Shown here piece after piece: positions 1-64,000 of a DNA stretch of 64,000 nucleotides. Under the pieces are notes generated by a model. The model was not told the DNA's origin. It did no database searches and saw nothing but the letters and a program-made list of their open reading frames with translations. Origin of the DNA: Coriobacteriales bacterium (GTDB taxonomy: Bacteria > Actinomycetota > Coriobacteriia > Coriobacteriales > UBA8131); NCBI GenBank assembly GCA_031264075.1, contig JAISEO010000092.1, positions 15,083-79,082 of the forward strand, given 5' to 3'. Positions within the stretch are counted from its first letter, which is position 1. Each line of letters opens with the position of its first letter. A program made the translations under genes and the position numbers.

Positions 1-12
1 AAGGGCGCTGGA

Positions 13-3000
13 ATGGAGTTTGCTATGAGTCAAAGCCTGCAACCCGAGAAGCAGGGGCTGTACGATCCTCAGCAGGAGCATGATGCCTGCGGCATTGGCA
101 TGCTGGTTGATATACGGGGGCAAAAGAGTCACACAATGGTGAGCGATGCCATCGAGGTGCTTAACCGGCTCAAGCATCGGGGCGGTGCGGGAAGCGAGAA
201 GGACACGGGCGACGGTGCCGGCCTGCTGCTGCAGATTCCCCACGCGTTCTTTGCCGCTGCCAGCGAGACTGAGGGAAGAACCCTGCCCCAGGAGGGCGAC
301 TACGGCGTGGCCATGCTCTTTGCCTCGCCGGAGGAGGAGCGTTGCGGTGCGACACTCCGGCGCTTCGAGCAGATTGTGGATGCGGAGGGCCTCAAGGTAC
401 TCTGGATACGGCATGTGCCCGCCAACCATGCTGCCATCGGCCGTACCGCCGCACTGGTCTGCCCTTCCATCTATCAGATATTCGTCGAGCGCCCGGCACA
501 CGCCGGTTTCGCTGAGTTCGAGCGGGCCCTCTACGCGCTCTCCAAGCTCGCGACCCAGGCCATCCGCGCGGCCGAGAAGGACGCGGACCCGTACTTCTAC
601 GTGCTGAGCTGCTCCTCCAAAACCGTGGTGTACAAGGGCATGCTCCTGCCCCGGCAGCTCGCGGCCTTCTATCTCGACCTGCTCGACGAGCGCGTGGAGA
701 GTGCCATCGTGCTCGTGCATTCACGCTTCTCCACGAATACCTTTCCCAGTTGGGAGCGGGCGCATCCCCAGCGCATCCTCATCCATAACGGCGAGATCAA
801 CACGATACGCGGTAACGTCAACTGGACCAAGTCGCGTCAGGCGCGCTTTTCTTCCCCCCTGTTTGGAGAGGAACTCTCCCGCCTGTTTCCGGTTATCGAC
901 GAGGACGGCAGCGACTCGGCCATGCTGGACGACTTCATCCGCTTTCTCGTGGCCGCGGGCTACTCCCTGCCGCACGCCCTGGCCATGGCGGTGCCGGAGC
1001 CGTATGAGAACAACCCCCACATGCCCGAAGATCGGCGCGCCTTCTATGAGTACCATAACTGCCTGAGCGAGCCGTGGGACGGCCCTGCCGCGCTGGCCTT
1101 CAGCGACGGGGTCCTCTGTGGCGCCCTCCTCGACCGCAATGGGCTCAGGCCCTCGCGCTACACGGTTACCAAGCAGGGCGTGCTCGTGCTGGCAAGCGAG
1201 ATAGGCGTCTACGACGTTCCCGCAGACGAGGTGGCTACCCAAGGCCGCATACAGCCGGGAGAGATGCTCCTCGTGGACACCAGGGCGGGGCGTATCATCG
1301 AGGATGGCGAACTCAAGGCCGAGCTCGCAGACGAGCGGCCCTATGCGCAGTGGCTCCAGCACGGACTGAGGTCCCTCGACGAGCTGGCTGATGGCGTCTG
1401 TGCCGAGCCCGACGATGCAGCCGACACCGCGGCCGCCTCCCCAACCAACACAGTGGCCGATGCCGGGGCAGGCGCGGAGGCCGAGCATTCCTCACCACTC
1501 AGCCCCACGCAGCTGGAGCGGCTCTTCGGCTATACCTGGGAGGATCTCACCCTCACCCTGCGTGGTATGGCCGAGTCCAAGGACGACCCCATCGGCTCCA
1601 TGGGCACCGACATACCGCTGGCGGTTCTCAGCGAGCGGCCGCAGCTGCTCTACAGTTACTTCAAACAGCTCTTTGCGCAGGTGACGAACCCGCCCATAGA
1701 CTCACTCAGGGAGAAGAACGTCGTCTCCTCCAGCATCCTGCTCGGCAGTGAGGGCAACCTGCTTGAGCCGAGTGGGGCCTCCTGCCGGTTCATCAAGCAC
1801 CCGACACCGGTGCTCCTGCCCGAGGAGCTGCAGCAGCTCACGCGGCTCGACACGGACGATTTCAAGTCCATCGTCCTCCCCATGGTCTCCCCGGCGGTAC
1901 GCGGCTCGCTTGAGCCAGCGCTCGACGAGCTCTTCGAGGCGGCGGACCGTGCCGTGGCAGGCGGCCACAACATCCTCATCCTCTCCGACGCGGGGGCAGA
2001 TGCCACCCATGCTCCCATCCCCGCGCTGCTCGCATGCAGTGGGCTCCATCACCATCTCGTGCGTGCGGGCACCCGCACCGCGTGTTCGCTCGTGGTGGCC
2101 GCGGGAGACGCGTGGGAGACCCATCATCTGGCGATGCTCATCGGCTTTGGGGCCAACGCCGTGTGTCCGCATCGGGCCTTTGCCACCCTGGACGGCATGG
2201 TGCGGGAGGGGCAGCTTTCGGGGAGCGCCGAGGCCGCGCGCTGCAATTACGTGGCCGCTGCCACCAAGGGCATCGTCAAGACCATGAGCAAGATGGGCAT
2301 ATCCACGGTCCGGAGCTACCATGGCGCACAGGTATTTGAGGCCCTGGGCATGGGTGAGGCGGTCATTGAGCGTTACTTCACCGGCACGATAAGCCGCATT
2401 GGCGGGCTCGGCATCGAGCATATAGAGGCCGAGGTGCTCACGCGACACGCGGAGGCGCTTGCGAGCGATGATGCGGAGGCGCCCCTGCCGGCGGGAGGCA
2501 ATTACAAGTGGCGCGCGGAGGGCGAGTACCATCTCTTCAGCCCGGACAGCATCTTCTACCTGCAGCAGGCCTGCAAGACCGGCGACTTTGAGCTGTTCAA
2601 GACCTATTCCGCAGAAATCAACCGGCGGAGCGAGCAGCTCAAGAATATCAGAAGCCTCTTTGACATCCGTCTGGCCGAGAAGCCAGTCTCGCTTGAGACC
2701 GTCGAAAGCGAGGAGAGCATCGTCCGGCGTTTCAAGACCGGCGCGATGAGCTATGGCTCCATCAGTGCCGAGGCGCACGAAAGCCTGGCTCTTGCCATGA
2801 ACCGGCTCGGCGCCAAGAGCAATACCGGTGAGGGAGGGGAGGATCCCGCCCGCTTTGTACCAGACAGCAACGGGGAGAGCCGCTGCAGCGCCATCAAGCA
2901 GGTGGCCTCGGCCCGTTTTGGTGTGACCATCGAGTACCTCAGCAATGCCCGGGAGATCCAGATAAAGATGGCGCAGGGCGCCAAGCCGGGCGAAGGTGGC

Positions 3001-4668
3001 CACCTCCCCGGTGCCAAGGTCTACCCCTGGATAGCCGCCTGCCGTCACGCCACGCCGGGTGTGGAACTCATCAGTCCACCGCCTCATCACGACATCTATT
3101 CCATAGAGGACCTGGCGCAGCTTATCCACGACCTCAAAAATGCCAACCCCGCCGCACGCATCAGCGTCAAACTGGTGAGCGAGGCGGGCGTGGGCACCGT
3201 GGCCGTGGGGGTGGCCAAGGGGCTCGCGGACGTTATCGTCGTGTCCGGATACGACGGCGGCACCGGGGCCGCGGCGCGCACCTCCATCCGGCACGCGGGG
3301 CTCCCCTGGGAGCTGGGCGTGGCCGAGACCCATCAAAGCCTCCTCCTCAACGGTCTCCGCAACCGCGTCACGCTGGAGACCGACGGCAAACTGCTCACCG
3401 GACGGGACATCGTCATCGCGGCGCTTCTGGGTGCCGAGGAGTTTGCCTTTGCCACCTCGCCCCTCATCGCCCTGGGCTGCGACATGATGAGGGTCTGCAA
3501 CCTCGACAGCTGCCCGGTGGGCATCGCCACACAGAACCCCCTCCTGCGCAGCAAGTTCCGCGGCGGCCCCGAGTACGTGGAAAACCTCATGCGCTTTCTG
3601 GCCCGTGAGGTGCGCGACTGGATGAGCCGCATGGGACTCCGCTCCTTCAACGATCTCGTAGGGCGCACCGAGCTGCTGAGACAGTGGTGCCAGGCGGACT
3701 CGCCTAAGGCCCAGACCGTCGACCTCTCCGCCCTCATGTACCAGCCCAAGGCCAGCGACTCGGCAGGGGAGCGCTACTTCCAGCACGCCCAACAGCACCA
3801 CCTGAGCCGCTATATGGACGAGGCCGTGCTGATACCGCTGTGCGAGCGCGCCATTGAGCACGGGCAGGCGGTGGAGTATGAGCTACCCATTGGCAACCAG
3901 GACCGGACGGTAGGCTGTCGTCTCTCGGGCACCATCGCCTTGAAATACGGGAGCGCCGGCCTGCCCCCAGACACCATCAGGCTCCGCTTTACCGGCTACG
4001 CCGGGCAGAGTTTTGGCGCCTTCGTGGGCCCGGGCATCAGCCTCTACCTCGTTGGCGGGGCAAACGACTACCTCGGCAAGGGCCTCTGTGGCGGCAGCAT
4101 CACCGTCACCCAGCCAAAACCCCTGCTGCAAAGCAGCGCGGAAAACACGACCATAGGCAACGTGAGCTTCTTTGGTGCCACCAGTGGGGAGGGCTACATC
4201 TCCGGACGCGCCGGCGAACGCTTCTGCGTGAGGAACTCCGGCGCCACGGTGGTGGTAGAGGGCGTGGGCGACCACGGCTGCGAATACATGACCGGCGGTG
4301 TGGCGGTCGTGCTGGGCACGATAGGCCGCAACTTTGCCGCTGGCATGAGCGGTGGCATCGCCTACCTCTACGACCCAAGCGGGTCCTCACGAGAACGATG
4401 CAATCTGAGCAAGGCCGCGCTCTACCCACTCGACGAAGCCGACAGGACGCTGCTACGCGAGCTCCTCGACAGGCATATCGCCGCCACCGCGAGCCCCGTG
4501 GCACGCCGCATACGAAATGGCAACGAGGCCGAGCTGGACAGTTTCATCAAACTCGTGCCGGACGAATATAAGAAGGTCCTCGATGCCCTCGCAGATGAGC
4601 GCATACAGGCCCTGGAGCCCGACGAGCAGCTGCTGGCGGCCTTTCATGCGGTGACGGCGGCGGCCTGA
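13..4668 (+). CDS. gltB: glutamate synthase large subunit
   Basis: 1551-aa ORF. Has an Ntn-amidotransferase N-terminus (..HDACGIGMLVD..), an FMN/Fe-S core (..NTGEGGED.., ..ISPPPHHDIYSIEDL..) and a C-terminal GXGXG beta-helix region. It is followed directly by gltD. Confidence 0.95.
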   Translation: MEFAMSQSLQPEKQGLYDPQQEHDACGIGMLVDIRGQKSHTMVSDAIEVLNRLKHRGGAGSEKDTGDGAGLLLQIPHAFFAAASETEGRTLPQEGDYGVAMLFASPEEERCGATLRRFEQIVDAEGLKVLWIRHVPANHAAIGRTAALVCPSIYQIFVERPAHAGFAEFERALYALSKLATQAIRAAEKDADPYFYVLSCSSKTVVYKGMLLPRQLAAFYLDLLDERVESAIVLVHSRFSTNTFPSWERAHPQRILIHNGEINTIRGNVNWTKSRQARFSSPLFGEELSRLFPVIDEDGSDSAMLDDFIRFLVAAGYSLPHALAMAVPEPYENNPHMPEDRRAFYEYHNCLSEPWDGPAALAFSDGVLCGALLDRNGLRPSRYTVTKQGVLVLASEIGVYDVPADEVATQGRIQPGEMLLVDTRAGRIIEDGELKAELADERPYAQWLQHGLRSLDELADGVCAEPDDAADTAAASPTNTVADAGAGAEAEHSSPLSPTQLERLFGYTWEDLTLTLRGMAESKDDPIGSMGTDIPLAVLSERPQLLYSYFKQLFAQVTNPPIDSLREKNVVSSSILLGSEGNLLEPSGASCRFIKHPTPVLLPEELQQLTRLDTDDFKSIVLPMVSPAVRGSLEPALDELFEAADRAVAGGHNILILSDAGADATHAPIPALLACSGLHHHLVRAGTRTACSLVVAAGDAWETHHLAMLIGFGANAVCPHRAFATLDGMVREGQLSGSAEAARCNYVAAATKGIVKTMSKMGISTVRSYHGAQVFEALGMGEAVIERYFTGTISRIGGLGIEHIEAEVLTRHAEALASDDAEAPLPAGGNYKWRAEGEYHLFSPDSIFYLQQACKTGDFELFKTYSAEINRRSEQLKNIRSLFDIRLAEKPVSLETVESEESIVRRFKTGAMSYGSISAEAHESLALAMNRLGAKSNTGEGGEDPARFVPDSNGESRCSAIKQVASARFGVTIEYLSNAREIQIKMAQGAKPGEGGHLPGAKVYPWIAACRHATPGVELISPPPHHDIYSIEDLAQLIHDLKNANPAARISVKLVSEAGVGTVAVGVAKGLADVIVVSGYDGGTGAAARTSIRHAGLPWELGVAETHQSLLLNGLRNRVTLETDGKLLTGRDIVIAALLGAEEFAFATSPLIALGCDMMRVCNLDSCPVGIATQNPLLRSKFRGGPEYVENLMRFLAREVRDWMSRMGLRSFNDLVGRTELLRQWCQADSPKAQTVDLSALMYQPKASDSAGERYFQHAQQHHLSRYMDEAVLIPLCERAIEHGQAVEYELPIGNQDRTVGCRLSGTIALKYGSAGLPPDTIRLRFTGYAGQSFGAFVGPGISLYLVGGANDYLGKGLCGGSITVTQPKPLLQSSAENTTIGNVSFFGATSGEGYISGRAGERFCVRNSGATVVVEGVGDHGCEYMTGGVAVVLGTIGRNFAAGMSGGIAYLYDPSGSSRERCNLSKAALYPLDEADRTLLRELLDRHIAATASPVARRIRNGNEAELDSFIKLVPDEYKKVLDALADERIQALEPDEQLLAAFHAVTAAA

Positions 4669-4730
4669 TACCGTGTCTGAGTGCCTGTTTGCAAGATGGC
4701 CCGAAACAGGGTCTGAGAGGAAGAACATTC

Positions 4731-6209
4731 ATGGGTAAGACCACAGGTTTCATGGAATACGACCGCGCCGAGGCGGCACATCGCCCCGTGCGGGAGCGCA
4801 TCGGCGACTATGACCCCTATCTGCTGCCCTCATCCGAGGCGGACATCCGCACACAGAGCGCGCGCTGCATGGACTGTGGTGTGCCCTTCTGCCATGCGGC
4901 GCTGCACGTGGCCGGCACCAGCATCGGCTGCCCCCTGGGCACGCTGATACCGGAGATAAACGATCTCGCCTACCGCGGAGACTGGGAAATGGCCTATCGA
5001 CGCCTTGCGCTCCGTCATCCCTTTCCGGAGATAACGGGGAGGGTCTGCCCGGCGCTCTGCGAGGGAAGCTGTGTGGAGGGCAATTACTCCGAGCCGGTGG
5101 CCATCAAGGACATAGAGCGCACGCTTGCCACGCAGGGTCTCGCCCAGGGCCTCTCCCGCCCCCGCATTCCCGCGCCCACAGGCAAGACGGTGGCTGTTGT
5201 GGGAAGCGGCCCTTCCGGCCTGGCAACGGCCAACGCACTCTCGCTCCTCGGGCACCGGGTGCGGGTCTACGAGCGGGAGGATCGCCCGGGTGGTTTTCTC
5301 CTGTACGGCATCCCCAATATGAAGCTCGAAAAAAGCATCATCGACGCGCGCTGTGCGCTGCTCACGGCACAGGGCGTGGAGTTCTGCTGCAACTGCGAGA
5401 TAGGAACGGACCGGAGCATTGAACAGCTCAAGGCAGAGCACGACGCGGTCGTTGTCTGTATAGGTGCTCGACAACAACGGCGTATGCAGGTACCCGGGAG
5501 CGATGCGCAGGGCGTGTACACGGCCATCGAGTACCTCACGGCAACGACGAGGCAGCTTTTGGACGGCACCGCCCTGGCCGCAGGCCTCAGTGCCGAGGGC
5601 AGGGAGGTCATCGTCGTGGGCGGCGGCGATACGGGCACCGACTGTATAGCCACGGCCATCCGGCAGGGTGCCGCAAACGTCTCCGCGCTGGAGATCATGC
5701 CCGCCCTGCCCGCGGAGCGCGCGGCAGACAACCCCTGGCCGCTCTGGCCGCGGGTGCGCAAGACCGATTATGGTCATGAAGAGGCCCTTGAAGTGTTTGG
5801 CAGAGAGGTGCGGGAGTACGAGACAACGGTCAGCGAGGTCTTGCAGGACGCGGGTCGCTGTATCGGTATCGTGAGCGTGCAGGTGCGCTGGGAACGCGAC
5901 GGCAGCGGCAGGTTCACGCCGGTAGAGCTGCCGGAGACCGCCGCTACGCGCAAGGCAGACCTCATCCTCACCGCCATGGGCTTCACCGGTGTTGAGCCAG
6001 CCCTGGCGGCCAAACTCGGGCTTCCCACCACGCCGCGCGGCACCTTCCAGGCAAGCGAGGGCGATGCGCTCGGCAGAGGGGGCTTTGCCACGCCGGTGCC
6101 GGGAGTATTCGTAGCCGGCGACGCGCGCAGGGGCCCGAGCCTCGTGGTCTGGGCTTTTCAGGAGGGCATACGCGCGGCACGCGAATGCGACAAGTACCTC
6201 AGGCGCTGA
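4731..6209 (+). CDS. gltD: glutamate synthase small subunit (NADPH-dependent)
   Basis: Start taken at MGKTTGFMEYDR, inside the 4689 ORF. Has the Cys cluster CMDCGVPFC and the dinucleotide fold VAVVGSGPSGLA. Lies immediately downstream of gltB. Confidence 0.9.
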   Translation: MGKTTGFMEYDRAEAAHRPVRERIGDYDPYLLPSSEADIRTQSARCMDCGVPFCHAALHVAGTSIGCPLGTLIPEINDLAYRGDWEMAYRRLALRHPFPEITGRVCPALCEGSCVEGNYSEPVAIKDIERTLATQGLAQGLSRPRIPAPTGKTVAVVGSGPSGLATANALSLLGHRVRVYEREDRPGGFLLYGIPNMKLEKSIIDARCALLTAQGVEFCCNCEIGTDRSIEQLKAEHDAVVVCIGARQQRRMQVPGSDAQGVYTAIEYLTATTRQLLDGTALAAGLSAEGREVIVVGGGDTGTDCIATAIRQGAANVSALEIMPALPAERAADNPWPLWPRVRKTDYGHEEALEVFGREVREYETTVSEVLQDAGRCIGIVSVQVRWERDGSGRFTPVELPETAATRKADLILTAMGFTGVEPALAAKLGLPTTPRGTFQASEGDALGRGGFATPVPGVFVAGDARRGPSLVVWAFQEGIRAARECDKYLRR

Positions 6210-6221
6210 GGCGGGAGGGGC

Positions 6222-6770
6222 TCAGGCCTTGTAGGCCTGCAGGATGTCCTTGGCCACCTCGCGTTTGGGCAGCCGGGTGTCCATGGCTCGCTTCTCGATG
6301 AAACGATGGGCTTCTGTCTCCGTCATCTGCGTGGAGGCGACGAGAACACACTTGGCCCGCCCGATGAGGCGCGCTTCTTCCAGGAGTGTCCGCGCGCGTC
6401 TGTTCTCCTCGCGGAGCGCCGCAAGTTGCTTCTGCATGGCCCCCACCACGGCGAGTGTGTGCTCCAGAAGCGCCGGCTCTATGGGCTTGACCAGCGTGAT
6501 GACCCCGTCCTCGTAGCCCTCGGGCACCGCGGAGCTGAAGAGGATGGTGGTGACACCGTATTCCTGCACGGCATCGCGCGCGAGCCCCTCGGCCTGGTCG
6601 TCGGCAAGCGGCGCGTTGATGACGACGAGATCCCATTCGTGCGATGAGAGGGCGCGCCTGGCCTTGGCTCCCAGGGCAAGGCTCACGCTCTGCTCGTAAT
6701 AGCGCGGCACCAGCAGACGGTCGAGTACGCGGGCCACCTTCTCGCTGCCAACGATGAGTGCTCTCTCCAC
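6222..6770 (-). CDS. response-regulator-like protein with C-terminal ANTAR RNA-binding domain
   Basis: Receiver-like N-terminus (..WDLVVINAPLAD..). The C-terminus (..RLIGRAKCVLVASTQMTETEAHRFIEKRAMDTRLPKREVAKDIL..) is typical of ANTAR antiterminators. Confidence 0.8.
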   Translation of the reverse strand: MERALIVGSEKVARVLDRLLVPRYYEQSVSLALGAKARRALSSHEWDLVVINAPLADDQAEGLARDAVQEYGVTTILFSSAVPEGYEDGVITLVKPIEPALLEHTLAVVGAMQKQLAALREENRRARTLLEEARLIGRAKCVLVASTQMTETEAHRFIEKRAMDTRLPKREVAKDILQAYKA

Positions 6771-6819
6771 CGTGCCCTACGCTCCCGCTTCTGCCTGTGT
6801 CCTCGCCCCGGACTCTGGG

Positions 6820-8268
6820 CTATATCTGCGCAAAATACTGCTTCCATTCAAAACTGGACCGATCCTCGACAAGCGAGCGTTTCAACCCATCTCTCACCGT
6901 GCGTTGCAGCTCCTTCAGTTCTCCAAACGTGGTCTCGGGCAGGGCACGGTACTGCTCCCATTCCGCCTGTTTCATCGCAAAGATGCGCTCGAGTGCGTCC
7001 TGCGGCAGGCTGTTACGGATAAAGCTGCTGGAGCGTGCCGCAACCAGCGCCTCGCCAAGGTCTGTGGGGAGCTTGAAATCCCCCTCGTGTAGTGCTGCGA
7101 CTGTCTGGGCGAGTGAGCTGCCCTGCTCCATGCCCTCAAGCCCTGCCGCAAGGAGGAGGCTCAGCATATAGTAGGGGTTGCACAGTGCGTCAAAACCTCC
7201 CAGTTCCACGCGTCGCGCCGTGTCTTCCTCATACGGAATGCGTATCAGCGAAGAGGAGCCGCCCTGTGCCCAGCTGAGGTAGTCGAGGGCGGTGCGAGCT
7301 GCTGCGGCGGATGATGAGGATGATGAGGGGGAGGCGGTGGCATCGGAGAGCCCTGCGGCACCGTCACGCTCGGCAGCGTGCGCGTAGGCATTCGTAGAAG
7401 GCTGGAGAAAGAGCAGCAGCTCGGGCATATGCGCGAGAATGCCGGCCATGAAGCGGGAGAAGTCCTCTTCGGACACCTCGGCGGCGCCGGGCATGCCTTC
7501 AAGCGCAAGCGTAACAGAAAGGCGGCTGTCGGGAGCGCCTGCCAGCGGGCGCGGCATGAAGCTGGCAAACAGGCCGTGCTGTGCCGCGATGGTGCGCACG
7601 ACGGTCTTGTAGGTGATGATGTCGTCCGCACAGCTGAGGATGTCCGTGGCCCGACACCAGATTTTATTCTGGCCGGGGCCCCTCTCATGGTAGCTTCCCA
7701 TGGGAGCCATGCCCAGCTCCTCCAGGGTCAGGCAGATGTCCCGTCGGACATTCTCGCACTGGTCCAGGGGAGCGATGTCGAGGTACCCGGCCTGGTCGTG
7801 TGGCGTATGGGTCGGAACACCCTCGTCGTCCAGCTCAAAGAGATAGAAGCCGCACTCACAGCCCACCTTGACCAGGAGGCCTCTGTCCAGCGCCTTCTGT
7901 CGTGCTCTGCGCAGGAGACCGCGGCCATCGGCGGCGAAGGGCCGCCCGTCCCTGTCCACCACGTCACAGTACATACGGGCGGCCCGTCCACTCTGCGGAC
8001 GCCAGGGGAGCACCGCCAGGGTTGCCGGGTCGGGCCGCAGGATGAGGCTCGCCCGCTCGGCCTGGTCGGGAGTGTGTGGAGCCGAGCGTTCACCCCCGTC
8101 AAGAACGGCGGCATCAAAGGCCGCACCGGCCTCAAACACCTGGGGCAGGTAGTCGGCCATCACCGCCACGTTTCTGGGCGTGCCCCGCAGGTCGCAGAAG
8201 AGCAGACGCACGAACTTGACGTCATTGGCCTGCACAAACTCCAGCACTTCCTCTTTGGTAAAACTCAT
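6820..8268 (-). CDS. glnA: glutamine synthetase (type I-like)
   Basis: N-terminus MSFTKEEVLEFVQANDVKFVRLLFCDLRGTPRNV is the classic GS beta-grasp start, and the ..SSLIRIPY.. motif is present. An alternative upstream start exists at 8283. Contains a poly-Ser/Ala insertion. Confidence 0.85.
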   Translation of the reverse strand: MSFTKEEVLEFVQANDVKFVRLLFCDLRGTPRNVAVMADYLPQVFEAGAAFDAAVLDGGERSAPHTPDQAERASLILRPDPATLAVLPWRPQSGRAARMYCDVVDRDGRPFAADGRGLLRRARQKALDRGLLVKVGCECGFYLFELDDEGVPTHTPHDQAGYLDIAPLDQCENVRRDICLTLEELGMAPMGSYHERGPGQNKIWCRATDILSCADDIITYKTVVRTIAAQHGLFASFMPRPLAGAPDSRLSVTLALEGMPGAAEVSEEDFSRFMAGILAHMPELLLFLQPSTNAYAHAAERDGAAGLSDATASPSSSSSSAAAARTALDYLSWAQGGSSSLIRIPYEEDTARRVELGGFDALCNPYYMLSLLLAAGLEGMEQGSSLAQTVAALHEGDFKLPTDLGEALVAARSSSFIRNSLPQDALERIFAMKQAEWEQYRALPETTFGELKELQRTVRDGLKRSLVEDRSSFEWKQYFAQI

Positions 8269-8311
8269 GGCAGCTCCTTTCAAGCCGGCTGCGTCCCATG
8301 GCTGTAGACTC

Positions 8312-9730
8312 CTATGATAGCTCTTCTCCTACGCTGCGCCTCCGGGGCTCCTGCTCAGTGCTGTCTTCCCTGAAGAGCCTGTTCCAGTAGGCCCGTACCA
8401 TGATAAGCCCCATGATGCAGGCGGCGAGATCCGAGAACGGGCTTGCCCATAAGACGCCCTCGACTCCGAGGAAGGAGCAGAAGATCGTGGCCATCGGTAT
8501 GAGGAATACCGCTTGCCGCGAAAGCGTGAGAATGGCGGCCTGGACGGGTTTGCCAATGGCCTGGAAGAAGATGCCCGAGACCATGCCGGGGCCAATGGTA
8601 AAGCAGAGCAGCATGCAGATGCGAAAGCACTTTACGGCAAATTCGGCATAGAGATCGGACTCTGTGTCAAAGAGGCTCGAAATCTGCTCCGGCCAGGTCT
8701 GGAATACCACAAAGCCCACGGTACAGACGACGGCAGACCAGAACAGCGCAAGCTTGAAGGTCCTTTTGACACGCGCATACTGCCTGCTGCCATAGTTGTA
8801 GCCCAGGATGGGCTGCACGCCCACGGCGAGGCCGAGCGCGATGCCGGTGAGCAGATAGGAGACCTTTACCGCAACACCATAGGCGGCGAGCGGAATATCC
8901 GAGCCATACTCGCTGAGGCCGCCATAGCGCACGAGCAGGTTGTTCATGACGAAGATGACCGCCACCGTCACTATCTGAGCGATAAAACTCGAAAAGCCCA
9001 GCGCAAGGATGCGTCCACAGATGCGCGGGCGCAGGATAAAAGAGCTGGCATCGAGCTTGATGGTCTTGAAGCGGAACATGCAGACGGCAAAGAATGCCGC
9101 GTTAAGCCCCTGTCCCGTAACCGTGGCAAGGGCGGAGCCCGTCACACCCCATCCGCAGACGAAGATGAAGAGGGGGTTGAGGATGATGTTGACCGCAAAG
9201 CCCATCAGCAGGCCTATCATGGTGATGTTTGGCCTGCCGTCCGCGCGGATAACACCGCCAAACCCACAGCAAATGGCACCAAAGAGAAACCCGAGAACCA
9301 TCACAAAGCCAAAGTCGAGCGCATAGGGCAACACGGCATCGGTGGCACCAAACAATCGGCAGAGTGGCTCCAGAAAGGCAAGGCACACGAGCGTCATGGC
9401 GATGCTTGCGATAACAATCATGACGATGGCATTGCCCACGCCGTGGGCGGCGGTCTTCTTCTCGCCCATACCAAGCTTGAGGCTCATGAAGGTTGCCGCG
9501 CCGTCTCCAATCATCAGGCCTATGGCCATGAGCGCAATGGAAAGGGGGAGGATGATACTGGTGGCCGCATTGCCCAGATAGCCCACCCCCTGCCCGATGA
9601 ACACCTGGTCCACCATGTTGTAGAGTGAGTTAACGAGCATGGCGATGATGCTCGGCACGGCAAAGCGCACCATGAGCCTGCCGACCTTCTCTGTGCCCAG
9701 CGGATTTACTTTTGCAATAGTCTCTGCCAT
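8312..9730 (-). CDS. MATE family efflux transporter
   Basis: 472-aa polytopic membrane protein. The N-terminus (..LMVRFAVPSIIAMLVNSLYNMVDQVFIGQGVG..) is typical of MATE/NorM proteins. Confidence 0.85.
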   Translation of the reverse strand: MAETIAKVNPLGTEKVGRLMVRFAVPSIIAMLVNSLYNMVDQVFIGQGVGYLGNAATSIILPLSIALMAIGLMIGDGAATFMSLKLGMGEKKTAAHGVGNAIVMIVIASIAMTLVCLAFLEPLCRLFGATDAVLPYALDFGFVMVLGFLFGAICCGFGGVIRADGRPNITMIGLLMGFAVNIILNPLFIFVCGWGVTGSALATVTGQGLNAAFFAVCMFRFKTIKLDASSFILRPRICGRILALGFSSFIAQIVTVAVIFVMNNLLVRYGGLSEYGSDIPLAAYGVAVKVSYLLTGIALGLAVGVQPILGYNYGSRQYARVKRTFKLALFWSAVVCTVGFVVFQTWPEQISSLFDTESDLYAEFAVKCFRICMLLCFTIGPGMVSGIFFQAIGKPVQAAILTLSRQAVFLIPMATIFCSFLGVEGVLWASPFSDLAACIMGLIMVRAYWNRLFREDSTEQEPRRRSVGEELS

Positions 9731-9972
9731 TCCTGCCCTCGTGTGTTGTCCGAGTTACCCATGATAAAGGTTTTGGGGAAAGTGTGTTTGGTGCGGCATC
9801 TCAATAAAGCAGCTTTGCCTTTGATGCAGAATTTACCGGTACTTGGTGTACGAACGGTGCAACTCATTCTTGCCGCGGCACCAAAAGTAAAGATGCAATA
9901 TGCGAATCTCGCACCAAAAGTGAATCTACGGTATTCCTGATCCCTCGCAGGTGTAACGCGGCGTCAGCTCAG

Positions 9973-10227
9973 CTACTTGCTCATATGCTCTTCCCAAAAC
10001 ACCGTAGCCCTTGTACTGTTGCGTTTGAGATATTTGAGAATCTTGGTCATGTCTTGATCGGGAATGCGAGCTTTGTTGTGTTCTAAGATAACATCACCGT
10101 TTCTTATCCACACCTGGGCAAAGTTGTTATAGTCGTTCAGGCGTGAGACATGGTAGTGGACCGGCTCGTCGCGGTCGTTAGAGTAGAAGAAGATAACGTA
10201 AGCCAGGATTTCTGCGAACTTCGACAT
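9973..10227 (-). CDS. DUF4160-like small protein
   Basis: 84 aa. The motif ..YVIFFYSNDRDEPVHYHV.. matches the DUF4160 signature as I remember it. Sits in the low-GC region. Confidence 0.65.
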   Translation of the reverse strand: MSKFAEILAYVIFFYSNDRDEPVHYHVSRLNDYNNFAQVWIRNGDVILEHNKARIPDQDMTKILKYLKRNSTRATVFWEEHMSK

Positions 10228-10514
10228 TACTGCCTCGTGCCGTCGGCGTATTCGTAAGCCAGCTCGTAGATTATCTCGCGATTGTCTGCCAGATAGCCCT
10301 CCAAAGCCTGCAACTCCATGAGCGTGAAGCCATACGTTTTGGTGGGGACAATCGAGGGAAGCGTTCCCTCAGCGTAGTGAAAGACCTCCGGGTCGTCCAT
10401 CGCCAATTGTTCAAAGTAAAACGGTATACTATCGGCATCATTCACTTTGCGCATATCGTTGAAAGTCAGGCAGACGCCGTTGCTATCTTTTGAAAAAAAG
10501 TGTCTCATGACCAT
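10227..10514 (-). CDS. hypothetical protein, upstream partner of the DUF4160 gene
   Basis: Start taken at MVMRHFF. The longer 10718 ORF extension is an artefact of reading through 33-bp repeats on the other strand. Its stop overlaps the downstream gene's start. Confidence 0.35.
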   Translation of the reverse strand: MVMRHFFSKDSNGVCLTFNDMRKVNDADSIPFYFEQLAMDDPEVFHYAEGTLPSIVPTKTYGFTLMELQALEGYLADNREIIYELAYEYADGTRQ

Positions 10515-10620
10515 ACGATCTCCTTTCAGTGAACAGTATAGCAAATCGAAGCATTTCAGTCGCGATACGTGCTTTGTAGGCAGGGAGGGTCGGAGCCAGG
10601 CGGATAAAGATTTGGCCAAT

Positions 10621-10703
10621 GGATTGCGCATGGTGCATACTAGAGCCAGTGAAGGATTGCGCATCGTGCAAAATGGAGACACCAAAGGATTGCGCATCGT
10701 CGG
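10621..10703. repeat. three tandem 33-bp repeats with core GGATTGCGCATSGT
   Basis: The core starts at 10621, 10654 and 10687, an exact 33-bp period. On the + strand it reads GLRMV../GLRIV../GLRIV... Confidence 0.8.
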
Positions 10704-11040
10704 CATCAACGAAGGCATGCTTACCGAGAATATCGTGGCACAGATGCTGCGTGCAAACGGCCATCGACTCTTTTTCTATTCGCAGTCAGGAAAAAACGAG
10801 GGCGAGGAACGTATGGAGATTGACTTCCTGATTGTGCGACCCTACGCCAACGCGGCTATGAAACCACGCATCAGTCCGATAGAGGTTAAATCTCCCCGGC
10901 AGTATGGCACCATATCGCTTGATCGTTTCAAGAAGAAGTTGGGCAAGCGTATCGGCACGCAATATGTCCTTCATGTCAAACAGCTGAAGGTAGAGGGGGA
11001 TCTGGCATACCTACCCTTATACATGGGCTTTTGCCTCTGA
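10621..11040 (+). pseudogene. C-terminal fragment of an AAA ATPase (DUF4143-type)
   Basis: ..LTENIVAQMLRANGHRLFFYSQS..EIDFLIV..ISPIEVKS..LPLYMGFCL aligns with the C-terminus of the intact paralog at 36585-37889 (..LAENYVAQQLVARSNQLYYWTSN..EVDFVLQ..AIEVKS..VPLYAAFCL). The Walker A half is missing. Confidence 0.6.
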
Positions 11041-11045
11041 GTTGA

Positions 11046-11170
11046 CCTGTTGTAAAGTTGTTAGAGTTGTTCAGGCGTGAGACATGCTGGTGAATAGACT
11101 CGTCGCGGTTATTGGAGTAAAAGAAGATAACGTAAGACAAAATGAACCATAAGCCAACCCGAGTGTACAT
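11046..11170 (-). pseudogene. truncated second copy of the DUF4160 gene
   Basis: Nucleotide-level homology to 10130-10215. ..YVIFFYSNNRDESIHQHVSRLNNSNNF.. matches ..YVIFFYSNDRDEPVHYHVSRLNDYNNF... The C-terminal part is absent. Confidence 0.55.
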
Positions 11171-11193
11171 AGTTTTGTGGTAAAATTGGCCGT

Positions 11194-11583
11194 ATGAACA
11201 GAGACTATGACGGCTGGAATAGTTACAAAAAGAGCTTGGAAAAAGCCGGTAGACAGCAGACCTTTAACACTGGGCAAGTTTGGTGGTGTGCAGTTGGTGT
11301 CAACATCGGACGAGAGCAGGACGGTAAAAACGCTCAGTTTGAACGACCAATCTTAATTTTTCGTAAATTCGGTGCGGAGACATTTCTTGGATTGCCGCTA
11401 TCCACCAGCCACAAAGAGGGTATTTTTTATTCGTCGTTTACGCTCAACGGCAGAAAAAGCTCAGTGCTTTTGTCGCAGGCGCGCGTTCTGAGCCAGCATA
11501 GGTTACTGCGCAATATGGGGCGGATTACTGCCACAGATATGAAATGTATTAAGCAAGATTTCCATAATCTGATTGGAAAGTAA
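11194..11583 (+). CDS. PemK/MazF-family toxin-like protein (solitary)
   Basis: ..FNTGQVWWCAVGVNIGREQDGKNAQFERPILIFRKF..GLPLSTS.. matches the long PemK/MazF subfamily pattern. No adjacent antitoxin ORF is evident. Confidence 0.6.
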   Translation: MNRDYDGWNSYKKSLEKAGRQQTFNTGQVWWCAVGVNIGREQDGKNAQFERPILIFRKFGAETFLGLPLSTSHKEGIFYSSFTLNGRKSSVLLSQARVLSQHRLLRNMGRITATDMKCIKQDFHNLIGK

Positions 11584-11750
11584 AAAAACGGAGTTCCGAT
11601 TGCTCGGAACTCCTCAATTACGCCGAAGCGCCATGTTGTGGATACAGGTTACCACATACAGGGTCGAAGCGTCAATAGGCCGACAAGCGTGGACGCTACA
11701 CCGCAGCTGCGCAGGTAGTGCTGCTGTGCCGGGCTGCAAATCGGAGAGTT

Positions 11751-12986
11751 CTACCTCTTCCGTCGCCCTCGGATAACAGCAACTAAGAGTATGATGCCAG
11801 CAACGAGGAACACGGCGATTGGCAACAAAATGAATCCCGCTTCAGATCCCACGGATAAAATTTGCTTGCTCGGGGTATCGGGTTCACTATCTTCCAGATC
11901 ACTGAAATCCGCAAGACCGTCCAGTAGAATTGGTTGATTGTTTTCAAAATCGATCTCGTAAACTTCGCCGTCGATGATGTTGTAAGCTTTTGGCTCGTTC
12001 GAGCCAGATTCGGGTGGATCATAGCCAATTATCGTTTTCGAGACATTCATTTGACCGTTGTCGGTAGCTTCGACAATAATACGATAGTCGCCATCAGCTG
12101 GCGTGATGATGTCCTTCTCACCAGCATCATTTGTCAGAACCACTACATTCGAGTCGTGGCTTTCGGCAAGGTTGTCGATTACGCTAGCCACAATTTCATC
12201 GCCTAGAACGACCTTGACATCTGTTGGGCAGTGGATTCTTCTCCACGCCCACAGCATGCTGAGCTTCATGTACTCGTGTGTTGGCTCCTTCGTGAAGATG
12301 TTGGCCAGGTAGTTCTCTACCCGATGTGCTATAAAACCGTCATAGTTAGCTCCAATGATATTCTCTCCGAAGTAGCTGTCTACTACCTGTTGGCTGTAGT
12401 TATAGCCGATAGTTCGGCCATTTTTGACCCAGCCAAAGCCGCCACAGTTCTCCAGGAAGTTCCCACCGACGACATTCGTGATATGGGATATATTGCCACC
12501 CTTCTTGTTAAAGATAGTGTTGGGCGTCCCAAACGTTACGGCGTTGCAGTTTGACGCCGTTAGTTTAGTGCCGTTGATCTCAGAACCATTAGCCAGCAAG
12601 TCCGTGATCCCAGCTCCGCGCGAATAACCACTTAGGACGAAGAAAGCGCGATCAGGGTCGATGTCGTTCGTATCTTCGGAGACGTACTGATTCAGTCTTT
12701 TACCTGCCTGTTCCTTGGCGGCTTCAAACCCGATGTGATTACCTTGCTTGTTGGCGATATAGCTGGCATCTGAGAGCCACTGTAGATCTGGGAACTCCGC
12801 TGTGCCCTCCGCGAATGCGAAGACCAGCTCTTTGTCATCGGCATTTTTATGGGCGAACCAGATGGTAGTGCCGTCGGGGAATCCTTCTCGGACGACCGTT
12901 CTCTCGATGTTTTTGAACCCAAGCTCATTGAGATTGGCTAACGTGGCTAAATATCGGGTCACTTTCGACCAAGCCTTTGTAGTCAT
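11751..12986 (-). CDS. lipase-like alpha/beta hydrolase with C-terminal membrane anchor
   Basis: Has a nucleophile-elbow-like motif, FVLSGYSRGAG (G-x-S-x-G). The C-terminus has a TM helix followed by RGRRKR. No N-terminal signal peptide is present in this frame. Confidence 0.45.
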   Translation of the reverse strand: MTTKAWSKVTRYLATLANLNELGFKNIERTVVREGFPDGTTIWFAHKNADDKELVFAFAEGTAEFPDLQWLSDASYIANKQGNHIGFEAAKEQAGKRLNQYVSEDTNDIDPDRAFFVLSGYSRGAGITDLLANGSEINGTKLTASNCNAVTFGTPNTIFNKKGGNISHITNVVGGNFLENCGGFGWVKNGRTIGYNYSQQVVDSYFGENIIGANYDGFIAHRVENYLANIFTKEPTHEYMKLSMLWAWRRIHCPTDVKVVLGDEIVASVIDNLAESHDSNVVVLTNDAGEKDIITPADGDYRIIVEATDNGQMNVSKTIIGYDPPESGSNEPKAYNIIDGEVYEIDFENNQPILLDGLADFSDLEDSEPDTPSKQILSVGSEAGFILLPIAVFLVAGIILLVAVIRGRRKR

Positions 12987-13125
12987 CGTTGTAGAATATG
13001 AGGTTCATTGGGACGACGTCGCCATCTTGCCAATCGTAGTCATCAGCAAAAACTGGTTGCGGCATGAATGGCATCCAGGCAGATAATGCAATTACCAAAA
13101 GCACACACAAAATTCTATTAACCAT
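12925..13125 (-). CDS. small signal-peptide ORF, possibly the frameshifted N-terminus of the lipase-like gene
   Basis: MVNRILCVLLVIALSAWMP.. is signal-peptide-like. The ORF overlaps the start of the 11751-12986 ORF in another frame. Confidence 0.3.
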   Translation of the reverse strand: MVNRILCVLLVIALSAWMPFMPQPVFADDYDWQDGDVVPMNLIFYNDDYKGLVESDPIFSHVSQSQ

Positions 13126-13243
13126 AATATAAAAGCATCCCCAAAATCTTACATCTCCCGAATACCATGTGAACTCTCCTCTCAAAAACTCAATTGATGC
13201 CACTCTGCTTATTTCAGCAGAAAGGGGACGCTTCCCTGTCTGC

Positions 13244-13870
13244 TCACAGCTCAATAAGGCTCCTTATCTTTTCCAGGATGCCAGGGCCAATCCCTTCTAC
13301 GTTCTGGAGATCCTCGATGCGGGTGAAGGGGCCATGCACTGCGCGGTAGTTGATGATCCTCTCAGCTATCACGGGGCCGATGCCGGGCAGCGTCTGCAGG
13401 ACATACACATCGGCGGTGTTGATGTTCACCATGCCTGTGTCTGAATCGACGGACGGTGTGTCGGACGGCGTGTTCGTGTCCTCTGTTGTTACCGCAGGTC
13501 TGGTGGGGATGAAAACGCGCGCGCCATCCTCGAGTACAGCCGCTCGATTGATGGTACTCTCGTCGGCGTCCGGCGTAAGTCCACCCGCAAGATCCAGGGC
13601 ATCCTGGACACGGCTGTCTTCGGGCAGCTCATAGACGCCGGGGCTTTGAACGGCACCCGCAACATCCACAAGGATGACGCCGGCTTCCTCTGTCTGCTGA
13701 GCCGTATAGAGTTGAAACCCACCGTAGCCCAAGGCAATGAGCGCCATAAGGACCAGGAAAAAGATAATCAACCCCTTGCCCTTGATAGGGAGTGACAGCC
13801 GTGGAAGCAGGTTCCAAAGAGGGCTTTTCCCGGTAGTAGCAGAGCGCGGCTTTTGCTTTTCCTTTGACAT
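13244..13870 (-). CDS. comEA: competence protein ComEA (SLBB domain plus helix-hairpin-helix DNA-binding domain)
   Basis: N-terminal TM helix. The C-terminus (..VNINTADVYVLQTLPGIGPVIAERIINYRAVHGPFTRIEDLQNVEGIGPGILEKI..) is the ComEA HhH motif pair. Confidence 0.85.
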   Translation of the reverse strand: MSKEKQKPRSATTGKSPLWNLLPRLSLPIKGKGLIIFFLVLMALIALGYGGFQLYTAQQTEEAGVILVDVAGAVQSPGVYELPEDSRVQDALDLAGGLTPDADESTINRAAVLEDGARVFIPTRPAVTTEDTNTPSDTPSVDSDTGMVNINTADVYVLQTLPGIGPVIAERIINYRAVHGPFTRIEDLQNVEGIGPGILEKIRSLIEL

Positions 13871-13897
13871 GGATACTCCTTTCCAGACTTCGTTCGA

Positions 13898-16345
13898 TTA
13901 CAGATTCAGCCATAAAGCGGGGCGGACGCCGACAAGGTCTTGGTTGGTGACGTGGGCGTAGTTCCAGTCGGAGTTGCTGGTATTGCGGACGGACACCGCG
14001 AAGTATGCAGATATGCCCGGCGAACGCAGTCGCCACCAGGAGCTATTGCCCTGAAGATCGCTTGCGATCCGATCTGAAGCGTTTGCAAAATACTTTTCCG
14101 CCTCGTCAATAGAGAGCAAGAAGACCCTGTCCTCCGTTGGGTTGCCGCCGCTGGTTCCTTCTTTAGGGTTATCGGGGTTCTGGTTCGTGACCGTGGCGAT
14201 GCGCGACTGCTCATTTGCGGAGAAGCTGGCTAGGAACTCCCCATTGAGGTACTGCCTTAGGGCACAGGTCTCCCAGGTGGCCTCGCTACGCTGCTCATTA
14301 TAAGATCTATCCTCAAGCACGTGCTCGGAGATGAGCAACATCCTGCCGTTCTCGGCGGCAAGCACCCGCCAAGTGATGGGCTTGCCATCCCAAGTACCGA
14401 ACTCAATATGCTCGATAGAAGGAAGGTCTGCCTGGTCATTCACAGCTGCAATGTTGAAGTCAGTAGGAAGAATCACTTGGTCATTCGCAGTCAGATTTAG
14501 CCATAGCGCGGGGCGGACACCATTACTGTAGGAGTCGTTACCATCGCCGAGGCCGGTGCCGTTGGCGTTGAGTTCGCCGCTGCTCATGATGTCAGCCGCG
14601 TGATGCACAGTGGCTCCCGGGGAACGCAGCCACCACCAGGAGTGTTCACCTTGAAGCTTGTCTGCAATTCGATCCGAATCTTCTGTAAAATACTTTGCCG
14701 CCTCGTCGAAAGAGAGCAGAAAAACCCTGTCCTCTGTTGGATTGCCGCCATCGGTGCCGTAAACAGGGTTATCGTTATTCTGATTCACGACCGTGGTGAT
14801 GCGCGTCTGCTCGTCTGCAGAGAAGTTTGCCTGCAGGAACTCTCCGTTGAGGTACTGCCTTAGGGTGCAGGTCTCCCAGGTGATATCGCCGCCCTGCTCG
14901 TTGTACCGCCTATCCTCAAGTAGATACGCTGAGATGAGCAGCGCCCTGTCGTCCTCAACGGCAAGCACACGCCAGGCGATGGGCTCACCGTTCCAGGTAC
15001 CGAATTCAATACGCTCGGTAGAAGGAGGTTCCACCTGGTCATTCGCGGCCACTGGGTTGGAGGCAGAAGAGTTAGCAGCGCTAGCTGTCGATTGTGTTTG
15101 CGAAGCAGCCGGTCTTTGTTGTGAGCTATTACCCACATTAGTGCTGCAACTATGTGTCGCCGCCATAAATAAGATGAACGCTATCACAAGTCCGCCAGCG
15201 AAAAGGAATGGGACGAGCTCGGGCCCGCTATCCTCTTTCTCCTCCGGCTCTTCATGCGGATATGGAGCTTGCTTCGCAGGCGGATTTGTGTTCGATTTGT
15301 GTTTTTGCTGGCTCTGCGACTGTTGCGGAGGTGATGACGAGGGTGCACTGGCTGGGGTGGTCTGTGAAGCCGCGCTTACAGGAAACACATTGAAGACTCC
15401 AGATGCGGGGGTGCCCCCTGCGGCGGTGTCCCGCGTAGACGAGTCCGCTGCGGCACGCTCTGCCACCGGTTTGCTCTCGCAATGTACAATCGCTGTTCGG
15501 AGGGCGCTGCTCCAAGCGGCTAGCGGCGGTCTGTTTGCTGCGTCTTTCAACGAGTCTTCGATAACAGTCCTTACGCCCGCATCCACCTGCGCTGGCAGGC
15601 GGCTGGTATTGGCCGAAGCCTGGTAGTGGGCGGCACTGTCGCTTTTCATCAAGAGTCTCAACGCCAGCAGGCCGAGCTTGTAGACATCTGCCGCTGGCGT
15701 TCCCAGAGCTTCTTCGGGGTATCGCTCTGTAACGCTCCAGTTGCCGGTCTCAGTCTGGGGAAAGACCATCTTGCTGTCCAAAGAGAAGCTGTCGCAGTCC
15801 AGGAAGAACACCGAGCAGTCACCAAGTGAGAACAATATGTTGCTGTGCGAGAAGTCCCCAACACAGATATCGTGTTCATGGAAGAAGTTAAGCCCTCTCA
15901 CGACGGAGAGCAACAGCTTGTAGCGCGCTTTGTTTGTGAGCGGTATCTGTCTGCGGGCAAGCAGCCTGTCTGGCATAAGGAGGTGCTCAAACTTGGCCTC
16001 CACCACCTTTGTGCCTGTCGAGAAGCTGATGGGGCAGTAAAACCTCAGAGGTATCTGTACCATCAAAAAGCCGGAGACGCCACCATCGTTCTTGTCTTTG
16101 ACAAGCTCGTGCGGCCAGCAGCAGATGCTGTCCAGGTAGCTCTTATCGCCTGTGCCCAGACCATGGTAGAAGTCCGTAAAGGTGGCAAGGCTGTCCGCAT
16201 TGGGGTTTGCGTAGCTCTTGTATTCCTTGTAGACGTATTCCTGCCCGGCTCCCGAGATGCAGTGGGGATTCGTAACAGAGTACACGCTGCCAAACGAGCC
16301 TTCGGCCAGTTCTTTGTCTACTCCCAATGAGTCCTTACTTATCAC
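13898..16345 (-). CDS. atypical Ser/Thr kinase-like membrane protein, paralog 1, with two DUF6273-like ectodomain repeats
   Basis: GTG start. Kinase-like motifs: EGSFGSVY, YVYKEY, GDFSHSN, FLDCDSF, DVYKLGLLALRLL. One TM helix. The C-terminus holds two copies of a roughly 170-aa module (..EFGTW.G.PI.WRVLA.. ..WWWLRSPG.. ..VRPALWLNL). Confidence 0.8.
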   Translation of the reverse strand: MISKDSLGVDKELAEGSFGSVYSVTNPHCISGAGQEYVYKEYKSYANPNADSLATFTDFYHGLGTGDKSYLDSICCWPHELVKDKNDGGVSGFLMVQIPLRFYCPISFSTGTKVVEAKFEHLLMPDRLLARRQIPLTNKARYKLLLSVVRGLNFFHEHDICVGDFSHSNILFSLGDCSVFFLDCDSFSLDSKMVFPQTETGNWSVTERYPEEALGTPAADVYKLGLLALRLLMKSDSAAHYQASANTSRLPAQVDAGVRTVIEDSLKDAANRPPLAAWSSALRTAIVHCESKPVAERAAADSSTRDTAAGGTPASGVFNVFPVSAASQTTPASAPSSSPPQQSQSQQKHKSNTNPPAKQAPYPHEEPEEKEDSGPELVPFLFAGGLVIAFILFMAATHSCSTNVGNSSQQRPAASQTQSTASAANSSASNPVAANDQVEPPSTERIEFGTWNGEPIAWRVLAVEDDRALLISAYLLEDRRYNEQGGDITWETCTLRQYLNGEFLQANFSADEQTRITTVVNQNNDNPVYGTDGGNPTEDRVFLLSFDEAAKYFTEDSDRIADKLQGEHSWWWLRSPGATVHHAADIMSSGELNANGTGLGDGNDSYSNGVRPALWLNLTANDQVILPTDFNIAAVNDQADLPSIEHIEFGTWDGKPITWRVLAAENGRMLLISEHVLEDRSYNEQRSEATWETCALRQYLNGEFLASFSANEQSRIATVTNQNPDNPKEGTSGGNPTEDRVFLLSIDEAEKYFANASDRIASDLQGNSSWWRLRSPGISAYFAVSVRNTSNSDWNYAHVTNQDLVGVRPALWLNL

Positions 16346-16423
16346 GCGTGGTTCCTTTCGGCTGGATTGTGGTGGCGCTCACGAAATTTCATCGTCATTT
16401 TCTCCCTGGATTACATCTTCTGC

Positions 16424-17215
16424 TTACTCAAGCTTGGATTCAGCGTCTGAGACAGCCTGGTAGCTCCGAAACTCCTGATAGTTTCGCAAATATTCAGCAA
16501 ATTCCGGAGAAGTGTCTGAATTGGTAGAACGCCAGGCTTTATGATCGATGATGCTGCTTTCAAGGCCAAAGTAGGCATCGATATAGGCGATTAGCTTATC
16601 AAGGGCCGTGAGCTGCTCGATTGGGTAATCACCATCGCCACCTACGTGAACCATCTCAATGCCAACAGAGTACGAATTCATTCCATAATCTGGATACGTT
16701 GGCCCAATGCTTACGGTGCCCTCCCGGTCATCACGCGACTCATCTTCAACATCAAATGCCTGGTTATTCCCTATATCGCCAAAGCCAGCGTGGTGAGCGA
16801 TTTTATCCAGGAGCACACACTGGTACACACTGCCATCTACGCCAACGATAAAATGTGCGGCGACTCCGGAACCGTTGCCGTCCCAATAATCTATGACAGA
16901 CTGAGGGCTGCCCCAACCTTCTGTATCGTGCAAAACGATGTACTTTTGGTACTCAGCTGGTTTTTCTCCATGAATAAAGGCAGCGCGATAGTCTTCCACA
17001 ATCCCTAACTCTTGACTAAGTTTCCGTATATCGCTTCGAGGGGAGTGTGCGTCTTCTGTGGTGGCGCTGTTGACAGGAGCAAGGCGATCCTGTAAAGGTG
17101 CGTCGAGATACAGGGATTCAGCTACGATTGGGCTGTGCTCTGTACAGCCGGAAAGCATGATAGTCAGAGTCAGCGCGGCAAGCATGGTTGGCCTCGGGAA
17201 GCGAGGATTAATCAT
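16424..17215 (-). CDS. N-acetylmuramoyl-L-alanine amidase (Amidase_2/PGRP type) lipoprotein
   Basis: Lipobox LSGC. ..YIVLHDTEG.. ..AAHFIVGVDGSVYQCV.. ..AHHAGFG.. ..NSYSVGIEMVH.. is the typical amidase_2 pattern. Confidence 0.8.
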   Translation of the reverse strand: MINPRFPRPTMLAALTLTIMLSGCTEHSPIVAESLYLDAPLQDRLAPVNSATTEDAHSPRSDIRKLSQELGIVEDYRAAFIHGEKPAEYQKYIVLHDTEGWGSPQSVIDYWDGNGSGVAAHFIVGVDGSVYQCVLLDKIAHHAGFGDIGNNQAFDVEDESRDDREGTVSIGPTYPDYGMNSYSVGIEMVHVGGDGDYPIEQLTALDKLIAYIDAYFGLESSIIDHKAWRSTNSDTSPEFAEYLRNYQEFRSYQAVSDAESKLE

Positions 17216-17365
17216 TGCACACCATCTTTCGGCCAGTTTGCCTCAGCTCTGCCCGTACGCATGACGCCATTACCGCAAGTAGTGGCATCACACGCACAAA
17301 CAGACCTGAGGCAAACTGATCCAAAATCTGGTGCACAAGCATTAATCCTCGCTTCCCTCATATGC

Positions 17366-19009
17366 TTAAATATACGGAGAGCCATCAGCTGTCTCGATTG
17401 AAAGAATCAGATCTGCGTTTTCCTTTTCGTAAGCGTTAAGCGGGCTTGGCAGAGCATCAAACTCCTCTGGCGAATAACGCTCCGTATACCAGTTTTTTGT
17501 TCTGAAATAGTCACGTAAATCCTGATTTTTGAAACCTCGTCCGTGGCGAGCGAAAATCTCATTTCTGGCAATATAGCGTTCCCAGGCAGACAGTTTGCGG
17601 ATTTCGGCTTCGGTTACGTATCGCTGATTGCTGTTTGAGATCATATAGTCACTGTTAGCTGTCGCTGGCTTGACTTCATCGGGCTCTGTGGTTTCGGGAG
17701 GACTGGTTGTGTTTTGTCTACGATCTTCTGGAGTTGCGCTGTTTGAACTTGTTCCTGTAGAAGAAGAGGAAGAAGAAGGAGAGGAAGAGGAAGTGGAAGA
17801 AGAAGGCGTGCTCCCACGCGAGTTGCTTACGCTCGCGTCTCTACTGCCCCCAGAACCGGAAAACGCGTCCACCGCATTATTCCCAACAAAAATCCCCAGT
17901 GCTATAACCATGACAGCGGCAAGCGCCATCCCTGCTTTTGCCGGCCATCCTATTTTTGCCTTGTGTGAAGGCTGTACCGCTGTTCCCATAGTATTGGGAA
18001 GAGGAGCGTAACCTGAACCATTGATCGGAGGCACGGCGACTTGGTGTAGCTGGCCAGGCATTGCTGTCATTACCGGCGCTGGATGAGAAGCCATGGTTTT
18101 GTTGGGGTATCCTACGGCACGTTCTGCCACAGGCTCGCTCACACAATTCATAATCGCTGCACGAAGGGCTGCACTCCACGTAGCAAGCGCTGGTCTGTCA
18201 GGCGCGTCTTTCAGGGAGTTCTCGATGACAGTCTTTACCTCCGCATCCATCTGCGATGGCAGACGTTCAATGTTCGTTGATGCCTGGTAGTGGGAGGGAT
18301 TGTCACTCTGCATCAACAATCGCAGTGCCAGCAGGCCGAGCTTGTAGATATCCGACTTCTCTGTTCCCGGTTCCTCTCCAGGGTATCTTTCCGCGACTCC
18401 CCAGTTCCCCGTCTCTGTCTGGGGGAATACGGTCTTGCTGCCCAAAGAGAAGCTGTCGCAGTCCAGGAAGAAGACTGAGCAGCCACTCAAAGAAAACAGT
18501 ACATTGCTGTGCGAGAAGTCCCCAACACATACCCCGTGCTCATGGAAGAAGTTGAGCCCTCTGACAACAGAGAGCAGCAGCTTGTAGCGCGCTTTGTCTG
18601 TGAGCGGTATCTGTCTGCGCGTGAGCAGTCTGTCCGGTATAAGGAGGTGCTCAAACTTGGCCTCCACCACCTTTGTGCCTGTCGAGAAGCTGATAGGGCA
18701 GTAGAACCTTTCGGGTATCTGTATCATCAAAAAGCCGGAGACGCCATCATTGCTCCCATCTTTGACGAGCTCGTGTGGCCAGCAGCAGATGCTGTCCAGG
18801 TAACTCTTGTCACCGGTGCTCAGGCCATGGTAGAACTTCGCAAACGCGGCGAGGCTGTCCTCGTCTGGGCTTACGTACTCCTTATACTCCTTGTAGACGT
18901 ATTCCTGCCCGGCTCCCGAGATACAGTGGGGGTTCGTGATAGAGTACACGCTGCCAAACGAACCTTCGGCCAGTTCTTTGTCTACTCCTAGCGAGTTCTT
19001 ACTTATCAC
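17366..19009 (-). CDS. atypical Ser/Thr kinase-like membrane protein, paralog 2, with C-terminal YARHG domain
   Basis: Same kinase-like core as paralog 1 (EGSFGSVY, YVYKEY, GDFSHSN, FLDCDSF). Followed by a TM helix, a Ser-rich linker and ..YIARNEIFARHGRGFKNQDLRDYFRTKNWY.. (YARHG). Confidence 0.8.
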   Translation of the reverse strand: MISKNSLGVDKELAEGSFGSVYSITNPHCISGAGQEYVYKEYKEYVSPDEDSLAAFAKFYHGLSTGDKSYLDSICCWPHELVKDGSNDGVSGFLMIQIPERFYCPISFSTGTKVVEAKFEHLLIPDRLLTRRQIPLTDKARYKLLLSVVRGLNFFHEHGVCVGDFSHSNVLFSLSGCSVFFLDCDSFSLGSKTVFPQTETGNWGVAERYPGEEPGTEKSDIYKLGLLALRLLMQSDNPSHYQASTNIERLPSQMDAEVKTVIENSLKDAPDRPALATWSAALRAAIMNCVSEPVAERAVGYPNKTMASHPAPVMTAMPGQLHQVAVPPINGSGYAPLPNTMGTAVQPSHKAKIGWPAKAGMALAAVMVIALGIFVGNNAVDAFSGSGGSRDASVSNSRGSTPSSSTSSSSPSSSSSSTGTSSNSATPEDRRQNTTSPPETTEPDEVKPATANSDYMISNSNQRYVTEAEIRKLSAWERYIARNEIFARHGRGFKNQDLRDYFRTKNWYTERYSPEEFDALPSPLNAYEKENADLILSIETADGSPYI

Positions 19010-19061
19010 GCGTAGTTCCTTTCGGCTAAATTGCCAGTTGCAGGTTGACTTTCTTCTCCTT

Positions 19062-19209
19062 GCAAAGGCTTAAATCCACTTGCTTCATCAGTTTGCCTTG
19101 CTGCTTTACGCTTCGCTCAATTTAGCTTTGCGCTGCACTGTCTTTCCGGCGCGGCCGCCGTGGCGATACCTTTGTTCACCACATATTTGATACTGTCGAG
19201 GACTCTCAT
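19062..19209 (-). pseudogene. 5' remnant of the coiled-coil zinc-ribbon gene (paralog of 23616-24134)
   Basis: MRVLDSIKYVVNKGIATAA.. then a stop. Nucleotide homology to 23990-24134 (MGVLDSIKDVANKGIATTG..) continues out of frame. Confidence 0.6.
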
Positions 19210-19239
19210 GACATTTTCCTTTCTTGGTGTATAAAGGCG

Positions 19240-20925
19240 TTACAACTTAATGTTAGCGACATCGCTATCAAGGGGATTCCAACTATCGGGGTGAGGATAT
19301 TCGGATATATTGACGTAAATGCCGAAAAAGTGATCGTCCCACTTCTTTGGAGTGCAGGTGAAGTTAAATGTGTATGTTCCCGAGGTATCAGGCAATACAT
19401 ACTCTGTATATAAAGAGAAGCTATCAGCAATTTCCGTATTTGCTCCAGCGTATATGATGCAGCCTGTTGTGTTCCGTGAGGTATACTTCACCGCGACAGA
19501 GAACGTGGTTTCTACGCCTGCTTGTGCTGAACTCGGAGACGCAGCACTAATTTCAATTGTGCCGGTTGGGTTACTGTCTTGTGTTTGCGAAGCAGCCGGT
19601 CTTGGTTGTGGGCTGTTGCTCGCATAAGTGCTGCAACTTCGTGTCGCCGCAAATAAGATGATCGGTATTAAGATTCCAATTATGAGCATGACCGCTACAG
19701 GCCCCAGTCCATCACCATCCTTTTTCTCCTCCGGCTCTTCATGCGGATATGGAGTTTGCTGCACAGGCGGATTCGCGCTTAGTTTGCGTTTGTACGGACT
19801 CTGCGACTGCTGCGGAGGTGATGACGAGGGTGCACTGGCTGGGGCGCTTTGCGAGGTCGCGCTTACAGGAAACACATTGAAGACCCCGGATGCGGGGGTG
19901 CTTCCTGTAGATGTTACCGGCAAGGAGCTTTGGCGGGGACGAGCCTTGTGCTTTTCCTCCCGAGAGGTGCTTTCTGTGGATGTAGCCTTTGAGGCACGCT
20001 CCGCAGACGAAGCTGTCGCGGGTCGCTTTGGCGCAGTGGCGCTCACGCACCTCACAATCGCCGTACGAAGGGCTGCGCTCCATGCGGCCAGTGGCGGTCT
20101 GTTGGGCGCGTCTTTCAGCGAGTTTTCGATGACACCCTTTACACCCGCATCCACTTGCGCCGGTAGGCGCTCGGTGTTTGTTGATGCCTGATAATGGGAG
20201 GGATTGTCGCTTTTCATCAACAAGCGCAGCGCCAGCAGGCCGAGCTTGTAGATATCCGACTTCTCTGTTCCCAGCTCCTCTTCCGGGTATCGTTCTCTGA
20301 CTCCCCAGTTTCCGGTCTCTGTCTGGGGGAAGACTGTGGCTCCGTCAAGACTGAAGCTGTCGCAATCCAGAAAGAATACGGAGCAATCATCCAGAGAAAA
20401 TAAGAGGTTGCTGTGGGAGAAATCCCCCATGCTGATTCCGTGCATATGGAAGAAATTGAGCCCTCTGACAACTGAAAGCAGCAGTTTGTAGCGTTCTTTA
20501 TCGGACAGTGGTATGTGCCTGCGGCTGAGCAGCCTGTCCGGCAGCAGGAGGTGTTCAAACTTTGCCTCTACCAGCTTTGGGCCACTTGAAAAATTGATAG
20601 AGCAGTAGAATTTCTCGGGTATCTGGATCATCAGAAACCCGGACGTGCTGTCCTCATCTTCGACCAACTGATGCGGCCAGCAGCAGATGCTGTCCAGATA
20701 GTCCCTGTCGTTTGTGCCTAAGTCGTAGTAAAAGTCTGTGAACGCTGCCAGTGTGTGTGCATCCGGCTTTGCGTACTCCTTGTACTCCTTATAGACATAG
20801 CTCTGCTCAGAGGCCGAGTTGCCAGAGCTAGCCGTAGTGGAATACACGTTGCCAAACGAGCCCTCGGCCAGCTTCTCGCCTACGAGCCACGTCTCATCGG
20901 TTATCCACAAACCTTCACGCATCAC
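19240..20925 (-). CDS. atypical Ser/Thr kinase-like membrane protein, paralog 3, with an unassigned beta-rich ectodomain
   Basis: Kinase-like core (EGSFGNVY, YVYKEY, GDFSHSN, FLDCDSF). Its linker and TM are nearly identical to paralog 1. It has a unique C-terminal module of about 110 aa. Confidence 0.8.
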   Translation of the reverse strand: MMREGLWITDETWLVGEKLAEGSFGNVYSTTASSGNSASEQSYVYKEYKEYAKPDAHTLAAFTDFYYDLGTNDRDYLDSICCWPHQLVEDEDSTSGFLMIQIPEKFYCSINFSSGPKLVEAKFEHLLLPDRLLSRRHIPLSDKERYKLLLSVVRGLNFFHMHGISMGDFSHSNLLFSLDDCSVFFLDCDSFSLDGATVFPQTETGNWGVRERYPEEELGTEKSDIYKLGLLALRLLMKSDNPSHYQASTNTERLPAQVDAGVKGVIENSLKDAPNRPPLAAWSAALRTAIVRCVSATAPKRPATASSAERASKATSTESTSREEKHKARPRQSSLPVTSTGSTPASGVFNVFPVSATSQSAPASAPSSSPPQQSQSPYKRKLSANPPVQQTPYPHEEPEEKKDGDGLGPVAVMLIIGILIPIILFAATRSCSTYASNSPQPRPAASQTQDSNPTGTIEISAASPSSAQAGVETTFSVAVKYTSRNTTGCIIYAGANTEIADSFSLYTEYVLPDTSGTYTFNFTCTPKKWDDHFFGIYVNISEYPHPDSWNPLDSDVANIKL

Positions 20926-21080
20926 GTGCAGCTGCTTTCGGCAAGATTGTGACGAGCCGTATGCATATTCCCTTTGCCTTTCATCAGCTTAGCCTTCAAC
21001 TTGTATTCCCAAACGTACGGCAGGTAACGATGTTTGCTTCTTAGCGAAATCGAGCTGACAGCTACCCTGCACAAGAGGTT

Positions 21081-22178
21081 TCATTGCTGCTTCAGTCTCT
21101 GCCCGCACTTCCCGCAGAAGAGCGACTCCGGCTTTATCCTGGTGCCACAGCTTGTGCAAAAATTTGTCTTGGGTTGGTTCATTGTTCTGGAATTGTTAAC
21201 GGGCAGAGGGGCAGAGGGCGCTGACCCTTGATTGGCTAACGTTGCGCCGTCTCCGAGACTGATGCTTACTTTAGCGCTGCCGTCAGCGTCAGCTTCCAAC
21301 GATATTCCCATCTTGGTCAGCGCCTGAGCAAGAAGAAACTGTCTTTGTCTATCGGGATATTCATTGATCAGATCCAAGAGATACGAGAAACCGCCATTGC
21401 CAAGCAGGAATGGTGTGTTGGAGACATACTCCAACACCTTGTCACCAGGGGCACCCTGATCTGCGAGGCTGATTATTTTATCGATTACAATTTCGCGTTC
21501 ACGGTCTTTGATAGTGGCATTGTAAAAGCAGAAGGATCTGACCTCTCTGCCATTCTCCATTCTTCGGCCATATGCCAAAGTTCCACCGTCGCCGTCCTGT
21601 TCGATCACATCCCAACAGTGGACAAGAAAGTTCTCTATCTGCTCATCAGATTGCGAGTCAACAGGAATATCTCTTGCTGCCCATGCCTTGCAGATGCACC
21701 GGTTTATCAGGTCAATCTTCTCGCGGGAATCTTCAAAATAAATCGGATACTCTACCTTGTCCCCACTGCTCAGGGGCGTTATGTAGTAGAGCAGCCGATG
21801 TCGCCCATCAACTATGGAAGCATTTGCTATATAGACATCCGAATAAGCATAGTAGCCCAGCGTGGCCTTGCCCTCTTTATACTTTGTGCCTCCGGTGAGC
21901 TTTAACACAAGGGGACTGAAGAGAATAATGCGACGATTGGTGATGGTGAGTTCCCAGTCCATTCTTTCCTCATGGTACGTGAAGCTTTTGCTTAATCTTA
22001 CATACTCGCCGACTGTGTCAACTGAGGTCTTCAGCAACACCTGCTCATCTCCCTCTAACAGGATGCGACAATCTGGACCTGTTTTGAGCTCAATGGCGTT
22101 ATCGCTTGCGAGCAGTGAGCCTCGTGCGTTTGCCTTGGCCGTTATGAGTACTTGTGTCATGCGTTTCTCCTTTGCCAA
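21081..22178 (-). CDS. hypothetical protein with C-terminal zinc ribbon
   Basis: The C-terminus ..FCTSCGTRIKPESLFCGKCGQRL is a CxxC..CxxC ribbon. The N-terminal ..WELTITNRRIILFS.. is weakly bacterial-PH-like. Confidence 0.5.
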   Translation of the reverse strand: MAKEKRMTQVLITAKANARGSLLASDNAIELKTGPDCRILLEGDEQVLLKTSVDTVGEYVRLSKSFTYHEERMDWELTITNRRIILFSPLVLKLTGGTKYKEGKATLGYYAYSDVYIANASIVDGRHRLLYYITPLSSGDKVEYPIYFEDSREKIDLINRCICKAWAARDIPVDSQSDEQIENFLVHCWDVIEQDGDGGTLAYGRRMENGREVRSFCFYNATIKDREREIVIDKIISLADQGAPGDKVLEYVSNTPFLLGNGGFSYLLDLINEYPDRQRQFLLAQALTKMGISLEADADGSAKVSISLGDGATLANQGSAPSAPLPVNNSRTMNQPKTNFCTSCGTRIKPESLFCGKCGQRLKQQ

Positions 22179-22190
22179 TACTGAAATTTG

Positions 22191-22727
22191 CTAATAGGCG
22201 GCTAGGTACCATTTGCCATCAACCTTAACTACCTCTGCTGTTTGTTGGAAGGATTCGGTAGTTCCATTGGGATAGGCAATTGTTGCTGTATAGGTCAAAG
22301 TGGCGCTGTCTCCACTCTGTTGTGTCCTGATATCGGTGAATTTGACTGTTCCATAGTCAAAGGATTCATCCAAGGCTCCAGAGTCCCCAAGACTCTTTGA
22401 CAAAAACGGCATCATGTCCATCAAAGCACTGGTATTTATGCCAAATGCGCCACCCAGAAGACTTGCGGCTCCTTTCATGAAGCGTTGAGCATCTGGGTCA
22501 AAGCACTCAATCATGGCGCTGAAGTCTCTCTTATTATAGGCGTCCTGCAAACGGTAGAGCGGATCTTCGGGCTTTGAGATCACGCAACCCATAAGGCTGA
22601 ACAGCAATGTCATGCTAAGCAGTATACAGGCGAGCGACCTGGGCAGATCACAATACCTTCTCTCACTGATCGTATGTTGTTCTTCCGTTTGCACCGAATG
22701 ATAGAACTCAGCTGTATCGATACTCAT
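22191..22727 (-). CDS. putative lipoprotein, NTF2-like
   Basis: Lipobox LMGC. ..LQDAYNKRDFSAMIECFDP.. and the C-terminal ..VKVDGKWYL are reminiscent of the SnoaL/NTF2 fold. The start is uncertain (22727 or 22775). Confidence 0.45.
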   Translation of the reverse strand: MSIDTAEFYHSVQTEEQHTISERRYCDLPRSLACILLSMTLLFSLMGCVISKPEDPLYRLQDAYNKRDFSAMIECFDPDAQRFMKGAASLLGGAFGINTSALMDMMPFLSKSLGDSGALDESFDYGTVKFTDIRTQQSGDSATLTYTATIAYPNGTTESFQQTAEVVKVDGKWYLAAY

Positions 22728-22901
22728 GCTCCTTTTCCTCACTCTCGTATAGCAGCAAACCAAGCGCCGCCACATCTTCTATTTGTCATGAATTTCTGGC
22801 TTCCATCCTCATCGCTGAGAGAACACCGCCGGATGAGTTGCCGTTGGAACCCATGCCTGCCAATGCGGCTGTCAACGAAAGAAGAGTGGCCTTCTTCCGA
22901 C

Positions 22902-23597
22902 TCACATCCGTCTGGGGGTAGACACCTTGCTCTTTGACCAGATTGTTATGGCCAAGATGGTCGCCACAATATAGAGCACCCAGCTCAGGTGATACCAGGG
23001 TGTGAAGGAGAGGATGCTTCCGGCGCCGCTGCTGCTCCCTAGGGAGGAGATGGCGTCTCCGACACCGCCCATACTTCCAAGAATATCCCCAGAATCGCCC
23101 CCATTGTTGACGGTGGAGGTAACAATAAACGCAAAGATCCATTGGAAGAGAAGGCCGGCAATCGAAGCAAGTATCGCCCCCGCGTACTTCTTGAGGCTTA
23201 CGAGCACGATGAGGGCAATAGGAATAGCCAGCATCAAAATGACGAGCGGGTTGCCGTCTATGTGCCCAAGGCTGCTGGCATCCTTCCCAAGCGTTGCATC
23301 CAGGCCGCTGAAGGGAATCTCCGTGCCACAGGTTATGGTGAACATGGGCAGGAAGAAGAACAGGCATAACACGAGCGCAACCAGTCTCAACGCAAGACTG
23401 AGAGTCTTGACAGTGCTGGTTTCTCCGACGGAGTTTCCTGTTGCACCAAAGGCCCCTCCCGCCGCATTGGAAGGATGGCTCCCGGCAGAGCCAGCCAGGT
23501 ACGGCGCGCCTGGCGCGGCGTTTGTAACCGGAGCCCCACAGCTCTTGCAGAACTGTACGTTGTCGGACAATTGCTGCCCGCATTTCTTGCAGAACAT
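22902..23597 (-). CDS. zinc-ribbon membrane protein
   Basis: N-terminal MFCKKCGQQLSDNVQFCKSCGAPV ribbon followed by about four TM helices. Confidence 0.6.
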   Translation of the reverse strand: MFCKKCGQQLSDNVQFCKSCGAPVTNAAPGAPYLAGSAGSHPSNAAGGAFGATGNSVGETSTVKTLSLALRLVALVLCLFFFLPMFTITCGTEIPFSGLDATLGKDASSLGHIDGNPLVILMLAIPIALIVLVSLKKYAGAILASIAGLLFQWIFAFIVTSTVNNGGDSGDILGSMGGVGDAISSLGSSSGAGSILSFTPWYHLSWVLYIVATILAITIWSKSKVSTPRRM

Positions 23598-23615
23598 CGT
23601 AGTACTTCCTCTCTC

Positions 23616-24134
23616 TCAGGTGATGGGTGTGCCACAGCTGGTACAGAAGCTCAGCCCGGTAGCCAGTGTTGTGCCACATTGCCTGCAGCGTGGAGCTTCT
23701 ACGCTGATGACGGTGATATTCGCACCACAACCGACACAGAACACGGCATCCACATCGTTGGCGCTGCCACATTGGGGGCAGGGAACGCCCGGACTCGCAC
23801 CTGTGCCCAAAGCTGCCCCTTGATTAAAGGCAGCGCCCGAGCCGGTCGCAGCGAGGAGTTGCCCCTGCCTCTCGATTTCCGCTATTTCCGCAAGCAGCGC
23901 GTCACACTGTAGTTTGCTCTGCTCGATGGAGGCGTAGATATTCTCACGTGGCCCGCGGTACAGCGGGTTGGCTTTCGTCTCCTCGTAAAGGCTTGTACCC
24001 AATTGCTTCATCAGGTTGTCTTGCTGCTTTCGCACCTCATTCAATTGGGCCTTGAGCTGCACCGTCTTTGCGGCGCGGCCTGTCGTGGCAATGCCTTTGT
24101 TCGCCACATCTTTGATACTGTCGAGAACTCCCAT
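23616..24134 (-). CDS. coiled-coil protein with three C-terminal zinc ribbons
   Basis: Helical N-terminus, then CPQCG..FCVGCG, CRQCG and FCTSCG motifs. Confidence 0.6.
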   Translation of the reverse strand: MGVLDSIKDVANKGIATTGRAAKTVQLKAQLNEVRKQQDNLMKQLGTSLYEETKANPLYRGPRENIYASIEQSKLQCDALLAEIAEIERQGQLLAATGSGAAFNQGAALGTGASPGVPCPQCGSANDVDAVFCVGCGANITVISVEAPRCRQCGTTLATGLSFCTSCGTPIT

Positions 24135-24248
24135 GGGTTTCCTTTCTCAAAAATCGAAATATGCGTGCAATCCGGTATTAGATTCATGACTACGTACAGT
24201 TAAATCAGCATTCATAACAGTTTTCCCTTATATGTTGGGCGGTCAGTC

Positions 24249-25646
24249 TCAGTTCATTAACGACCATAAAGCACGAACAATCACTTGCCAAAGAACTACT
24301 ACTGTATATACTGCTCCTAACACTAAACCCGTCATCGAAAATCCGCGCTTCGAACCTCGCAGCCCTATCCACCCAAAGATAAAGGCCAGCGGAAGACTAA
24401 AAGCTGAGATGATTGCCAAGAAATAGAACAGGGGATTGGAATAGTGGAGAAAAAATCCGATGAGAGCGCAGGCCGAGCCAGCGATGCCAAGCACAAATGA
24501 CGTAAGCCCCAATTTGCCACCCTGTTTCTTTTGCGCAGAAGGTTGTGGAGTCGAGTGCTCCTGCACAGGTGGATACGAGTATTGTTCTTGTACAGGTGGA
24601 AGCGTGATCGGTTTGTATCGTTGCTGTTCGCGTTTTGATGGTTGTGCCTGCGATGCTTGCGATGGTAGAGGCGCAACAGCCGCGCTACGTGAAGCCACGC
24701 TTGTGGGAAACACATTGAAGACCTCAGAAGCAGAGGCACTTTTTACAGACGAAGCCACTGCGGCGCGCTGCGCCGCAGGCTCGCTTATGCAACTCACAAT
24801 CGCTGTATGAAGGACTGAGCTCCACGCGGCGAGCGCGGGTCTGTTCGACGCGTCTTTCAGTGAGTCTTCAATAATAGCCTTTACACCTGCTTCTATATGC
24901 ACTGGCAGGCGATCAGTATTCGCTGATGCCTGGTAGTGGGCGGAATTGCCGCTTTTCATCAACAATCGCAAGGCCAACAGGCCGAGCTTGTAGATATCTG
25001 ACTCAGGCGTCGCCAGTTCCTCTTCCGGGTATCTTTCTCTCACTCCCCAGTTTCCGGTTTCTGTCTGTGTAAAGACCGTATCTCCGCTCAGGCGAAAGCT
25101 GTCGCAGTCCAAAAAGAACACGGAGCAGTCGCAGAGTGAGAACAGTATGTTGCTGTGCGAGAAGTCTCCAATGCAGGCACCGCGCTGATGAAAGAAGTTG
25201 AGCCCCCTGACAACGGAAAGCAATAGTTTGTAGCGCGCCTTGTCCGTGAGTGGCAGCTGCCTACGCTTGAGCAATCTCTCTGGCAACAGGAGATGCTCAA
25301 ACTTCGCCTCCACCACCTTTGGACCACCCGAAAAGTTGATAGGGCGAAAGAATTTCTCGGGTATCCGGATCATTAAAAACCCGGATGTACTGCCCTTGTC
25401 CTCGACCAACTCGTGAGGCCAGCAGCAGATGCTGTTCAGGTAATACTTGTCGTTGGTGCTCAAACTATAGTAAAAGTCTGAGAACGAAACCAGTATGTCG
25501 GCATCCGGCCTCGCGTACTGTTTGTACTCTTTGTATACGTATCCCTGTCCGGTTGCCTGGCACTGTATATTCGTAACAGAGTACACGCTGCCAAACGAAC
25601 CTTCGGCCAGCTCCCCGCCTACTTCCAACGAGTTCTTAGCTATCAC
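24249..25646 (-). CDS. atypical Ser/Thr kinase-like membrane protein, paralog 4 (the triad kinase)
   Basis: Kinase-like core (EGSFGSVY, YVYKEY, GDFSHSN, FLDCDSF). C-terminal TM hairpin with no ectodomain. Its GTG start overlaps the PP2C stop by 11 nt. Confidence 0.8.
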   Translation of the reverse strand: MIAKNSLEVGGELAEGSFGSVYSVTNIQCQATGQGYVYKEYKQYARPDADILVSFSDFYYSLSTNDKYYLNSICCWPHELVEDKGSTSGFLMIRIPEKFFRPINFSGGPKVVEAKFEHLLLPERLLKRRQLPLTDKARYKLLLSVVRGLNFFHQRGACIGDFSHSNILFSLCDCSVFFLDCDSFRLSGDTVFTQTETGNWGVRERYPEEELATPESDIYKLGLLALRLLMKSGNSAHYQASANTDRLPVHIEAGVKAIIEDSLKDASNRPALAAWSSVLHTAIVSCISEPAAQRAAVASSVKSASASEVFNVFPTSVASRSAAVAPLPSQASQAQPSKREQQRYKPITLPPVQEQYSYPPVQEHSTPQPSAQKKQGGKLGLTSFVLGIAGSACALIGFFLHYSNPLFYFLAIISAFSLPLAFIFGWIGLRGSKRGFSMTGLVLGAVYTVVVLWQVIVRALWSLMN

Positions 25647-26865
25647 GCGTAGTTCCTCTCGGCCAGACTGCGACGAGGGTTCGGTCGTCTACGAAGTACT
25701 TGCGTGTGAAATCCAGGGCGTTGGCAAAGCTCAGGGTAGAGGGAACTGATTCCAGGACGGCTTTGAACAGCAGACCCAAATCCCCATCGCCGGAGCCGAG
25801 CGGTTCTCCGAATCCATCCGTGCCGAACAGCAACACGTCTTTGGGGCCAACTGAAATCTCGATGGGCTTTACCGTCTCAGGCACATAGGGCAGCGGCGCC
25901 ACATCATTTGACGTTATCTCCGAGCTCTCGTCTTTTCCTCCGGCTACGGCATCATAGCTGCCTTCCGACAAGAGCCACACACCCGAGTCTCCCACCGTAA
26001 TGACGTGGGCCAGCAAGCCGTCGCCGCGCTGGCTTTCTGTAATGACCGCGCAGACAAGGGTTGTCGCAAGATAGTGTAACGCTGCTCGGGCGATGTCGTG
26101 TTTCGTCTCGCCCATCGTGCCCAGTAGGTGCTCGTAGTCTTTCAGCGAAGCGCTCGTCTGATTCAGATCCCGTGCGATTGCCTCACAGACCTGCTTCCAA
26201 TCTATGCGTTCCATCCTGGTGGTTTTTGTGTTGGCAAAATAGCTGATGGCCGAGTTTACTGCGACCGTAGCACCAATGTGCGACTGCGGCGCCCCCGAGA
26301 CACCATCCGCCACCGCGACAACGACCCAGTTCTTATCCGGTAGGAAGGCCGCGGCGAAGCTGTCCTGCCGTGGGGTATGTTCCCATCGGTGTGAGCCTCC
26401 CCTGACCGACGCCCCGCGCAGTGTGAGGAAGTCATTCTCCCAGCCGTCAAGTATCGTGTCGGGGATATAGGGCGGTGCTATATATCTGGTCGCATCCACG
26501 CATCTTGACTCGAAGAGTCGCGGCTTATCCTTTCCAATATGAATAGGGCTGAAAGAGCTGCCTATGCTCTCGCGTTCGATAGTGCTCTGCGATCCCGCCC
26601 GCAAAATCTTCGACTGTTCCGACGGGTCACTCTCTGAGCCCTCACATGGTTCTGCTGAGCCTCTCGACAAATCCCCCGGTGAGCCTCGCAATGGGCTTCT
26701 TGCGTGGCTTCCAGACGATACGACTACTTCCTGTGCCTCAGTACACGGCGTCATCTCTAACGGGATCGTGCTGTCGTACGGCAGCGGAGAAGATTCGCTC
26801 TGCCTGCTGTGCGCATACTTCCGAGGGCTGCCCTTCTTTTTTCTGCGGCGCTTATCCCAAAACAC
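25636..26865 (-). CDS. PP2C-family protein phosphatase
   Basis: ..LRGASVRGGSHR..QDSF.. ..VVAVADGVSGAP.. ..VGDSGVWLL.. ..LLFGTDGFGEPLG.. A GTG start at 26865, 1 nt after the vWA stop and with a GAGGAA RBS, is preferred over the ATG at 26937. Confidence 0.8.
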   Translation of the reverse strand: MFWDKRRRKKKGSPRKYAHSRQSESSPLPYDSTIPLEMTPCTEAQEVVVSSGSHARSPLRGSPGDLSRGSAEPCEGSESDPSEQSKILRAGSQSTIERESIGSSFSPIHIGKDKPRLFESRCVDATRYIAPPYIPDTILDGWENDFLTLRGASVRGGSHRWEHTPRQDSFAAAFLPDKNWVVVAVADGVSGAPQSHIGATVAVNSAISYFANTKTTRMERIDWKQVCEAIARDLNQTSASLKDYEHLLGTMGETKHDIARAALHYLATTLVCAVITESQRGDGLLAHVITVGDSGVWLLSEGSYDAVAGGKDESSEITSNDVAPLPYVPETVKPIEISVGPKDVLLFGTDGFGEPLGSGDGDLGLLFKAVLESVPSTLSFANALDFTRKYFVDDRTLVAVWPRGTTRDS

Positions 26866-26866
26866 T

Positions 26867-27544
26867 CTAATCGATTTCCTCCGCGTCGATTCGCGTGAAC
26901 CCCACCGGGTCTGCAACGAGGAGGCCACCGCCCGCATTGACGCTGATGCCGGAGCTCACCACCGAGCGTTGCAGCGCGGCCATGAACTCGCCCAGCGCAA
27001 GACCCATATCTGCGCCTGCAACCGCAATGAACGCATACTGTGGACGCGATGCAATCTCCTTGACCGTGTCGGCATCAGCCGCCCCCACGCCAAAGGCCAT
27101 GATATTGGGCCGCCATTTGTTTGCTTCGTTCATCAGCTGGGCATAGGCTGGCCGCCAGTCGCCGCCATCATTGGGGTACCCATCGGTAAGGAAGAACACG
27201 GCAGGCCTGAGAACCCGATAGTTCTCCCCTTTGAGCAGGTTCACGTCGAGCGGTATCTGTCGGGCGAGTTCCTGGAAGACAATCGTGTAATTGGTGAGGC
27301 CCAGGTCGCTGAACGAGGGGACATTGGATATCTCGTTGAAATCCTCTATCTTCATCATGGTCTGCACGGTGCTCCCAAAGAGGATCATCGAGAACCGTAC
27401 AGCCGCAGCTGCCGCAGGCGATTCCTCCATCTGCTCACGCAGACTGACCAAGCCTTCGTGCAGCGTCGAAAACTGGTCGACCATGGAGCCCGAGGCATCC
27501 ATAACCAAATATATCGGCAGTACTCTTCCTTCTGGTTCAGACAT
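26867..27544 (-). CDS. TerY-like von Willebrand factor A (vWA) protein
   Basis: ..LPIYLVMDASGSMVD.. (MIDAS DxSxS) and ..AVFFLTDGYPNDGG... The size of about 225 aa and the overall pattern match TerY. Confidence 0.85.
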   Translation of the reverse strand: MSEPEGRVLPIYLVMDASGSMVDQFSTLHEGLVSLREQMEESPAAAAAVRFSMILFGSTVQTMMKIEDFNEISNVPSFSDLGLTNYTIVFQELARQIPLDVNLLKGENYRVLRPAVFFLTDGYPNDGGDWRPAYAQLMNEANKWRPNIMAFGVGAADADTVKEIASRPQYAFIAVAGADMGLALGEFMAALQRSVVSSGISVNAGGGLLVADPVGFTRIDAEEID

Positions 27545-27632
27545 GCAGATTTCTCCTTACTTGTTAATGGCTGTCCCTTTTCTCTGTAAAATTACAATCA
27601 GGGGTGTTTCAAGTTGTATAATGTGGCTTCAA

Positions 27633-28481
27633 TCAGCGGGTGAGAATTGGGTCGAAGATTGCGTAGGTATACTCGCTCCAATCATGAGAGAACTCCATCG
27701 TTGAACTCTTTATTGACAAAGTCAGATGTCTTACTCCTGAAACGTCGACACTGAAAGGCACAGTGGCGCTGCCTTCTTTTTGTTCAGGCGTGGTATACAA
27801 CAGCTTTCCATCGCCGTATATCTCTATCCAAAAAGAGCGATTGCCCTTGCCCACCAATGGGCCCCAATATCCTGAAAACGTCCCATATTCCTTATTGATG
27901 TCGTAGGTAACTGTAGCCGGGTCTACTGAAAGATTTACTTTCCCTCTTAAGCCGATTGCTCCTTGCCAAAAGCTTGCTCCATGGGTGTCCTTGATTTCAT
28001 CTCCCGGCTCAGAGAGAACATGAAACGCTTCATCACCATCGCCTGCCCATTCGTACAAACTCATAGCTGCAAGATAGGCAACGTCCTTGAGCGTCCAGTG
28101 TGCATAGAGTGTATGATCCTTCGCTGTCGTTACGGTGGTGCTGTTGCCAACCTTTTCTCCCTCTGTCTGAGCTGTGTACCAGCCCTCAAAGTCATTGTTG
28201 GCAAGACGAGGCACCGGCAGGTCGCCGTAGCTCTGCTGATACTTCACCTCCTTTTGTGAAGTGTCGCAGTCGCCACCGGTTGCGTCAAAAGTAACTGTCA
28301 CGGGTCCGTCTTCTGCTTGCGGCGATTCTGCCTCTTGCTGTCTTGTCGATTCGTTGCTGGCAGTATCCGCCGCTGTTTTTTCATCCGGGGCCGTTCTCGT
28401 TTGCGGCGCGCAACCGGTACATAACCCAAATACCAAGGCTATAATAAGTACGCTGACCGCAATTCGTTTTGCTTGTTTCAT
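27633..28481 (-). CDS. lipoprotein with a Listeria/Bacteroides-type (Flg_new) repeat and a C-terminal beta-rich, possibly carbohydrate-binding module
   Basis: Lipobox LCTGC. VTFDATGGDCD..YGDLPVP..FEGWYT is the Flg_new pattern. The C-terminal resemblance to NPCBM-type modules is weak. Confidence 0.55.
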   Translation of the reverse strand: MKQAKRIAVSVLIIALVFGLCTGCAPQTRTAPDEKTAADTASNESTRQQEAESPQAEDGPVTVTFDATGGDCDTSQKEVKYQQSYGDLPVPRLANNDFEGWYTAQTEGEKVGNSTTVTTAKDHTLYAHWTLKDVAYLAAMSLYEWAGDGDEAFHVLSEPGDEIKDTHGASFWQGAIGLRGKVNLSVDPATVTYDINKEYGTFSGYWGPLVGKGNRSFWIEIYGDGKLLYTTPEQKEGSATVPFSVDVSGVRHLTLSIKSSTMEFSHDWSEYTYAIFDPILTR

Positions 28482-28555
28482 CTTCTATCCCTCTCCTGCT
28501 GTGATTTCTTTGTGTTCACTCTCTGTGCTCCCATTATTCCTGCGCACATCATCCT

Positions 28556-29206
28556 CTACTTCTTCTTGCCGCCGAGAAGAAATGAGCCTATTCCGCTCAA
28601 TGCCAATAGGACGCCGCCCCAAAGAAGCAAGGGGCTTATGAAGCTTAGGATTGTCAGCTCTATATGATTGGGATAATCAAAGTATATGAGAGGGATCAAG
28701 CCTTCATACCAATCGAAGTTATCCGCATTGGCTATTTTTATTATCAGCCACAAAACAATCAGTACCACCCCAATCCCGAGCAAGGCTATACCCCCAAACG
28801 ATTTACTCCCCTTGTTTGCACTCGTCGGCTGAGGACTGGGTTGAGTGCTTGCGGTTGGCTGCCACTGTTGTGGCGGCATTTGTGGCTGCTGATACGATTG
28901 CGACATGGCCTGAAGATCTACGGTCGGCTGCGGCATCAGCGGTTTCTGGTAGGGGTTTGACTGCGGTTGCGCCATGCCCTGCACATTCGTGCCGCACGTG
29001 CCACAGAAGACATCCTGCGGCGTAAGCTGCGAACCGCATGTGGGACAAAAACTGCTTGAAGTGCTTATAGTGCTTGCAGTACTTGCAGTACTTGCAGTAT
29101 TTGCAGTACTTGCAGTACTTGCAGTGCTGTGCGGGCTATTTACGCTTGCTGCGTTTGCATCAGGGCGAACCGGAAATACGAGAAAATCGCGCATACTATC
29201 AGACAT
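28556..29206 (-). CDS. zinc-ribbon membrane protein with (S/T)A(S/N)T repeat and P/Q-rich linker
   Basis: FCPTCGSQLTPQDVFCGTCG ribbon and C-terminal TM helices. It is the first gene of the minus-strand array. An RBS (gagggag) lies upstream. Confidence 0.6.
   Translation of the reverse strand: MSDSMRDFLVFPVRPDANAASVNSPHSTASTASTANTASTASTASTISTSSSFCPTCGSQLTPQDVFCGTCGTNVQGMAQPQSNPYQKPLMPQPTVDLQAMSQSYQQPQMPPQQWQPTASTQPSPQPTSANKGSKSFGGIALLGIGVVLIVLWLIIKIANADNFDWYEGLIPLIYFDYPNHIELTILSFISPLLLWGGVLLALSGIGSFLLGGKKK
29061..29132. repeat. eight tandem 9-bp units (consensus agtacttgc) inside the zinc-ribbon gene
   Basis: Read directly from the sequence. Encodes STASTASTANTASTASTASTIS on the minus strand. 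Confidence 0.85.
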
Positions 29207-29360
29207 GGTCGTACTCCCTCTGTGACGCTGAACCCATAGCGGCTACCCTTCTCATAGCAGACACCTTCCCTTCAAAAAGCAAAAAATACAATCCGTACGG
29301 AATCCGTGCGGGACTGGTTGCAACGAAAAAGCAGGTTTTGCCACCGTAGCCCCACCGTGT

Positions 29361-29394
29361 GCAGCTATCAAAAGGTAAACCTTTTGATAGCTGC
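29361..29394. promoter_or_regulatory. hix-like recombination site 1 (34-bp perfect palindrome, central AA)
   Basis: gcagctatcaaaaggt AA accttttgatagctgc. The arms are exact reverse complements of each other. Confidence 0.6.
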
Positions 29395-29472
29395 GACTAA
29401 CGACAGTCATCCAGTGCCGGGTCGTCTCCCCTTTGCCCATTTTGCGAAAAACAGGTGGCTTTATGCCCGAAT

Positions 29473-30169
<697 letters not shown>

Positions 30170-30273
30170 TTATGCCTGCGTGTGGGGAGGATAGTGCCAG
30201 TCCAGTACAGCTGCATGAACAGAGGGAAGTCTCCTTCCCGGCCTGCTCTTACCGTTCTCCTGCAGCTGCGCTG

Positions 30274-31590
30274 CTATTCGCTCTGCTCTTCGGGGCGCGT
30301 GATACTGAGGTCGATGGTATCCACCCGATGCGCGTCCATGTTCTCGATGATAAAGCGTACCCGTGTGCCCTCGTACTCTATGACGGCCTCGTCGCCCGCG
30401 CTGGGAATCTTCTCGAACAGGCTGAACATCAGCCCTGCCGTTGTCTCCGAGTCCGCGGTCTCGTTGGGCATGAATCCGATTATCTCGGCGAGGTCGTCAA
30501 GCGGCAGGGAGCCGCCGATGACATAGTGGTCGCTGGTGATGCGTATGACCTTGTCCGTATCGTCGTGGTAGTACTCGTCCTCGACGCTGCCGATTATCTG
30601 CGTCATGATGTCGCTCATCGTGACGATGCCGGCGGTGCCCCCGTGTTCATCAACCACCACGGCTATCTTGGTCTTGCTCTTCTGCAGCATCTGCAAAACA
30701 CGCGCCACCATCATGCTCACCGGCACCGCGTGGATGGGGCGGATGCGCAGCTCGCACGTGGGGCTCGAGGCGGGCACGTCGTAGAGGTCTTTGATGTGCA
30801 CGAACCCGAGGATGTTATCCTTGTTGTCGCGATACACCGGGTAGCGGGTGTACTTGTACTGCTGCATGACGTTGAGGTTCTCCTCAAAACTCGCGTCGAT
30901 GTCGACACAGACCAGCTCGGTACGCGGCGTCATGATGGCCTCGGCGTCCTTGTCGCCCATGTCAAAGATGTTGTCGAGGTAGGTGTCCTGCTCGGGAGTG
31001 AGTTCGCCGCTTTTGGTGCTCTCGTCTATGAGCAGCTGGATCTCCTCCCCCGTATAGGCTTCCTGCACCTCGGTGTCCTCATGGCCCAGCAGTTTCATGA
31101 CCCCGCCCGTGATGGTGTTGAACAGCCACATGATGGGATAGGTGATGCGATAGAACCACACCAGGGGAGCGGCGGTAAGCAGGGCGTACTTCTCGGTGCT
31201 GAAGATGGCGAGCGACTTGGGGATGAGTTCTCCCACGACGATGTGGAGGGCCGTGATGATGGCAAAGCCCAGGGCTACGGCGATGGCCGAGATGGCCGCG
31301 TCGGGTAGTCCGAGCAGGCTCAGCGGTGCGTGGATGAGATGGGAGACGGCCGGTTCTCCGAGCCAGCCGAGCGCGAGCGACGCCAGCGTGATGCCCAGCT
31401 GGCAGGCACCGAGGTAGGCGTTGACATTGCTGGCGACCATGAGCGTGTAGGCGGCGCCTCGCGTGCCGGAGGACTGCAGGACCTCGGCTTGGGATTTTCT
31501 GATGCGCACCAGCGAGAACTCTGCCGCAACAAAAAAGGCATTCATCAGCAGAAAGAACAGGACAAGCAACAGGCTGAGCGCTACGGGCAT
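30274..31590 (-). CDS. CNNM/HlyC/CorC-family transporter (DUF21-CBS-CorC)
   Basis: N-terminus ..LMNAFFVAAEFSLVRIRKSQ.. (DUF21), then a CBS pair and a CorC_HlyC C-terminus. Confidence 0.85.
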   Translation of the reverse strand: MPVALSLLLVLFFLLMNAFFVAAEFSLVRIRKSQAEVLQSSGTRGAAYTLMVASNVNAYLGACQLGITLASLALGWLGEPAVSHLIHAPLSLLGLPDAAISAIAVALGFAIITALHIVVGELIPKSLAIFSTEKYALLTAAPLVWFYRITYPIMWLFNTITGGVMKLLGHEDTEVQEAYTGEEIQLLIDESTKSGELTPEQDTYLDNIFDMGDKDAEAIMTPRTELVCVDIDASFEENLNVMQQYKYTRYPVYRDNKDNILGFVHIKDLYDVPASSPTCELRIRPIHAVPVSMMVARVLQMLQKSKTKIAVVVDEHGGTAGIVTMSDIMTQIIGSVEDEYYHDDTDKVIRITSDHYVIGGSLPLDDLAEIIGFMPNETADSETTAGLMFSLFEKIPSAGDEAVIEYEGTRVRFIIENMDAHRVDTIDLSITRPEEQSE

Positions 31591-31695
31591 CTAAGCTGCT
31601 CTCCTCGCTGTGGCAACGGTCTGTTTTCGATGTTTTTTCATGCCTCCTATTGTAACGCCAAACCCGCTCGCTGTCGCCCCCCCGTTCCGTCAGGC

Positions 31696-32580
31696 TTACT
31701 CGTCCTCGCTGGGGGAGGTATGCTCCTCCGCCCCTGTCTGCCGCGTCAGTTCTTCGCGTACCCTGTCCAGCTGCTCATGCGTTTCCTGCTCCCAGAGAGA
31801 GCTGCGCCAGGCGTTGTAGTTCTTGTTGTATCTCATCTGAATCAGCTCGAGGATGATGGCAAATATCATGGCGAAGTAGACCATGAGCTTCTCTATGGCA
31901 ATGCCCGCGAACTCCACGCCGGTATGCGCGCCAAGGCTGTCCAGCACGAGCAGGACTCCGATGACGATGATGAAGGTGAGCGCAAGGATCTTTATCTCCG
32001 GATGTCGGTTGATGAAATTGGCGATGGGGTCGATGAACAGCATCATCACGAGCACCGCCAGCATGACGGCGATTATCATGATAATCAGGTGGTCGGCGAG
32101 GCCAACAGCCGTGATAACCGAGTCGATGGAGAAGACAAGATCCATAATCATGATGGTGGCAATGGCCTGCGGCAGGGCTATCTGGTGAAGTTTTTTGTGC
32201 TCGGGGCTCTGCTCCGCCTTGAGTTCCGTGAGCCTGAGCACGTCGAGGAGCTCGACGATGCCCTTGTAGATGAGGTATCCGCCGCCCACCAGAAGGACGA
32301 GATCCCGCACGGATACCCCATGCGAGAACGAACCGATCGCAAGCGTGAACAGGGGAGACGTCATGTGCACGAGAAACGACGCGAAGGCGAGGAACACGAT
32401 CCTCATCACCAGCGCGCCGGCAAGGCCGAGCCTCCGCCCCAGCTGCTGCTTCTCTTTGGGAAGGCGGTTGGTGGTGATGGCGATAAACACCAGATTGTCA
32501 ACGCCCAGCACGATTTCCAGGAAGACCAGCGTGAGCAGGCTTATCCAGGCTTCGGGTGTGGCGAAAATTGCGAGATCCAT
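31696..32580 (-). CDS. TerC-family integral membrane protein
   Basis: Start taken at MDLAIF. ..LEIVLGVDNLVFIAI.. and ..IMDLVFSIDSVITAVG.. are the paired TerC motifs. Confidence 0.85.
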   Translation of the reverse strand: MDLAIFATPEAWISLLTLVFLEIVLGVDNLVFIAITTNRLPKEKQQLGRRLGLAGALVMRIVFLAFASFLVHMTSPLFTLAIGSFSHGVSVRDLVLLVGGGYLIYKGIVELLDVLRLTELKAEQSPEHKKLHQIALPQAIATIMIMDLVFSIDSVITAVGLADHLIIMIIAVMLAVLVMMLFIDPIANFINRHPEIKILALTFIIVIGVLLVLDSLGAHTGVEFAGIAIEKLMVYFAMIFAIILELIQMRYNKNYNAWRSSLWEQETHEQLDRVREELTRQTGAEEHTSPSEDE

Positions 32581-32828
32581 CGGTGTTGTTTCTCCAGAAA
32601 TATAAGGTATCGGTTGGTGCACGGGGCTTTCACGGAAAGGAAAATAATAGCGCAAGCGGCACACGCATGCAATGATGCCAGGGCAGGGGGAGGGAAACAG
32701 TTGCTGTCCTCGTTACTCCCCTTGTCATTGCGAGGAGCGCATCGCGCGACGCGGCAATCCAGTCCTTCTCTGTCGTCTCCAGGTAATCTAATTTTTACCA
32801 TCTCCCTTGTTTCAGGGACTGGATTGCC

Positions 32829-32898
32829 GGTAGCACTTACTTTGCCTTTGCGTTGAGTAGCAGCACCTGCCCAGTTCTCAGGCAAAGTAAGTGCTACC
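32829..32898. repeat. inverted repeat GGTAGCACTTACTTTGCC / GGCAAAGTAAGTGCTACC (18-bp arms, 34-nt loop)
   Basis: Read directly from the sequence. A second copy of the same family lies at 63892-63960. Confidence 0.85.
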
Positions 32899-33171
32899 TC
32901 GCTCAGAGTGACAAAGAGGTGTGTGACGCTGTCCTCAGTTAAGCAGTGCAGAAATCTTGTCCGAACCAACTCATTTTGCTTACGCTTCTGCAACAAAACC
33001 CCGGCGAACTTGCATGAATCCTATGCTGGTACTTTGCGGACAATGAGAAACCGGACATCATGATTATACAGAGCAGGTACCTTGCGCCAAGCCCACCATC
33101 CAGGGGGGCCGTTTCATCAGTATTGCCAGTAGAATCACCCTTATCACACGCACATCCTACGGGGGCACTCC

Positions 33172-36100
33172 ATGCTTGAACTGAAGAACCTGGTAAAGTC
33201 CTACACCACGGCGGGCTTTACACAAAAGGCACTCGACGGTGTCTCGGTAACGCTGCGCGACAACGAGTTCGTCGCCGTGCTCGGCCCCAGCGGCTCGGGC
33301 AAGACGACCCTGCTCAACATCGTCGGCGGCCTGGATCACTACGACTCCGGTGACCTCATCATTGACGGCATCTCCACGAGGGAATACAAGGACAGAGACT
33401 GGGATACCTACCGCAACAACCGCATCGGCTTTGTCTTTCAGAGTTACAACCTCATCCCGCACCAGAGCGTGCTGGCCAATGTGGAGTTGGCGCTGACGCT
33501 TTCGGGTGTGCCCAAGGCCGAACGGCGCAAGCGGGCCCGCATGGCGCTCGCCCAGGTGGGCCTGCAAGACCATATCTCCAAGAAGCCGAGCCAGCTCTCC
33601 GGCGGTCAGATGCAGCGCGTGGCCATAGCCCGTGCCCTCATCAACGACCCGGAGATACTCCTCGCCGACGAGCCCACCGGAGCACTCGACTCCAAGACCA
33701 GTGTGCAGATAATGGACCTCCTCAAGGAGATAGCCGCAGATCGCCTCGTGGTCATGGTCACCCACAACCCCGACCTGGCAGACACCTACGCCAACCGCAC
33801 CATCCGCCTCTCGGACGGCAGAGTCGTAGGAGACTCCAATCCCGTCGCCGCCACCGAGGTGGGACACGAGGCCCGCCCCCCGCGCAGGGCGAAGATGAGC
33901 TTCTTTACCGCCGTTGCGCTCTCCTTCAGCAACCTCATGACCAAGAAGGGGCGCACGCTGATGATGGCCTTTGCCGGCTCCATCGGCATCATCGGCATCG
34001 CCGGCATCCTCGCGCTCTCCAACGGCGTCAACAACTATATCAAGACGGTGGAGGAGGACACGCTCAGCGTGTATCCGCTCTCCATTACCTCCACGGGCTT
34101 TGACATGACCTCGCTGTTGGTGGGGAGCACCGCCACCTCGGACGACTCTGAGGAGGGCGAGGCCGAAGAGTCTGAAGCCTCCGCAGGCTTCTCGCTGTTT
34201 GGTGGCATCAATACCGAGGAAGAGGAGCTTGCCGAGGAAGAACAGCTCATCCAGGAGTTCCCCATCATGTCCTCGATGTTCGACACGGTTCAGTCCAACG
34301 ACCTGGCCGCGCTCAAGACCTATCTGGAGAGCTCGGAGAGCGGCATTGACGAGTACGTCAACACCATTCAGTATGAGTATGATGTGACGCCGCAGATCTA
34401 CCTCCCTGTGACCGACCCGGAGACCCATAAGGTCAACCCCGATACGAGCTTTGCGGCGCTGGGCATGGGTTCGGGGGTCAGCAGCAGTTCGCTCTTAAGC
34501 ATGGGCATGAGCACCGATGTCTTTGCCGAGCTGTTGAATGATTACGATATCTACAGCGAGCAGTATGAGGTGCTCGCCGGCGACTGGCCCCACCAGGCCG
34601 ATGAGATCGTGCTGGTAGTGACCGCAGCCCATCGCGTGAGCGACTACCTGCTGTATCCCATGGGCCTGCGTGACTACCACGAACTCAACGCCATGGTCGA
34701 GGCCTTCGTCAACGAGGAAGAGGTGGTCACCTCAGACGACCGGCTCGACTTCAGCTATGAGGACATCATGGAAGTGAGCTTTACCCTGGTCTACAACTCC
34801 GACTACTACACCCATGATGACACCTACGATGTCTGGGTCGATCGCAGCGATGATGCCGAGTTTGTCAAGGGACTCGTGAGGGATGGCAAGGAGCTGCGCA
34901 TCAGCGGCATCGTGGCGGCACGCGAGTCCTCGCAGACCATGATGCTCACGCCGGGTCTCTATTACACCTCCGAACTCGTAGAGGACATCGTGGCCCACTC
35001 CGAGGCGAGTGACATAACCAAATATCAGCTGGAGAATCCCACGCTCAACATATTTACCAACAAGACCTTTATCGAGGAGGCGGATGAGAACGCCGCGAGC
35101 GACTTTGACATGGGGAGTCTCTTCTCCATTGATGAGGAGGCCATGGGCAACGCCTTTTCCATGGACGATTCGGCCATGAGCGGCCTGGACTTTTCGGGCA
35201 TCCTCGACCCCAACGCGGTCATGGCTGCCATGCCGCCGATGGATATGAGCGGTGCGCTCGCAGGCATCGGCAACGACGGCGCGACGCCCGATATGCAGAG
35301 TGCGCTGCAAGGCGCCCTGTCCACGGCCATTGGAGGGCTCATGCAGGGGTATATGATCTGGTATCCAACGAGCGGTTTTCCGCTGACGGATCTGGCTGCT
35401 CACTTCGGCGACTTCATGCAGACGCCCGAGGCACAGGCCATCCTCGTTGAGGCCATCGCCAACGATCCGGCCATGGCAGCGTATCAGATCCAGATGGCCG
35501 AGTACCAGGCCCAGATGCAGGCTGCCATCACCGGGTATATGCAGCAGTACATGCAGCAGATGCTCACCATCATGGCCGAGCAGATAGCCGTCAACATGCA
35601 GGCTACCATGGCAAACCTTACCGCCAACATGGCCAACGCCATGCACATAGACGAGGAGGCCTTTGCAGAGGCCTTCCAGTTCAACCTCGACGAGGCGGAA
35701 CTCACGGCGCTCATGCTCTCGATGATGGGCGGCCAGCAGAGTTCCCTCAACGGCAACCTCACCAAGCTCGGCTATGCCGACTACGCGAGCCCCTACCAGA
35801 TATCGCTCTACCCCTTTGACTTTGAAGGCAAGCAGGAAATCCTCAACATCCTCGATGCCTACAACAAGCGCATGGAGGACGCGGGCGAGGAGGAGAAGGT
35901 CATCACCTACACCGACATCGTGGGTACGCTCATGAGTTCCGTCACCACGATAATCGACATGATCTCCATGGTGCTGGTGGCCTTTGTGGCCATCTCGCTG
36001 GTGGTCTCCTCCATCATGATAGGCGTCATCACCTATATCTCGGTGCTCGAGCGCAAGAAGGAGATAGGCATCCTGCGCTCCATTGGCGCGAGCAAGGGCG

Positions 36101-36363
36101 ACATCGGCAACGTCTTCAACGCCGAGACCCTCATCGTGGGCTTTGTGGCGGGAGCCATGGGCATTGCCATCGTGCTCGTGCTGTCTGTTCCCATCAACCT
36201 CATCGTGTTGCAGGGCTTTGACATACCCAACATCGTGCTGTTGCCGCCCCTGCCCGCGATAATCCTCATTGCCGTGAGCTGTCTGCTCACCTTTGTGGCC
36301 GGGCTTCTGCCCTCCAGCGCAGCAAGCCGCAAGGATCCGGTGGAGGCACTGAGGTCGGAGTAA
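33172..36363 (+). CDS. fused ABC transporter ATP-binding protein and FtsX/MacB-type permease
   Basis: N-terminal Walker A (GPSGSGKTT), signature LSGGQMQR and Walker B (LLADEPT). The C-terminus has a large extracytoplasmic region and FtsX-type helices. Confidence 0.85.
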   Translation: MLELKNLVKSYTTAGFTQKALDGVSVTLRDNEFVAVLGPSGSGKTTLLNIVGGLDHYDSGDLIIDGISTREYKDRDWDTYRNNRIGFVFQSYNLIPHQSVLANVELALTLSGVPKAERRKRARMALAQVGLQDHISKKPSQLSGGQMQRVAIARALINDPEILLADEPTGALDSKTSVQIMDLLKEIAADRLVVMVTHNPDLADTYANRTIRLSDGRVVGDSNPVAATEVGHEARPPRRAKMSFFTAVALSFSNLMTKKGRTLMMAFAGSIGIIGIAGILALSNGVNNYIKTVEEDTLSVYPLSITSTGFDMTSLLVGSTATSDDSEEGEAEESEASAGFSLFGGINTEEEELAEEEQLIQEFPIMSSMFDTVQSNDLAALKTYLESSESGIDEYVNTIQYEYDVTPQIYLPVTDPETHKVNPDTSFAALGMGSGVSSSSLLSMGMSTDVFAELLNDYDIYSEQYEVLAGDWPHQADEIVLVVTAAHRVSDYLLYPMGLRDYHELNAMVEAFVNEEEVVTSDDRLDFSYEDIMEVSFTLVYNSDYYTHDDTYDVWVDRSDDAEFVKGLVRDGKELRISGIVAARESSQTMMLTPGLYYTSELVEDIVAHSEASDITKYQLENPTLNIFTNKTFIEEADENAASDFDMGSLFSIDEEAMGNAFSMDDSAMSGLDFSGILDPNAVMAAMPPMDMSGALAGIGNDGATPDMQSALQGALSTAIGGLMQGYMIWYPTSGFPLTDLAAHFGDFMQTPEAQAILVEAIANDPAMAAYQIQMAEYQAQMQAAITGYMQQYMQQMLTIMAEQIAVNMQATMANLTANMANAMHIDEEAFAEAFQFNLDEAELTALMLSMMGGQQSSLNGNLTKLGYADYASPYQISLYPFDFEGKQEILNILDAYNKRMEDAGEEEKVITYTDIVGTLMSSVTTIIDMISMVLVAFVAISLVVSSIMIGVITYISVLERKKEIGILRSIGASKGDIGNVFNAETLIVGFVAGAMGIAIVLVLSVPINLIVLQGFDIPNIVLLPPLPAIILIAVSCLLTFVAGLLPSSAASRKDPVEALRSE

Positions 36364-36373
36364 CTGACAACAG

Positions 36374-36428
36374 GGGGGACGGGGCAACTGTGCCCCAAGC
36401 ACTCGGTGGGTTCGTTGCCCCGTCCCCC
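36374..36428. repeat. GC-rich palindromic element (GGGGGACGGGGCAAC, 25 nt, GTTGCCCCGTCCCCC)
   Basis: Perfect 15-bp arms. Sits 10 nt after the ABC gene stop. Confidence 0.85.
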
Positions 36429-36512
36429 TACAGTGCGAACACCAGTGGATCCGGTACACCGCTTCACCCCTCGAATGATTCTGAGATTTATCTATGGATA
36501 AATCACATAATC

Positions 36513-36541
36513 TTGACTTTTCCCCAGATAAAAATTATAAT
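36513..36541 (+). promoter_or_regulatory. near-consensus sigma-70-type promoter for the AAA ATPase gene
   Basis: TTGACT, 17-bp spacer, TATAAT. An AT-rich palindrome, gatttatctatggataaatc, lies upstream at 36485-36504. Confidence 0.5.
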
Positions 36542-36584
36542 CTGTAGTTCCATCAAACCTGCTGCCAGAAAGGAGCGCTCTGCC

Positions 36585-37889
36585 ATGACCACCCCTATGA
36601 AGCGCCGAGCCTCTAACCTTCTGCTGGACTGGAAGAATTCACAACGGTCACGCAAGCCCCTGCTTCTCAACGGTGCTCGCCAAGTGGGAAAGACCTGGCT
36701 GCTTCAGCATTTCGCCCAGCAGAATTACGAGAACCATATTCATATCAGCCTCGACTCTAACACCAGGATTGCGTCATACTTTGACGACGACATCACACCC
36801 GCACGCATCATCACGCTTCTGGAGGCCGAGTTTCGTCAGAACATCACTCCAGGAAAAACCCTTGTTATCTTCGACGAGATACAGTCCTGTGAACGTGCGC
36901 TGACCTCTCTGAAGTACTTTGCGGAAGATGCGCCCGAATATCACATCACCGCCGCTGGTAGCCTGTTGGGCGTAGCCATCAACAGAGAACGTTACTCCTT
37001 TCCCGTTGGTCAGGTTCAAATGCTCAATCTGCATCCCATGGACTTTGAGGAATACCTCACAGCAAGAGACGAAACGCTCCTGCTTGAGGCCATCCAAGAG
37101 GGCTTTCAGCACAAGAAGCCATTGCTCCCCGGCCTGCATCAAAAGGCGATAGAGCGTTACCGCGAATATCTTGTCACCGGCGGTATGCCAGCCGTAGTAG
37201 CCGCCTTCAGGGAGGGAACGCCCTTCTTTGATCTGCCCCTGTTGCAAGAACAGATACTCGGCAACTATAGCGCCGACATGGCAAAGTACGCCAGCCCTTC
37301 CGAGACAGTAAAGATTCGGGCCTGCTTTAACTCACTGCCCGCACAGCTGGGCAAGGACAACCACAAGTTTCAGTACCGTGTCGTGCGCAAAGGCGGCAGT
37401 GCGGCCATCTACGCCGAGGCAATCGAGTGGCTGGTGCTCGCGGGCGTGGTAAACCGTTGTCAGAAGACCGAGCAGGGCTTGCAGCCTGTCACTACGCACG
37501 TTGACCCCGGCTCATTCAAGCTCTATCATCTGGATACCGGCCTGCTCAGTGCGCAGACAGGCGTCAGGCAAAGTGACATCCTCACCGGAACCCCCCAACA
37601 TTTTCAGGGAGCGCTTGCGGAGAATTATGTAGCCCAGCAGCTCGTCGCTCGCTCAAATCAACTCTATTACTGGACCAGCAATAACACCGCTGAGGTGGAT
37701 TTTGTCCTTCAGTCTCAAGCAGGCGTAACGGCCATTGAGGTAAAGAGTGGCGGCAACACCCATTCCAAAAGCCTCCGGCAATTCATCAACCGCTACTCTC
37801 CCGAGCGCGCGATACGGCTCTCACTCAAGCCCTTCGGCTCCGGCGGCGACCTGCAAGCGGTTCCGCTTTACGCAGCGTTTTGCCTGTAG
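36585..37889 (+). CDS. AAA ATPase with DUF4143-type C-terminal domain
   Basis: Walker A ..LLLNGARQVGKTWLL... The C-terminus ..EVDFVLQ..AIEVKSGGN.. is restriction-endonuclease-like. Confidence 0.8.
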   Translation: MTTPMKRRASNLLLDWKNSQRSRKPLLLNGARQVGKTWLLQHFAQQNYENHIHISLDSNTRIASYFDDDITPARIITLLEAEFRQNITPGKTLVIFDEIQSCERALTSLKYFAEDAPEYHITAAGSLLGVAINRERYSFPVGQVQMLNLHPMDFEEYLTARDETLLLEAIQEGFQHKKPLLPGLHQKAIERYREYLVTGGMPAVVAAFREGTPFFDLPLLQEQILGNYSADMAKYASPSETVKIRACFNSLPAQLGKDNHKFQYRVVRKGGSAAIYAEAIEWLVLAGVVNRCQKTEQGLQPVTTHVDPGSFKLYHLDTGLLSAQTGVRQSDILTGTPQHFQGALAENYVAQQLVARSNQLYYWTSNNTAEVDFVLQSQAGVTAIEVKSGGNTHSKSLRQFINRYSPERAIRLSLKPFGSGGDLQAVPLYAAFCL

Positions 37890-37942
37890 GGGGATGGGGC
37901 AACAGGCCCGCTGCGGTTCGTGGATCCGTTGCCTCGTCCTCC
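37889..37942. repeat. GC-rich palindromic element, diverged copy
   Basis: gggggaTggggcaac ..24 nt.. gttgccTcgtccTcc. It starts at the ATPase stop codon. Confidence 0.75.
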
Positions 37943-37992
37943 TGCCCGGAAGGTTCAGCCCCGTCCCAGAATGTTGAAAGAGGAGGAAAAGT

Positions 37993-38772
37993 ATGATGAA
38001 CCTGGAAGAACGAATAGCTCTGTTGCACAGCGCGGTGCTGGCCGGTAGCCGTGTGGTATTCTTTGGCGGTGCCGGTGTCTCCACGCAGAGTGGCATCCCG
38101 GACTTTCGCAGCAGGGACGGCCTGTACAACCAGCACTACGCCTATCCGCCTGAGGACATGCTGAGCCGTACCTTCTTTTATCAGCATACCGAGGAGTTTT
38201 TCGAGTTTTACCGGGAGAAGGTCGTGCTGCCGGCGCTGGCTGCCAAGCCTAATGCCGCTCATCAGGCGCTCGTGCGGTTGGAGGACGAGGGGCATCTCCG
38301 AGCCGTTATCACTCAGAACATCGACGGCCTGCACCAGGCGGCAGGCTCCCGCAAGGTTCTTGAGTTGCACGGCAGCATCCAGCGCAATTACTGTGAGCAG
38401 TGTGGTGCCTTCTACGATGCTGAGCAGGTACTCGCCTTACTCGCCGTCAATCCTTCCGTTGCTACCGGCGGAGGCGGCGTGCCGCGCTGTTCACGTCTTG
38501 GCTGCACAGGGCTCGTAAAACCCGATGTGGTGCTCTACGAGGAGCCGCTCAACAGCGAGGTGCTTGATGAGGCCGTCCGTGAGATTTCCGAGGCCGAGGT
38601 GCTTATCGTCGGAGGTACGTCGCTCGTAGTCAACCCGGCTGCCAGCCTCGTGGGCCTGTTCCGCGGCAACACGCTCGTCGTCATCAACAAGTCCGATACC
38701 TGGAGCGATGCCAGCGCCGATATACTCTTCCACGAGGACATAGCCACGGTGCTGGGCGGGTTTCTGGGGTAA
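37993..38772 (+). CDS. cobB: NAD-dependent protein deacylase (sirtuin, Sir2/CobB family)
   Basis: ..FFGGAGVSTQSGIPDFRS.. ..TQNIDGLH.. ..ELHGS.. plus the Zn-binding Cys pairs CEQCG and CSRLGC. Confidence 0.9.
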   Translation: MMNLEERIALLHSAVLAGSRVVFFGGAGVSTQSGIPDFRSRDGLYNQHYAYPPEDMLSRTFFYQHTEEFFEFYREKVVLPALAAKPNAAHQALVRLEDEGHLRAVITQNIDGLHQAAGSRKVLELHGSIQRNYCEQCGAFYDAEQVLALLAVNPSVATGGGGVPRCSRLGCTGLVKPDVVLYEEPLNSEVLDEAVREISEAEVLIVGGTSLVVNPAASLVGLFRGNTLVVINKSDTWSDASADILFHEDIATVLGGFLG

Positions 38773-39000
38773 AGGGAGAAGAGGCAATTGTCCCACTGAG
38801 GTTCTTGACGCAGATGTCCGTCCCTTCTGTTTGATGTGTGGGATAACAGCCCCTTCCCAATCGTTTCTTGCAAGCACGCATGGGCAGGGAGGACATCACG
38901 CAACTGCGACAACCTGCAAGGCAGCCGATTATCGTGTATACTGACATTGGTTGGTGTTGTCTAGCGGTACGAGGGCAACGCCAGGAAAGCGAGGTGTCTC

Positions 39001-39189
39001 ATGAGGACTTTGGAAAGAGAGATAACCAGGGAACAGGCTCAACTGCTCTTTAACATCGATAGCACCATGACCGCCCCCAGGTACCGATTGATACTGAAAC
39101 CAGAGATCATCGCCGAGCCTTTCAAAAGCGAGCAGGAGGCCATGGATTGGATTGAGACAGCAACCGCTGAATTGTGGAAAGAGCTATGA
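39001..39189 (+). CDS. putative antitoxin of the MazF-like toxin
   Basis: 62-aa ORF. Its stop overlaps the toxin start (ATGA). No recognisable motif, so the call rests on position only. Confidence 0.4.
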   Translation: MRTLEREITREQAQLLFNIDSTMTAPRYRLILKPEIIAEPFKSEQEAMDWIETATAELWKEL

Positions 39190-39506
39190 GAAGGTTCGAC
39201 ATCGTTATCGTCTCCGGCGGCATCTATGCCGATAAGCACAGACCGGGTATCTTCGTTCAGGTTGTTGACGATATGGACGAAGACAGCCTGACCGTTGTTC
39301 CGTTGACCTCTGAAGCCAGGGACTCTAAGTGGTGGATACAGGTTGATCCCGATGAACAGAACGGCCTTGTGACAACCTCGTATATGATGGTCAACAAGAT
39401 AACCACCGTGCGAAAGAAGAATGCCCGTGATGTTGTTGGTCATTTGGCTGACGTGCACTGTGTTCTTCTGGAGCAAAGACTCCAGGAGTTCTTGGGGTTT
39501 GAGTAA
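39186..39506 (+). CDS. MazF/PemK-like toxin
   Basis: MRRFDIVIVS..DKHRPGIFVQVV..LTVVPLTSE.. fits the SH3-like PemK pattern (weak to moderate). Confidence 0.55.
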   Translation: MRRFDIVIVSGGIYADKHRPGIFVQVVDDMDEDSLTVVPLTSEARDSKWWIQVDPDEQNGLVTTSYMMVNKITTVRKKNARDVVGHLADVHCVLLEQRLQEFLGFE

Positions 39507-39743
39507 TTCACTAAGGGGACAGGGCAACTGTGTCACAGGTACTCTCGGCTCAGGCGAAAATCCTGCTCGCCATTCATCAGTTACCTGCTTGCGGCAAGAC
39601 GCTGGAGCTCGGCTATATCTTCATCCGAGGGCTTCTCAAACACCTCGTTCTTGAATCTCTTAGACGTTTTTTCTGAAATCTTCATATTGACAATCTCGCG
39701 CTTGACCTCATAGTCGATACCGTCTTGCAGGGAGTGGGTCGCA

Positions 39744-39772
39744 TTGCAATTCGCAGACACCTTGTGTATACT
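39744..39772 (+). promoter_or_regulatory. candidate promoter of the AbrB-PIN pair
   Basis: TTGCAA, 17-bp spacer, TATACT. An RBS (aggagg) lies before the ATG at 39826. Confidence 0.4.
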
Positions 39773-39825
39773 CTGAGTAGGGTAAGTAGGGAATTATCCC
39801 TTGCGCCTTACAGGAGGTAAGCAGT

Positions 39826-40101
39826 ATGGAAAGTATATTGGTTGATAACGCAAAGGTCATGTCCAAAGGCCAGATAACCCTGCCTAAAAGCATCCGCTCT
39901 GCCCTCGGTCTGACAACGGGAGACAGAGTGACATTGATAAAGCAGAATGACCAGGTCATCATGATGAATTCCGCAGTCTACGCGATGAAGATGCTCCAGA
40001 CCGCTATGGCAGGCGAGGCGGAGAAAGCGGGACTGCGAAGTGATGACGACGTTGCCACAATGATTATGGAAATGCGGGCCGAAGAGAGAGGAAGTGTCTG
40101 A
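39826..40101 (+). CDS. AbrB/MazE/SpoVT-family antitoxin
   Basis: ..KVMSKGQITLPKSIRSALGLTTGDRVTLI.. is the SpoVT-AbrB swapped-hairpin motif. Confidence 0.8.
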   Translation: MESILVDNAKVMSKGQITLPKSIRSALGLTTGDRVTLIKQNDQVIMMNSAVYAMKMLQTAMAGEAEKAGLRSDDDVATMIMEMRAEERGSV

Positions 40102-40496
40102 TCGACACCAACATCCTCGTGTCAGCCGCGTTGTGGCCGCAGAGTGTTCCCGCACAGGCATTCATGAAAGCCGTAGCCACACCCGGCGATGCTGTTGTTT
40201 GCGACTATTCAATGGACGAGATGCGCAGGGTATTCAATGAGAAGTTCCCACATCGTATAGCAGAGTATGAGGGCTTCGTGTCGCGCATGGCCCTGTCCGT
40301 CGAGATTGTTTTCACACCGCCAGACAACGAGTCGCATGAGTGCGAAGACAGGGTTCGCGACGTAAAGGATCGCCCGATTCTTCGCGCGGCTTTGGCAGCA
40401 CAGGTGGACACGATAATCACGGGAGATAAGGACTTCCTGGAAGCGGACTTGGAAAGGCCAGAGACACTGACGGCGGCACAGTTCCTTGCATGCTGA
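40098..40496 (+). CDS. PIN-domain toxin
   Basis: ..LIDTNILVSAAL.. at the N-terminus and ..DRPILRAALAAQVDTIITGDKDF.. later. No ATG, GTG or TTG lies upstream of the conserved LIDTN, so the start is probably the CTG at 40098, which overlaps the antitoxin stop. The GTG at 40119 is the alternative. Confidence 0.7.
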   Translation: MIDTNILVSAALWPQSVPAQAFMKAVATPGDAVVCDYSMDEMRRVFNEKFPHRIAEYEGFVSRMALSVEIVFTPPDNESHECEDRVRDVKDRPILRAALAAQVDTIITGDKDFLEADLERPETLTAAQFLAC

Positions 40497-40640
40497 AAAG
40501 GGACGGGGGTTGGGGCAGATTTCCCTGTTTCCGCCAGCGCATTTCGAGGCATTGCCCGATATCTGGCCTTCCTCATGTTATGAACTCGCGCAATCGTGTT
40601 ATCATGGGCATACCCGATTACCGAGTGAGAGGAATGAATC

Positions 40641-40964
40641 ATGGCACAGGTAACTGAGTTGACCTCCAAAGATTTTGATGCCACTATCCAGAGTTCCGAG
40701 AAGCCGGTGCTCATCGACTTCTGGGCGGGCTGGTGCGGGCCGTGTCGCGCGCTTGCTCCCATTGTTGAGCAGATGGCAGAAGAGTACGCCGACACAATCG
40801 TCGTTGGCAAGGTGGACATCGACGCCGAGCCGGCTCTCGCGCAGCGGTATCACGTCATGTCCATTCCCTGCGTCATCCTCTTCAAAGACGGCGAGGCCGT
40901 TGCCCAGAGCATGGGCGCCGTGCCCAAAGAGGAACTGGTCAGTCGCTTCTCGGCGTATCTGTAA
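40641..40964 (+). CDS. trxA: thioredoxin
   Basis: 107 aa with FWAGWCGPCR active site. Confidence 0.9.
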   Translation: MAQVTELTSKDFDATIQSSEKPVLIDFWAGWCGPCRALAPIVEQMAEEYADTIVVGKVDIDAEPALAQRYHVMSIPCVILFKDGEAVAQSMGAVPKEELVSRFSAYL

Positions 40965-41057
40965 TCCTCTCCCTCAGGCAACAGAGATCCAGCACCCTGG
41001 TTGTACGCGTGCAGTCTGACGCGCTGATTCCAGCAGGCTGGCAGTAAGGAGCATCCT

Positions 41058-41312
41058 ATGTGTACCCATGGCGTTAACGCAAATCAGCTCAAGGGCACCA
41101 TCGAGCAGATAGATGAGGCGGTGGCACTCTGTCGCCGTTGGACGCACCGAGCCTATCACAGCGCCGACGACGGCCAGCTTGCCCGGACTGCCGCCTCGCT
41201 TATGAAGACCCAGGGCCTCCTGGACGAGGTGCGCGCCCTGCTTGACGAAGCCGGCGAGTTGGTCGAGAAAGACGCGGCCCTGGCTCCCGATGTTTCCGTT
41301 AAGGCTCTGTAG
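41058..41312 (+). CDS. hypothetical small helical protein
   Basis: 84-aa ORF. Its stop overlaps the nikR start. No recognisable motif. Confidence 0.3.
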   Translation: MCTHGVNANQLKGTIEQIDEAVALCRRWTHRAYHSADDGQLARTAASLMKTQGLLDEVRALLDEAGELVEKDAALAPDVSVKAL

Positions 41313-41731
41313 TGGGAGAGCTCGTACGCTTCTCGGTGGCCATGCCTGAAGAACTGCTGATGCAGTTCGATAATCTCGTGGCGCGCCGTGGCCTTGCCAA
41401 GAACCGCTCGGAGGTTATCCGCGACCTGGTACGGACAAGCCTTGTGGACGAGGAGTGGGACGACCCCGATGCCGAAATAGTCGGCACGCTGAGCATCGTC
41501 TTCAACCACCACGCCCCCGACCTGCAGGGCAAGCTCGACCTCATCCAGCACGCCCACTATGACAAGATCGTCTCCACCATGCATGTGCATCTGGACGCCC
41601 ACAATTGCCTGGAGGTTATCGTGTTGCGCGGCCAGAGCAAGCAGATTCGCGCCATTGCCGAGTCCATTCTCGGTGTCAAGGGGGTCAAGCACGGGCGCCT
41701 CACGGCTACCACCACCGGCAAATATATCTGA
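41312..41731 (+). CDS. nikR: nickel-responsive regulator NikR
   Basis: Ribbon-helix-helix N-terminus (VRFSVAMPEELLMQFD..). The C-terminal ACT-like domain has HH/H/C nickel ligands (..FNHH.. ..HVHLDAHNCLEV..). Confidence 0.85.
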   Translation: MGELVRFSVAMPEELLMQFDNLVARRGLAKNRSEVIRDLVRTSLVDEEWDDPDAEIVGTLSIVFNHHAPDLQGKLDLIQHAHYDKIVSTMHVHLDAHNCLEVIVLRGQSKQIRAIAESILGVKGVKHGRLTATTTGKYI

Positions 41732-44364
41732 TGGCAGTAGAGTCCTGGCGCATCCATGTCGAGGGCATCGTGCAGGGCGTCGGGTTCCGACCCTTTGTGT
41801 TTCGCCTGGCCCAGGAGCTCGGCCTGCATGGCTGGGTTAACAATGCCGCTGACGGCGTGCATATCCTTGCGCGGGGTACGGACGCACAGCTTGAGGAGTT
41901 TTTGCGTGAGCTGAGAGGGCGAAGACCCGCGGCGGCCGCGATCACGGATATCAGCTGGCAAGAGACCGACGAGCCCTGCGAGAACGGCTTTTTCATAGCT
42001 GCGTCCCAAGTCCAGCCCGGCAGGCGCACGCTTGTCTCACCGGATCTGGCCACCTGTCCCGAGTGCCTCGCCGAACTGCTGGACGCCACCGACCGACGCT
42101 TCCACTACCCCTTCATCAACTGCACCAACTGTGGGCCGCGCTTTACCATCATCAGGAACCTGCCCTACGACCGTGCTCGCACCACCATGGCGGCCTTTGC
42201 AATGTGCGAGCCCTGCGAGCACGAATACCATGACCCGGCAAACCGACGCTTTCACGCGCAGCCTGATGCCTGCTTTGCCTGCGGGCCCCACCTGGAACTG
42301 CGTATCCCTGAGACGGCGGAGCAGCTGAGCGGCACCACGCAGGCGGAAAGCGATGCCGTGCTCCGGCGCAGTGTCGAGTTGCTCGGGCAGGGCAGTATCC
42401 TCGCCATCAAGGGGCTCGGCGGCTATCACCTGGCCTGCGATGCCACGAATGAGGAGGCGGTAGCAAGGCTGAGGGAACGCAAGCGCAGGCCGCGTAAGCC
42501 ACTGGCCGTGATGTATGCGAGCCTTGAGGCCGTGCGCGCGCGCTTTGCGGTCAACAGCGGTGAGGCTGCCCTGCTGACGAGTCCGGCCGCCCCCATCGTG
42601 CTCCTTCGTGGCAGCACTTCGGCCGGCCGGCCAGCGCCGTGCGGGCACCGAAGGCCGCTTGCGTATGCGGTGTGCTGCGGTCTTGCCGAGACGGGGGTCA
42701 TGCTGCCTGCCACGCCCCTGCACCACCTCCTGCTCAAAGCGATGGACACGCCCCTGGTCATGACCTCGGGCAATGTCAGCGAAGAGCCCATCATCGGTGA
42801 CGACGCGCTGGCCCAGGAGCTGCTCGGAGGGATAGCCGATGCCTTTCTGCTGCACGATCGCCCGATAGTGTCACGCTACGACGACAGTGTCGTCAGGGTT
42901 CTGGCAAGCCCGTGTCTTGACAGGGCCGGGACAGTTGCCCCGTCCCCCAGTCCCTCGGCGCGCACCTCGGTGCGACCCTCGTGCCATCCCCTGACTCTCA
43001 CGACCCAGTTCGTCCGTCGCGCCCGTGGTTATGCGCCCGCCCCTCTCGCAGTGCCGGTCGCGACCGCCCCCGGTGAGGTGCTGCTGGCCACAGGGCCCGA
43101 GCAGAAGAGCAGCTTCTGTCTCGCGAGCGGCACCGACGCCTTCGTCTCGCAGCATCTGGGCAACCTGGACAATGCAGACTCCTTTGCCACCTACCTGGAC
43201 ACCATCCAGCTCTACGAAGAACTTTTCGCGCTTCAACCCACCGCCCTGGTCGCGGATCTGCATCCCGAGTATCTCAGCACCAGGTGGGCACAGGAACAGA
43301 GCGCGGAGCGCGGTATACCCCTGCTGCAGGTGCAGCACCATCATGCCCATATCGCGGCGGTCATCGCAGAGAACATGAGGGAGGCGGGGACAGGGGGGAC
43401 GAAAGGGGGACGGGGCAACGGGCCCACGAACTCCAGTGGGTCCGTTGCCCCGTCCCCCTGTCCCAGCAGCCTTGCCCCTCCCTTCCCTGTCCTGTCATCA
43501 GAGCAGGAGGTCATCGGCATCGCCCTTGACGGCACGGGTTACGGCACAGATGGCACCATCTGGGGTGGCGAGCTACTGGTGGCCTCACTGCAGGATGCCT
43601 CACGGTTCGCTCATCTGGAGTGCTTCCCGCTCCCCGGCGGCTCCCAGGCTATCAGGCATCCGCTGCGCGCCGCCTGTGCCCTGCTGCTCTACCAGGGGCT
43701 GGCCGAGCATCCGGCGGCCCGTGGCGTCAGGGAACGCTTGGGAGAGGCCAGCTTCGGACTCATCAAGCAGATGCTGGAGAAAGGTGTCAACGCGCCTTTG
43801 ACCTCCTCGGCGGGTAGGCTTTTTGATGTGGTGAGTGCGCTGCTCGGCATCTGTGATGAGGCAAGCTACGAGGGCGAGCCAGCCATTTTGCTGGAAGCGG
43901 CGATGAGCGGCGGGGGAGGAGCCTCCCTTGCTGCTTCCTGCGCCCCCTCTTCCGATACTTTCTTCGGTGCCTCGCCTGCTCCCCCCCTCGCCACCCCCTA
44001 TATCATGAGTACACGCAGCATCATCCGTGACATCCTCGACGGGATAGAGGCTGGTGTTTCGGTGGCGGCGCTCTCCCGGCAGTTTCACGAGGCCTTCATG
44101 GGCATCTGCGTGGATGCGGCCGTGCTTGCCCGCGAGAAAACGGGCCTGGAGCTGGTAGCCCTCTCCGGCGGGGTCTTCAACAACCGCTTCCTCGCTACCC
44201 ATATGCCCGTGCTGCTGCAACAGGCGGGCTTTGTTGTACTCACCCACCTGCAGCTGCCACCAAACGACGGCTGCATCTCCTATGGCCAGGCTGCGGTGGC
44301 CTGCGCACGGCTCTCCCAGAACTTTCCCAGGCCCAAAGCTGGTACACTTACCGTATGTGTTTAG
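41731..44364 (+). CDS. hypF: [NiFe]-hydrogenase maturation carbamoyltransferase HypF
   Basis: Acylphosphatase start (..VEGIVQGVGFRPFV..), two Zn fingers (CPECLAEL..CTNCGPRF; CEPCEHEY..CFACGP), a YrdC-like region and a Kae1-like region (..VQHHHAHIAA.. ..GIALDGTGYG..). It is about 100 aa longer than I would expect. Confidence 0.9.
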   Translation: MAVESWRIHVEGIVQGVGFRPFVFRLAQELGLHGWVNNAADGVHILARGTDAQLEEFLRELRGRRPAAAAITDISWQETDEPCENGFFIAASQVQPGRRTLVSPDLATCPECLAELLDATDRRFHYPFINCTNCGPRFTIIRNLPYDRARTTMAAFAMCEPCEHEYHDPANRRFHAQPDACFACGPHLELRIPETAEQLSGTTQAESDAVLRRSVELLGQGSILAIKGLGGYHLACDATNEEAVARLRERKRRPRKPLAVMYASLEAVRARFAVNSGEAALLTSPAAPIVLLRGSTSAGRPAPCGHRRPLAYAVCCGLAETGVMLPATPLHHLLLKAMDTPLVMTSGNVSEEPIIGDDALAQELLGGIADAFLLHDRPIVSRYDDSVVRVLASPCLDRAGTVAPSPSPSARTSVRPSCHPLTLTTQFVRRARGYAPAPLAVPVATAPGEVLLATGPEQKSSFCLASGTDAFVSQHLGNLDNADSFATYLDTIQLYEELFALQPTALVADLHPEYLSTRWAQEQSAERGIPLLQVQHHHAHIAAVIAENMREAGTGGTKGGRGNGPTNSSGSVAPSPCPSSLAPPFPVLSSEQEVIGIALDGTGYGTDGTIWGGELLVASLQDASRFAHLECFPLPGGSQAIRHPLRAACALLLYQGLAEHPAARGVRERLGEASFGLIKQMLEKGVNAPLTSSAGRLFDVVSALLGICDEASYEGEPAILLEAAMSGGGGASLAASCAPSSDTFFGASPAPPLATPYIMSTRSIIRDILDGIEAGVSVAALSRQFHEAFMGICVDAAVLAREKTGLELVALSGGVFNNRFLATHMPVLLQQAGFVVLTHLQLPPNDGCISYGQAAVACARLSQNFPRPKAGTLTVCV
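42934..42948. repeat. right-arm copy of the GC-rich palindromic element inside hypF
   Basis: gttgccccgtccccc, identical to the arms at 36414 and 43444. Translated in frame as VAPSP. Confidence 0.7.
43405..43458. repeat. complete GC-rich palindromic element inside hypF
   Basis: gggggacggggcaac, 24 nt, gttgccccgtccccc. Perfect arms, and the loop is related to that of the 36374 copy. Translated in frame. Confidence 0.85.
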
Positions 44365-44591
44365 CCATTCCCGCACAGATCCTGTCCATTGATGAGGGCA
44401 GAGTTGCCTCCGTGAGTATACTCGGGGTGTCCCGCGCGGCTGCCCTGGATCTGGTGCCCCAGGCTGAGCTCGGCGACTATGTGCTGGTACACGCCGGTTA
44501 TGCCATAGAGATAATCGATGAGCGCATGGCGCGTGAGACGCTGGATCTTATTGCCGAGTTTCCTGAGTTGGCCGACCAGGGAGGGTTCTAG
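44355..44591 (+). CDS. hypC: hydrogenase maturation chaperone HypC
   Basis: MCLAIPAQI.. N-terminal Cys2. 78 aa. Confidence 0.9.
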   Translation: MCLAIPAQILSIDEGRVASVSILGVSRAAALDLVPQAELGDYVLVHAGYAIEIIDERMARETLDLIAEFPELADQGGF

Positions 44592-44600
44592 GGGCTTCAG

Positions 44601-45725
44601 ATGGACAGGGCACTTCTCGACAGATTCAAGGATCCCGAGCTCAGTCGTGGCCTGGTTGCCCGCATCTTCAAGCTCTCAGAAGAACTGGACGGCACACGGG
44701 GCCGCACCCCCCTCAACATCATGGAGGTCTGTGGCACGCATACCGTAGCCATCGCGCGGAGCGGGCTTGCCGGCCTGCTGCCCGAGAGCATCCGGCTCAT
44801 CAGTGGTCCGGGCTGTCCGGTCTGCGTGACGGCAAACAGCAGCATCGACCACGTTATCGCGGCCTCGCGCCTGCCGGATGTGGTTCTGACAACCTTTGGC
44901 GACATGATGCGGGTGCCCGGCTCAAGCACCAGCCTGCAGGAGCGCAGGGCAGAGGGAGCCAGGGTCGAGGTGGTGTACTCGCCGCTCGATGCCCTGGAAC
45001 TGGCCGCCCGGAGTCCCGAGCAGCAGTACATCTTTGTGGCGGTGGGTTTTGAGACCACCACACCGCTGGTTGCCGCTACGATCAAGCGCGCCGCCAGCGC
45101 CGGCGTAGACAACTTCTCCGTTCTCAGCTCCCAGAAGCGCGTGGCGCCCGCCCTCGATGCCCTGGCGCACGACCCTGACGTGGCGCTCGATGCCCTGATA
45201 CTGCCGGGCCACGTGAGCACCATCCTCGGCGTAGCGCCCTACCGGTTTCTGGCTGAGCAGTACGGCATTCCAGGTGTGATTGCCGGGTTTGAGCCCGTAG
45301 ACCTCCTGCTGGCCCTGGCGGAGCTTTTGGAACAGCTGGTGCAGCAGCGCCCCCGTATAGAGATAGCCTACGGGCGAGCGGTACACGAGCACGGCAACGA
45401 ACAGGCGCGCGCGGTCATTGACGAGGTGTTTGAGGTAGCGGACGCCACCTGGCGTGGCCTCGGCCCCATTCCCCGTTCCGGCCATGTGTTGCGCAGGGAG
45501 TATGCCCGCTTTGATGCCCTGCAACGTTTTGACATCGCGTCGCGTACCGAGCCCACCGTCGAGCCCCGGGGTTGCCGCTGTGGGGATGTGTTGCGCGGCG
45601 TCATAACTCCCGGCGAGTGCTCCCTCTTCGGCACGGCCTGCACGCCGGTCAACCCCGTGGGGCCCTGTATGGTATCGGGCGAGGGCAGCTGCGCGGCCTG
45701 GTACAGATATAAGTTGGGCGCGTGA
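44601..45725 (+). CDS. hypD: hydrogenase maturation protein HypD
   Basis: ..MEVCGTHT.. ..GPGCPVCV.. ..GFETT.. motifs. Confidence 0.9.
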   Translation: MDRALLDRFKDPELSRGLVARIFKLSEELDGTRGRTPLNIMEVCGTHTVAIARSGLAGLLPESIRLISGPGCPVCVTANSSIDHVIAASRLPDVVLTTFGDMMRVPGSSTSLQERRAEGARVEVVYSPLDALELAARSPEQQYIFVAVGFETTTPLVAATIKRAASAGVDNFSVLSSQKRVAPALDALAHDPDVALDALILPGHVSTILGVAPYRFLAEQYGIPGVIAGFEPVDLLLALAELLEQLVQQRPRIEIAYGRAVHEHGNEQARAVIDEVFEVADATWRGLGPIPRSGHVLRREYARFDALQRFDIASRTEPTVEPRGCRCGDVLRGVITPGECSLFGTACTPVNPVGPCMVSGEGSCAAWYRYKLGA

Positions 45726-45726
45726 G

Positions 45727-46809
45727 ATGGAAAGGCTCGTCACGATGGCGCACGGCAGCGGCGGCACGCAGATGAGCAGTCTCATCCGGGACGTCTTTAC
45801 GAGCGCCTATGGCAATGAACTGCTGCTCACCGGCGATGATGCCGCGGTTTTGGAGATAACAGCACTGCAGGAGCCGGGCGCCCGCCTGGCCTTCTCTACC
45901 GACAGCTACGTGGTAACGCCCCATTTCTTTGCCGGTGGTGACATCGGACGCCTTGCCGTGTGTGGCACGGTCAACGACCTGGCTACCAGCGGTGCCCAGC
46001 CACTCTACCTCTCCCTCGGATTCATACTGGAAGAGGGATTTGAGCTCGACAGTCTCAGGCGCATCACCGCGAGCATTGCCGCTGCAGCCCAGGAGGCGGG
46101 CGTGCGCATCGTCACCGGCGACACCAAGGTCGTCGAGCGCGGCAAGGGCGACGGCATCTATATCAACAGCAGTGGGGTAGGGCTTATCGCGCCGGGTGTT
46201 GCGCTCAGTGGGCGGAGCTGCCTGCCGGGTGACACCATCCTGCTCTCCGGCACCCTCGGCGACCACGGCATCACCATTGTGTCGGCGCGGGAGGGCCTGC
46301 GCTTCGAGGCACCGGTGGAAAGTGACGCCGCTCCCCTGGGTGAGCTGGTGCAGGCGGTGCTTGCCGCGGCACCCAGAACCCGTTGCTTCCGTGACCCCAC
46401 GCGCGGCGGCCTGGCCTCTACGCTCAATGAGTTGGCCCAGCAGAGTCACACCTGTATGCTCGTAGACGAAGACGCCGTGCCGGTACAGGATGCCGTACGC
46501 GGCGCGTGCGATCTGCTCGGTTACGACCTCTATCACCTGGCAAACGAGGGTAAGATGGTGGCCATCGTGCCGCCCGAGCAGGCCGAGGATGCGCTCGCTG
46601 CCCTGCGCCACAACCGCTACGGGGAGGAGGCGGCCATCATTGGTACCGTCACAGCGGCCGATGAGCAGGGGCTTTTGCACTCCCCGGAGCTTCCGAGAAC
46701 ACAGGAACTCCCGCGTACCGCCGTGGCACGAGCCCTTGTACGCACGGCGCTCGGCACGCTGAGGATAATGGACGTCCTCACCGGTGAGCAGCTCCCGAGG
46801 ATCTGCTGA
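45727..46809 (+). CDS. hypE: hydrogenase maturation protein HypE
   Basis: ..MAHGSGG.. at the N-terminus, a PurM-like fold, and the C-terminal ..PRIC. Confidence 0.9.
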   Translation: MERLVTMAHGSGGTQMSSLIRDVFTSAYGNELLLTGDDAAVLEITALQEPGARLAFSTDSYVVTPHFFAGGDIGRLAVCGTVNDLATSGAQPLYLSLGFILEEGFELDSLRRITASIAAAAQEAGVRIVTGDTKVVERGKGDGIYINSSGVGLIAPGVALSGRSCLPGDTILLSGTLGDHGITIVSAREGLRFEAPVESDAAPLGELVQAVLAAAPRTRCFRDPTRGGLASTLNELAQQSHTCMLVDEDAVPVQDAVRGACDLLGYDLYHLANEGKMVAIVPPEQAEDALAALRHNRYGEEAAIIGTVTAADEQGLLHSPELPRTQELPRTAVARALVRTALGTLRIMDVLTGEQLPRIC

Positions 46810-46810
46810 C

Positions 46811-47494
46811 ATGGCCACACAGCCTTCTCAAGGGCCAGCCAAAAAACCCAACAGGGCCGCAGCCACAGGATCCGGCAGAACCTCTGGCAAAGGGTCTGGC
46901 AAAACATCGGACAAGGTGCTTGCCAAAAAGCCAGGAACCGGCATGGGCACAGGGCCGTCCGCACAGGCCAGCCCCGGAGAGGCCCTGGACTTTACGGCCC
47001 TGCGAACCGCAGTGCTGGAGCCCTGGCGACCCTTTTTGCATGGCAACCGCTTTGCGAGCCTTGTTGCGGTCAAGGGAATCCCCGGTAGGGCAGAACAGTC
47101 CGGGCAGCCGTTTTTCGGGGCGGACGGAGAGGCCCTGGAAAGCGCGCTGCTTGCCCTGGGATGGCAGAGCAACAGCTGGTGCGGTATCGTCCTCGAGCTT
47201 CCCGACAGGGCTCAGCTTACTGCCGCTGAACTCCGACTGCTTGTCGAGACCATCGATCCCCGGGCGCTGCTTGCCCTGGACCGGCCGGCCCTGCGTGGTA
47301 TTCAAGAGGGTTTTGGGGAGGAACTGCTGCCTCGTGTTCCCGAGCCGGGCCAGAAGTGTTGGCTGCTCGGCAGAGCACTGGTGTTTGTGGATGGATTTGA
47401 AGCGGCACTGGTCTCGGATGATGGCGGAGAGGCCAAGCGCCGGGTCTGGCGGGAATTAAAGGCTTTGAAGACTTTGAAGGTCCAGGGGAACTAG
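46811..47494 (+). CDS. hypothetical protein, weakly uracil-DNA-glycosylase-superfamily-like
   Basis: Basic, disordered N-terminus. ..GIPGRAEQSGQPFFGADGEALESALLALG.. resembles the family-4 UDG motif, but the match is weak. Confidence 0.35.
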   Translation: MATQPSQGPAKKPNRAAATGSGRTSGKGSGKTSDKVLAKKPGTGMGTGPSAQASPGEALDFTALRTAVLEPWRPFLHGNRFASLVAVKGIPGRAEQSGQPFFGADGEALESALLALGWQSNSWCGIVLELPDRAQLTAAELRLLVETIDPRALLALDRPALRGIQEGFGEELLPRVPEPGQKCWLLGRALVFVDGFEAALVSDDGGEAKRRVWRELKALKTLKVQGN

Positions 47495-47679
47495 TCTTCC
47501 TCTATCTCTTCAATCGCTCCCATCGGGCATTCCTCCATACAATCACCGCAGGCGGTGCAGGCTTCTTCGTTCACCGGTGCGGCTACGTTATTAACGATGT
47601 CCAGAACACCCTGCTCACAGGCATCTACACAGATCCCGCAGGCAGAACACTCATCAGCGTTGATGATAGGACGTGGCAT
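47491..47679 (-). CDS. 2x[4Fe-4S] ferredoxin
   Basis: 62 aa with CSACGICVDAC and CTACGDCMEEC clusters. Confidence 0.8.
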   Translation of the reverse strand: MPRPIINADECSACGICVDACEQGVLDIVNNVAAPVNEEACTACGDCMEECPMGAIEEIEED

Positions 47680-47934
47680 TGTTGCTCCTCCCGACGATAC
47701 ACGAATATCTTCTGGTTTTGGTCGTAGCTTTTGACTCTGTTACTACCTCTTGACGCGAGCAGTACCTCTCGACGCACCATCCTGGCTTGCCGTCTCGCTC
47801 GCGTGAATATACAGAAAAGAGTCGTCCTGTGCAAGTACTATTTTTCAGCAACTGCTAAACGGCGGGTCAGACGGCGATATATGTTAGAATACCACCAAGT
47901 AAATTGTTCGCACGAGGGAAGGACGGTAGGACCT

Positions 47935-50900
47935 ATGGCAAGCTCTCAAAACACGAAGAATCCGCATCTCACTGCAGCCCTCTTCCTCCTCCCTGCTCTC
48001 GTAGCACTGCTGCTTGCTGTCTCACTTACGCTTCCTGCTCCTCTGGCCTATGCGGCCGATGAGCCCTTTACCACGGGATATCCGGTCACCCTCGTCGTTA
48101 CCGATTCCGCGCCTGCCCTCCCCGCTACCTCAGACACTGCGACCCCGCTTGTGCTCTGCGCCCTCGCCTCGGCCCTTGCAGGAGCTGCACTTCTGGCCTG
48201 TCGCTCCCTCTACTGCCTGCGCAGGGGAGCAGCCCAGCCCGCCTCAGCTTCTCGCTATGCCGCGCACGCACCGGCCCTCGCTGTGTCTCCTCGCAGGGGA
48301 GTGTATGCTGGTAACAGGGGAGGCAGGAAAGCCAAGCCTGCCCGCCATGCTGGCCGTGCCACTGCCACAGCTTCCAGGCCAGCTCCCTTACAGGCGACGC
48401 CCTCCCGGACAGCCTCCCTAACGCAAACTCCCTTCAAGACACAGCGCCGTCTCGCCCTTCTTATGCTTGCCGTACTCACGGCTGTACTCATGGCTCTCCC
48501 CCTGTTCTCCTCCCTTGCAGACGCCGCACCCGAGGGACTGACGATAACCGTAGACAGGAGTGCCAAGGATCCCGTACGCATCACCTTCAACCACGACACC
48601 ACACAGACAGACAGCCGCTATGTAAGCCTTGAGGGATCACTGGAGAAGGCACTCCCCGCAGGCCTCACGCTCACGCTTCAGTCAGGCAAACTCACGACAT
48701 CAGACACCACGGTGCTCGACGTAAAGACCGCCTCTGATGTGGTGCCCTCCGGCATCTATGCCCTCAGCCTTGCCGCGAGTGCAGATGCCACGGCCTCGCT
48801 CGGCAGCTATGAGCTTACCGTGGAGGTCACCACCACTGACAAGCGCACAGACCTCGGTGTCACGGGCGTGATCCTGGCTGGCGCACCTACGAGGGAATAC
48901 GACGGCAACACCGACATCGCCACACAGGGCACGGCGCGTCTCACCGGCACCCACACAGGCGATGACGTAGCGCTCAGCTCCGGGGCTGCCGTCGTTCTTG
49001 CCGGCAAGGACGCAGGCACCCAGGCCCTTGTTACCACCGCAGCCCTCACCGGCATCGATGCCTTCAAGTATATCCTGAGGCCTGAGGTGGTGGACGCGTC
49101 CGGTATGCCGATAACCGTGGTGGTAACACCGAGGCCGCTGAGCTTTACCGGCTCGATGAGTGCGTCCAGGCTCTATGACGCCACCACCACACCGCCAACC
49201 GTCTTAGACATCATCGTAGAGAATGCCGACTTCTTTGACGGCCTCGTGGGCGGCGAGGGCTTCACCCTGTCTATTGCAGGTATTGCTCTGGGGAGCTTCC
49301 CGAGCCTTGCTGTCGGCGACTATATCCTGCCCTACACCGGCGATCTTGCGCTGAGCGACCCCACAGGGGGTGCCCTGGCCTCCAACTACACTCTTGTACA
49401 GCCGAGCCCAAAGCAGATGCCTGCTACTATCACCCCGCCGGTTATCGAGCTTGAGCTAACAGTTGAGGAGGCCAATCAGGCCCTGGCCCTGAACAAGTAC
49501 TTCACCAATGAGTACAGCGTGGATTGGGGCGACGGCAGTGCGGTGACAGCAAAGCAGGCAGGTATTGAAAGCCATCCTTATTCCGAGCCAGGCACCTACA
49601 CCGTCACGCTGACACCGACTACCCTCGCGGCAGTGTACAGTCAGTGGACCTTTGACGCCAACAGCAATACTATAACGTTCGTTCCCCTGGCCGGCACAAC
49701 CGTTGCCAAGGTGGAGGTCTCCTCCCTCCCTCCCCTGAGTTACTTCATGGAGGATGCGACCACCGCGCCCGACCACTTCTTCACCTGTTTCAACTATTCG
49801 GGTGCCCTCACCGCTCTACCCGAGGGATCCTTTGACACCTCAGGCATTGAGACCGTGAGTGACAGCTTCTTCCGCAGCTTTAACCGCGGTGGTGCCCTCG
49901 CCTTCCTGCCCGAGGGCTCCTTTGACATTTCCAAGATCGAATCCGCAGGTGACAACTTCTTCCTCTACTTTAACAATGAGGGCTCCCTCGAAACCCTACC
50001 CGCTGCCTCATTCAACACCTCGAGCATCAAAACCACCGGCACCTACTTCTTCTACGGTTTTAACCGGACAGGCAAACTCGAATCCCTGCCGGAAGGCTCC
50101 TTCAACACCTCCGACATCATTGCGGTGGACACCAATTTCTTCGGTGCCTTCAACTCTGAGGGTCATCTTGAAACACTCCCCGCGGGCTCCTTTGATACTT
50201 CCAATATCGCCACGGCATACCCATATTTCTTTGTCGCTTTCAACGATGAAGGTCATCTCAAATCCCTGCCTGCTGGCTCCTTCAACACTTCGAATATCGA
50301 GACCGTAGATGAGGGCTTTTTCTACTTCTTTAACTACTCCGGCTCCCTCACCTCGCTACCCGCAGGCTCCTTTGACACCTTGAATATCAAATCCGCAGGC
50401 GACAACTTCTTCTTCTACTTTAACGACGAGGGCTCTCTTGAAACACTCCCTGCAGGCTCCTTTAACATCTCGAAGATCGAGACCGCTGGCAACGACTTTT
50501 TCAGCTACTTCAACCGCAGAGGATCCCTCATCTCCCTGCCGGTTGGCTCCTTTGATACCTCACATATTGAAGTTGCAGGCGACCGATTCTTCTCTTACTT
50601 TAATTGCGATGGCGCCCTCACCTCCCTGCCGTATGGCTCCTTCAACATCTCAGGCATCAAAACCGCAGGCGATGACTTTTTCTCCTCCTTCAACAGCTGG
50701 GGAGGCAAGCTTCAAACCCTGCCTGCAGGCTCCTTCAATACTTCGAATATCGAGACCGCAGGTAACTCTTTCTTCTCTGCGTTCAACGCCGATGGCGGCC
50801 AGCTTGAAACACTCCCCGAAGGCTCCTTCAACATCTCAGGCATCAAAACCGCAGGCGATGACTTTTTCTCCTCCTTCAACAGCTGGGAAGGCAAGCTTCA

Positions 50901-51291
50901 CACCCTGCCCATAGGCTCCTTCGACACTTCAAATATTGAGACCGCAGGCGACAATTTCTTCAAGAACTTCAATTCAACCGACGGCCACCTCATCTCCCTG
51001 CCGGATTACTCCTTCGATACTTCAAACATCACCACCGCAGGCAACTCCTTCTTCTACGGATTTAACGACTCCGGCGCTCTCACCTCCCTGCCTGCAAGCT
51101 TCAAGTGGCCCGCGATAGCCTCTGCGGTTGGCTCGGATAACTTCTTCCATGCCTTTGATTCTGCAACCGCGTTCAGCGGCACCACGGCGCAGGCTATCAT
51201 CGAGGAGTGCGCGGATCCTGCATATGCTACCGGTTGCTTCTCGTCTAACCAGCCAGGCTACAGCAGTCTGCCCGCGAATTGGAAGGGCTGA
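47935..51291 (+). CDS. large repeat-containing surface protein (LRR-like 30-aa repeats, adhesin-like)
   Basis: Start taken at MASSQNTKN.. with signal-like helices. A mid region is adhesin-like (..YDGNTD..). The C-terminal half is 15 tandem repeats of LxxLPxGSFxTSxIxxxGxxFFxxFNxxGx. Confidence 0.7.
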   Translation: MASSQNTKNPHLTAALFLLPALVALLLAVSLTLPAPLAYAADEPFTTGYPVTLVVTDSAPALPATSDTATPLVLCALASALAGAALLACRSLYCLRRGAAQPASASRYAAHAPALAVSPRRGVYAGNRGGRKAKPARHAGRATATASRPAPLQATPSRTASLTQTPFKTQRRLALLMLAVLTAVLMALPLFSSLADAAPEGLTITVDRSAKDPVRITFNHDTTQTDSRYVSLEGSLEKALPAGLTLTLQSGKLTTSDTTVLDVKTASDVVPSGIYALSLAASADATASLGSYELTVEVTTTDKRTDLGVTGVILAGAPTREYDGNTDIATQGTARLTGTHTGDDVALSSGAAVVLAGKDAGTQALVTTAALTGIDAFKYILRPEVVDASGMPITVVVTPRPLSFTGSMSASRLYDATTTPPTVLDIIVENADFFDGLVGGEGFTLSIAGIALGSFPSLAVGDYILPYTGDLALSDPTGGALASNYTLVQPSPKQMPATITPPVIELELTVEEANQALALNKYFTNEYSVDWGDGSAVTAKQAGIESHPYSEPGTYTVTLTPTTLAAVYSQWTFDANSNTITFVPLAGTTVAKVEVSSLPPLSYFMEDATTAPDHFFTCFNYSGALTALPEGSFDTSGIETVSDSFFRSFNRGGALAFLPEGSFDISKIESAGDNFFLYFNNEGSLETLPAASFNTSSIKTTGTYFFYGFNRTGKLESLPEGSFNTSDIIAVDTNFFGAFNSEGHLETLPAGSFDTSNIATAYPYFFVAFNDEGHLKSLPAGSFNTSNIETVDEGFFYFFNYSGSLTSLPAGSFDTLNIKSAGDNFFFYFNDEGSLETLPAGSFNISKIETAGNDFFSYFNRRGSLISLPVGSFDTSHIEVAGDRFFSYFNCDGALTSLPYGSFNISGIKTAGDDFFSSFNSWGGKLQTLPAGSFNTSNIETAGNSFFSAFNADGGQLETLPEGSFNISGIKTAGDDFFSSFNSWEGKLHTLPIGSFDTSNIETAGDNFFKNFNSTDGHLISLPDYSFDTSNITTAGNSFFYGFNDSGALTSLPASFKWPAIASAVGSDNFFHAFDSATAFSGTTAQAIIEECADPAYATGCFSSNQPGYSSLPANWKG
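49800..51150. repeat. about 15 tandem 90-bp coding repeats
   Basis: The periodicity is visible in the translation. Units 10 and 12 (about 50630-50710 and 50810-50890) are nearly identical at the DNA level. Confidence 0.8.
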
Positions 51292-51768
51292 GCCGCGAGA
51301 GGGGAGCAGTACGCTTATCCTGGTGAGCCGTATCGCTTGCTGGGCGCTTTGGCGCATTCCGCCGAGCGTTCTTCGAGCTTTCGTCTAAAACCCGATACCG
51401 GGTAATCCAACAAACTGATAGCACACATAAGCGGGGACGCTTCCTTCTGCGACAGGGCGAAGGAGTTCCCCTCCGAAGGCGCACAGCCTCCTGTTCCCGT
51501 TGCTTCAGGCGAGGTTTCTGAACGGGCGGTTTTGTCCTGGTTTTGATGCTGCTGAATGGGTTAAGGCGCAGTTTGGAAGTCATCATGTGCTGGTTAAGAA
51601 CGGTCTGCGACACTGAGGGGGCAAGAAAATCCAGAATCCGTAGGCCATGCACCACGCACCCCCCTCAAGCCTGAGGATCCTGGACCCAAAACCGAAATCT
51701 CAGACACTGCGAACTCGGGAATGAAGTGGCCCACGGGCAATAAGGTTCAGGCTCACTTCAGGATTGGA

Positions 51769-52665
51769 ATGGCTACGATGGCACTACGAAGAAGGCTCGG
51801 CTCAGCAAAAAAGCGTCTCGCCCTGGCACTGCTTGCCGGTGTTGCCGCGGCGGTGCTCATGTTCCTCTACGCGGGCAGTCTGGAGGCACGCGCGAACTCT
51901 GCCCAGAATGCTGCCATAGATGAGTATGGCGGAACCCGGACCGAGGTGTTGGTTGCCACGCGCGACCTTCTGGCGGGCGAGGAGCTGAGCGCCGAGAATA
52001 CCGCGATGATGCCCTGGCTTTCGGGTCTGCTGCCGCAGGGCGCGATAACCAATCCGGAGGAGGCCTACACGCTCGCCCTGTCGCTCCCGGTGTGGGCAAA
52101 CGAGCCGATTCTCGCGGTCAAACTGGGCAGCGGCGAGGAACTCATCCAGGTGCCCGATGGCCTCGTTGCGGTGAGCATCCCTATAAGTGACGACATGGCG
52201 GTGGGCGGTTCTCTGCTCCCGGGGAGTTCCGTGGACCTCTACGCCGTAGGAGCAAGTCGGGTGAGCCTCGTGCTCGCCGATGCCCTCGTGCTGGAGGCTT
52301 CCAATGGTGTGGGCAGCGTGCAGACAGGCGACGCAAAGCAGGCAGGCATCGTCCTCGGCGGCAGTTCACGGGCCGCGCTCAAGTGGGTCACGCTTGCCGT
52401 GAGGGACGAGACGGTGGCAGAACTGCTCAGTGCCGCACGCGACAATACCCTGAGCCTGGTCTTACCGGGGCAGAATGCCGGAGCCGCGCTGCGAGAGCCT
52501 GCGAGTGGTGACGCACGTCTGAGCGAGGCCGACACAGATGAAGACGTGAGCAGCGAGGAGAGCGCCAGCAGTGCAGAAGCCAATGGTGAGAGGCCCGGTA
52601 CCAGCAGCAATGAAGCCGCCACCAGCACAGCCGGCGGTGCCGCAGGAGGGGAGGGACGGAAATGA
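51769..52665 (+). CDS. cpaB: Flp pilus assembly protein CpaB/RcpC
   Basis: N-terminal TM helix, then a SAF-like region (..VLVATRDLLAGEELS..). It is the first gene of the tad operon. Confidence 0.7.
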   Translation: MATMALRRRLGSAKKRLALALLAGVAAAVLMFLYAGSLEARANSAQNAAIDEYGGTRTEVLVATRDLLAGEELSAENTAMMPWLSGLLPQGAITNPEEAYTLALSLPVWANEPILAVKLGSGEELIQVPDGLVAVSIPISDDMAVGGSLLPGSSVDLYAVGASRVSLVLADALVLEASNGVGSVQTGDAKQAGIVLGGSSRAALKWVTLAVRDETVAELLSAARDNTLSLVLPGQNAGAALREPASGDARLSEADTDEDVSSEESASSAEANGERPGTSSNEAATSTAGGAAGGEGRK

Positions 52666-54101
52666 TGCAGTCCACAGAGCAGTGCCAAAGAGCAGGCGAG
52701 ATAGTGGCCTACGGCTTCTGTGCCGAGGAGGACACACAGACCGGAGTACTGCGCAACCAGTTCATCCAACTGTTTTCCACGGCAACCGATGCGCGCAGGG
52801 CTCTGGCCTGTGCCACACCCGACGTGCAGGTGCTCATCTGCGACCGCCCCAATGAGGTCTCTCCGCTGAATCTGGCAGCTGCCCTCCATAAGGACAGCCC
52901 CCTGAGGGATATATATCTGGAGAAGACCGACCCGCAGAGCCTCTTTGTCTCCCGTGTGGAAGCGGCCGGAGCACGTGGGGTGGTAAGCAGGAGTGAAACA
53001 GAAAAGCTCCTGGGCCTGGCAACATCGAGAGGCATAGCGGAGAACCCGGATGACACGCCGCCTCTCAGGGTGGGCATCGGCACAGCCTATCAGGCAGACA
53101 GGCAGCCGCACGCTACGGCGACGACTCTGCCCAATCGGGCAGATAAGCCCGTCCTTCAGACCTACGCGGCCTCACCCGAGGATCTTGCCTGGCTGGAGTG
53201 CGTTCTGGATCTGGATGATATCGATGAGTTCGCTCCGGTCCTTGGCGCAGGGCCGGCCCTGGCAGAAAAACCCCGTGTGTCGCTCAATCCCGTGCAGCCA
53301 GAGCTGCCCCAGCCAAAGCCGGTACCGCTGGCGGAACCCGAGCCGGAGGACAGGGGAGTTGTTGTCGCCTTCATCTCCGGGCGAGGGGGCGTGGGAAAGT
53401 CGAGCCTCACGGTGCTGACTGCCATCGAGCTCTGGCTTGCCGGTTCACGCGTGGCCATGCTGGACATGGACCTGCAGTTCGGCGATCTGGGGGTGCTCGC
53501 GGGTAATGAGGCGCAGAGTCGTATCCAACGCATCGGGGTCGAACAACTCTGCAACAACCGCACGAAGCTCCCCACTTCAGAGGGCTCCCTCCTGCTCGTC
53601 GAGGCCCCCGGTAACCCGGAGCTGGCCGAGGAACTCGTGCACCAGATCCCCGAGCTGCTTGCCCAACTGAGACGCGTGGCGGACATCGTACTCATCAACA
53701 CCGGCTGCCTGTGGAACGAGGCGGCGGCAGTCCTGGCTTCGAGCGCCGACCGGCTGATTCTCTGCATGGACCAGCGGGCTACCTCTGTGTCGGCGGCCCG
53801 GCAGGTAGTGGATCTGTGTGTGCGCCTGCAAATACCCTCAACGCGGCTCTGCTATCTGCTCAATCGCTGTGCCCGAAACGCACCCATTACCGACATCGAT
53901 GCCTCTCTTGCCATGGGCGGCGTAAGCGTCGTGACCATTGCGGAGGGAGGAATGGACGTGGACGAACTGCTCAGCCTCGGGTGTCCCTGTGAGTTACTCT
54001 CCGCGCAGGCGCCCCTGCGTCAATCCATACAGAAGCTCGGGGCGTGCCTGCTGGGCCAGCCGGGCAGTGAGGCAGCACGGAGCGGAGGAAGGCGGCGATG
54101 A
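52662..54101 (+). CDS. tadZ: TadZ/CpaE-like ParA/MinD-family ATPase
   Basis: Deviant Walker A ..ISGRGGVGKSSL... Receiver-like N-terminal region. Start overlaps the cpaB stop. Confidence 0.75.
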   Translation: MMQSTEQCQRAGEIVAYGFCAEEDTQTGVLRNQFIQLFSTATDARRALACATPDVQVLICDRPNEVSPLNLAAALHKDSPLRDIYLEKTDPQSLFVSRVEAAGARGVVSRSETEKLLGLATSRGIAENPDDTPPLRVGIGTAYQADRQPHATATTLPNRADKPVLQTYAASPEDLAWLECVLDLDDIDEFAPVLGAGPALAEKPRVSLNPVQPELPQPKPVPLAEPEPEDRGVVVAFISGRGGVGKSSLTVLTAIELWLAGSRVAMLDMDLQFGDLGVLAGNEAQSRIQRIGVEQLCNNRTKLPTSEGSLLLVEAPGNPELAEELVHQIPELLAQLRRVADIVLINTGCLWNEAAAVLASSADRLILCMDQRATSVSAARQVVDLCVRLQIPSTRLCYLLNRCARNAPITDIDASLAMGGVSVVTIAEGGMDVDELLSLGCPCELLSAQAPLRQSIQKLGACLLGQPGSEAARSGGRRR

Positions 54102-55420
54102 GCCTTCGGAGTTATATCGAGCGTGCCCATCCGGAGCAGAGCCTGGACTCGGCCACTGCCGATAACCGGAGGGCATCCCTTGCCTTGCGGGAGGCGCTGT
54201 TCGGTCGCCTGTCGAGCGAGCGCATTGCCGAGCTGCTGCTGGAAAACGCCACGCGTGCTCGTCTGGAGGTGATGTCCGTACTCGCCATCGTCGCCCAGTC
54301 CGATGAGTTCGCCCTGCTTGACTGCGAAGAACGCCGCTTGCTCATAGAGGATGTTGCCAATGCCGTGCTGGGTCTGGGGCCGCTGGAACAGCTGCTTGCC
54401 CGGCCGGAGATTACCGAGATCATGGTCAACGGCCACGACAGGATCTTCTATGAGCAGGGCGGCAAGCTCTATCCGAGTGAGGTCAATTTCAACGACGAGC
54501 AGCAGCTTCGCATGGTCATAGACCGCATCCTGGGGCCGCTTGGCAGGCGGGTAGACGAACAGAGCCCCCTCGTATCGGCCAGACTTGCGGAAGGTCATCG
54601 TGTCAACGTGGTCATTCCCCCACTTTCGCTTGTCGGCCCTGTCCTCACCATCCGAAAGTTCCGCGAGGAGATCTATTCGCTGGACGAGTTGATACAACTG
54701 GAGAGCCTTGACGCTGCCGGTGCCGCCCTGCTCCGGCTCGCCGTGCGCGCGCGGAGGAATATCGCCGTCAGTGGTGGCACCGGCAGCGGCAAGACCACGC
54801 TGCTCAACGCGCTCTCGCTGGAGATACCCGCCGATGAACGCATCATCACGATAGAGGACGCGGCCGAGTTGCGCTTCAGTAAGCACCCGCATGTCGTGCG
54901 CCTTGAGGCGCGTACCCAGAGTGCCGAGGGTACGGGAGAGGTAACCATCAGGGATCTGGTCGTCAACGCGCTCCGCATGCGACCGGACCGGATCATCGTG
55001 GGGGAGTGCCGGAGTGGCGAGGCCCTTGACATGCTCCAGGCCATGAACACGGGCCACGACGGTTCGCTCACCACCCTGCACGCGAACTCGCCCGAGGAGG
55101 TCTCCCGGCGCCTGACGATGATGGCCCGCTTTGCCATGGATCTGCCGGTAGACGTCATCGAAGAGCAGATAGCCTCTGCCCTGGATCTGGTGGTGCAGGT
55201 AGACCGTATGGCCTCGGGAGCCAGGAAGCTCACCAGCATCTGTGAGCTCGGCGGCTCGGGGCAAACTGGAGTGCAGATAGACCGCCTGGTTTCCTGGGAT
55301 CAGCGAGAGCACTGCTACCGCTACCACAAGGCACCCCGGTGGCTCAAAGACTACGAGGGCGTGGGGAGCATGAGCGCCGAGGAGGTGGACACATGGCTGG
55401 GTATGGCTGGCCTCTCATAG
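54098..55420 (+). CDS. tadA: Tad secretion ATPase TadA/CpaF
   Basis: Walker A ..VSGGTGSGKTTLLNAL.., a Walker B/Asp box ..IITIEDAAEL.. and a His box ..GHDGSLTTLHA... Confidence 0.9.
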   Translation: MSLRSYIERAHPEQSLDSATADNRRASLALREALFGRLSSERIAELLLENATRARLEVMSVLAIVAQSDEFALLDCEERRLLIEDVANAVLGLGPLEQLLARPEITEIMVNGHDRIFYEQGGKLYPSEVNFNDEQQLRMVIDRILGPLGRRVDEQSPLVSARLAEGHRVNVVIPPLSLVGPVLTIRKFREEIYSLDELIQLESLDAAGAALLRLAVRARRNIAVSGGTGSGKTTLLNALSLEIPADERIITIEDAAELRFSKHPHVVRLEARTQSAEGTGEVTIRDLVVNALRMRPDRIIVGECRSGEALDMLQAMNTGHDGSLTTLHANSPEEVSRRLTMMARFAMDLPVDVIEEQIASALDLVVQVDRMASGARKLTSICELGGSGQTGVQIDRLVSWDQREHCYRYHKAPRWLKDYEGVGSMSAEEVDTWLGMAGLS

Positions 55421-56388
55421 GGGCAAGCGTCGTATCGGCCGGCCTTTGTGCGGCCCTGGTGCTGCCCGTCCTGCTTGACCTGGTGGCCGGAATGCGGAGG
55501 ACCGTCCAGATACGAGGTGCGCTGGCAGGAGGCAGGCAGGGCAGGCTCTGGGAACTCCTGCTCGCCGATCTCTGCACCAACGGGATGCGACCCTGCAGAT
55601 TCGCGGCAAGGCTCCTCTCCCGGATTCCGTCCTTCTCACAGACGGCGGAAGAGGCCCGGTCTGTCCTCGCAGACCGTATACCGGGATGTACGAGCAGGGC
55701 CATAGCGGAGTCGCTGCTCGGTCTCAGCCTGCTCTTTGGATTGGCAGTGTACGTGCTCACCGGTCAGCTGCTGCTGGCCGTGGTGGGCCTGGCGGCACCG
55801 TCCGTCTGTGTACGGCTCCAGGCACAGAAGTGGCTGCGGAAGCGCAGGAACAGCCTGCGCGAGCAGTTCCCCGATGCCCTGCGGGGCCTGGGTATGTGCT
55901 TCATAGCCGGACTCAGCCTTGAGCAGGCCTTTGACCAAACGGCACAGGAATGCCGTGAACCGCTCCGCCGTGAGCTGCGCCGCGCGGTCGATGACCTGCG
56001 TACCGGTTCATCGATCCTGGAAACCCTGGAGAGCCTGGACGCACGCCTTGCGATGGATGACATGCGCTTTGTTGCCGTGGCCATGGAGATCCAGCACAGG
56101 ACGGGCGGGAGTATGCGCGAGGTGCTCGACGCAACGGCTGATTCGATGTTGGCGAGTTTTGACCTCAGCCGGTCATTGGAAGTGCAGACGGCCCAGGCCC
56201 GTATGTCCGCCCGTGTGGTGAGCATCCTGCCGCTGGCCCTGGTACTGGTGCTTTCGCTGGCCATGGAGGGCTATCTTGCCACCTTCTTCTCCAGCCCGGA
56301 AGGCCTCGCGCTCCTGCTTATCGCGGTTGGCATGCAGCTTGCCGGCATCCTGATAATCAGAAGAATCCTTGGCGTGGATCTGGGGTGA
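55393..56388 (+). CDS. tadB: TadB (type II secretion system F family)
   Basis: Polytopic protein with a T2SSF-like cytoplasmic domain. Start overlaps the tadA 3' end. Confidence 0.8.
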   Translation: MAGYGWPLIGASVVSAGLCAALVLPVLLDLVAGMRRTVQIRGALAGGRQGRLWELLLADLCTNGMRPCRFAARLLSRIPSFSQTAEEARSVLADRIPGCTSRAIAESLLGLSLLFGLAVYVLTGQLLLAVVGLAAPSVCVRLQAQKWLRKRRNSLREQFPDALRGLGMCFIAGLSLEQAFDQTAQECREPLRRELRRAVDDLRTGSSILETLESLDARLAMDDMRFVAVAMEIQHRTGGSMREVLDATADSMLASFDLSRSLEVQTAQARMSARVVSILPLALVLVLSLAMEGYLATFFSSPEGLALLLIAVGMQLAGILIIRRILGVDLG

Positions 56389-57050
56389 TGGTGATGGTAG
56401 TGATAAGCGCGTTGCTCCTCGGCTTGACGGTTGGCCTGCTGTGTCATTTCCTTTTACAGAAGCGCCAGCGGAGCAGGCAGCGGAACAGCATCAGGTCCCG
56501 GCTCCTTGCCACAACTTCGGTGGAGGAGACCGTACCCTTCTATGAGAAGCTGCCCTTTATCGGCGCGGTTGTGCGGAAAGGGCAGGCTCAGCACACGGCC
56601 CATCGTATTGAGGCGGAGCTGCCCCGGATGCTCGACATCCTGGCCATGGGCATGCATGCCGGTCTCAGTTTCGATGCGTCCTTTGGGCTGTACGTGCTGC
56701 GGTTCAACACGGAGCTTGCCCTGCTCTGCCGTGATCGGTTCGAGCTATGGGAACGCGGGCTTATCAGCAGGAGCGACGGCCTGGAACAGCTGGCGGCTCG
56801 CATGGATATCCCCCTCTTCGACCGCTTTTGCCGTACGGCATCGCGCTCGCTTCGCCACGGCATACCCATGGCGCCGCTCATCAAGGAATACGCGAACGAA
56901 GCGCGTAAGGAATATCGCAACAAGCAGAAGGAACTGGTGCTCAAGGCCCCGGTCAAAATGCTGCTCCCCACGGGGGTCTTGATCCTGCCGGCGATGCTGT
57001 TGCTTGTCATAGGACCGATTGTATTGGATGTCACAGGAAGGATGGTATGA
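56385..57050 (+). CDS. tadC: TadC (type II secretion system F family)
   Basis: Second T2SSF-family membrane protein. Its start overlaps the tadB stop. Confidence 0.8.
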   Translation: MMVMVVISALLLGLTVGLLCHFLLQKRQRSRQRNSIRSRLLATTSVEETVPFYEKLPFIGAVVRKGQAQHTAHRIEAELPRMLDILAMGMHAGLSFDASFGLYVLRFNTELALLCRDRFELWERGLISRSDGLEQLAARMDIPLFDRFCRTASRSLRHGIPMAPLIKEYANEARKEYRNKQKELVLKAPVKMLLPTGVLILPAMLLLVIGPIVLDVTGRMV

Positions 57051-57053
57051 ACG

Positions 57054-57335
57054 ATGAAGCATACGGATATGAAGGATGTCACGACCAAGGAGGCAGGGAT
57101 GAGGAAGAGTGGAGAAAGTTTGGCTGCATACTGCACGCGCAGATTGTTGGAACTGAGCCTTGCTGCTGTGGAAGCGGGCAGACGTCTCAAGTACGAACAG
57201 CGGGGCCAGGGCACGACCGAGTACGCCATATTGGTAGGCGTGTTGGTGGTGATTGCCATCATCGCCGTCATAGCCTTTCGCGAGAACCTGCAGCAACTCT
57301 GGGAGGACATCTCCGAGAGCATCAACTCCCTCTGA
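57054..57335 (+). CDS. flp: Flp-family type IVb pilin
   Basis: ..RGQG/TTEYAILVGVLVVIAIIAVIAF.. is the Flp motif (G/xxxEY plus a hydrophobic helix). The long leader makes the true start uncertain. Confidence 0.75.
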   Translation: MKHTDMKDVTTKEAGMRKSGESLAAYCTRRLLELSLAAVEAGRRLKYEQRGQGTTEYAILVGVLVVIAIIAVIAFRENLQQLWEDISESINSL

Positions 57336-57378
57336 CCCCTACCAGGCCCTGTAACCACGAAAGGAAGTCGATACTGCC

Positions 57379-57933
57379 ATGAAACGAAGACGGACACAGC
57401 AGCGCACCGTGCTTGCGACAGCTGTGGCAGCGGCCTCTGTCGTTGCAGTGCTATGGTTCTGCTGGCCCCTCTTCTCACCGGTAGGTGAGGAGCAGGTTGG
57501 AGATGCGCCGCAGCTGTTCTCCACAGCAGAATCTGCCGCAGAGGCTGTGCTGAGTGCAGAAGAAGACACGGGCACGCCAGGCATGGACGGCAGCGCGATG
57601 CTGCCCGTAGCGCCCCTGCAACTGGACGGGTTCAGGCAGTCCGGCGAATATGAGCGTGCCCAGACCCTGGAAAGCTGGCGGCTTGTCAGCGATGCGTCGT
57701 GTGCCGACTACGCGCTGGGCGTACTGGAGGATATCCACAGGCAGGGTTTTGAGCTGGTGCACGCCGGGTTCATGGATCTGTCCGGTGAGAGCTGGGGCTG
57801 CGTATTCACCGGAAGCAGCGGTGAGGCAGTGTCGGTCATGCTCCTGCCTGAGCGCCCCTTCAGCCCTCGTTCGGACGCCAATCCCCTGGTTGTGAATATC
57901 CTGCATTACTTTGCCAGGGAGGGTCTGACATGA
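57379..57933 (+). CDS. membrane-anchored hypothetical protein of the tad locus
   Basis: Basic N-terminus followed by one TM helix. No recognisable motif. Confidence 0.4.
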   Translation: MKRRRTQQRTVLATAVAAASVVAVLWFCWPLFSPVGEEQVGDAPQLFSTAESAAEAVLSAEEDTGTPGMDGSAMLPVAPLQLDGFRQSGEYERAQTLESWRLVSDASCADYALGVLEDIHRQGFELVHAGFMDLSGESWGCVFTGSSGEAVSVMLLPERPFSPRSDANPLVVNILHYFAREGLT

Positions 57934-58193
57934 GCCCCCCGCGAACTCATACCAGGCAGCCTCGCAGGAGCCTCGCGGCACGACTGCGCAACCAACGGCA
58001 CGTAGCCTGCTCCGGACAGGCCACGGTTGAATACCTCGTTGTCGGGGTGGCCCTCATCGTCATCATCATGGCACTGGGAGCGCTCTCCGGCCGTGTCCAG
58101 GAGGGCCTGTTCGTCCAGCACGCGGCTGACAGTGCTTCTCACGCCTTTACCACGAACACCGCCGGCTCAGTCGGGGATGTCCTGTTGTATTAG
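57930..58193 (+). CDS. second Flp-like pilin or pseudopilin
   Basis: ..CSGQ/ATVEYLVVGVALIVIIMAL.. is a Flp-type class III signal. Confidence 0.55.
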   Translation: MSPPRTHTRQPRRSLAARLRNQRHVACSGQATVEYLVVGVALIVIIMALGALSGRVQEGLFVQHAADSASHAFTTNTAGSVGDVLLY

Positions 58194-58221
58194 AAGGGTT
58201 GGGGAGCGAGGTGGCACAGCA

Positions 58222-58875
58222 ATGGTAACCAGAGTGATACAACCGAAGGGCTGTTCCCCTGTGTGCGTAGGTACAGCAGAAAAACTCTCCACGGTGCACG
58301 CAGGGATACAGCCAAAGCCGGGTAGAGGAGCGCAGCACGAGAGGAAGACAACGAGGGCGAAGGCAGACTTGCCTATCTGGTCGCAGCAGACAGGTGGCCA
58401 GACGACTGTTGAGGCGGCCTATCTCATACCGGTGTTACTGCTGCTCCTGTTGCTGCTGATTCAGCCGATGATCCTGCTCTACAACCGCATGGTCATGGAG
58501 AATGCGGCTGCCGAGGGCTGTCGGTTGTTGGCAACGGCCACCTCGCAGGGTTCCTACAGTCAGATGAAGTATGAGGAGTATATCAAGCGCCGCCTTGCTG
58601 CCATCCCTCCTGTTGACCTCTTCCATCTCCACACGGGAGACCGCACGTGGGAGATTGCCCTGGAGGGCGATGAGAGCACCACTGAGGTGAGCGTGCATAT
58701 CACAAACCGTCTGAGGCCGCTGCCGCTTCTGGGCTGGGGCGCAGAGCTGTTGCGCATGACTGACGCGCAGCACAATATCGTCCAGGAAGTCAGGGTGACC
58801 ATGCCCACACAGCCGGATTGGGTAGCGCGCTCCGGCGGAAACGATCCGGAAGGATGGGTGTACGCGTATGACTGA
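58222..58875 (+). CDS. TadE-like pseudopilin
   Basis: ..GGQTTVEAAYLIPVLLLLLLLLIQP.. is the TadE-like N-terminal domain. The start is uncertain. Confidence 0.65.
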   Translation: MVTRVIQPKGCSPVCVGTAEKLSTVHAGIQPKPGRGAQHERKTTRAKADLPIWSQQTGGQTTVEAAYLIPVLLLLLLLLIQPMILLYNRMVMENAAAEGCRLLATATSQGSYSQMKYEEYIKRRLAAIPPVDLFHLHTGDRTWEIALEGDESTTEVSVHITNRLRPLPLLGWGAELLRMTDAQHNIVQEVRVTMPTQPDWVARSGGNDPEGWVYAYD

Positions 58876-61087
58876 GAACCAAGCTAGAGGGAGCGCCGAG
58901 CAGCAGAGCGTTGAACAACAGGTCGCGCCCCCAGCACAGAGCCTCTTCATGGCCTCAGACGGCGGTTTTACCACCGTTGGGGTCGCGGTTGCCCTGTTGC
59001 TGGTGATGGCCCTGCTCTTTTCTGCTGCCCAGGTGCGCTGGGTGCAGAGTCACAGTGCCGACATACAGTACGTGGCAGACGCGGGTGCCCTGGCAGGTGG
59101 CAACGTGGTGGGGGAGTATATGGTAGTGGCACGGGTGGCCGATGCCGTGGTGCTCTCCCTGAGCCTGCTCGGCATGGTGGTCTACGGGGTGGCCATCGTA
59201 GTCAGTTGCATCCCGCTTATGCAGAGCGTGGGGGCGGAACTGATGCAATTTGGCAGCAAGGTCTTCAAGGCGCGCGACAGCTGTGCCAAAAATGCCGCGC
59301 AGGCGCTTAACGCATTGCAGGCTGCCCTGCCCTTCCTCATAGCCGTCAATGCCGCCGCTACCATCGAGGCAAACTCAGACATCAGTGCCTCTACCGCCTC
59401 CTATCACGGCCTGGCGATACCGCTGCCCTTGCAGGGCGAGGATGTCCGGTTTCCCGATGATGACGCCGCCGAGCAGAGTGGAGACGCGTTGTCGGAGCAG
59501 AATGAACAGACTGCTGAGCTTACCGATGCTGCTGAGGACGCCCGCAAAACGATGGAATCTTCCAAGCAGAGGGCATATGAGGCAGATTGCGTCAATAATC
59601 CCCGCTGTATGTACGAACGTGCCGGCACACTCGCCTCGATGAGCGGGAGCAGCAACCCACGCTTCTCCTCGGCTGATACCTGGCGCTTTGACGACGCGTT
59701 TGCGCGGGCAAAGACCTACTATGCCAGGCGCCTGGCTCTGGAGAAGCCGGAAAGCCAGGCCGTCGATAAGCTGATACAGTCGTTTTGCCGCGAGCGGCTC
59801 TATCGTTTTGCCATCGATGAGATGAACAGGGGCTGGTGCACTACCTCAGCGGATGGGGTGCTGGACGCGTACTTTCCACTCCTTCCCAAAAACACCGCCG
59901 AGATGCGGCAGACCACCCTCTATACCGAGCGGGTGTATCCCGTCAGCGCCGATGGCGTGCTGCACGGCACCACCGCCTGTCCGGCCTATCAGTCTGCCGG
60001 AGCGGCTGGAACCGGGTCAGTGGCCGAGTTGGAGTCGGGGCGGTATCGTACGTGCGCAAGCTGTGGGTTTACCGTCGCATCGCTCGGCAATGTCGCCAGC
60101 GCTACCACCAATATAAATACGGGCTTTGAGTACTACTACCGCATAGTGGCCGAGGAAGCAAAGCGCTACCAGAAGGCCAGTGAGGACTATACGCGTGAGA
60201 CGCAGGAGGCAAAGGACTCGGCGAGCGAGAGTCTTGACATCTTTGAAGAGGCCCTGAAGGCCCTCAAGACTCCGCGCCTCAACCCCAGGCCGCCGGGGCA
60301 CAACGGCGTTATCGCCCTGGTCATCGACCTGGAGTCCCTCGCTATCCCGATGGGTCTCACCAACTCCGCGGTGGACAGCACAGCTCAGCTCCAGCCCCGG
60401 ATGGCCCTCTCCGCCGTGGCGCTTGCTGAGGAGCACGCGGGCCATGGTGCCAATATACTGGCGTCGTTCCTCGACAGGATAAAGGCCGAGCAGGATCAAT
60501 CGTCTCTGGCGCTGGGCGCGCTGGGTGCTTTTGATGGCATTCTCGAGGTATGGGGCTCGGCGCTTCTGGTGTACAGCCAGGGAGGTGATGCCATAAGCGA
60601 TGGCCTCGGTGCCTTCCTTGATGCCATTCCGCTGGTCAAGTCCACGCCGCTTTCGCGTTGGGCGAGAGACGCACTCGCGGAGACGGTGGAAGCCGTGGGC
60701 CTGCAGGGTGCTGAGCTGGATACGCCCCGGCCTCTCGTCGTCAACAGCATACACGTGCTCAGGGCGAGCGATGCCGCACCGGCTCGCGCCCTGCTTGCTG
60801 CCAAGGAGACCTATACCTCGTCGCGGGGCTCGGGCAGCGGTACCCTCGACACAGCGCTGGTAGAAGGCCTGGCTGGTGCGCTGGCAGATCAGGTTCCGGA
60901 GCTTCTTCAGGGTGAACTGACGCTGTACGAGATTTCCTTTGGTGATGACCTCGGCCTGCCACGCATTCCCCTTACCCTGCGCCTGCCGGACGGTCTGGTT
61001 GCACGAGGCCAGGCCCTGGTAGACGGCGTTGAAAGCAGTATCAGCTCGGGCCTGCAAGGAGGCGGCAATGGCACACTGTGGGAGTGA
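58868..61087 (+). CDS. TadG-like large pilus assembly protein
   Basis: ..GGFTTVGVAVALLLVMALLFSAAQV.. ..YVADAGALAG.. matches the Tad_N/TadG-related N-terminus. 739 aa. Confidence 0.6.
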   Translation: MTENQARGSAEQQSVEQQVAPPAQSLFMASDGGFTTVGVAVALLLVMALLFSAAQVRWVQSHSADIQYVADAGALAGGNVVGEYMVVARVADAVVLSLSLLGMVVYGVAIVVSCIPLMQSVGAELMQFGSKVFKARDSCAKNAAQALNALQAALPFLIAVNAAATIEANSDISASTASYHGLAIPLPLQGEDVRFPDDDAAEQSGDALSEQNEQTAELTDAAEDARKTMESSKQRAYEADCVNNPRCMYERAGTLASMSGSSNPRFSSADTWRFDDAFARAKTYYARRLALEKPESQAVDKLIQSFCRERLYRFAIDEMNRGWCTTSADGVLDAYFPLLPKNTAEMRQTTLYTERVYPVSADGVLHGTTACPAYQSAGAAGTGSVAELESGRYRTCASCGFTVASLGNVASATTNINTGFEYYYRIVAEEAKRYQKASEDYTRETQEAKDSASESLDIFEEALKALKTPRLNPRPPGHNGVIALVIDLESLAIPMGLTNSAVDSTAQLQPRMALSAVALAEEHAGHGANILASFLDRIKAEQDQSSLALGALGAFDGILEVWGSALLVYSQGGDAISDGLGAFLDAIPLVKSTPLSRWARDALAETVEAVGLQGAELDTPRPLVVNSIHVLRASDAAPARALLAAKETYTSSRGSGSGTLDTALVEGLAGALADQVPELLQGELTLYEISFGDDLGLPRIPLTLRLPDGLVARGQALVDGVESSISSGLQGGGNGTLWE

Positions 61088-61613
61088 GACGGTCTGCACG
61101 CGAGGCGCCCCGGCGCTCCGCCCGTTCCCACTGCGGCACCGGGCACAACGCGGGCAGATGACGGTGGAACTCGCGGTTTGTATACCCGTGATTCTGGCTG
61201 TTGTCGGTATAGCGCTCAATGTGTTGGGCTATATGAACGTCTGTGCCCGCTTTGACAGGGTGGCGGCTGATGCAACTCGCAGCCAGGCCAGCTCACCGGG
61301 TTATGGCGAGGAGGGCACGGCACGCGCGGCGGACCGCATCCAGGAGGTCATCGAGACAGCCTTCCAAAGCGGCCTCGGCAAAGGGTTCAACTGCGATATA
61401 GAGGTCACGGCCACAGCGCTCGCCCTGGGCGGTGAGGAGGCCAGCGCGAGCGGCGGGGTGGGCTTTTCTCTGCTCACACGGCTGGAGCGCTACGACTGCA
61501 CGGTAACCTATCACCCCTGGCCCTTCAGCCAGATAGCGGGCCTGCGCTTCTTTGCGCTCACGCACACCCGCAGCTATGTCGTCGATCCCTTTAAGCCGGG
61601 AGTAGTGTTTTGA
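61068..61613 (+). CDS. TadE-like pseudopilin
   Basis: ..RGQMTVELAVCIPVILAVVGIAL... The ATG at 61068 overlaps the upstream gene. An alternative start lies at 61158. Confidence 0.6.
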   Translation: MAHCGSETVCTRGAPALRPFPLRHRAQRGQMTVELAVCIPVILAVVGIALNVLGYMNVCARFDRVAADATRSQASSPGYGEEGTARAADRIQEVIETAFQSGLGKGFNCDIEVTATALALGGEEASASGGVGFSLLTRLERYDCTVTYHPWPFSQIAGLRFFALTHTRSYVVDPFKPGVVF

Positions 61614-62137
61614 GCGCCTGCGCAAAAGAGCGAGCTGCACAGGCGGCAAGGGACGCACGGATTCTACGGACGCGGAAGAAACAGCGGACCGTACTGGAAC
61701 AGCGCAGGGTGAGGGCCGCCAAAGTAAGTCTGCTCGCGGCACTGCTCCTGCTCGCCGTGCTTGCAATAGCTGAGTGTGCGGAAAGTCCCGCGCTGCAAAA
61801 CGGCACGTTCGGTGTTATCGAGGCCCTGGATCGGGGCACGCTCGATTCCAGCGCAACTGAAGACGACCCCCTGCATATCGCGCAGGAAGGCATTGTCTTT
61901 GTCGAGGCCAACGAAGGTGGAAGCATCCTCTGGTATACAAGCAGCTGGAATGCCTCCCAAAGCCGCGTGCTCCTTGAACGGGCGCTCGTACTGAGCGGCT
62001 GGCAGACCCGGAGTACGGAACAGGAAGAGTTGCTGGTTCTCAGCTACGCGCACAGCGCCGTTGCGGGCGGAGGCTCGCTGTACGCGAGTTTCTATGAGAC
62101 CGCAGAAGGCTCTTCGATACTGATAGAACTGTTGTGA
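61610..62137 (+). CDS. membrane-anchored hypothetical protein of the tad locus
   Basis: Basic N-terminus followed by one TM helix. Start overlaps the upstream stop. Confidence 0.4.
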   Translation: MSACAKERAAQAARDARILRTRKKQRTVLEQRRVRAAKVSLLAALLLLAVLAIAECAESPALQNGTFGVIEALDRGTLDSSATEDDPLHIAQEGIVFVEANEGGSILWYTSSWNASQSRVLLERALVLSGWQTRSTEQEELLVLSYAHSAVAGGGSLYASFYETAEGSSILIELL

Positions 62138-62150
62138 GGAAGGAAACACC

Positions 62151-62486
62151 ATGAGACTTATCCTGGCTACCAGCCTCTGGGCGCGCCTGACCGGCCTACT
62201 CATCAAAAGTCGCTGTGCGAACGGTGAGGTGCTGTTGCTTGCGCCGTGCAGGAGTATCCACAGTTTTGGAATGCGGGGTCTGTTGGACCTGGCCTTTCTC
62301 GATGCCGAGGCCAGAGTACTGCTTTCAAAACGCAATCTGCCACCCGCTCGGACCTGTTCGCATCCGAGTGCCGTGGCTGTCATAGAGCGCAGGAGCAACC
62401 CACAATGCCCTTGGCCAGCGGTGGGTGAGACCTTACAGCTACAGGCCAGCACAATAACCCCGGAGCAAAAAGGAGATACGGCATGA
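62151..62486 (+). CDS. DUF192-like protein
   Basis: The size and ..LLLAPCRSIHSFGMRGLLDLAFLDAEARVL.. resemble the DUF192 pattern (moderate). Confidence 0.45.
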   Translation: MRLILATSLWARLTGLLIKSRCANGEVLLLAPCRSIHSFGMRGLLDLAFLDAEARVLLSKRNLPPARTCSHPSAVAVIERRSNPQCPWPAVGETLQLQASTITPEQKGDTA

Positions 62487-62899
62487 AAACCTGTCCCAAC
62501 TGTGCAAGCGTGACCTTTGACGACATGGAGCTCTGCTACGACTGCATGAGCCCCTTCCCACAATCCCCGTCTGCGACCCAGGATAGCCTCAAGCAGGCAG
62601 TCGCTCGATTACAGGTGGCACTGGCAGATTACTTCAGCTACGAGCTTCTGTTGAATAAGCTGGAGGGCTGCTCTTTAAGTGTTGGCTCCGCGGCGGAAAA
62701 TGCCATTGTCATACCCCAGGAGCAGGTGGCAGCACATCAGTTGCAGGTCTTTTATGCTCACGGGCATGTGTGGGCAGAAAACGTCGATGCTACGCTCTCG
62801 GCCACCATCGACGAAATCCCCCTCTGCGGAACCGTGTGCATCAAGCCCGGCACCCAGATCATGGTAGGAGATGCACACATAACCGTGCTGGAGACCTGA
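62483..62899 (+). CDS. zinc-ribbon protein with degenerate FHA-like C-terminal domain
   Basis: MKTCPNCASVTFDDMELCYDC ribbon. The C-terminus ..LSVGSAAENAIVIPQEQVAAHQLQVF..GTQIMVGDAHITV has an FHA-like layout, but the canonical R, S and N residues are not evident. Confidence 0.4.
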   Translation: MKTCPNCASVTFDDMELCYDCMSPFPQSPSATQDSLKQAVARLQVALADYFSYELLLNKLEGCSLSVGSAAENAIVIPQEQVAAHQLQVFYAHGHVWAENVDATLSATIDEIPLCGTVCIKPGTQIMVGDAHITVLET

Positions 62900-63014
62900 T
62901 GCCGTGCGCTGAGCTCTGCGTTTCTGTTCGGGTTATGAGTGGCGCCAGGCAAGGCAGGGCACCCAGCCGCGACAGATGCGATCTACGCAGCATGTGATAG
63001 GGACGCTGTGTGCC

Positions 63015-63044
63015 TTGACCTATATTTAGCAATTGGTTTATAAT
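63015..63044 (+). promoter_or_regulatory. candidate promoter of hicAB
   Basis: TTGACC, 18-bp spacer, TATAAT. An RBS (aaggag) lies before the ATG at 63070. Confidence 0.45.
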
Positions 63045-63069
63045 TAGTTCGCGCGACAAGGAGTTATCC

Positions 63070-63255
63070 ATGGAGCCACCGACAATTCGTGAAGTGACCA
63101 GAAGGCTTGAAAATGAAGGGTTCGTGAAGGTGGGACAAAAAGGTTCTCACTGCCGCTACCAGAAGGGAAACCTCAAGGTAACGGTAGCAGGAAAGCCAAG
63201 CAAGCACCTCAACAGGAGAACCTGGAAGAGCATTCAAAGACAGGCTGGCTGGTGA
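63070..63255 (+). CDS. hicA: HicA toxin
   Basis: 61 aa. ..IREVTRRLENEGFVKVGQKGSHCRYQK.. is the HicA/YcfA pattern. Confidence 0.85.
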   Translation: MEPPTIREVTRRLENEGFVKVGQKGSHCRYQKGNLKVTVAGKPSKHLNRRTWKSIQRQAGW

Positions 63256-63307
63256 TAAAAGGAGCCGGAGGAATTACCTTTCGGTTCCAAACACAGAGGA
63301 GTGAATT

Positions 63308-63772
63308 ATGAACAGAAGGTTTGTCTACGAGGCCGAGTTTATCCCAGATGAGTACGATGGGTATTCTGTTTCGTTTCCACAATTGCCAGATGCCTTTACC
63401 CAGGGTGAGGATCTGATCGAATCGGTTGAGATGGCGGCAGAGGTGCTGGAGCTGATAATTGCCGAGTACCTTGACGAAGGAAAGCGTCTGCCAGCGCCAA
63501 TGTTTTATGGGCATTCAGATAAGGTGCTCCGCATTGCAATTTCTGTCGAGATCACTCCTGAAATCGTGGCGCGCACCAGGTGTGTCTCTGCCACTGAGGC
63601 CGCCCATATGCTCGGGTTGTCAAAGGGGAGGGTTACCCACTTGCTTGACGCAGGCATATTGCAGGCTATCCCCTTTGGCAATGATAGGCTTGTGACGCTT
63701 GCATCCATCAACGAAAGAATCCGCAATCCCAAAACGGCAGGCCGCCCACGCAAAGAGACAGCAGTAGCCTGA
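63308..63772 (+). CDS. hicB: HicB antitoxin with C-terminal DNA-binding domain
   Basis: ..YSVSFPQLPDAFTQGEDLIESVEMAAEVLEL.. is the HicB fold. The C-terminus has an HTH-like segment. Confidence 0.8.
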   Translation: MNRRFVYEAEFIPDEYDGYSVSFPQLPDAFTQGEDLIESVEMAAEVLELIIAEYLDEGKRLPAPMFYGHSDKVLRIAISVEITPEIVARTRCVSATEAAHMLGLSKGRVTHLLDAGILQAIPFGNDRLVTLASINERIRNPKTAGRPRKETAVA

Positions 63773-63891
63773 AAATCCTGCGCCCTTGGCTGGAGTGTAG
63801 CTTAGCGGAGTGGGTTGTAAACACGGGGCCCCCGCAACGCTTGCGCAAGTGAGCGTTGTGGGGAGAAGGAGCAGCCACGGAGCGCGCGCAG

Positions 63892-63960
63892 GGCAGCACT
63901 TACTTTGCCTTGAGTAAAATGACAGTACCCACTCGCCGCTTGGGCAAAGTAAGTGCTGCC
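63892..63960. repeat. inverted repeat GGCAGCACTTACTTTGCC / GGCAAAGTAAGTGCTGCC
   Basis: Second copy of the family seen at 32829-32898. The loops share ttgagta. Confidence 0.85.
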
Positions 63961-64000
63961 CGGAGCTCTAGCGGAGTGGGCTTTTATACGGGGCCCCCAA

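What the first reader, a model, noticed from the sequence alone, without database searches (positions are those of the whole stretch)
42915..43464. GC-rich palindromic repeat inserted twice, in frame, inside hypF
The element GGGGGACGGGGCAAC-(24-25 nt)-GTTGCCCCGTCCCCC occurs intergenically at 36374-36428 and, in diverged form, at 37889-37942. A complete copy with perfect arms lies inside the hypF ORF at 43405-43458, and a right-arm copy lies at 42934-42948. Both are translated without breaking the frame. The peptides are ..GRGNGPTNSSGSVAPSPCPSS.. and ..DRAGTVAPSPSPSA... They fall between conserved HypF blocks, specifically DDSVVRV | RRARGYAP and QHHHAHIAA | GIALDGTGYG. This explains why this HypF is about 100 aa longer than I expect. 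It looks like a REP- or MITE-like element colonising a housekeeping maturation gene while the ORF is preserved.
Basis: partly seen in the sequence, partly recalled or inferred. Interest (0 to 1): 0.6.

Follow-up and report, generated by a model that had tools for sequence, protein, structure and literature searches.

The report
Hairpin repeat translated inside hypF
A small GC-rich hairpin-forming repeat that normally sits just after genes in a few uncultured Coriobacteriales genomes has landed twice inside the hydrogenase-maturation gene hypF, where it is read through as floppy surface-loop peptide; this is a new example of a known phenomenon (like the Rickettsia palindromic elements), not a new kind of system.

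Summary
The 15-nt arm GTTGCCCCGTCCCCC occurs 8 times in the window (0.29 expected), forming full hairpins at 36374-36428, 37889-37942 and 43405-43458, plus a right-half copy at 42928-42954. I found further degenerate copies at 38768-38862, 39514-39560 and 40500-40525. hypF (41731-44364, 877 aa) is intact. None of 119 homologues carries the two peptides. Both sites are indel hot spots in HypF and are modelled as low-confidence coil. The rest of the model superposes on solved HypF (TM 0.94).

The same hairpin lies in intergenic DNA of two other Coriobacteriales MAGs and two metagenome contigs, mostly just after ordinary genes. It matches no Rfam family. The best reading is a REP-like or terminator-like dispersed palindrome family, with one young full copy and one half copy tolerated in frame in hypF loops.

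- The element accounts for most of the +40 aa at site 2, but only 9 of the +30 aa at site 1.
- All seven copies lie within 7.2 kb.
- Five of them follow consecutive genes around a 4.2-kb defence/toxin-antitoxin island that a syntenic relative lacks.
- No transposase, target-site duplication or empty site was found, so mobility is inferred.

Novelty: new member of a known kind. Interest is moderate.

The parts
41731..44364 (+). hypF coding sequence (877 aa), intact. The gene order is nikR (41312-41731), hypF, hypC (44355-44591), hypD (44601-45725), hypE (45727-46809).
   Evidence: 100% identity to the deposited HypF, all five HypF Pfam domains; same order in relatives; AF2 pLDDT 86.9; TM 0.94 to 3vth_A
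43384..43492 (-). hypF site 2. The full hairpin copy has its core at 43401-43462, with perfect 15-nt arms at 43405-43419 and 43444-43458. The outer GGGACAG/CTGTCCC extension reaches 43384-43467. Extra partial arms lie at 43387-43401 and 43472-43492. The loop GAACTCCA is the reverse complement of the family loop TGGGGTTC, so this copy is in reverse orientation. It is translated as ..AGTGGTKGGRGNGPTNSSGSVAPSPCPSSLAPPF..
   Evidence: (CM 78.5 bits)
43375..43506 (+). Expanded loop 2 of HypF (aa 549-592), between helix 536-554 (the HHHAH motif) and strand 594-598. It is +40 aa over the median and is modelled as disordered coil (pLDDT 32-57). It corresponds to residues 495-498 of 3vth.
42928..42954 (.). 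hypF site 1. This is a right-half copy, GGGACAGTTGCCCCGTCCCCCAGTCCC (inner-stem half, right arm and outer extension). It is of the 'GTGGGACA' subtype, different from site 2. No significant left half is present. It is translated as ..GTVAPSPSPS..
   Evidence: no significant fold; score 50 against a null 99th percentile of 22
42901..43005 (+). Expanded loop 1 of HypF (aa 391-425), the turn of a beta-hairpin (strands 387-393 and 422-429). It is +30 aa over the median, with pLDDT 52-61. It corresponds to residues 372-379 of 3vth. Only 9 of these residues come from the repeat.
36370..36432 (+). Intergenic full copy with perfect arms. It lies 10 nt after the TAA stop of the ABC/FtsX gene (33172-36363), at the left edge of the island.
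   Evidence: 62.5 bits; the sequence was confirmed by an independent Logan assembly
37885..37946 (+). Intergenic full copy, diverged. Its first arm base is the G of the TAG stop of the DUF4143 ATPase gene (36585-37889). Its three arm substitutions are all G.U-compatible on the + strand (-40 kcal/mol against -26 on the other strand).
   Evidence: (63 bits)
38768..38862 (+). Degenerate copy with an enlarged loop, overlapping the TAA stop of the Sir2 gene (37993-38772).
   Evidence: 21 bits, E 0.04; left half scores 34, right half 22
39514..39560 (+). Truncated copy with the left arm and a loop homologous to that of copy 36374, but no right arm. It lies 7 nt after the TAA stop of the MazF/PemK gene (39174-39506).
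40500..40525 (.). Remnant of a left half (GGGACGGGGGTTGGGGCAGATTTCCC), 3 nt after the TGA stop of the PIN gene (40119-40496), at the right edge of the island.
   Evidence: score 28 against a null 99th percentile of 22
36364..40540 (+). A 4.2-kb island that is absent from a syntenic relative. It holds the DUF4143 ATPase (PADLOC candidate PDC-S01), Sir2, a 62-aa ORF with MazF, and MazE/AbrB with PIN. All genes are on the + strand, and each unit is followed by a copy of the hairpin.

Best explanation
The window comes from an uncultured Coriobacteriales genome. It carries a lineage-restricted family of GC-rich palindromic repeats. The core is about 62 nt: GGGGACGGGGCAAC-NGNCCCAC-8 nt loop-GTGGGNCN-GTTGCCCCGTCCCC, sometimes extended by GGGACAG/CTGTCCC. 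Their usual place is intergenic, within 0-40 nt of a stop codon. There they behave like REP-type or terminator-type hairpins, acting as 3'-end structures of transcripts.

Two copies of different subtypes ended up inside hypF. One is a young, complete, perfectly paired copy in the loop after the HHHAH helix. The other is an old or partial right-half copy in a beta-hairpin turn at the start of the Kae1-like domain. The GC-rich element has no stop codon in the frame used, and the added lengths are multiples of three. The ribosome therefore reads through it, giving Gly/Pro/Ser-rich disordered peptide. Those two loops tolerate insertions of many kinds in this clade, so HypF stays functional and the insertions persisted.

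Shown: the repeat family; its intergenic habit; its presence in other genomes; the absence of the peptides from orthologues; and the intact ORF, motifs and predicted fold. Inferred: that the copies arrived by insertion (transposition in trans, or hairpin-mediated recombination or gene conversion from the copies 3-7 kb upstream); that the intergenic copies act on RNA; and that the protein is active.
For: - Repeat is beyond chance: 8 arm matches against 0.29 expected.
- Structured family: the covariance model finds only these sites in the window; 94% of cells are paired, with 3 compensatory pairs.
- The same element, with arms identical, is found in intergenic DNA of MAGs Gx481_bin10 (4 loci) and Nm470_bin52 (1 locus) and of 2 metagenome contigs. 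In the five MAG loci it lies next to ordinary genes: DinB, a CoA-enzyme activase, an ACT-domain protein, desulfoferrodoxin, and fumarase/GalU-like genes. In one metagenome contig it sits upstream of a sigma-70 factor gene. The other metagenome contig was not annotated.
- The site-2 copy differs from the Gx481_bin10 copy L004 by 2 loop bases.
- The inserted peptides are absent from 119 homologues.
- Relatives' inserts at the same sites are unrelated and not hairpins.
- The two sites carry different subtypes of the element, so they are two separate events.
- The sites map to short turns in solved HypF and to low-pLDDT coil in the model.
- The rest of the fold is intact, with TM 0.94 to 3vth_A.
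- More than 150 invariant HypF positions are retained.
- Strand-specific G.U compensation in copy 37889 hints at an RNA-level role.
- In-frame intragenic palindromic elements are documented elsewhere (PMC10969869).
Against: - No empty site is available. The closest hypF is only 61% identical, so insertion is inferred from absence in distant orthologues.
- No target-site duplication, transposase or RAYT was seen in 64 kb.
- Only 1-4 perfect copies were found in each of the two available related genomes, and none in viral contigs. The family may therefore be low-copy and not actively mobile.
- All 7 window copies lie within 7.2 kb. Random genome-wide transposition does not predict this.
- Site 1 has only half an element.
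- None of the copies has a U tract.
- The RNA-level evidence rests on one copy.
- The hypF part of the MAG contig has no independent assembly support.
Confidence: 0.7

Rival explanations
1. The hairpins are recombination sites of a cassette-type gene-capture system, analogous to integron attC sites. Each island gene plus its downstream hairpin would be a captured cassette. The hypF copies, including the half copy, would be scars of recombination at secondary sites near the array.
For: - Five consecutive co-oriented units (ABC gene, DUF4143 ATPase, Sir2, antitoxin-MazF, MazE-PIN) each end 0-10 nt before a hairpin copy.
- The 4.2-kb block is absent from syntenic relative L011.
- The cargo is TA and defence genes.
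- Where the loop can be read, all island copies share one orientation.
- Half copies of both polarities exist, at 39514 and 42928.
- AAC...GTT triplets are present in the stem.
Against: - There is no tyrosine recombinase in the 64 kb; the only recombinase is a serine resolvase 6 kb away with its own palindromes.
- The AAC/GTT triplets lie mid-stem and do not fit RYYYAAC/GTTRRRY.
- There is no unpaired central spacer or extrahelical base, and the terminal loop is 8 nt against 20-100 nt for attC (PMC4889954).
- In other genomes the copies are single and follow housekeeping genes.
- The closest DUF4143 homologues elsewhere are not followed by the element.
- Complete integrons are not known in Actinobacteria (PMC9024848).
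Confidence: 0.1
2. The hypF hairpin is kept because it works in the mRNA. It could be an internal attenuator, terminator or RNase-processing site, or a ribosome-pausing structure, that tunes expression of HypF's C-terminal part and of the downstream hypCDE. On this view it is not a merely tolerated passenger.
For: - It is the most stable local fold in the window (-67 kcal/mol), with perfectly maintained arms.
- Intergenic copies sit where transcript 3' ends are expected.
- One copy shows sense-strand G.U compensation.
Against: - No orthologue has any comparable structure at this site.
- There is no U tract.
- Perfect arms are equally explained by a young age.
- The site-1 copy has lost its structure.
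- The copy lies in reverse orientation relative to the intergenic copies.
Confidence: 0.1
3. The resemblance is a by-product of composition or of local events only. Options are convergent Gly/Pro/Ser-coding low-complexity DNA, a local duplication within this 7-kb stretch with no wider family, or a metagenome-assembly chimera that joined reads at a shared repeat.
For: - All copies in the window are clustered.
- The genome is a MAG.
- The hypF segment has no second assembly.
- The inserts are low-complexity peptide.
Against: - Five perfect 15-mers against 0.29 expected.
- A 52-nt core is identical, apart from 2 loop bases, to a copy in a different MAG.
- Both flanks of each hypF copy are collinear, in-frame hypF sequence.
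- The neighbouring intergenic copies are reproduced exactly in an independent Logan assembly.
Confidence: 0.04

Closest known systems
Rickettsia palindromic elements (RPE)
   Same: Both are dispersed palindromic repeat families with copies lying in frame inside housekeeping genes. The copies are translated as extra peptide at positions compatible with the fold, and other copies are intergenic (PMC10969869).
   Different: RPEs are about 100-150 bp and AT-rich, with dozens of intragenic copies in reduced alphaproteobacterial genomes. Here the core is 54-62 nt and 70% G+C with a near-perfect 27-bp stem. Only two intragenic copies are seen, both in one gene. The host is an actinobacterial gut MAG, and there is no sequence similarity.
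REP/BIME elements and their RAYT transposases (Enterobacteria, Pseudomonas, Stenotrophomonas)
   Same: Both are short imperfect palindromes found just after stop codons. The stem is conserved while the loop varies. Roles as mRNA 3'-end stabiliser or terminator are plausible.
   Different: No conserved GTAG tetranucleotide is present; the one at 37886 is the upstream gene's own ..FCL-stop codons. No RAYT was seen. The stem is longer, and the apparent copy number is low, at 1-4 perfect copies per related genome. REPs are very rarely intragenic.
Terminator-like mobile repeats, such as SPRITE of Streptococcus pneumoniae and QMITE2 of Coxiella in 3' UTRs
   Same: Both are repeated hairpins concentrated at gene 3' ends (PMC10969869 lists both).
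   Different: Those have a U tract or TIR/TSD architecture. Here there is no U tract and no TSD.
Integron attC sites / Vibrio cholerae repeats
   Same: Both are hairpin repeats that directly follow each of several co-oriented accessory (TA/defence) genes in an array, and both contain AAC...GTT triplets.
   Different: The box consensus, unpaired spacer, extrahelical bases and long variable loop are all missing. No integrase is nearby, and copies in other genomes are solitary after core genes (PMC4889954, PMC9024848).
Mitochondrial 'byps' of Magnusiomyces (GC-rich hairpin inserts in coding genes that ribosomes bypass; from my own knowledge, Lang et al. 2014)
   Same: Both are GC-rich hairpin-forming mobile inserts of 27-55 nt inside essential coding sequences.
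   Different: Byps break the frame or carry stops and need translational bypassing. Here the frame is open and the length is a multiple of three, so plain read-through suffices.

Membership tests
HypF carbamoyltransferase (host gene) | Acylphosphatase, two zinc-finger, YrdC-like and Kae1-like domains, with the HHHxH and other invariant motifs and the overall fold | tested here: met
   All five HypF Pfam families are precomputed on the identical protein. More than 150 invariant columns are retained. PDB hits are 3vth at E 1e-168 and TM 0.94.
In-frame intragenic palindromic element (RPE-like behaviour) | The same repeat family occurs both intergenically and inside an ORF without breaking the frame | tested here: met
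In-frame intragenic palindromic element (RPE-like behaviour) | The inserted peptide is absent from orthologues and located in a surface loop | tested here: met
   Absent in 119 of 119 homologues. Maps to turns in 3vth and to low-pLDDT coil in the AF2 model. This rests on prediction, not a solved structure of this protein.
In-frame intragenic palindromic element (RPE-like behaviour) | Many genes of the genome are invaded | not testable with these tools
   The rest of this genome is not in the searchable collections. Peptide searches were uninformative.
REP / RAYT system | Conserved 5' GTAG tetranucleotide next to the hairpin | tested here: not met
   Flanks differ among copies. The TGTAG at 37885 is the conserved C-terminal codons plus stop of the DUF4143 gene, present in homologues without the element.
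REP / RAYT system | An IS200/IS605-like Y1 transposase (RAYT) gene flanked by REPs | tested here: inconclusive
   None among the ~57 ORFs of the window that were scanned with Pfam. The remainder of the genome is unavailable.
REP / RAYT system | Hundreds of dispersed intergenic copies | tested here: inconclusive
   Seven copies in 64 kb, but all within 7.2 kb. Only 4 and 1 perfect copies in the two related representative genomes. Diverged copies there could not be counted.
MITE | Terminal inverted repeats plus a target-site duplication | tested here: not met
   The arms act as inverted repeats, but no direct repeat flanks any full copy.
MITE | A parent IS with matching terminal repeats | not testable with these tools
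   No IS is present in the window, and the genome is not available.
Integron attC site | R''/R' boxes (RYYYAAC / GTTRRRY) at the base of the stem, an unpaired central spacer, extrahelical bases and a 20-100-nt variable terminal structure | tested here: not met
   GGGCAAC/GTTGCCC match 5 of 7 positions and lie mid-stem. The stems are fully paired and the loop is 8 nt. Feature definitions are from PMC4889954.
Integron attC site | An adjacent IntI tyrosine recombinase | tested here: not met
   None in the window.
Integron attC site | An array of co-oriented gene-plus-site units | tested here: met
   Five consecutive units between 33172 and 40525.
Intrinsic (Rho-independent) terminator | A GC-rich stem followed by a U tract | tested here: not met
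   The stem is present, but none of the copies is called by the terminator scan and none has a T run.
Any Rfam RNA family | A score at or above the family's gathering threshold | tested here: not met
   No hit at gathering thresholds. Only sub-threshold matches to generic miRNA-precursor hairpins were found.

The most novel reading that the evidence does not exclude
The hairpins may be the recombination sites of an undescribed cassette-capture or hairpin-targeted integration system in Coriobacteriia, a phylum where complete integrons are unknown. On this reading the ATPase, Sir2, MazF and PIN units next to the hyp operon are captured cassettes. The full copy and the half copy inside hypF would be off-target recombination scars that happened to stay in frame.
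Probability: 0.08. Interest if true: 0.8.

Novelty: new member of a known kind. Interest (0 to 1): 0.4.

Why it matters
It adds a clean, recent example from gut Actinomycetota of a selfish or structural DNA hairpin being absorbed into an essential-pathway enzyme as disordered loop sequence. This process is best known from Rickettsia. It shows that two specific HypF loops are general landing zones for extra sequence. It also defines a previously uncatalogued hairpin repeat family, with a covariance model, that annotators of Coriobacteriales MAGs could use to mark 3' ends. Such a model would also help avoid calling spurious ORFs through the repeat. The co-occurrence of the repeats with a small defence/TA island is worth a look once complete genomes exist. 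It does not open a long-standing question.

Tried and rejected
- Rfam at gathering and at permissive thresholds gave nothing but generic miRNA-hairpin noise.
- The REP 'GTAG' idea was rejected after homologues showed that TGTAG is the DUF4143 gene's own end.
- The idea that relatives' hypF inserts are also repeat-derived was rejected. Inserts in L008-L011 have ordinary fold energies and no CM hits.
- The idea that gene plus hairpin moves as a unit got no support. The closest DUF4143 homologues (65-67% identity) in three other contigs lack the element.
- Walking the 94-kb contig or finding a second assembly of hypF failed. HypF and HypD are not on record. Only 36018-39020 was recovered, and it was 100% identical.
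- Searching for other proteins that contain the element-coded peptide failed. The word-index search found no candidates, not even the parent protein, so it is uninformative. The exhaustive search gave one spurious repetitive protein.
- The viral-contig scan found 0 matches.
- A third low-confidence HypF region (aa 729-752) and a hairpin inside the T2SSE gene (54707-54793) were checked as possible further insertions. Both were rejected: the first is a linker that varies in all homologues and is not longer here. The second is conserved native coding sequence.
- The canonical terminator scan called none of the copies.
Full report
**1. Observation**

The 15-mer GTTGCCCCGTCCCCC and its complement occur 8 times with at most 2 mismatches, against 0.29 expected from shuffles.
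- They form perfect inverted repeats at 36374-36428 and 43405-43458.
- They form a diverged inverted repeat at 37889-37942.
- A lone right arm lies at 42934-42948 and a lone left arm at 39514-39528.
- Allowing 3 mismatches adds only one probably random site.

The copy in hypF is really a 27-nt-arm palindrome at 43401-43462 with an 8-nt loop. It folds at -67 kcal/mol (z -9.6). That is the most stable 74-nt fold anywhere in the 64 kb.

The ORF 41605-44364 is open. From the ATG at 41731 it encodes 877 aa. This is identical to a deposited 'carbamoyltransferase HypF' of a Coriobacteriales MAG on a 94-kb contig.

**2. The host gene and the two sites**

I aligned the 120 best homologues; the closest are 55-61% identical.
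- The stretch DDSVVRV..RRARGYAP is 53 aa here, against a median of 23.
- The stretch QHHHAHIAA..GIALDGTGYG is 71 aa here, against a median of 31.
- No homologue contains VAPSP, GRGNG or related words.

Both positions are indel hot spots. The ten closest relatives carry unrelated inserts of 1-50 aa at site 1 and 0-46 aa at site 2. I fetched the DNA of four of these relatives. Their inserts have ordinary folding energies (-0.2 to -0.4 kcal/mol per nt, against -0.77 here) and no match to the repeat model.

Against solved HypF structures:
- Site 1 falls between residues 372 and 379 of 3vth.
- Site 2 falls between residues 495 and 498.

An AlphaFold2 model built on a 50-sequence alignment has pLDDT 86.9 and pTM 0.89.
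- Residues 394-421 are low-confidence coil in the turn of a beta-hairpin.
- Residues 555-592 are low-confidence coil (pLDDT 32-57) between the HHHAH helix and the next strand.
- The model superposes on 3vth_A with target-normalised TM 0.94.
- More than 150 invariant alignment positions are retained.

hypF is followed by hypC, hypD and hypE and preceded by nikR, as in the relatives. The gene therefore looks functional, with two extra floppy loops.

**3. What the repeat is**

I scanned one genome per species (GTDB) for GGACGGGGCAAC-N15-40-GTTGCCCCGTCC.
- This found five loci: four in Coriobacteriales MAG Gx481_bin10 and one in Nm470_bin52.
- The metagenome collection added two contigs.
- Viral contigs gave none.
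- The window's own genome is not in these collections.

Alignment of the copies gives a consensus: GGGGACGGGGCAAC, inner stem NGNCCCAC, an 8-nt loop (often TGGGGTTC), GTGGGNCN, then GTTGCCCCGTCCCC. Some copies add an outer pair GGGACAG/CTGTCCC. The inner stem has two subtypes (GGGCCCAC/GTGGGTCC and TGTCCCAC/GTGGGACA). One metagenome variant has a different but still paired inner stem. On nine full copies, 94% of cells pair and three pairs show compensatory change.

No Rfam family matches.

All external copies are intergenic.
- They mostly lie 13-40 nt after an ordinary gene: DinB, a CoA-enzyme activase, or an ACT-domain protein.
- One lies between convergent genes, one of which is desulfoferrodoxin.
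- One lies between divergent fumarase-like and GalU-like genes.

The site-2 copy in hypF differs from the Gx481_bin10 copy L004 only at two loop bases across a 52-nt core.

**4. More copies in the window, and their arrangement**

A covariance model, run without filters, finds the three full copies and a weak one at 38770-38862. It finds nothing else in 64 kb.

Local alignment to the half-consensus (null 99th percentile 22) gives the following:
- A left half at 38768-38796 (score 34) and a right half at 38838-38858 (score 22).
- A left-half remnant at 40500-40525 (score 28).
- The site-1 right half at 42928-42954 (score 50).
- Extra partial arms beside the site-2 copy at 43387-43401 and 43472-43492 (score 24 each).
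- No significant left half at site 1.

This gives seven copies, all between 36.37 and 43.49 kb. The five intergenic ones follow five consecutive + strand units within 0-10 nt of their stop codons:
- ABC/FtsX (stop at 36363).
- DUF4143 ATPase (stop at 37889, overlapping the element by one base).
- Sir2 (stop at 38772).
- A 62-aa ORF plus MazF (stop at 39506).
- MazE/AbrB plus PIN (stop at 40496).

In relative L011 the ABC/FtsX gene is followed after 334 nt by the thioredoxin gene that sits at 40641 here. The 4.2 kb in between is therefore an island. The ATPase matches the PADLOC candidate defence family PDC-S01.

An independent Logan assembly reproduces 36018-39020 exactly.

**5. How it most likely works**

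*Intergenic copies.* They sit where transcript 3' ends are expected.
- In copy 37889 all three arm substitutions are transitions that keep G.U pairs on the sense strand. It folds at -40 kcal/mol on that strand against -26 on the other.
- This hints at selection on RNA, but it is a single copy, and the other copies fold equally on both strands.
- No copy has a U tract. If they terminate transcription or stabilise mRNA, they do so as U-less hairpins. This is an inference.

*hypF copies.*
- The two copies are of different subtypes, so they came from two events rather than an internal duplication.
- Site 2 is complete and perfectly paired, so it is probably young.
- Site 1 has lost, or never had, its left half, and the region no longer folds significantly.
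- In the frame used there are no stop codons, and the added lengths keep the frame. Both copies are read as G-x-VAPSP-x-PS.

*How the copies got there is not shown.*
- I found no target-site duplication.
- There is no GTAG signature. The TGTAG before copy 37889 is the conserved ..FCL-stop of the ATPase gene, and it is present in homologues that lack the element.
- The Pfam-scanned ORFs of the window contain no transposase. The only recombinase is a serine resolvase at 29483-30145, with palindromes of its own.
- The tight clustering suggests either local spread (short-range transposition, or recombination or gene conversion from neighbouring copies) or a link with how the island was built.

**6. 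Rivals**

*Cassette or attC-like reading.*
- For: it is attractive because of the array of gene-plus-hairpin units and the TA/defence cargo.
- Against: the hairpin lacks the attC box consensus, unpaired spacer, extrahelical bases and long variable loop (PMC4889954).
- Against: there is no integrase in the window.
- Against: copies in other genomes are solitary after core genes.
- Against: homologues of the ATPase elsewhere lack the hairpin.
- Against: complete integrons are unknown in Actinobacteria (PMC9024848).
- I give it about 0.1.

*Regulatory role for the hypF hairpin.* This is possible but unsupported by conservation. I give it about 0.1.

*Chance, purely local duplication or assembly chimera.* These are largely excluded.

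**7. Comparison with known systems and verdict**

The behaviour matches that of Rickettsia palindromic elements and of occasional intragenic ERIC, BOX and QMITE copies. These are repeats that are mostly intergenic but sometimes fuse in frame into genes (PMC10969869).
- The family itself matches no Rfam family, and my one targeted literature search for REP/RAYT in Actinobacteria returned no papers.
- It is short, GC-rich and actinobacterial.
- Membership of REP/RAYT, MITE, attC or intrinsic-terminator classes fails or cannot be tested feature by feature (see the membership table).

I classify it as a new member of a known kind, of moderate interest (0.4). The element explains most of the +40 aa at site 2 but only 9 of the +30 aa at site 1. 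Mobility remains an inference.

**8. What did not work**

- Look-ups of the exact HypF and HypD proteins found no record.
- The peptide searches were uninformative.

Noticed in passing
window 29361-29541 and 29483-30145: A serine recombinase gene (Pfam Resolvase) lies on the - strand. Two near-identical palindromes accompany it: GCAGCTATCAAAAGGT-AA-ACCTTTTGATAGCTGC (29361-29394) and AGGCGCTATCAAAAGGT-TT-ACCTTTTGATAGCGCCT (29506-29541, inside the last codons of the recombinase gene). The central dinucleotides AA and TT imply inverted crossover sites. They flank about 111 nt that contain a promoter-like TTGCTT...TGcTATGAT. This is a candidate invertible switch.
   Followed up: partly
window 32829-32898 and 63886-63966: A second, unrelated hairpin repeat family, GCAGCACTTACTTTGCC-(32-33 nt)-GGCAAAGTAAGTGCTGC, has two intergenic copies in the window. 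This genome therefore carries more than one palindromic repeat family.
   Followed up: partly
window ~9700-29400: A block with lower third-position GC (0.5-0.65, against 0.75-0.8 in flanking core genes). It holds a DUF4143 fragment, a PemK toxin, three kinase-like proteins, a PP2C phosphatase, zinc-ribbon proteins and a DUF6273 protein, and it ends at the resolvase. It is probably an acquired island and carries no copy of the hypF repeat.
   Followed up: partly
window 36585-37889: The DUF4143/AAA_14 ATPase in the small island matches the PADLOC candidate single-gene defence family PDC-S01 (E 2e-161). A near-consensus promoter, TTGACT-17-TATAAT, lies at 36513-36541 between the hairpin and the gene.
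   Followed up: partly
window 54707-54793: This is the second most stable local fold in the window (21-nt arms, -47.7 kcal/mol) and lies inside the T2SSE/CpaF ATPase gene. Alignment with orthologues shows it is native conserved coding sequence around the Walker A motif, not an insertion.
   Followed up: yes
L003 700-760; L001 2800-2890: In Gx481_bin10 some copies are more complex. L003 has a partial tandem duplication of the left arm (GTGGGACGGGGCTGGGCCAGTGGGGACGGGGCAAC). L001 has an outer palindrome extension (GGTGGGACAGC...GCTGTCCCACC) that repeats the inner-stem sequence, which allows alternative foldings.
   Followed up: no
L005 2916-3060; window 36390-36584: Long ORFs that start inside or upstream of intergenic copies read through the element, again as ..VAPSP... 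This produces plausible-looking but probably spurious N-terminal extensions of a D-Ala-D-Ala carboxypeptidase-like gene and of the DUF4143 ATPase. It is a gene-calling trap.
   Followed up: partly
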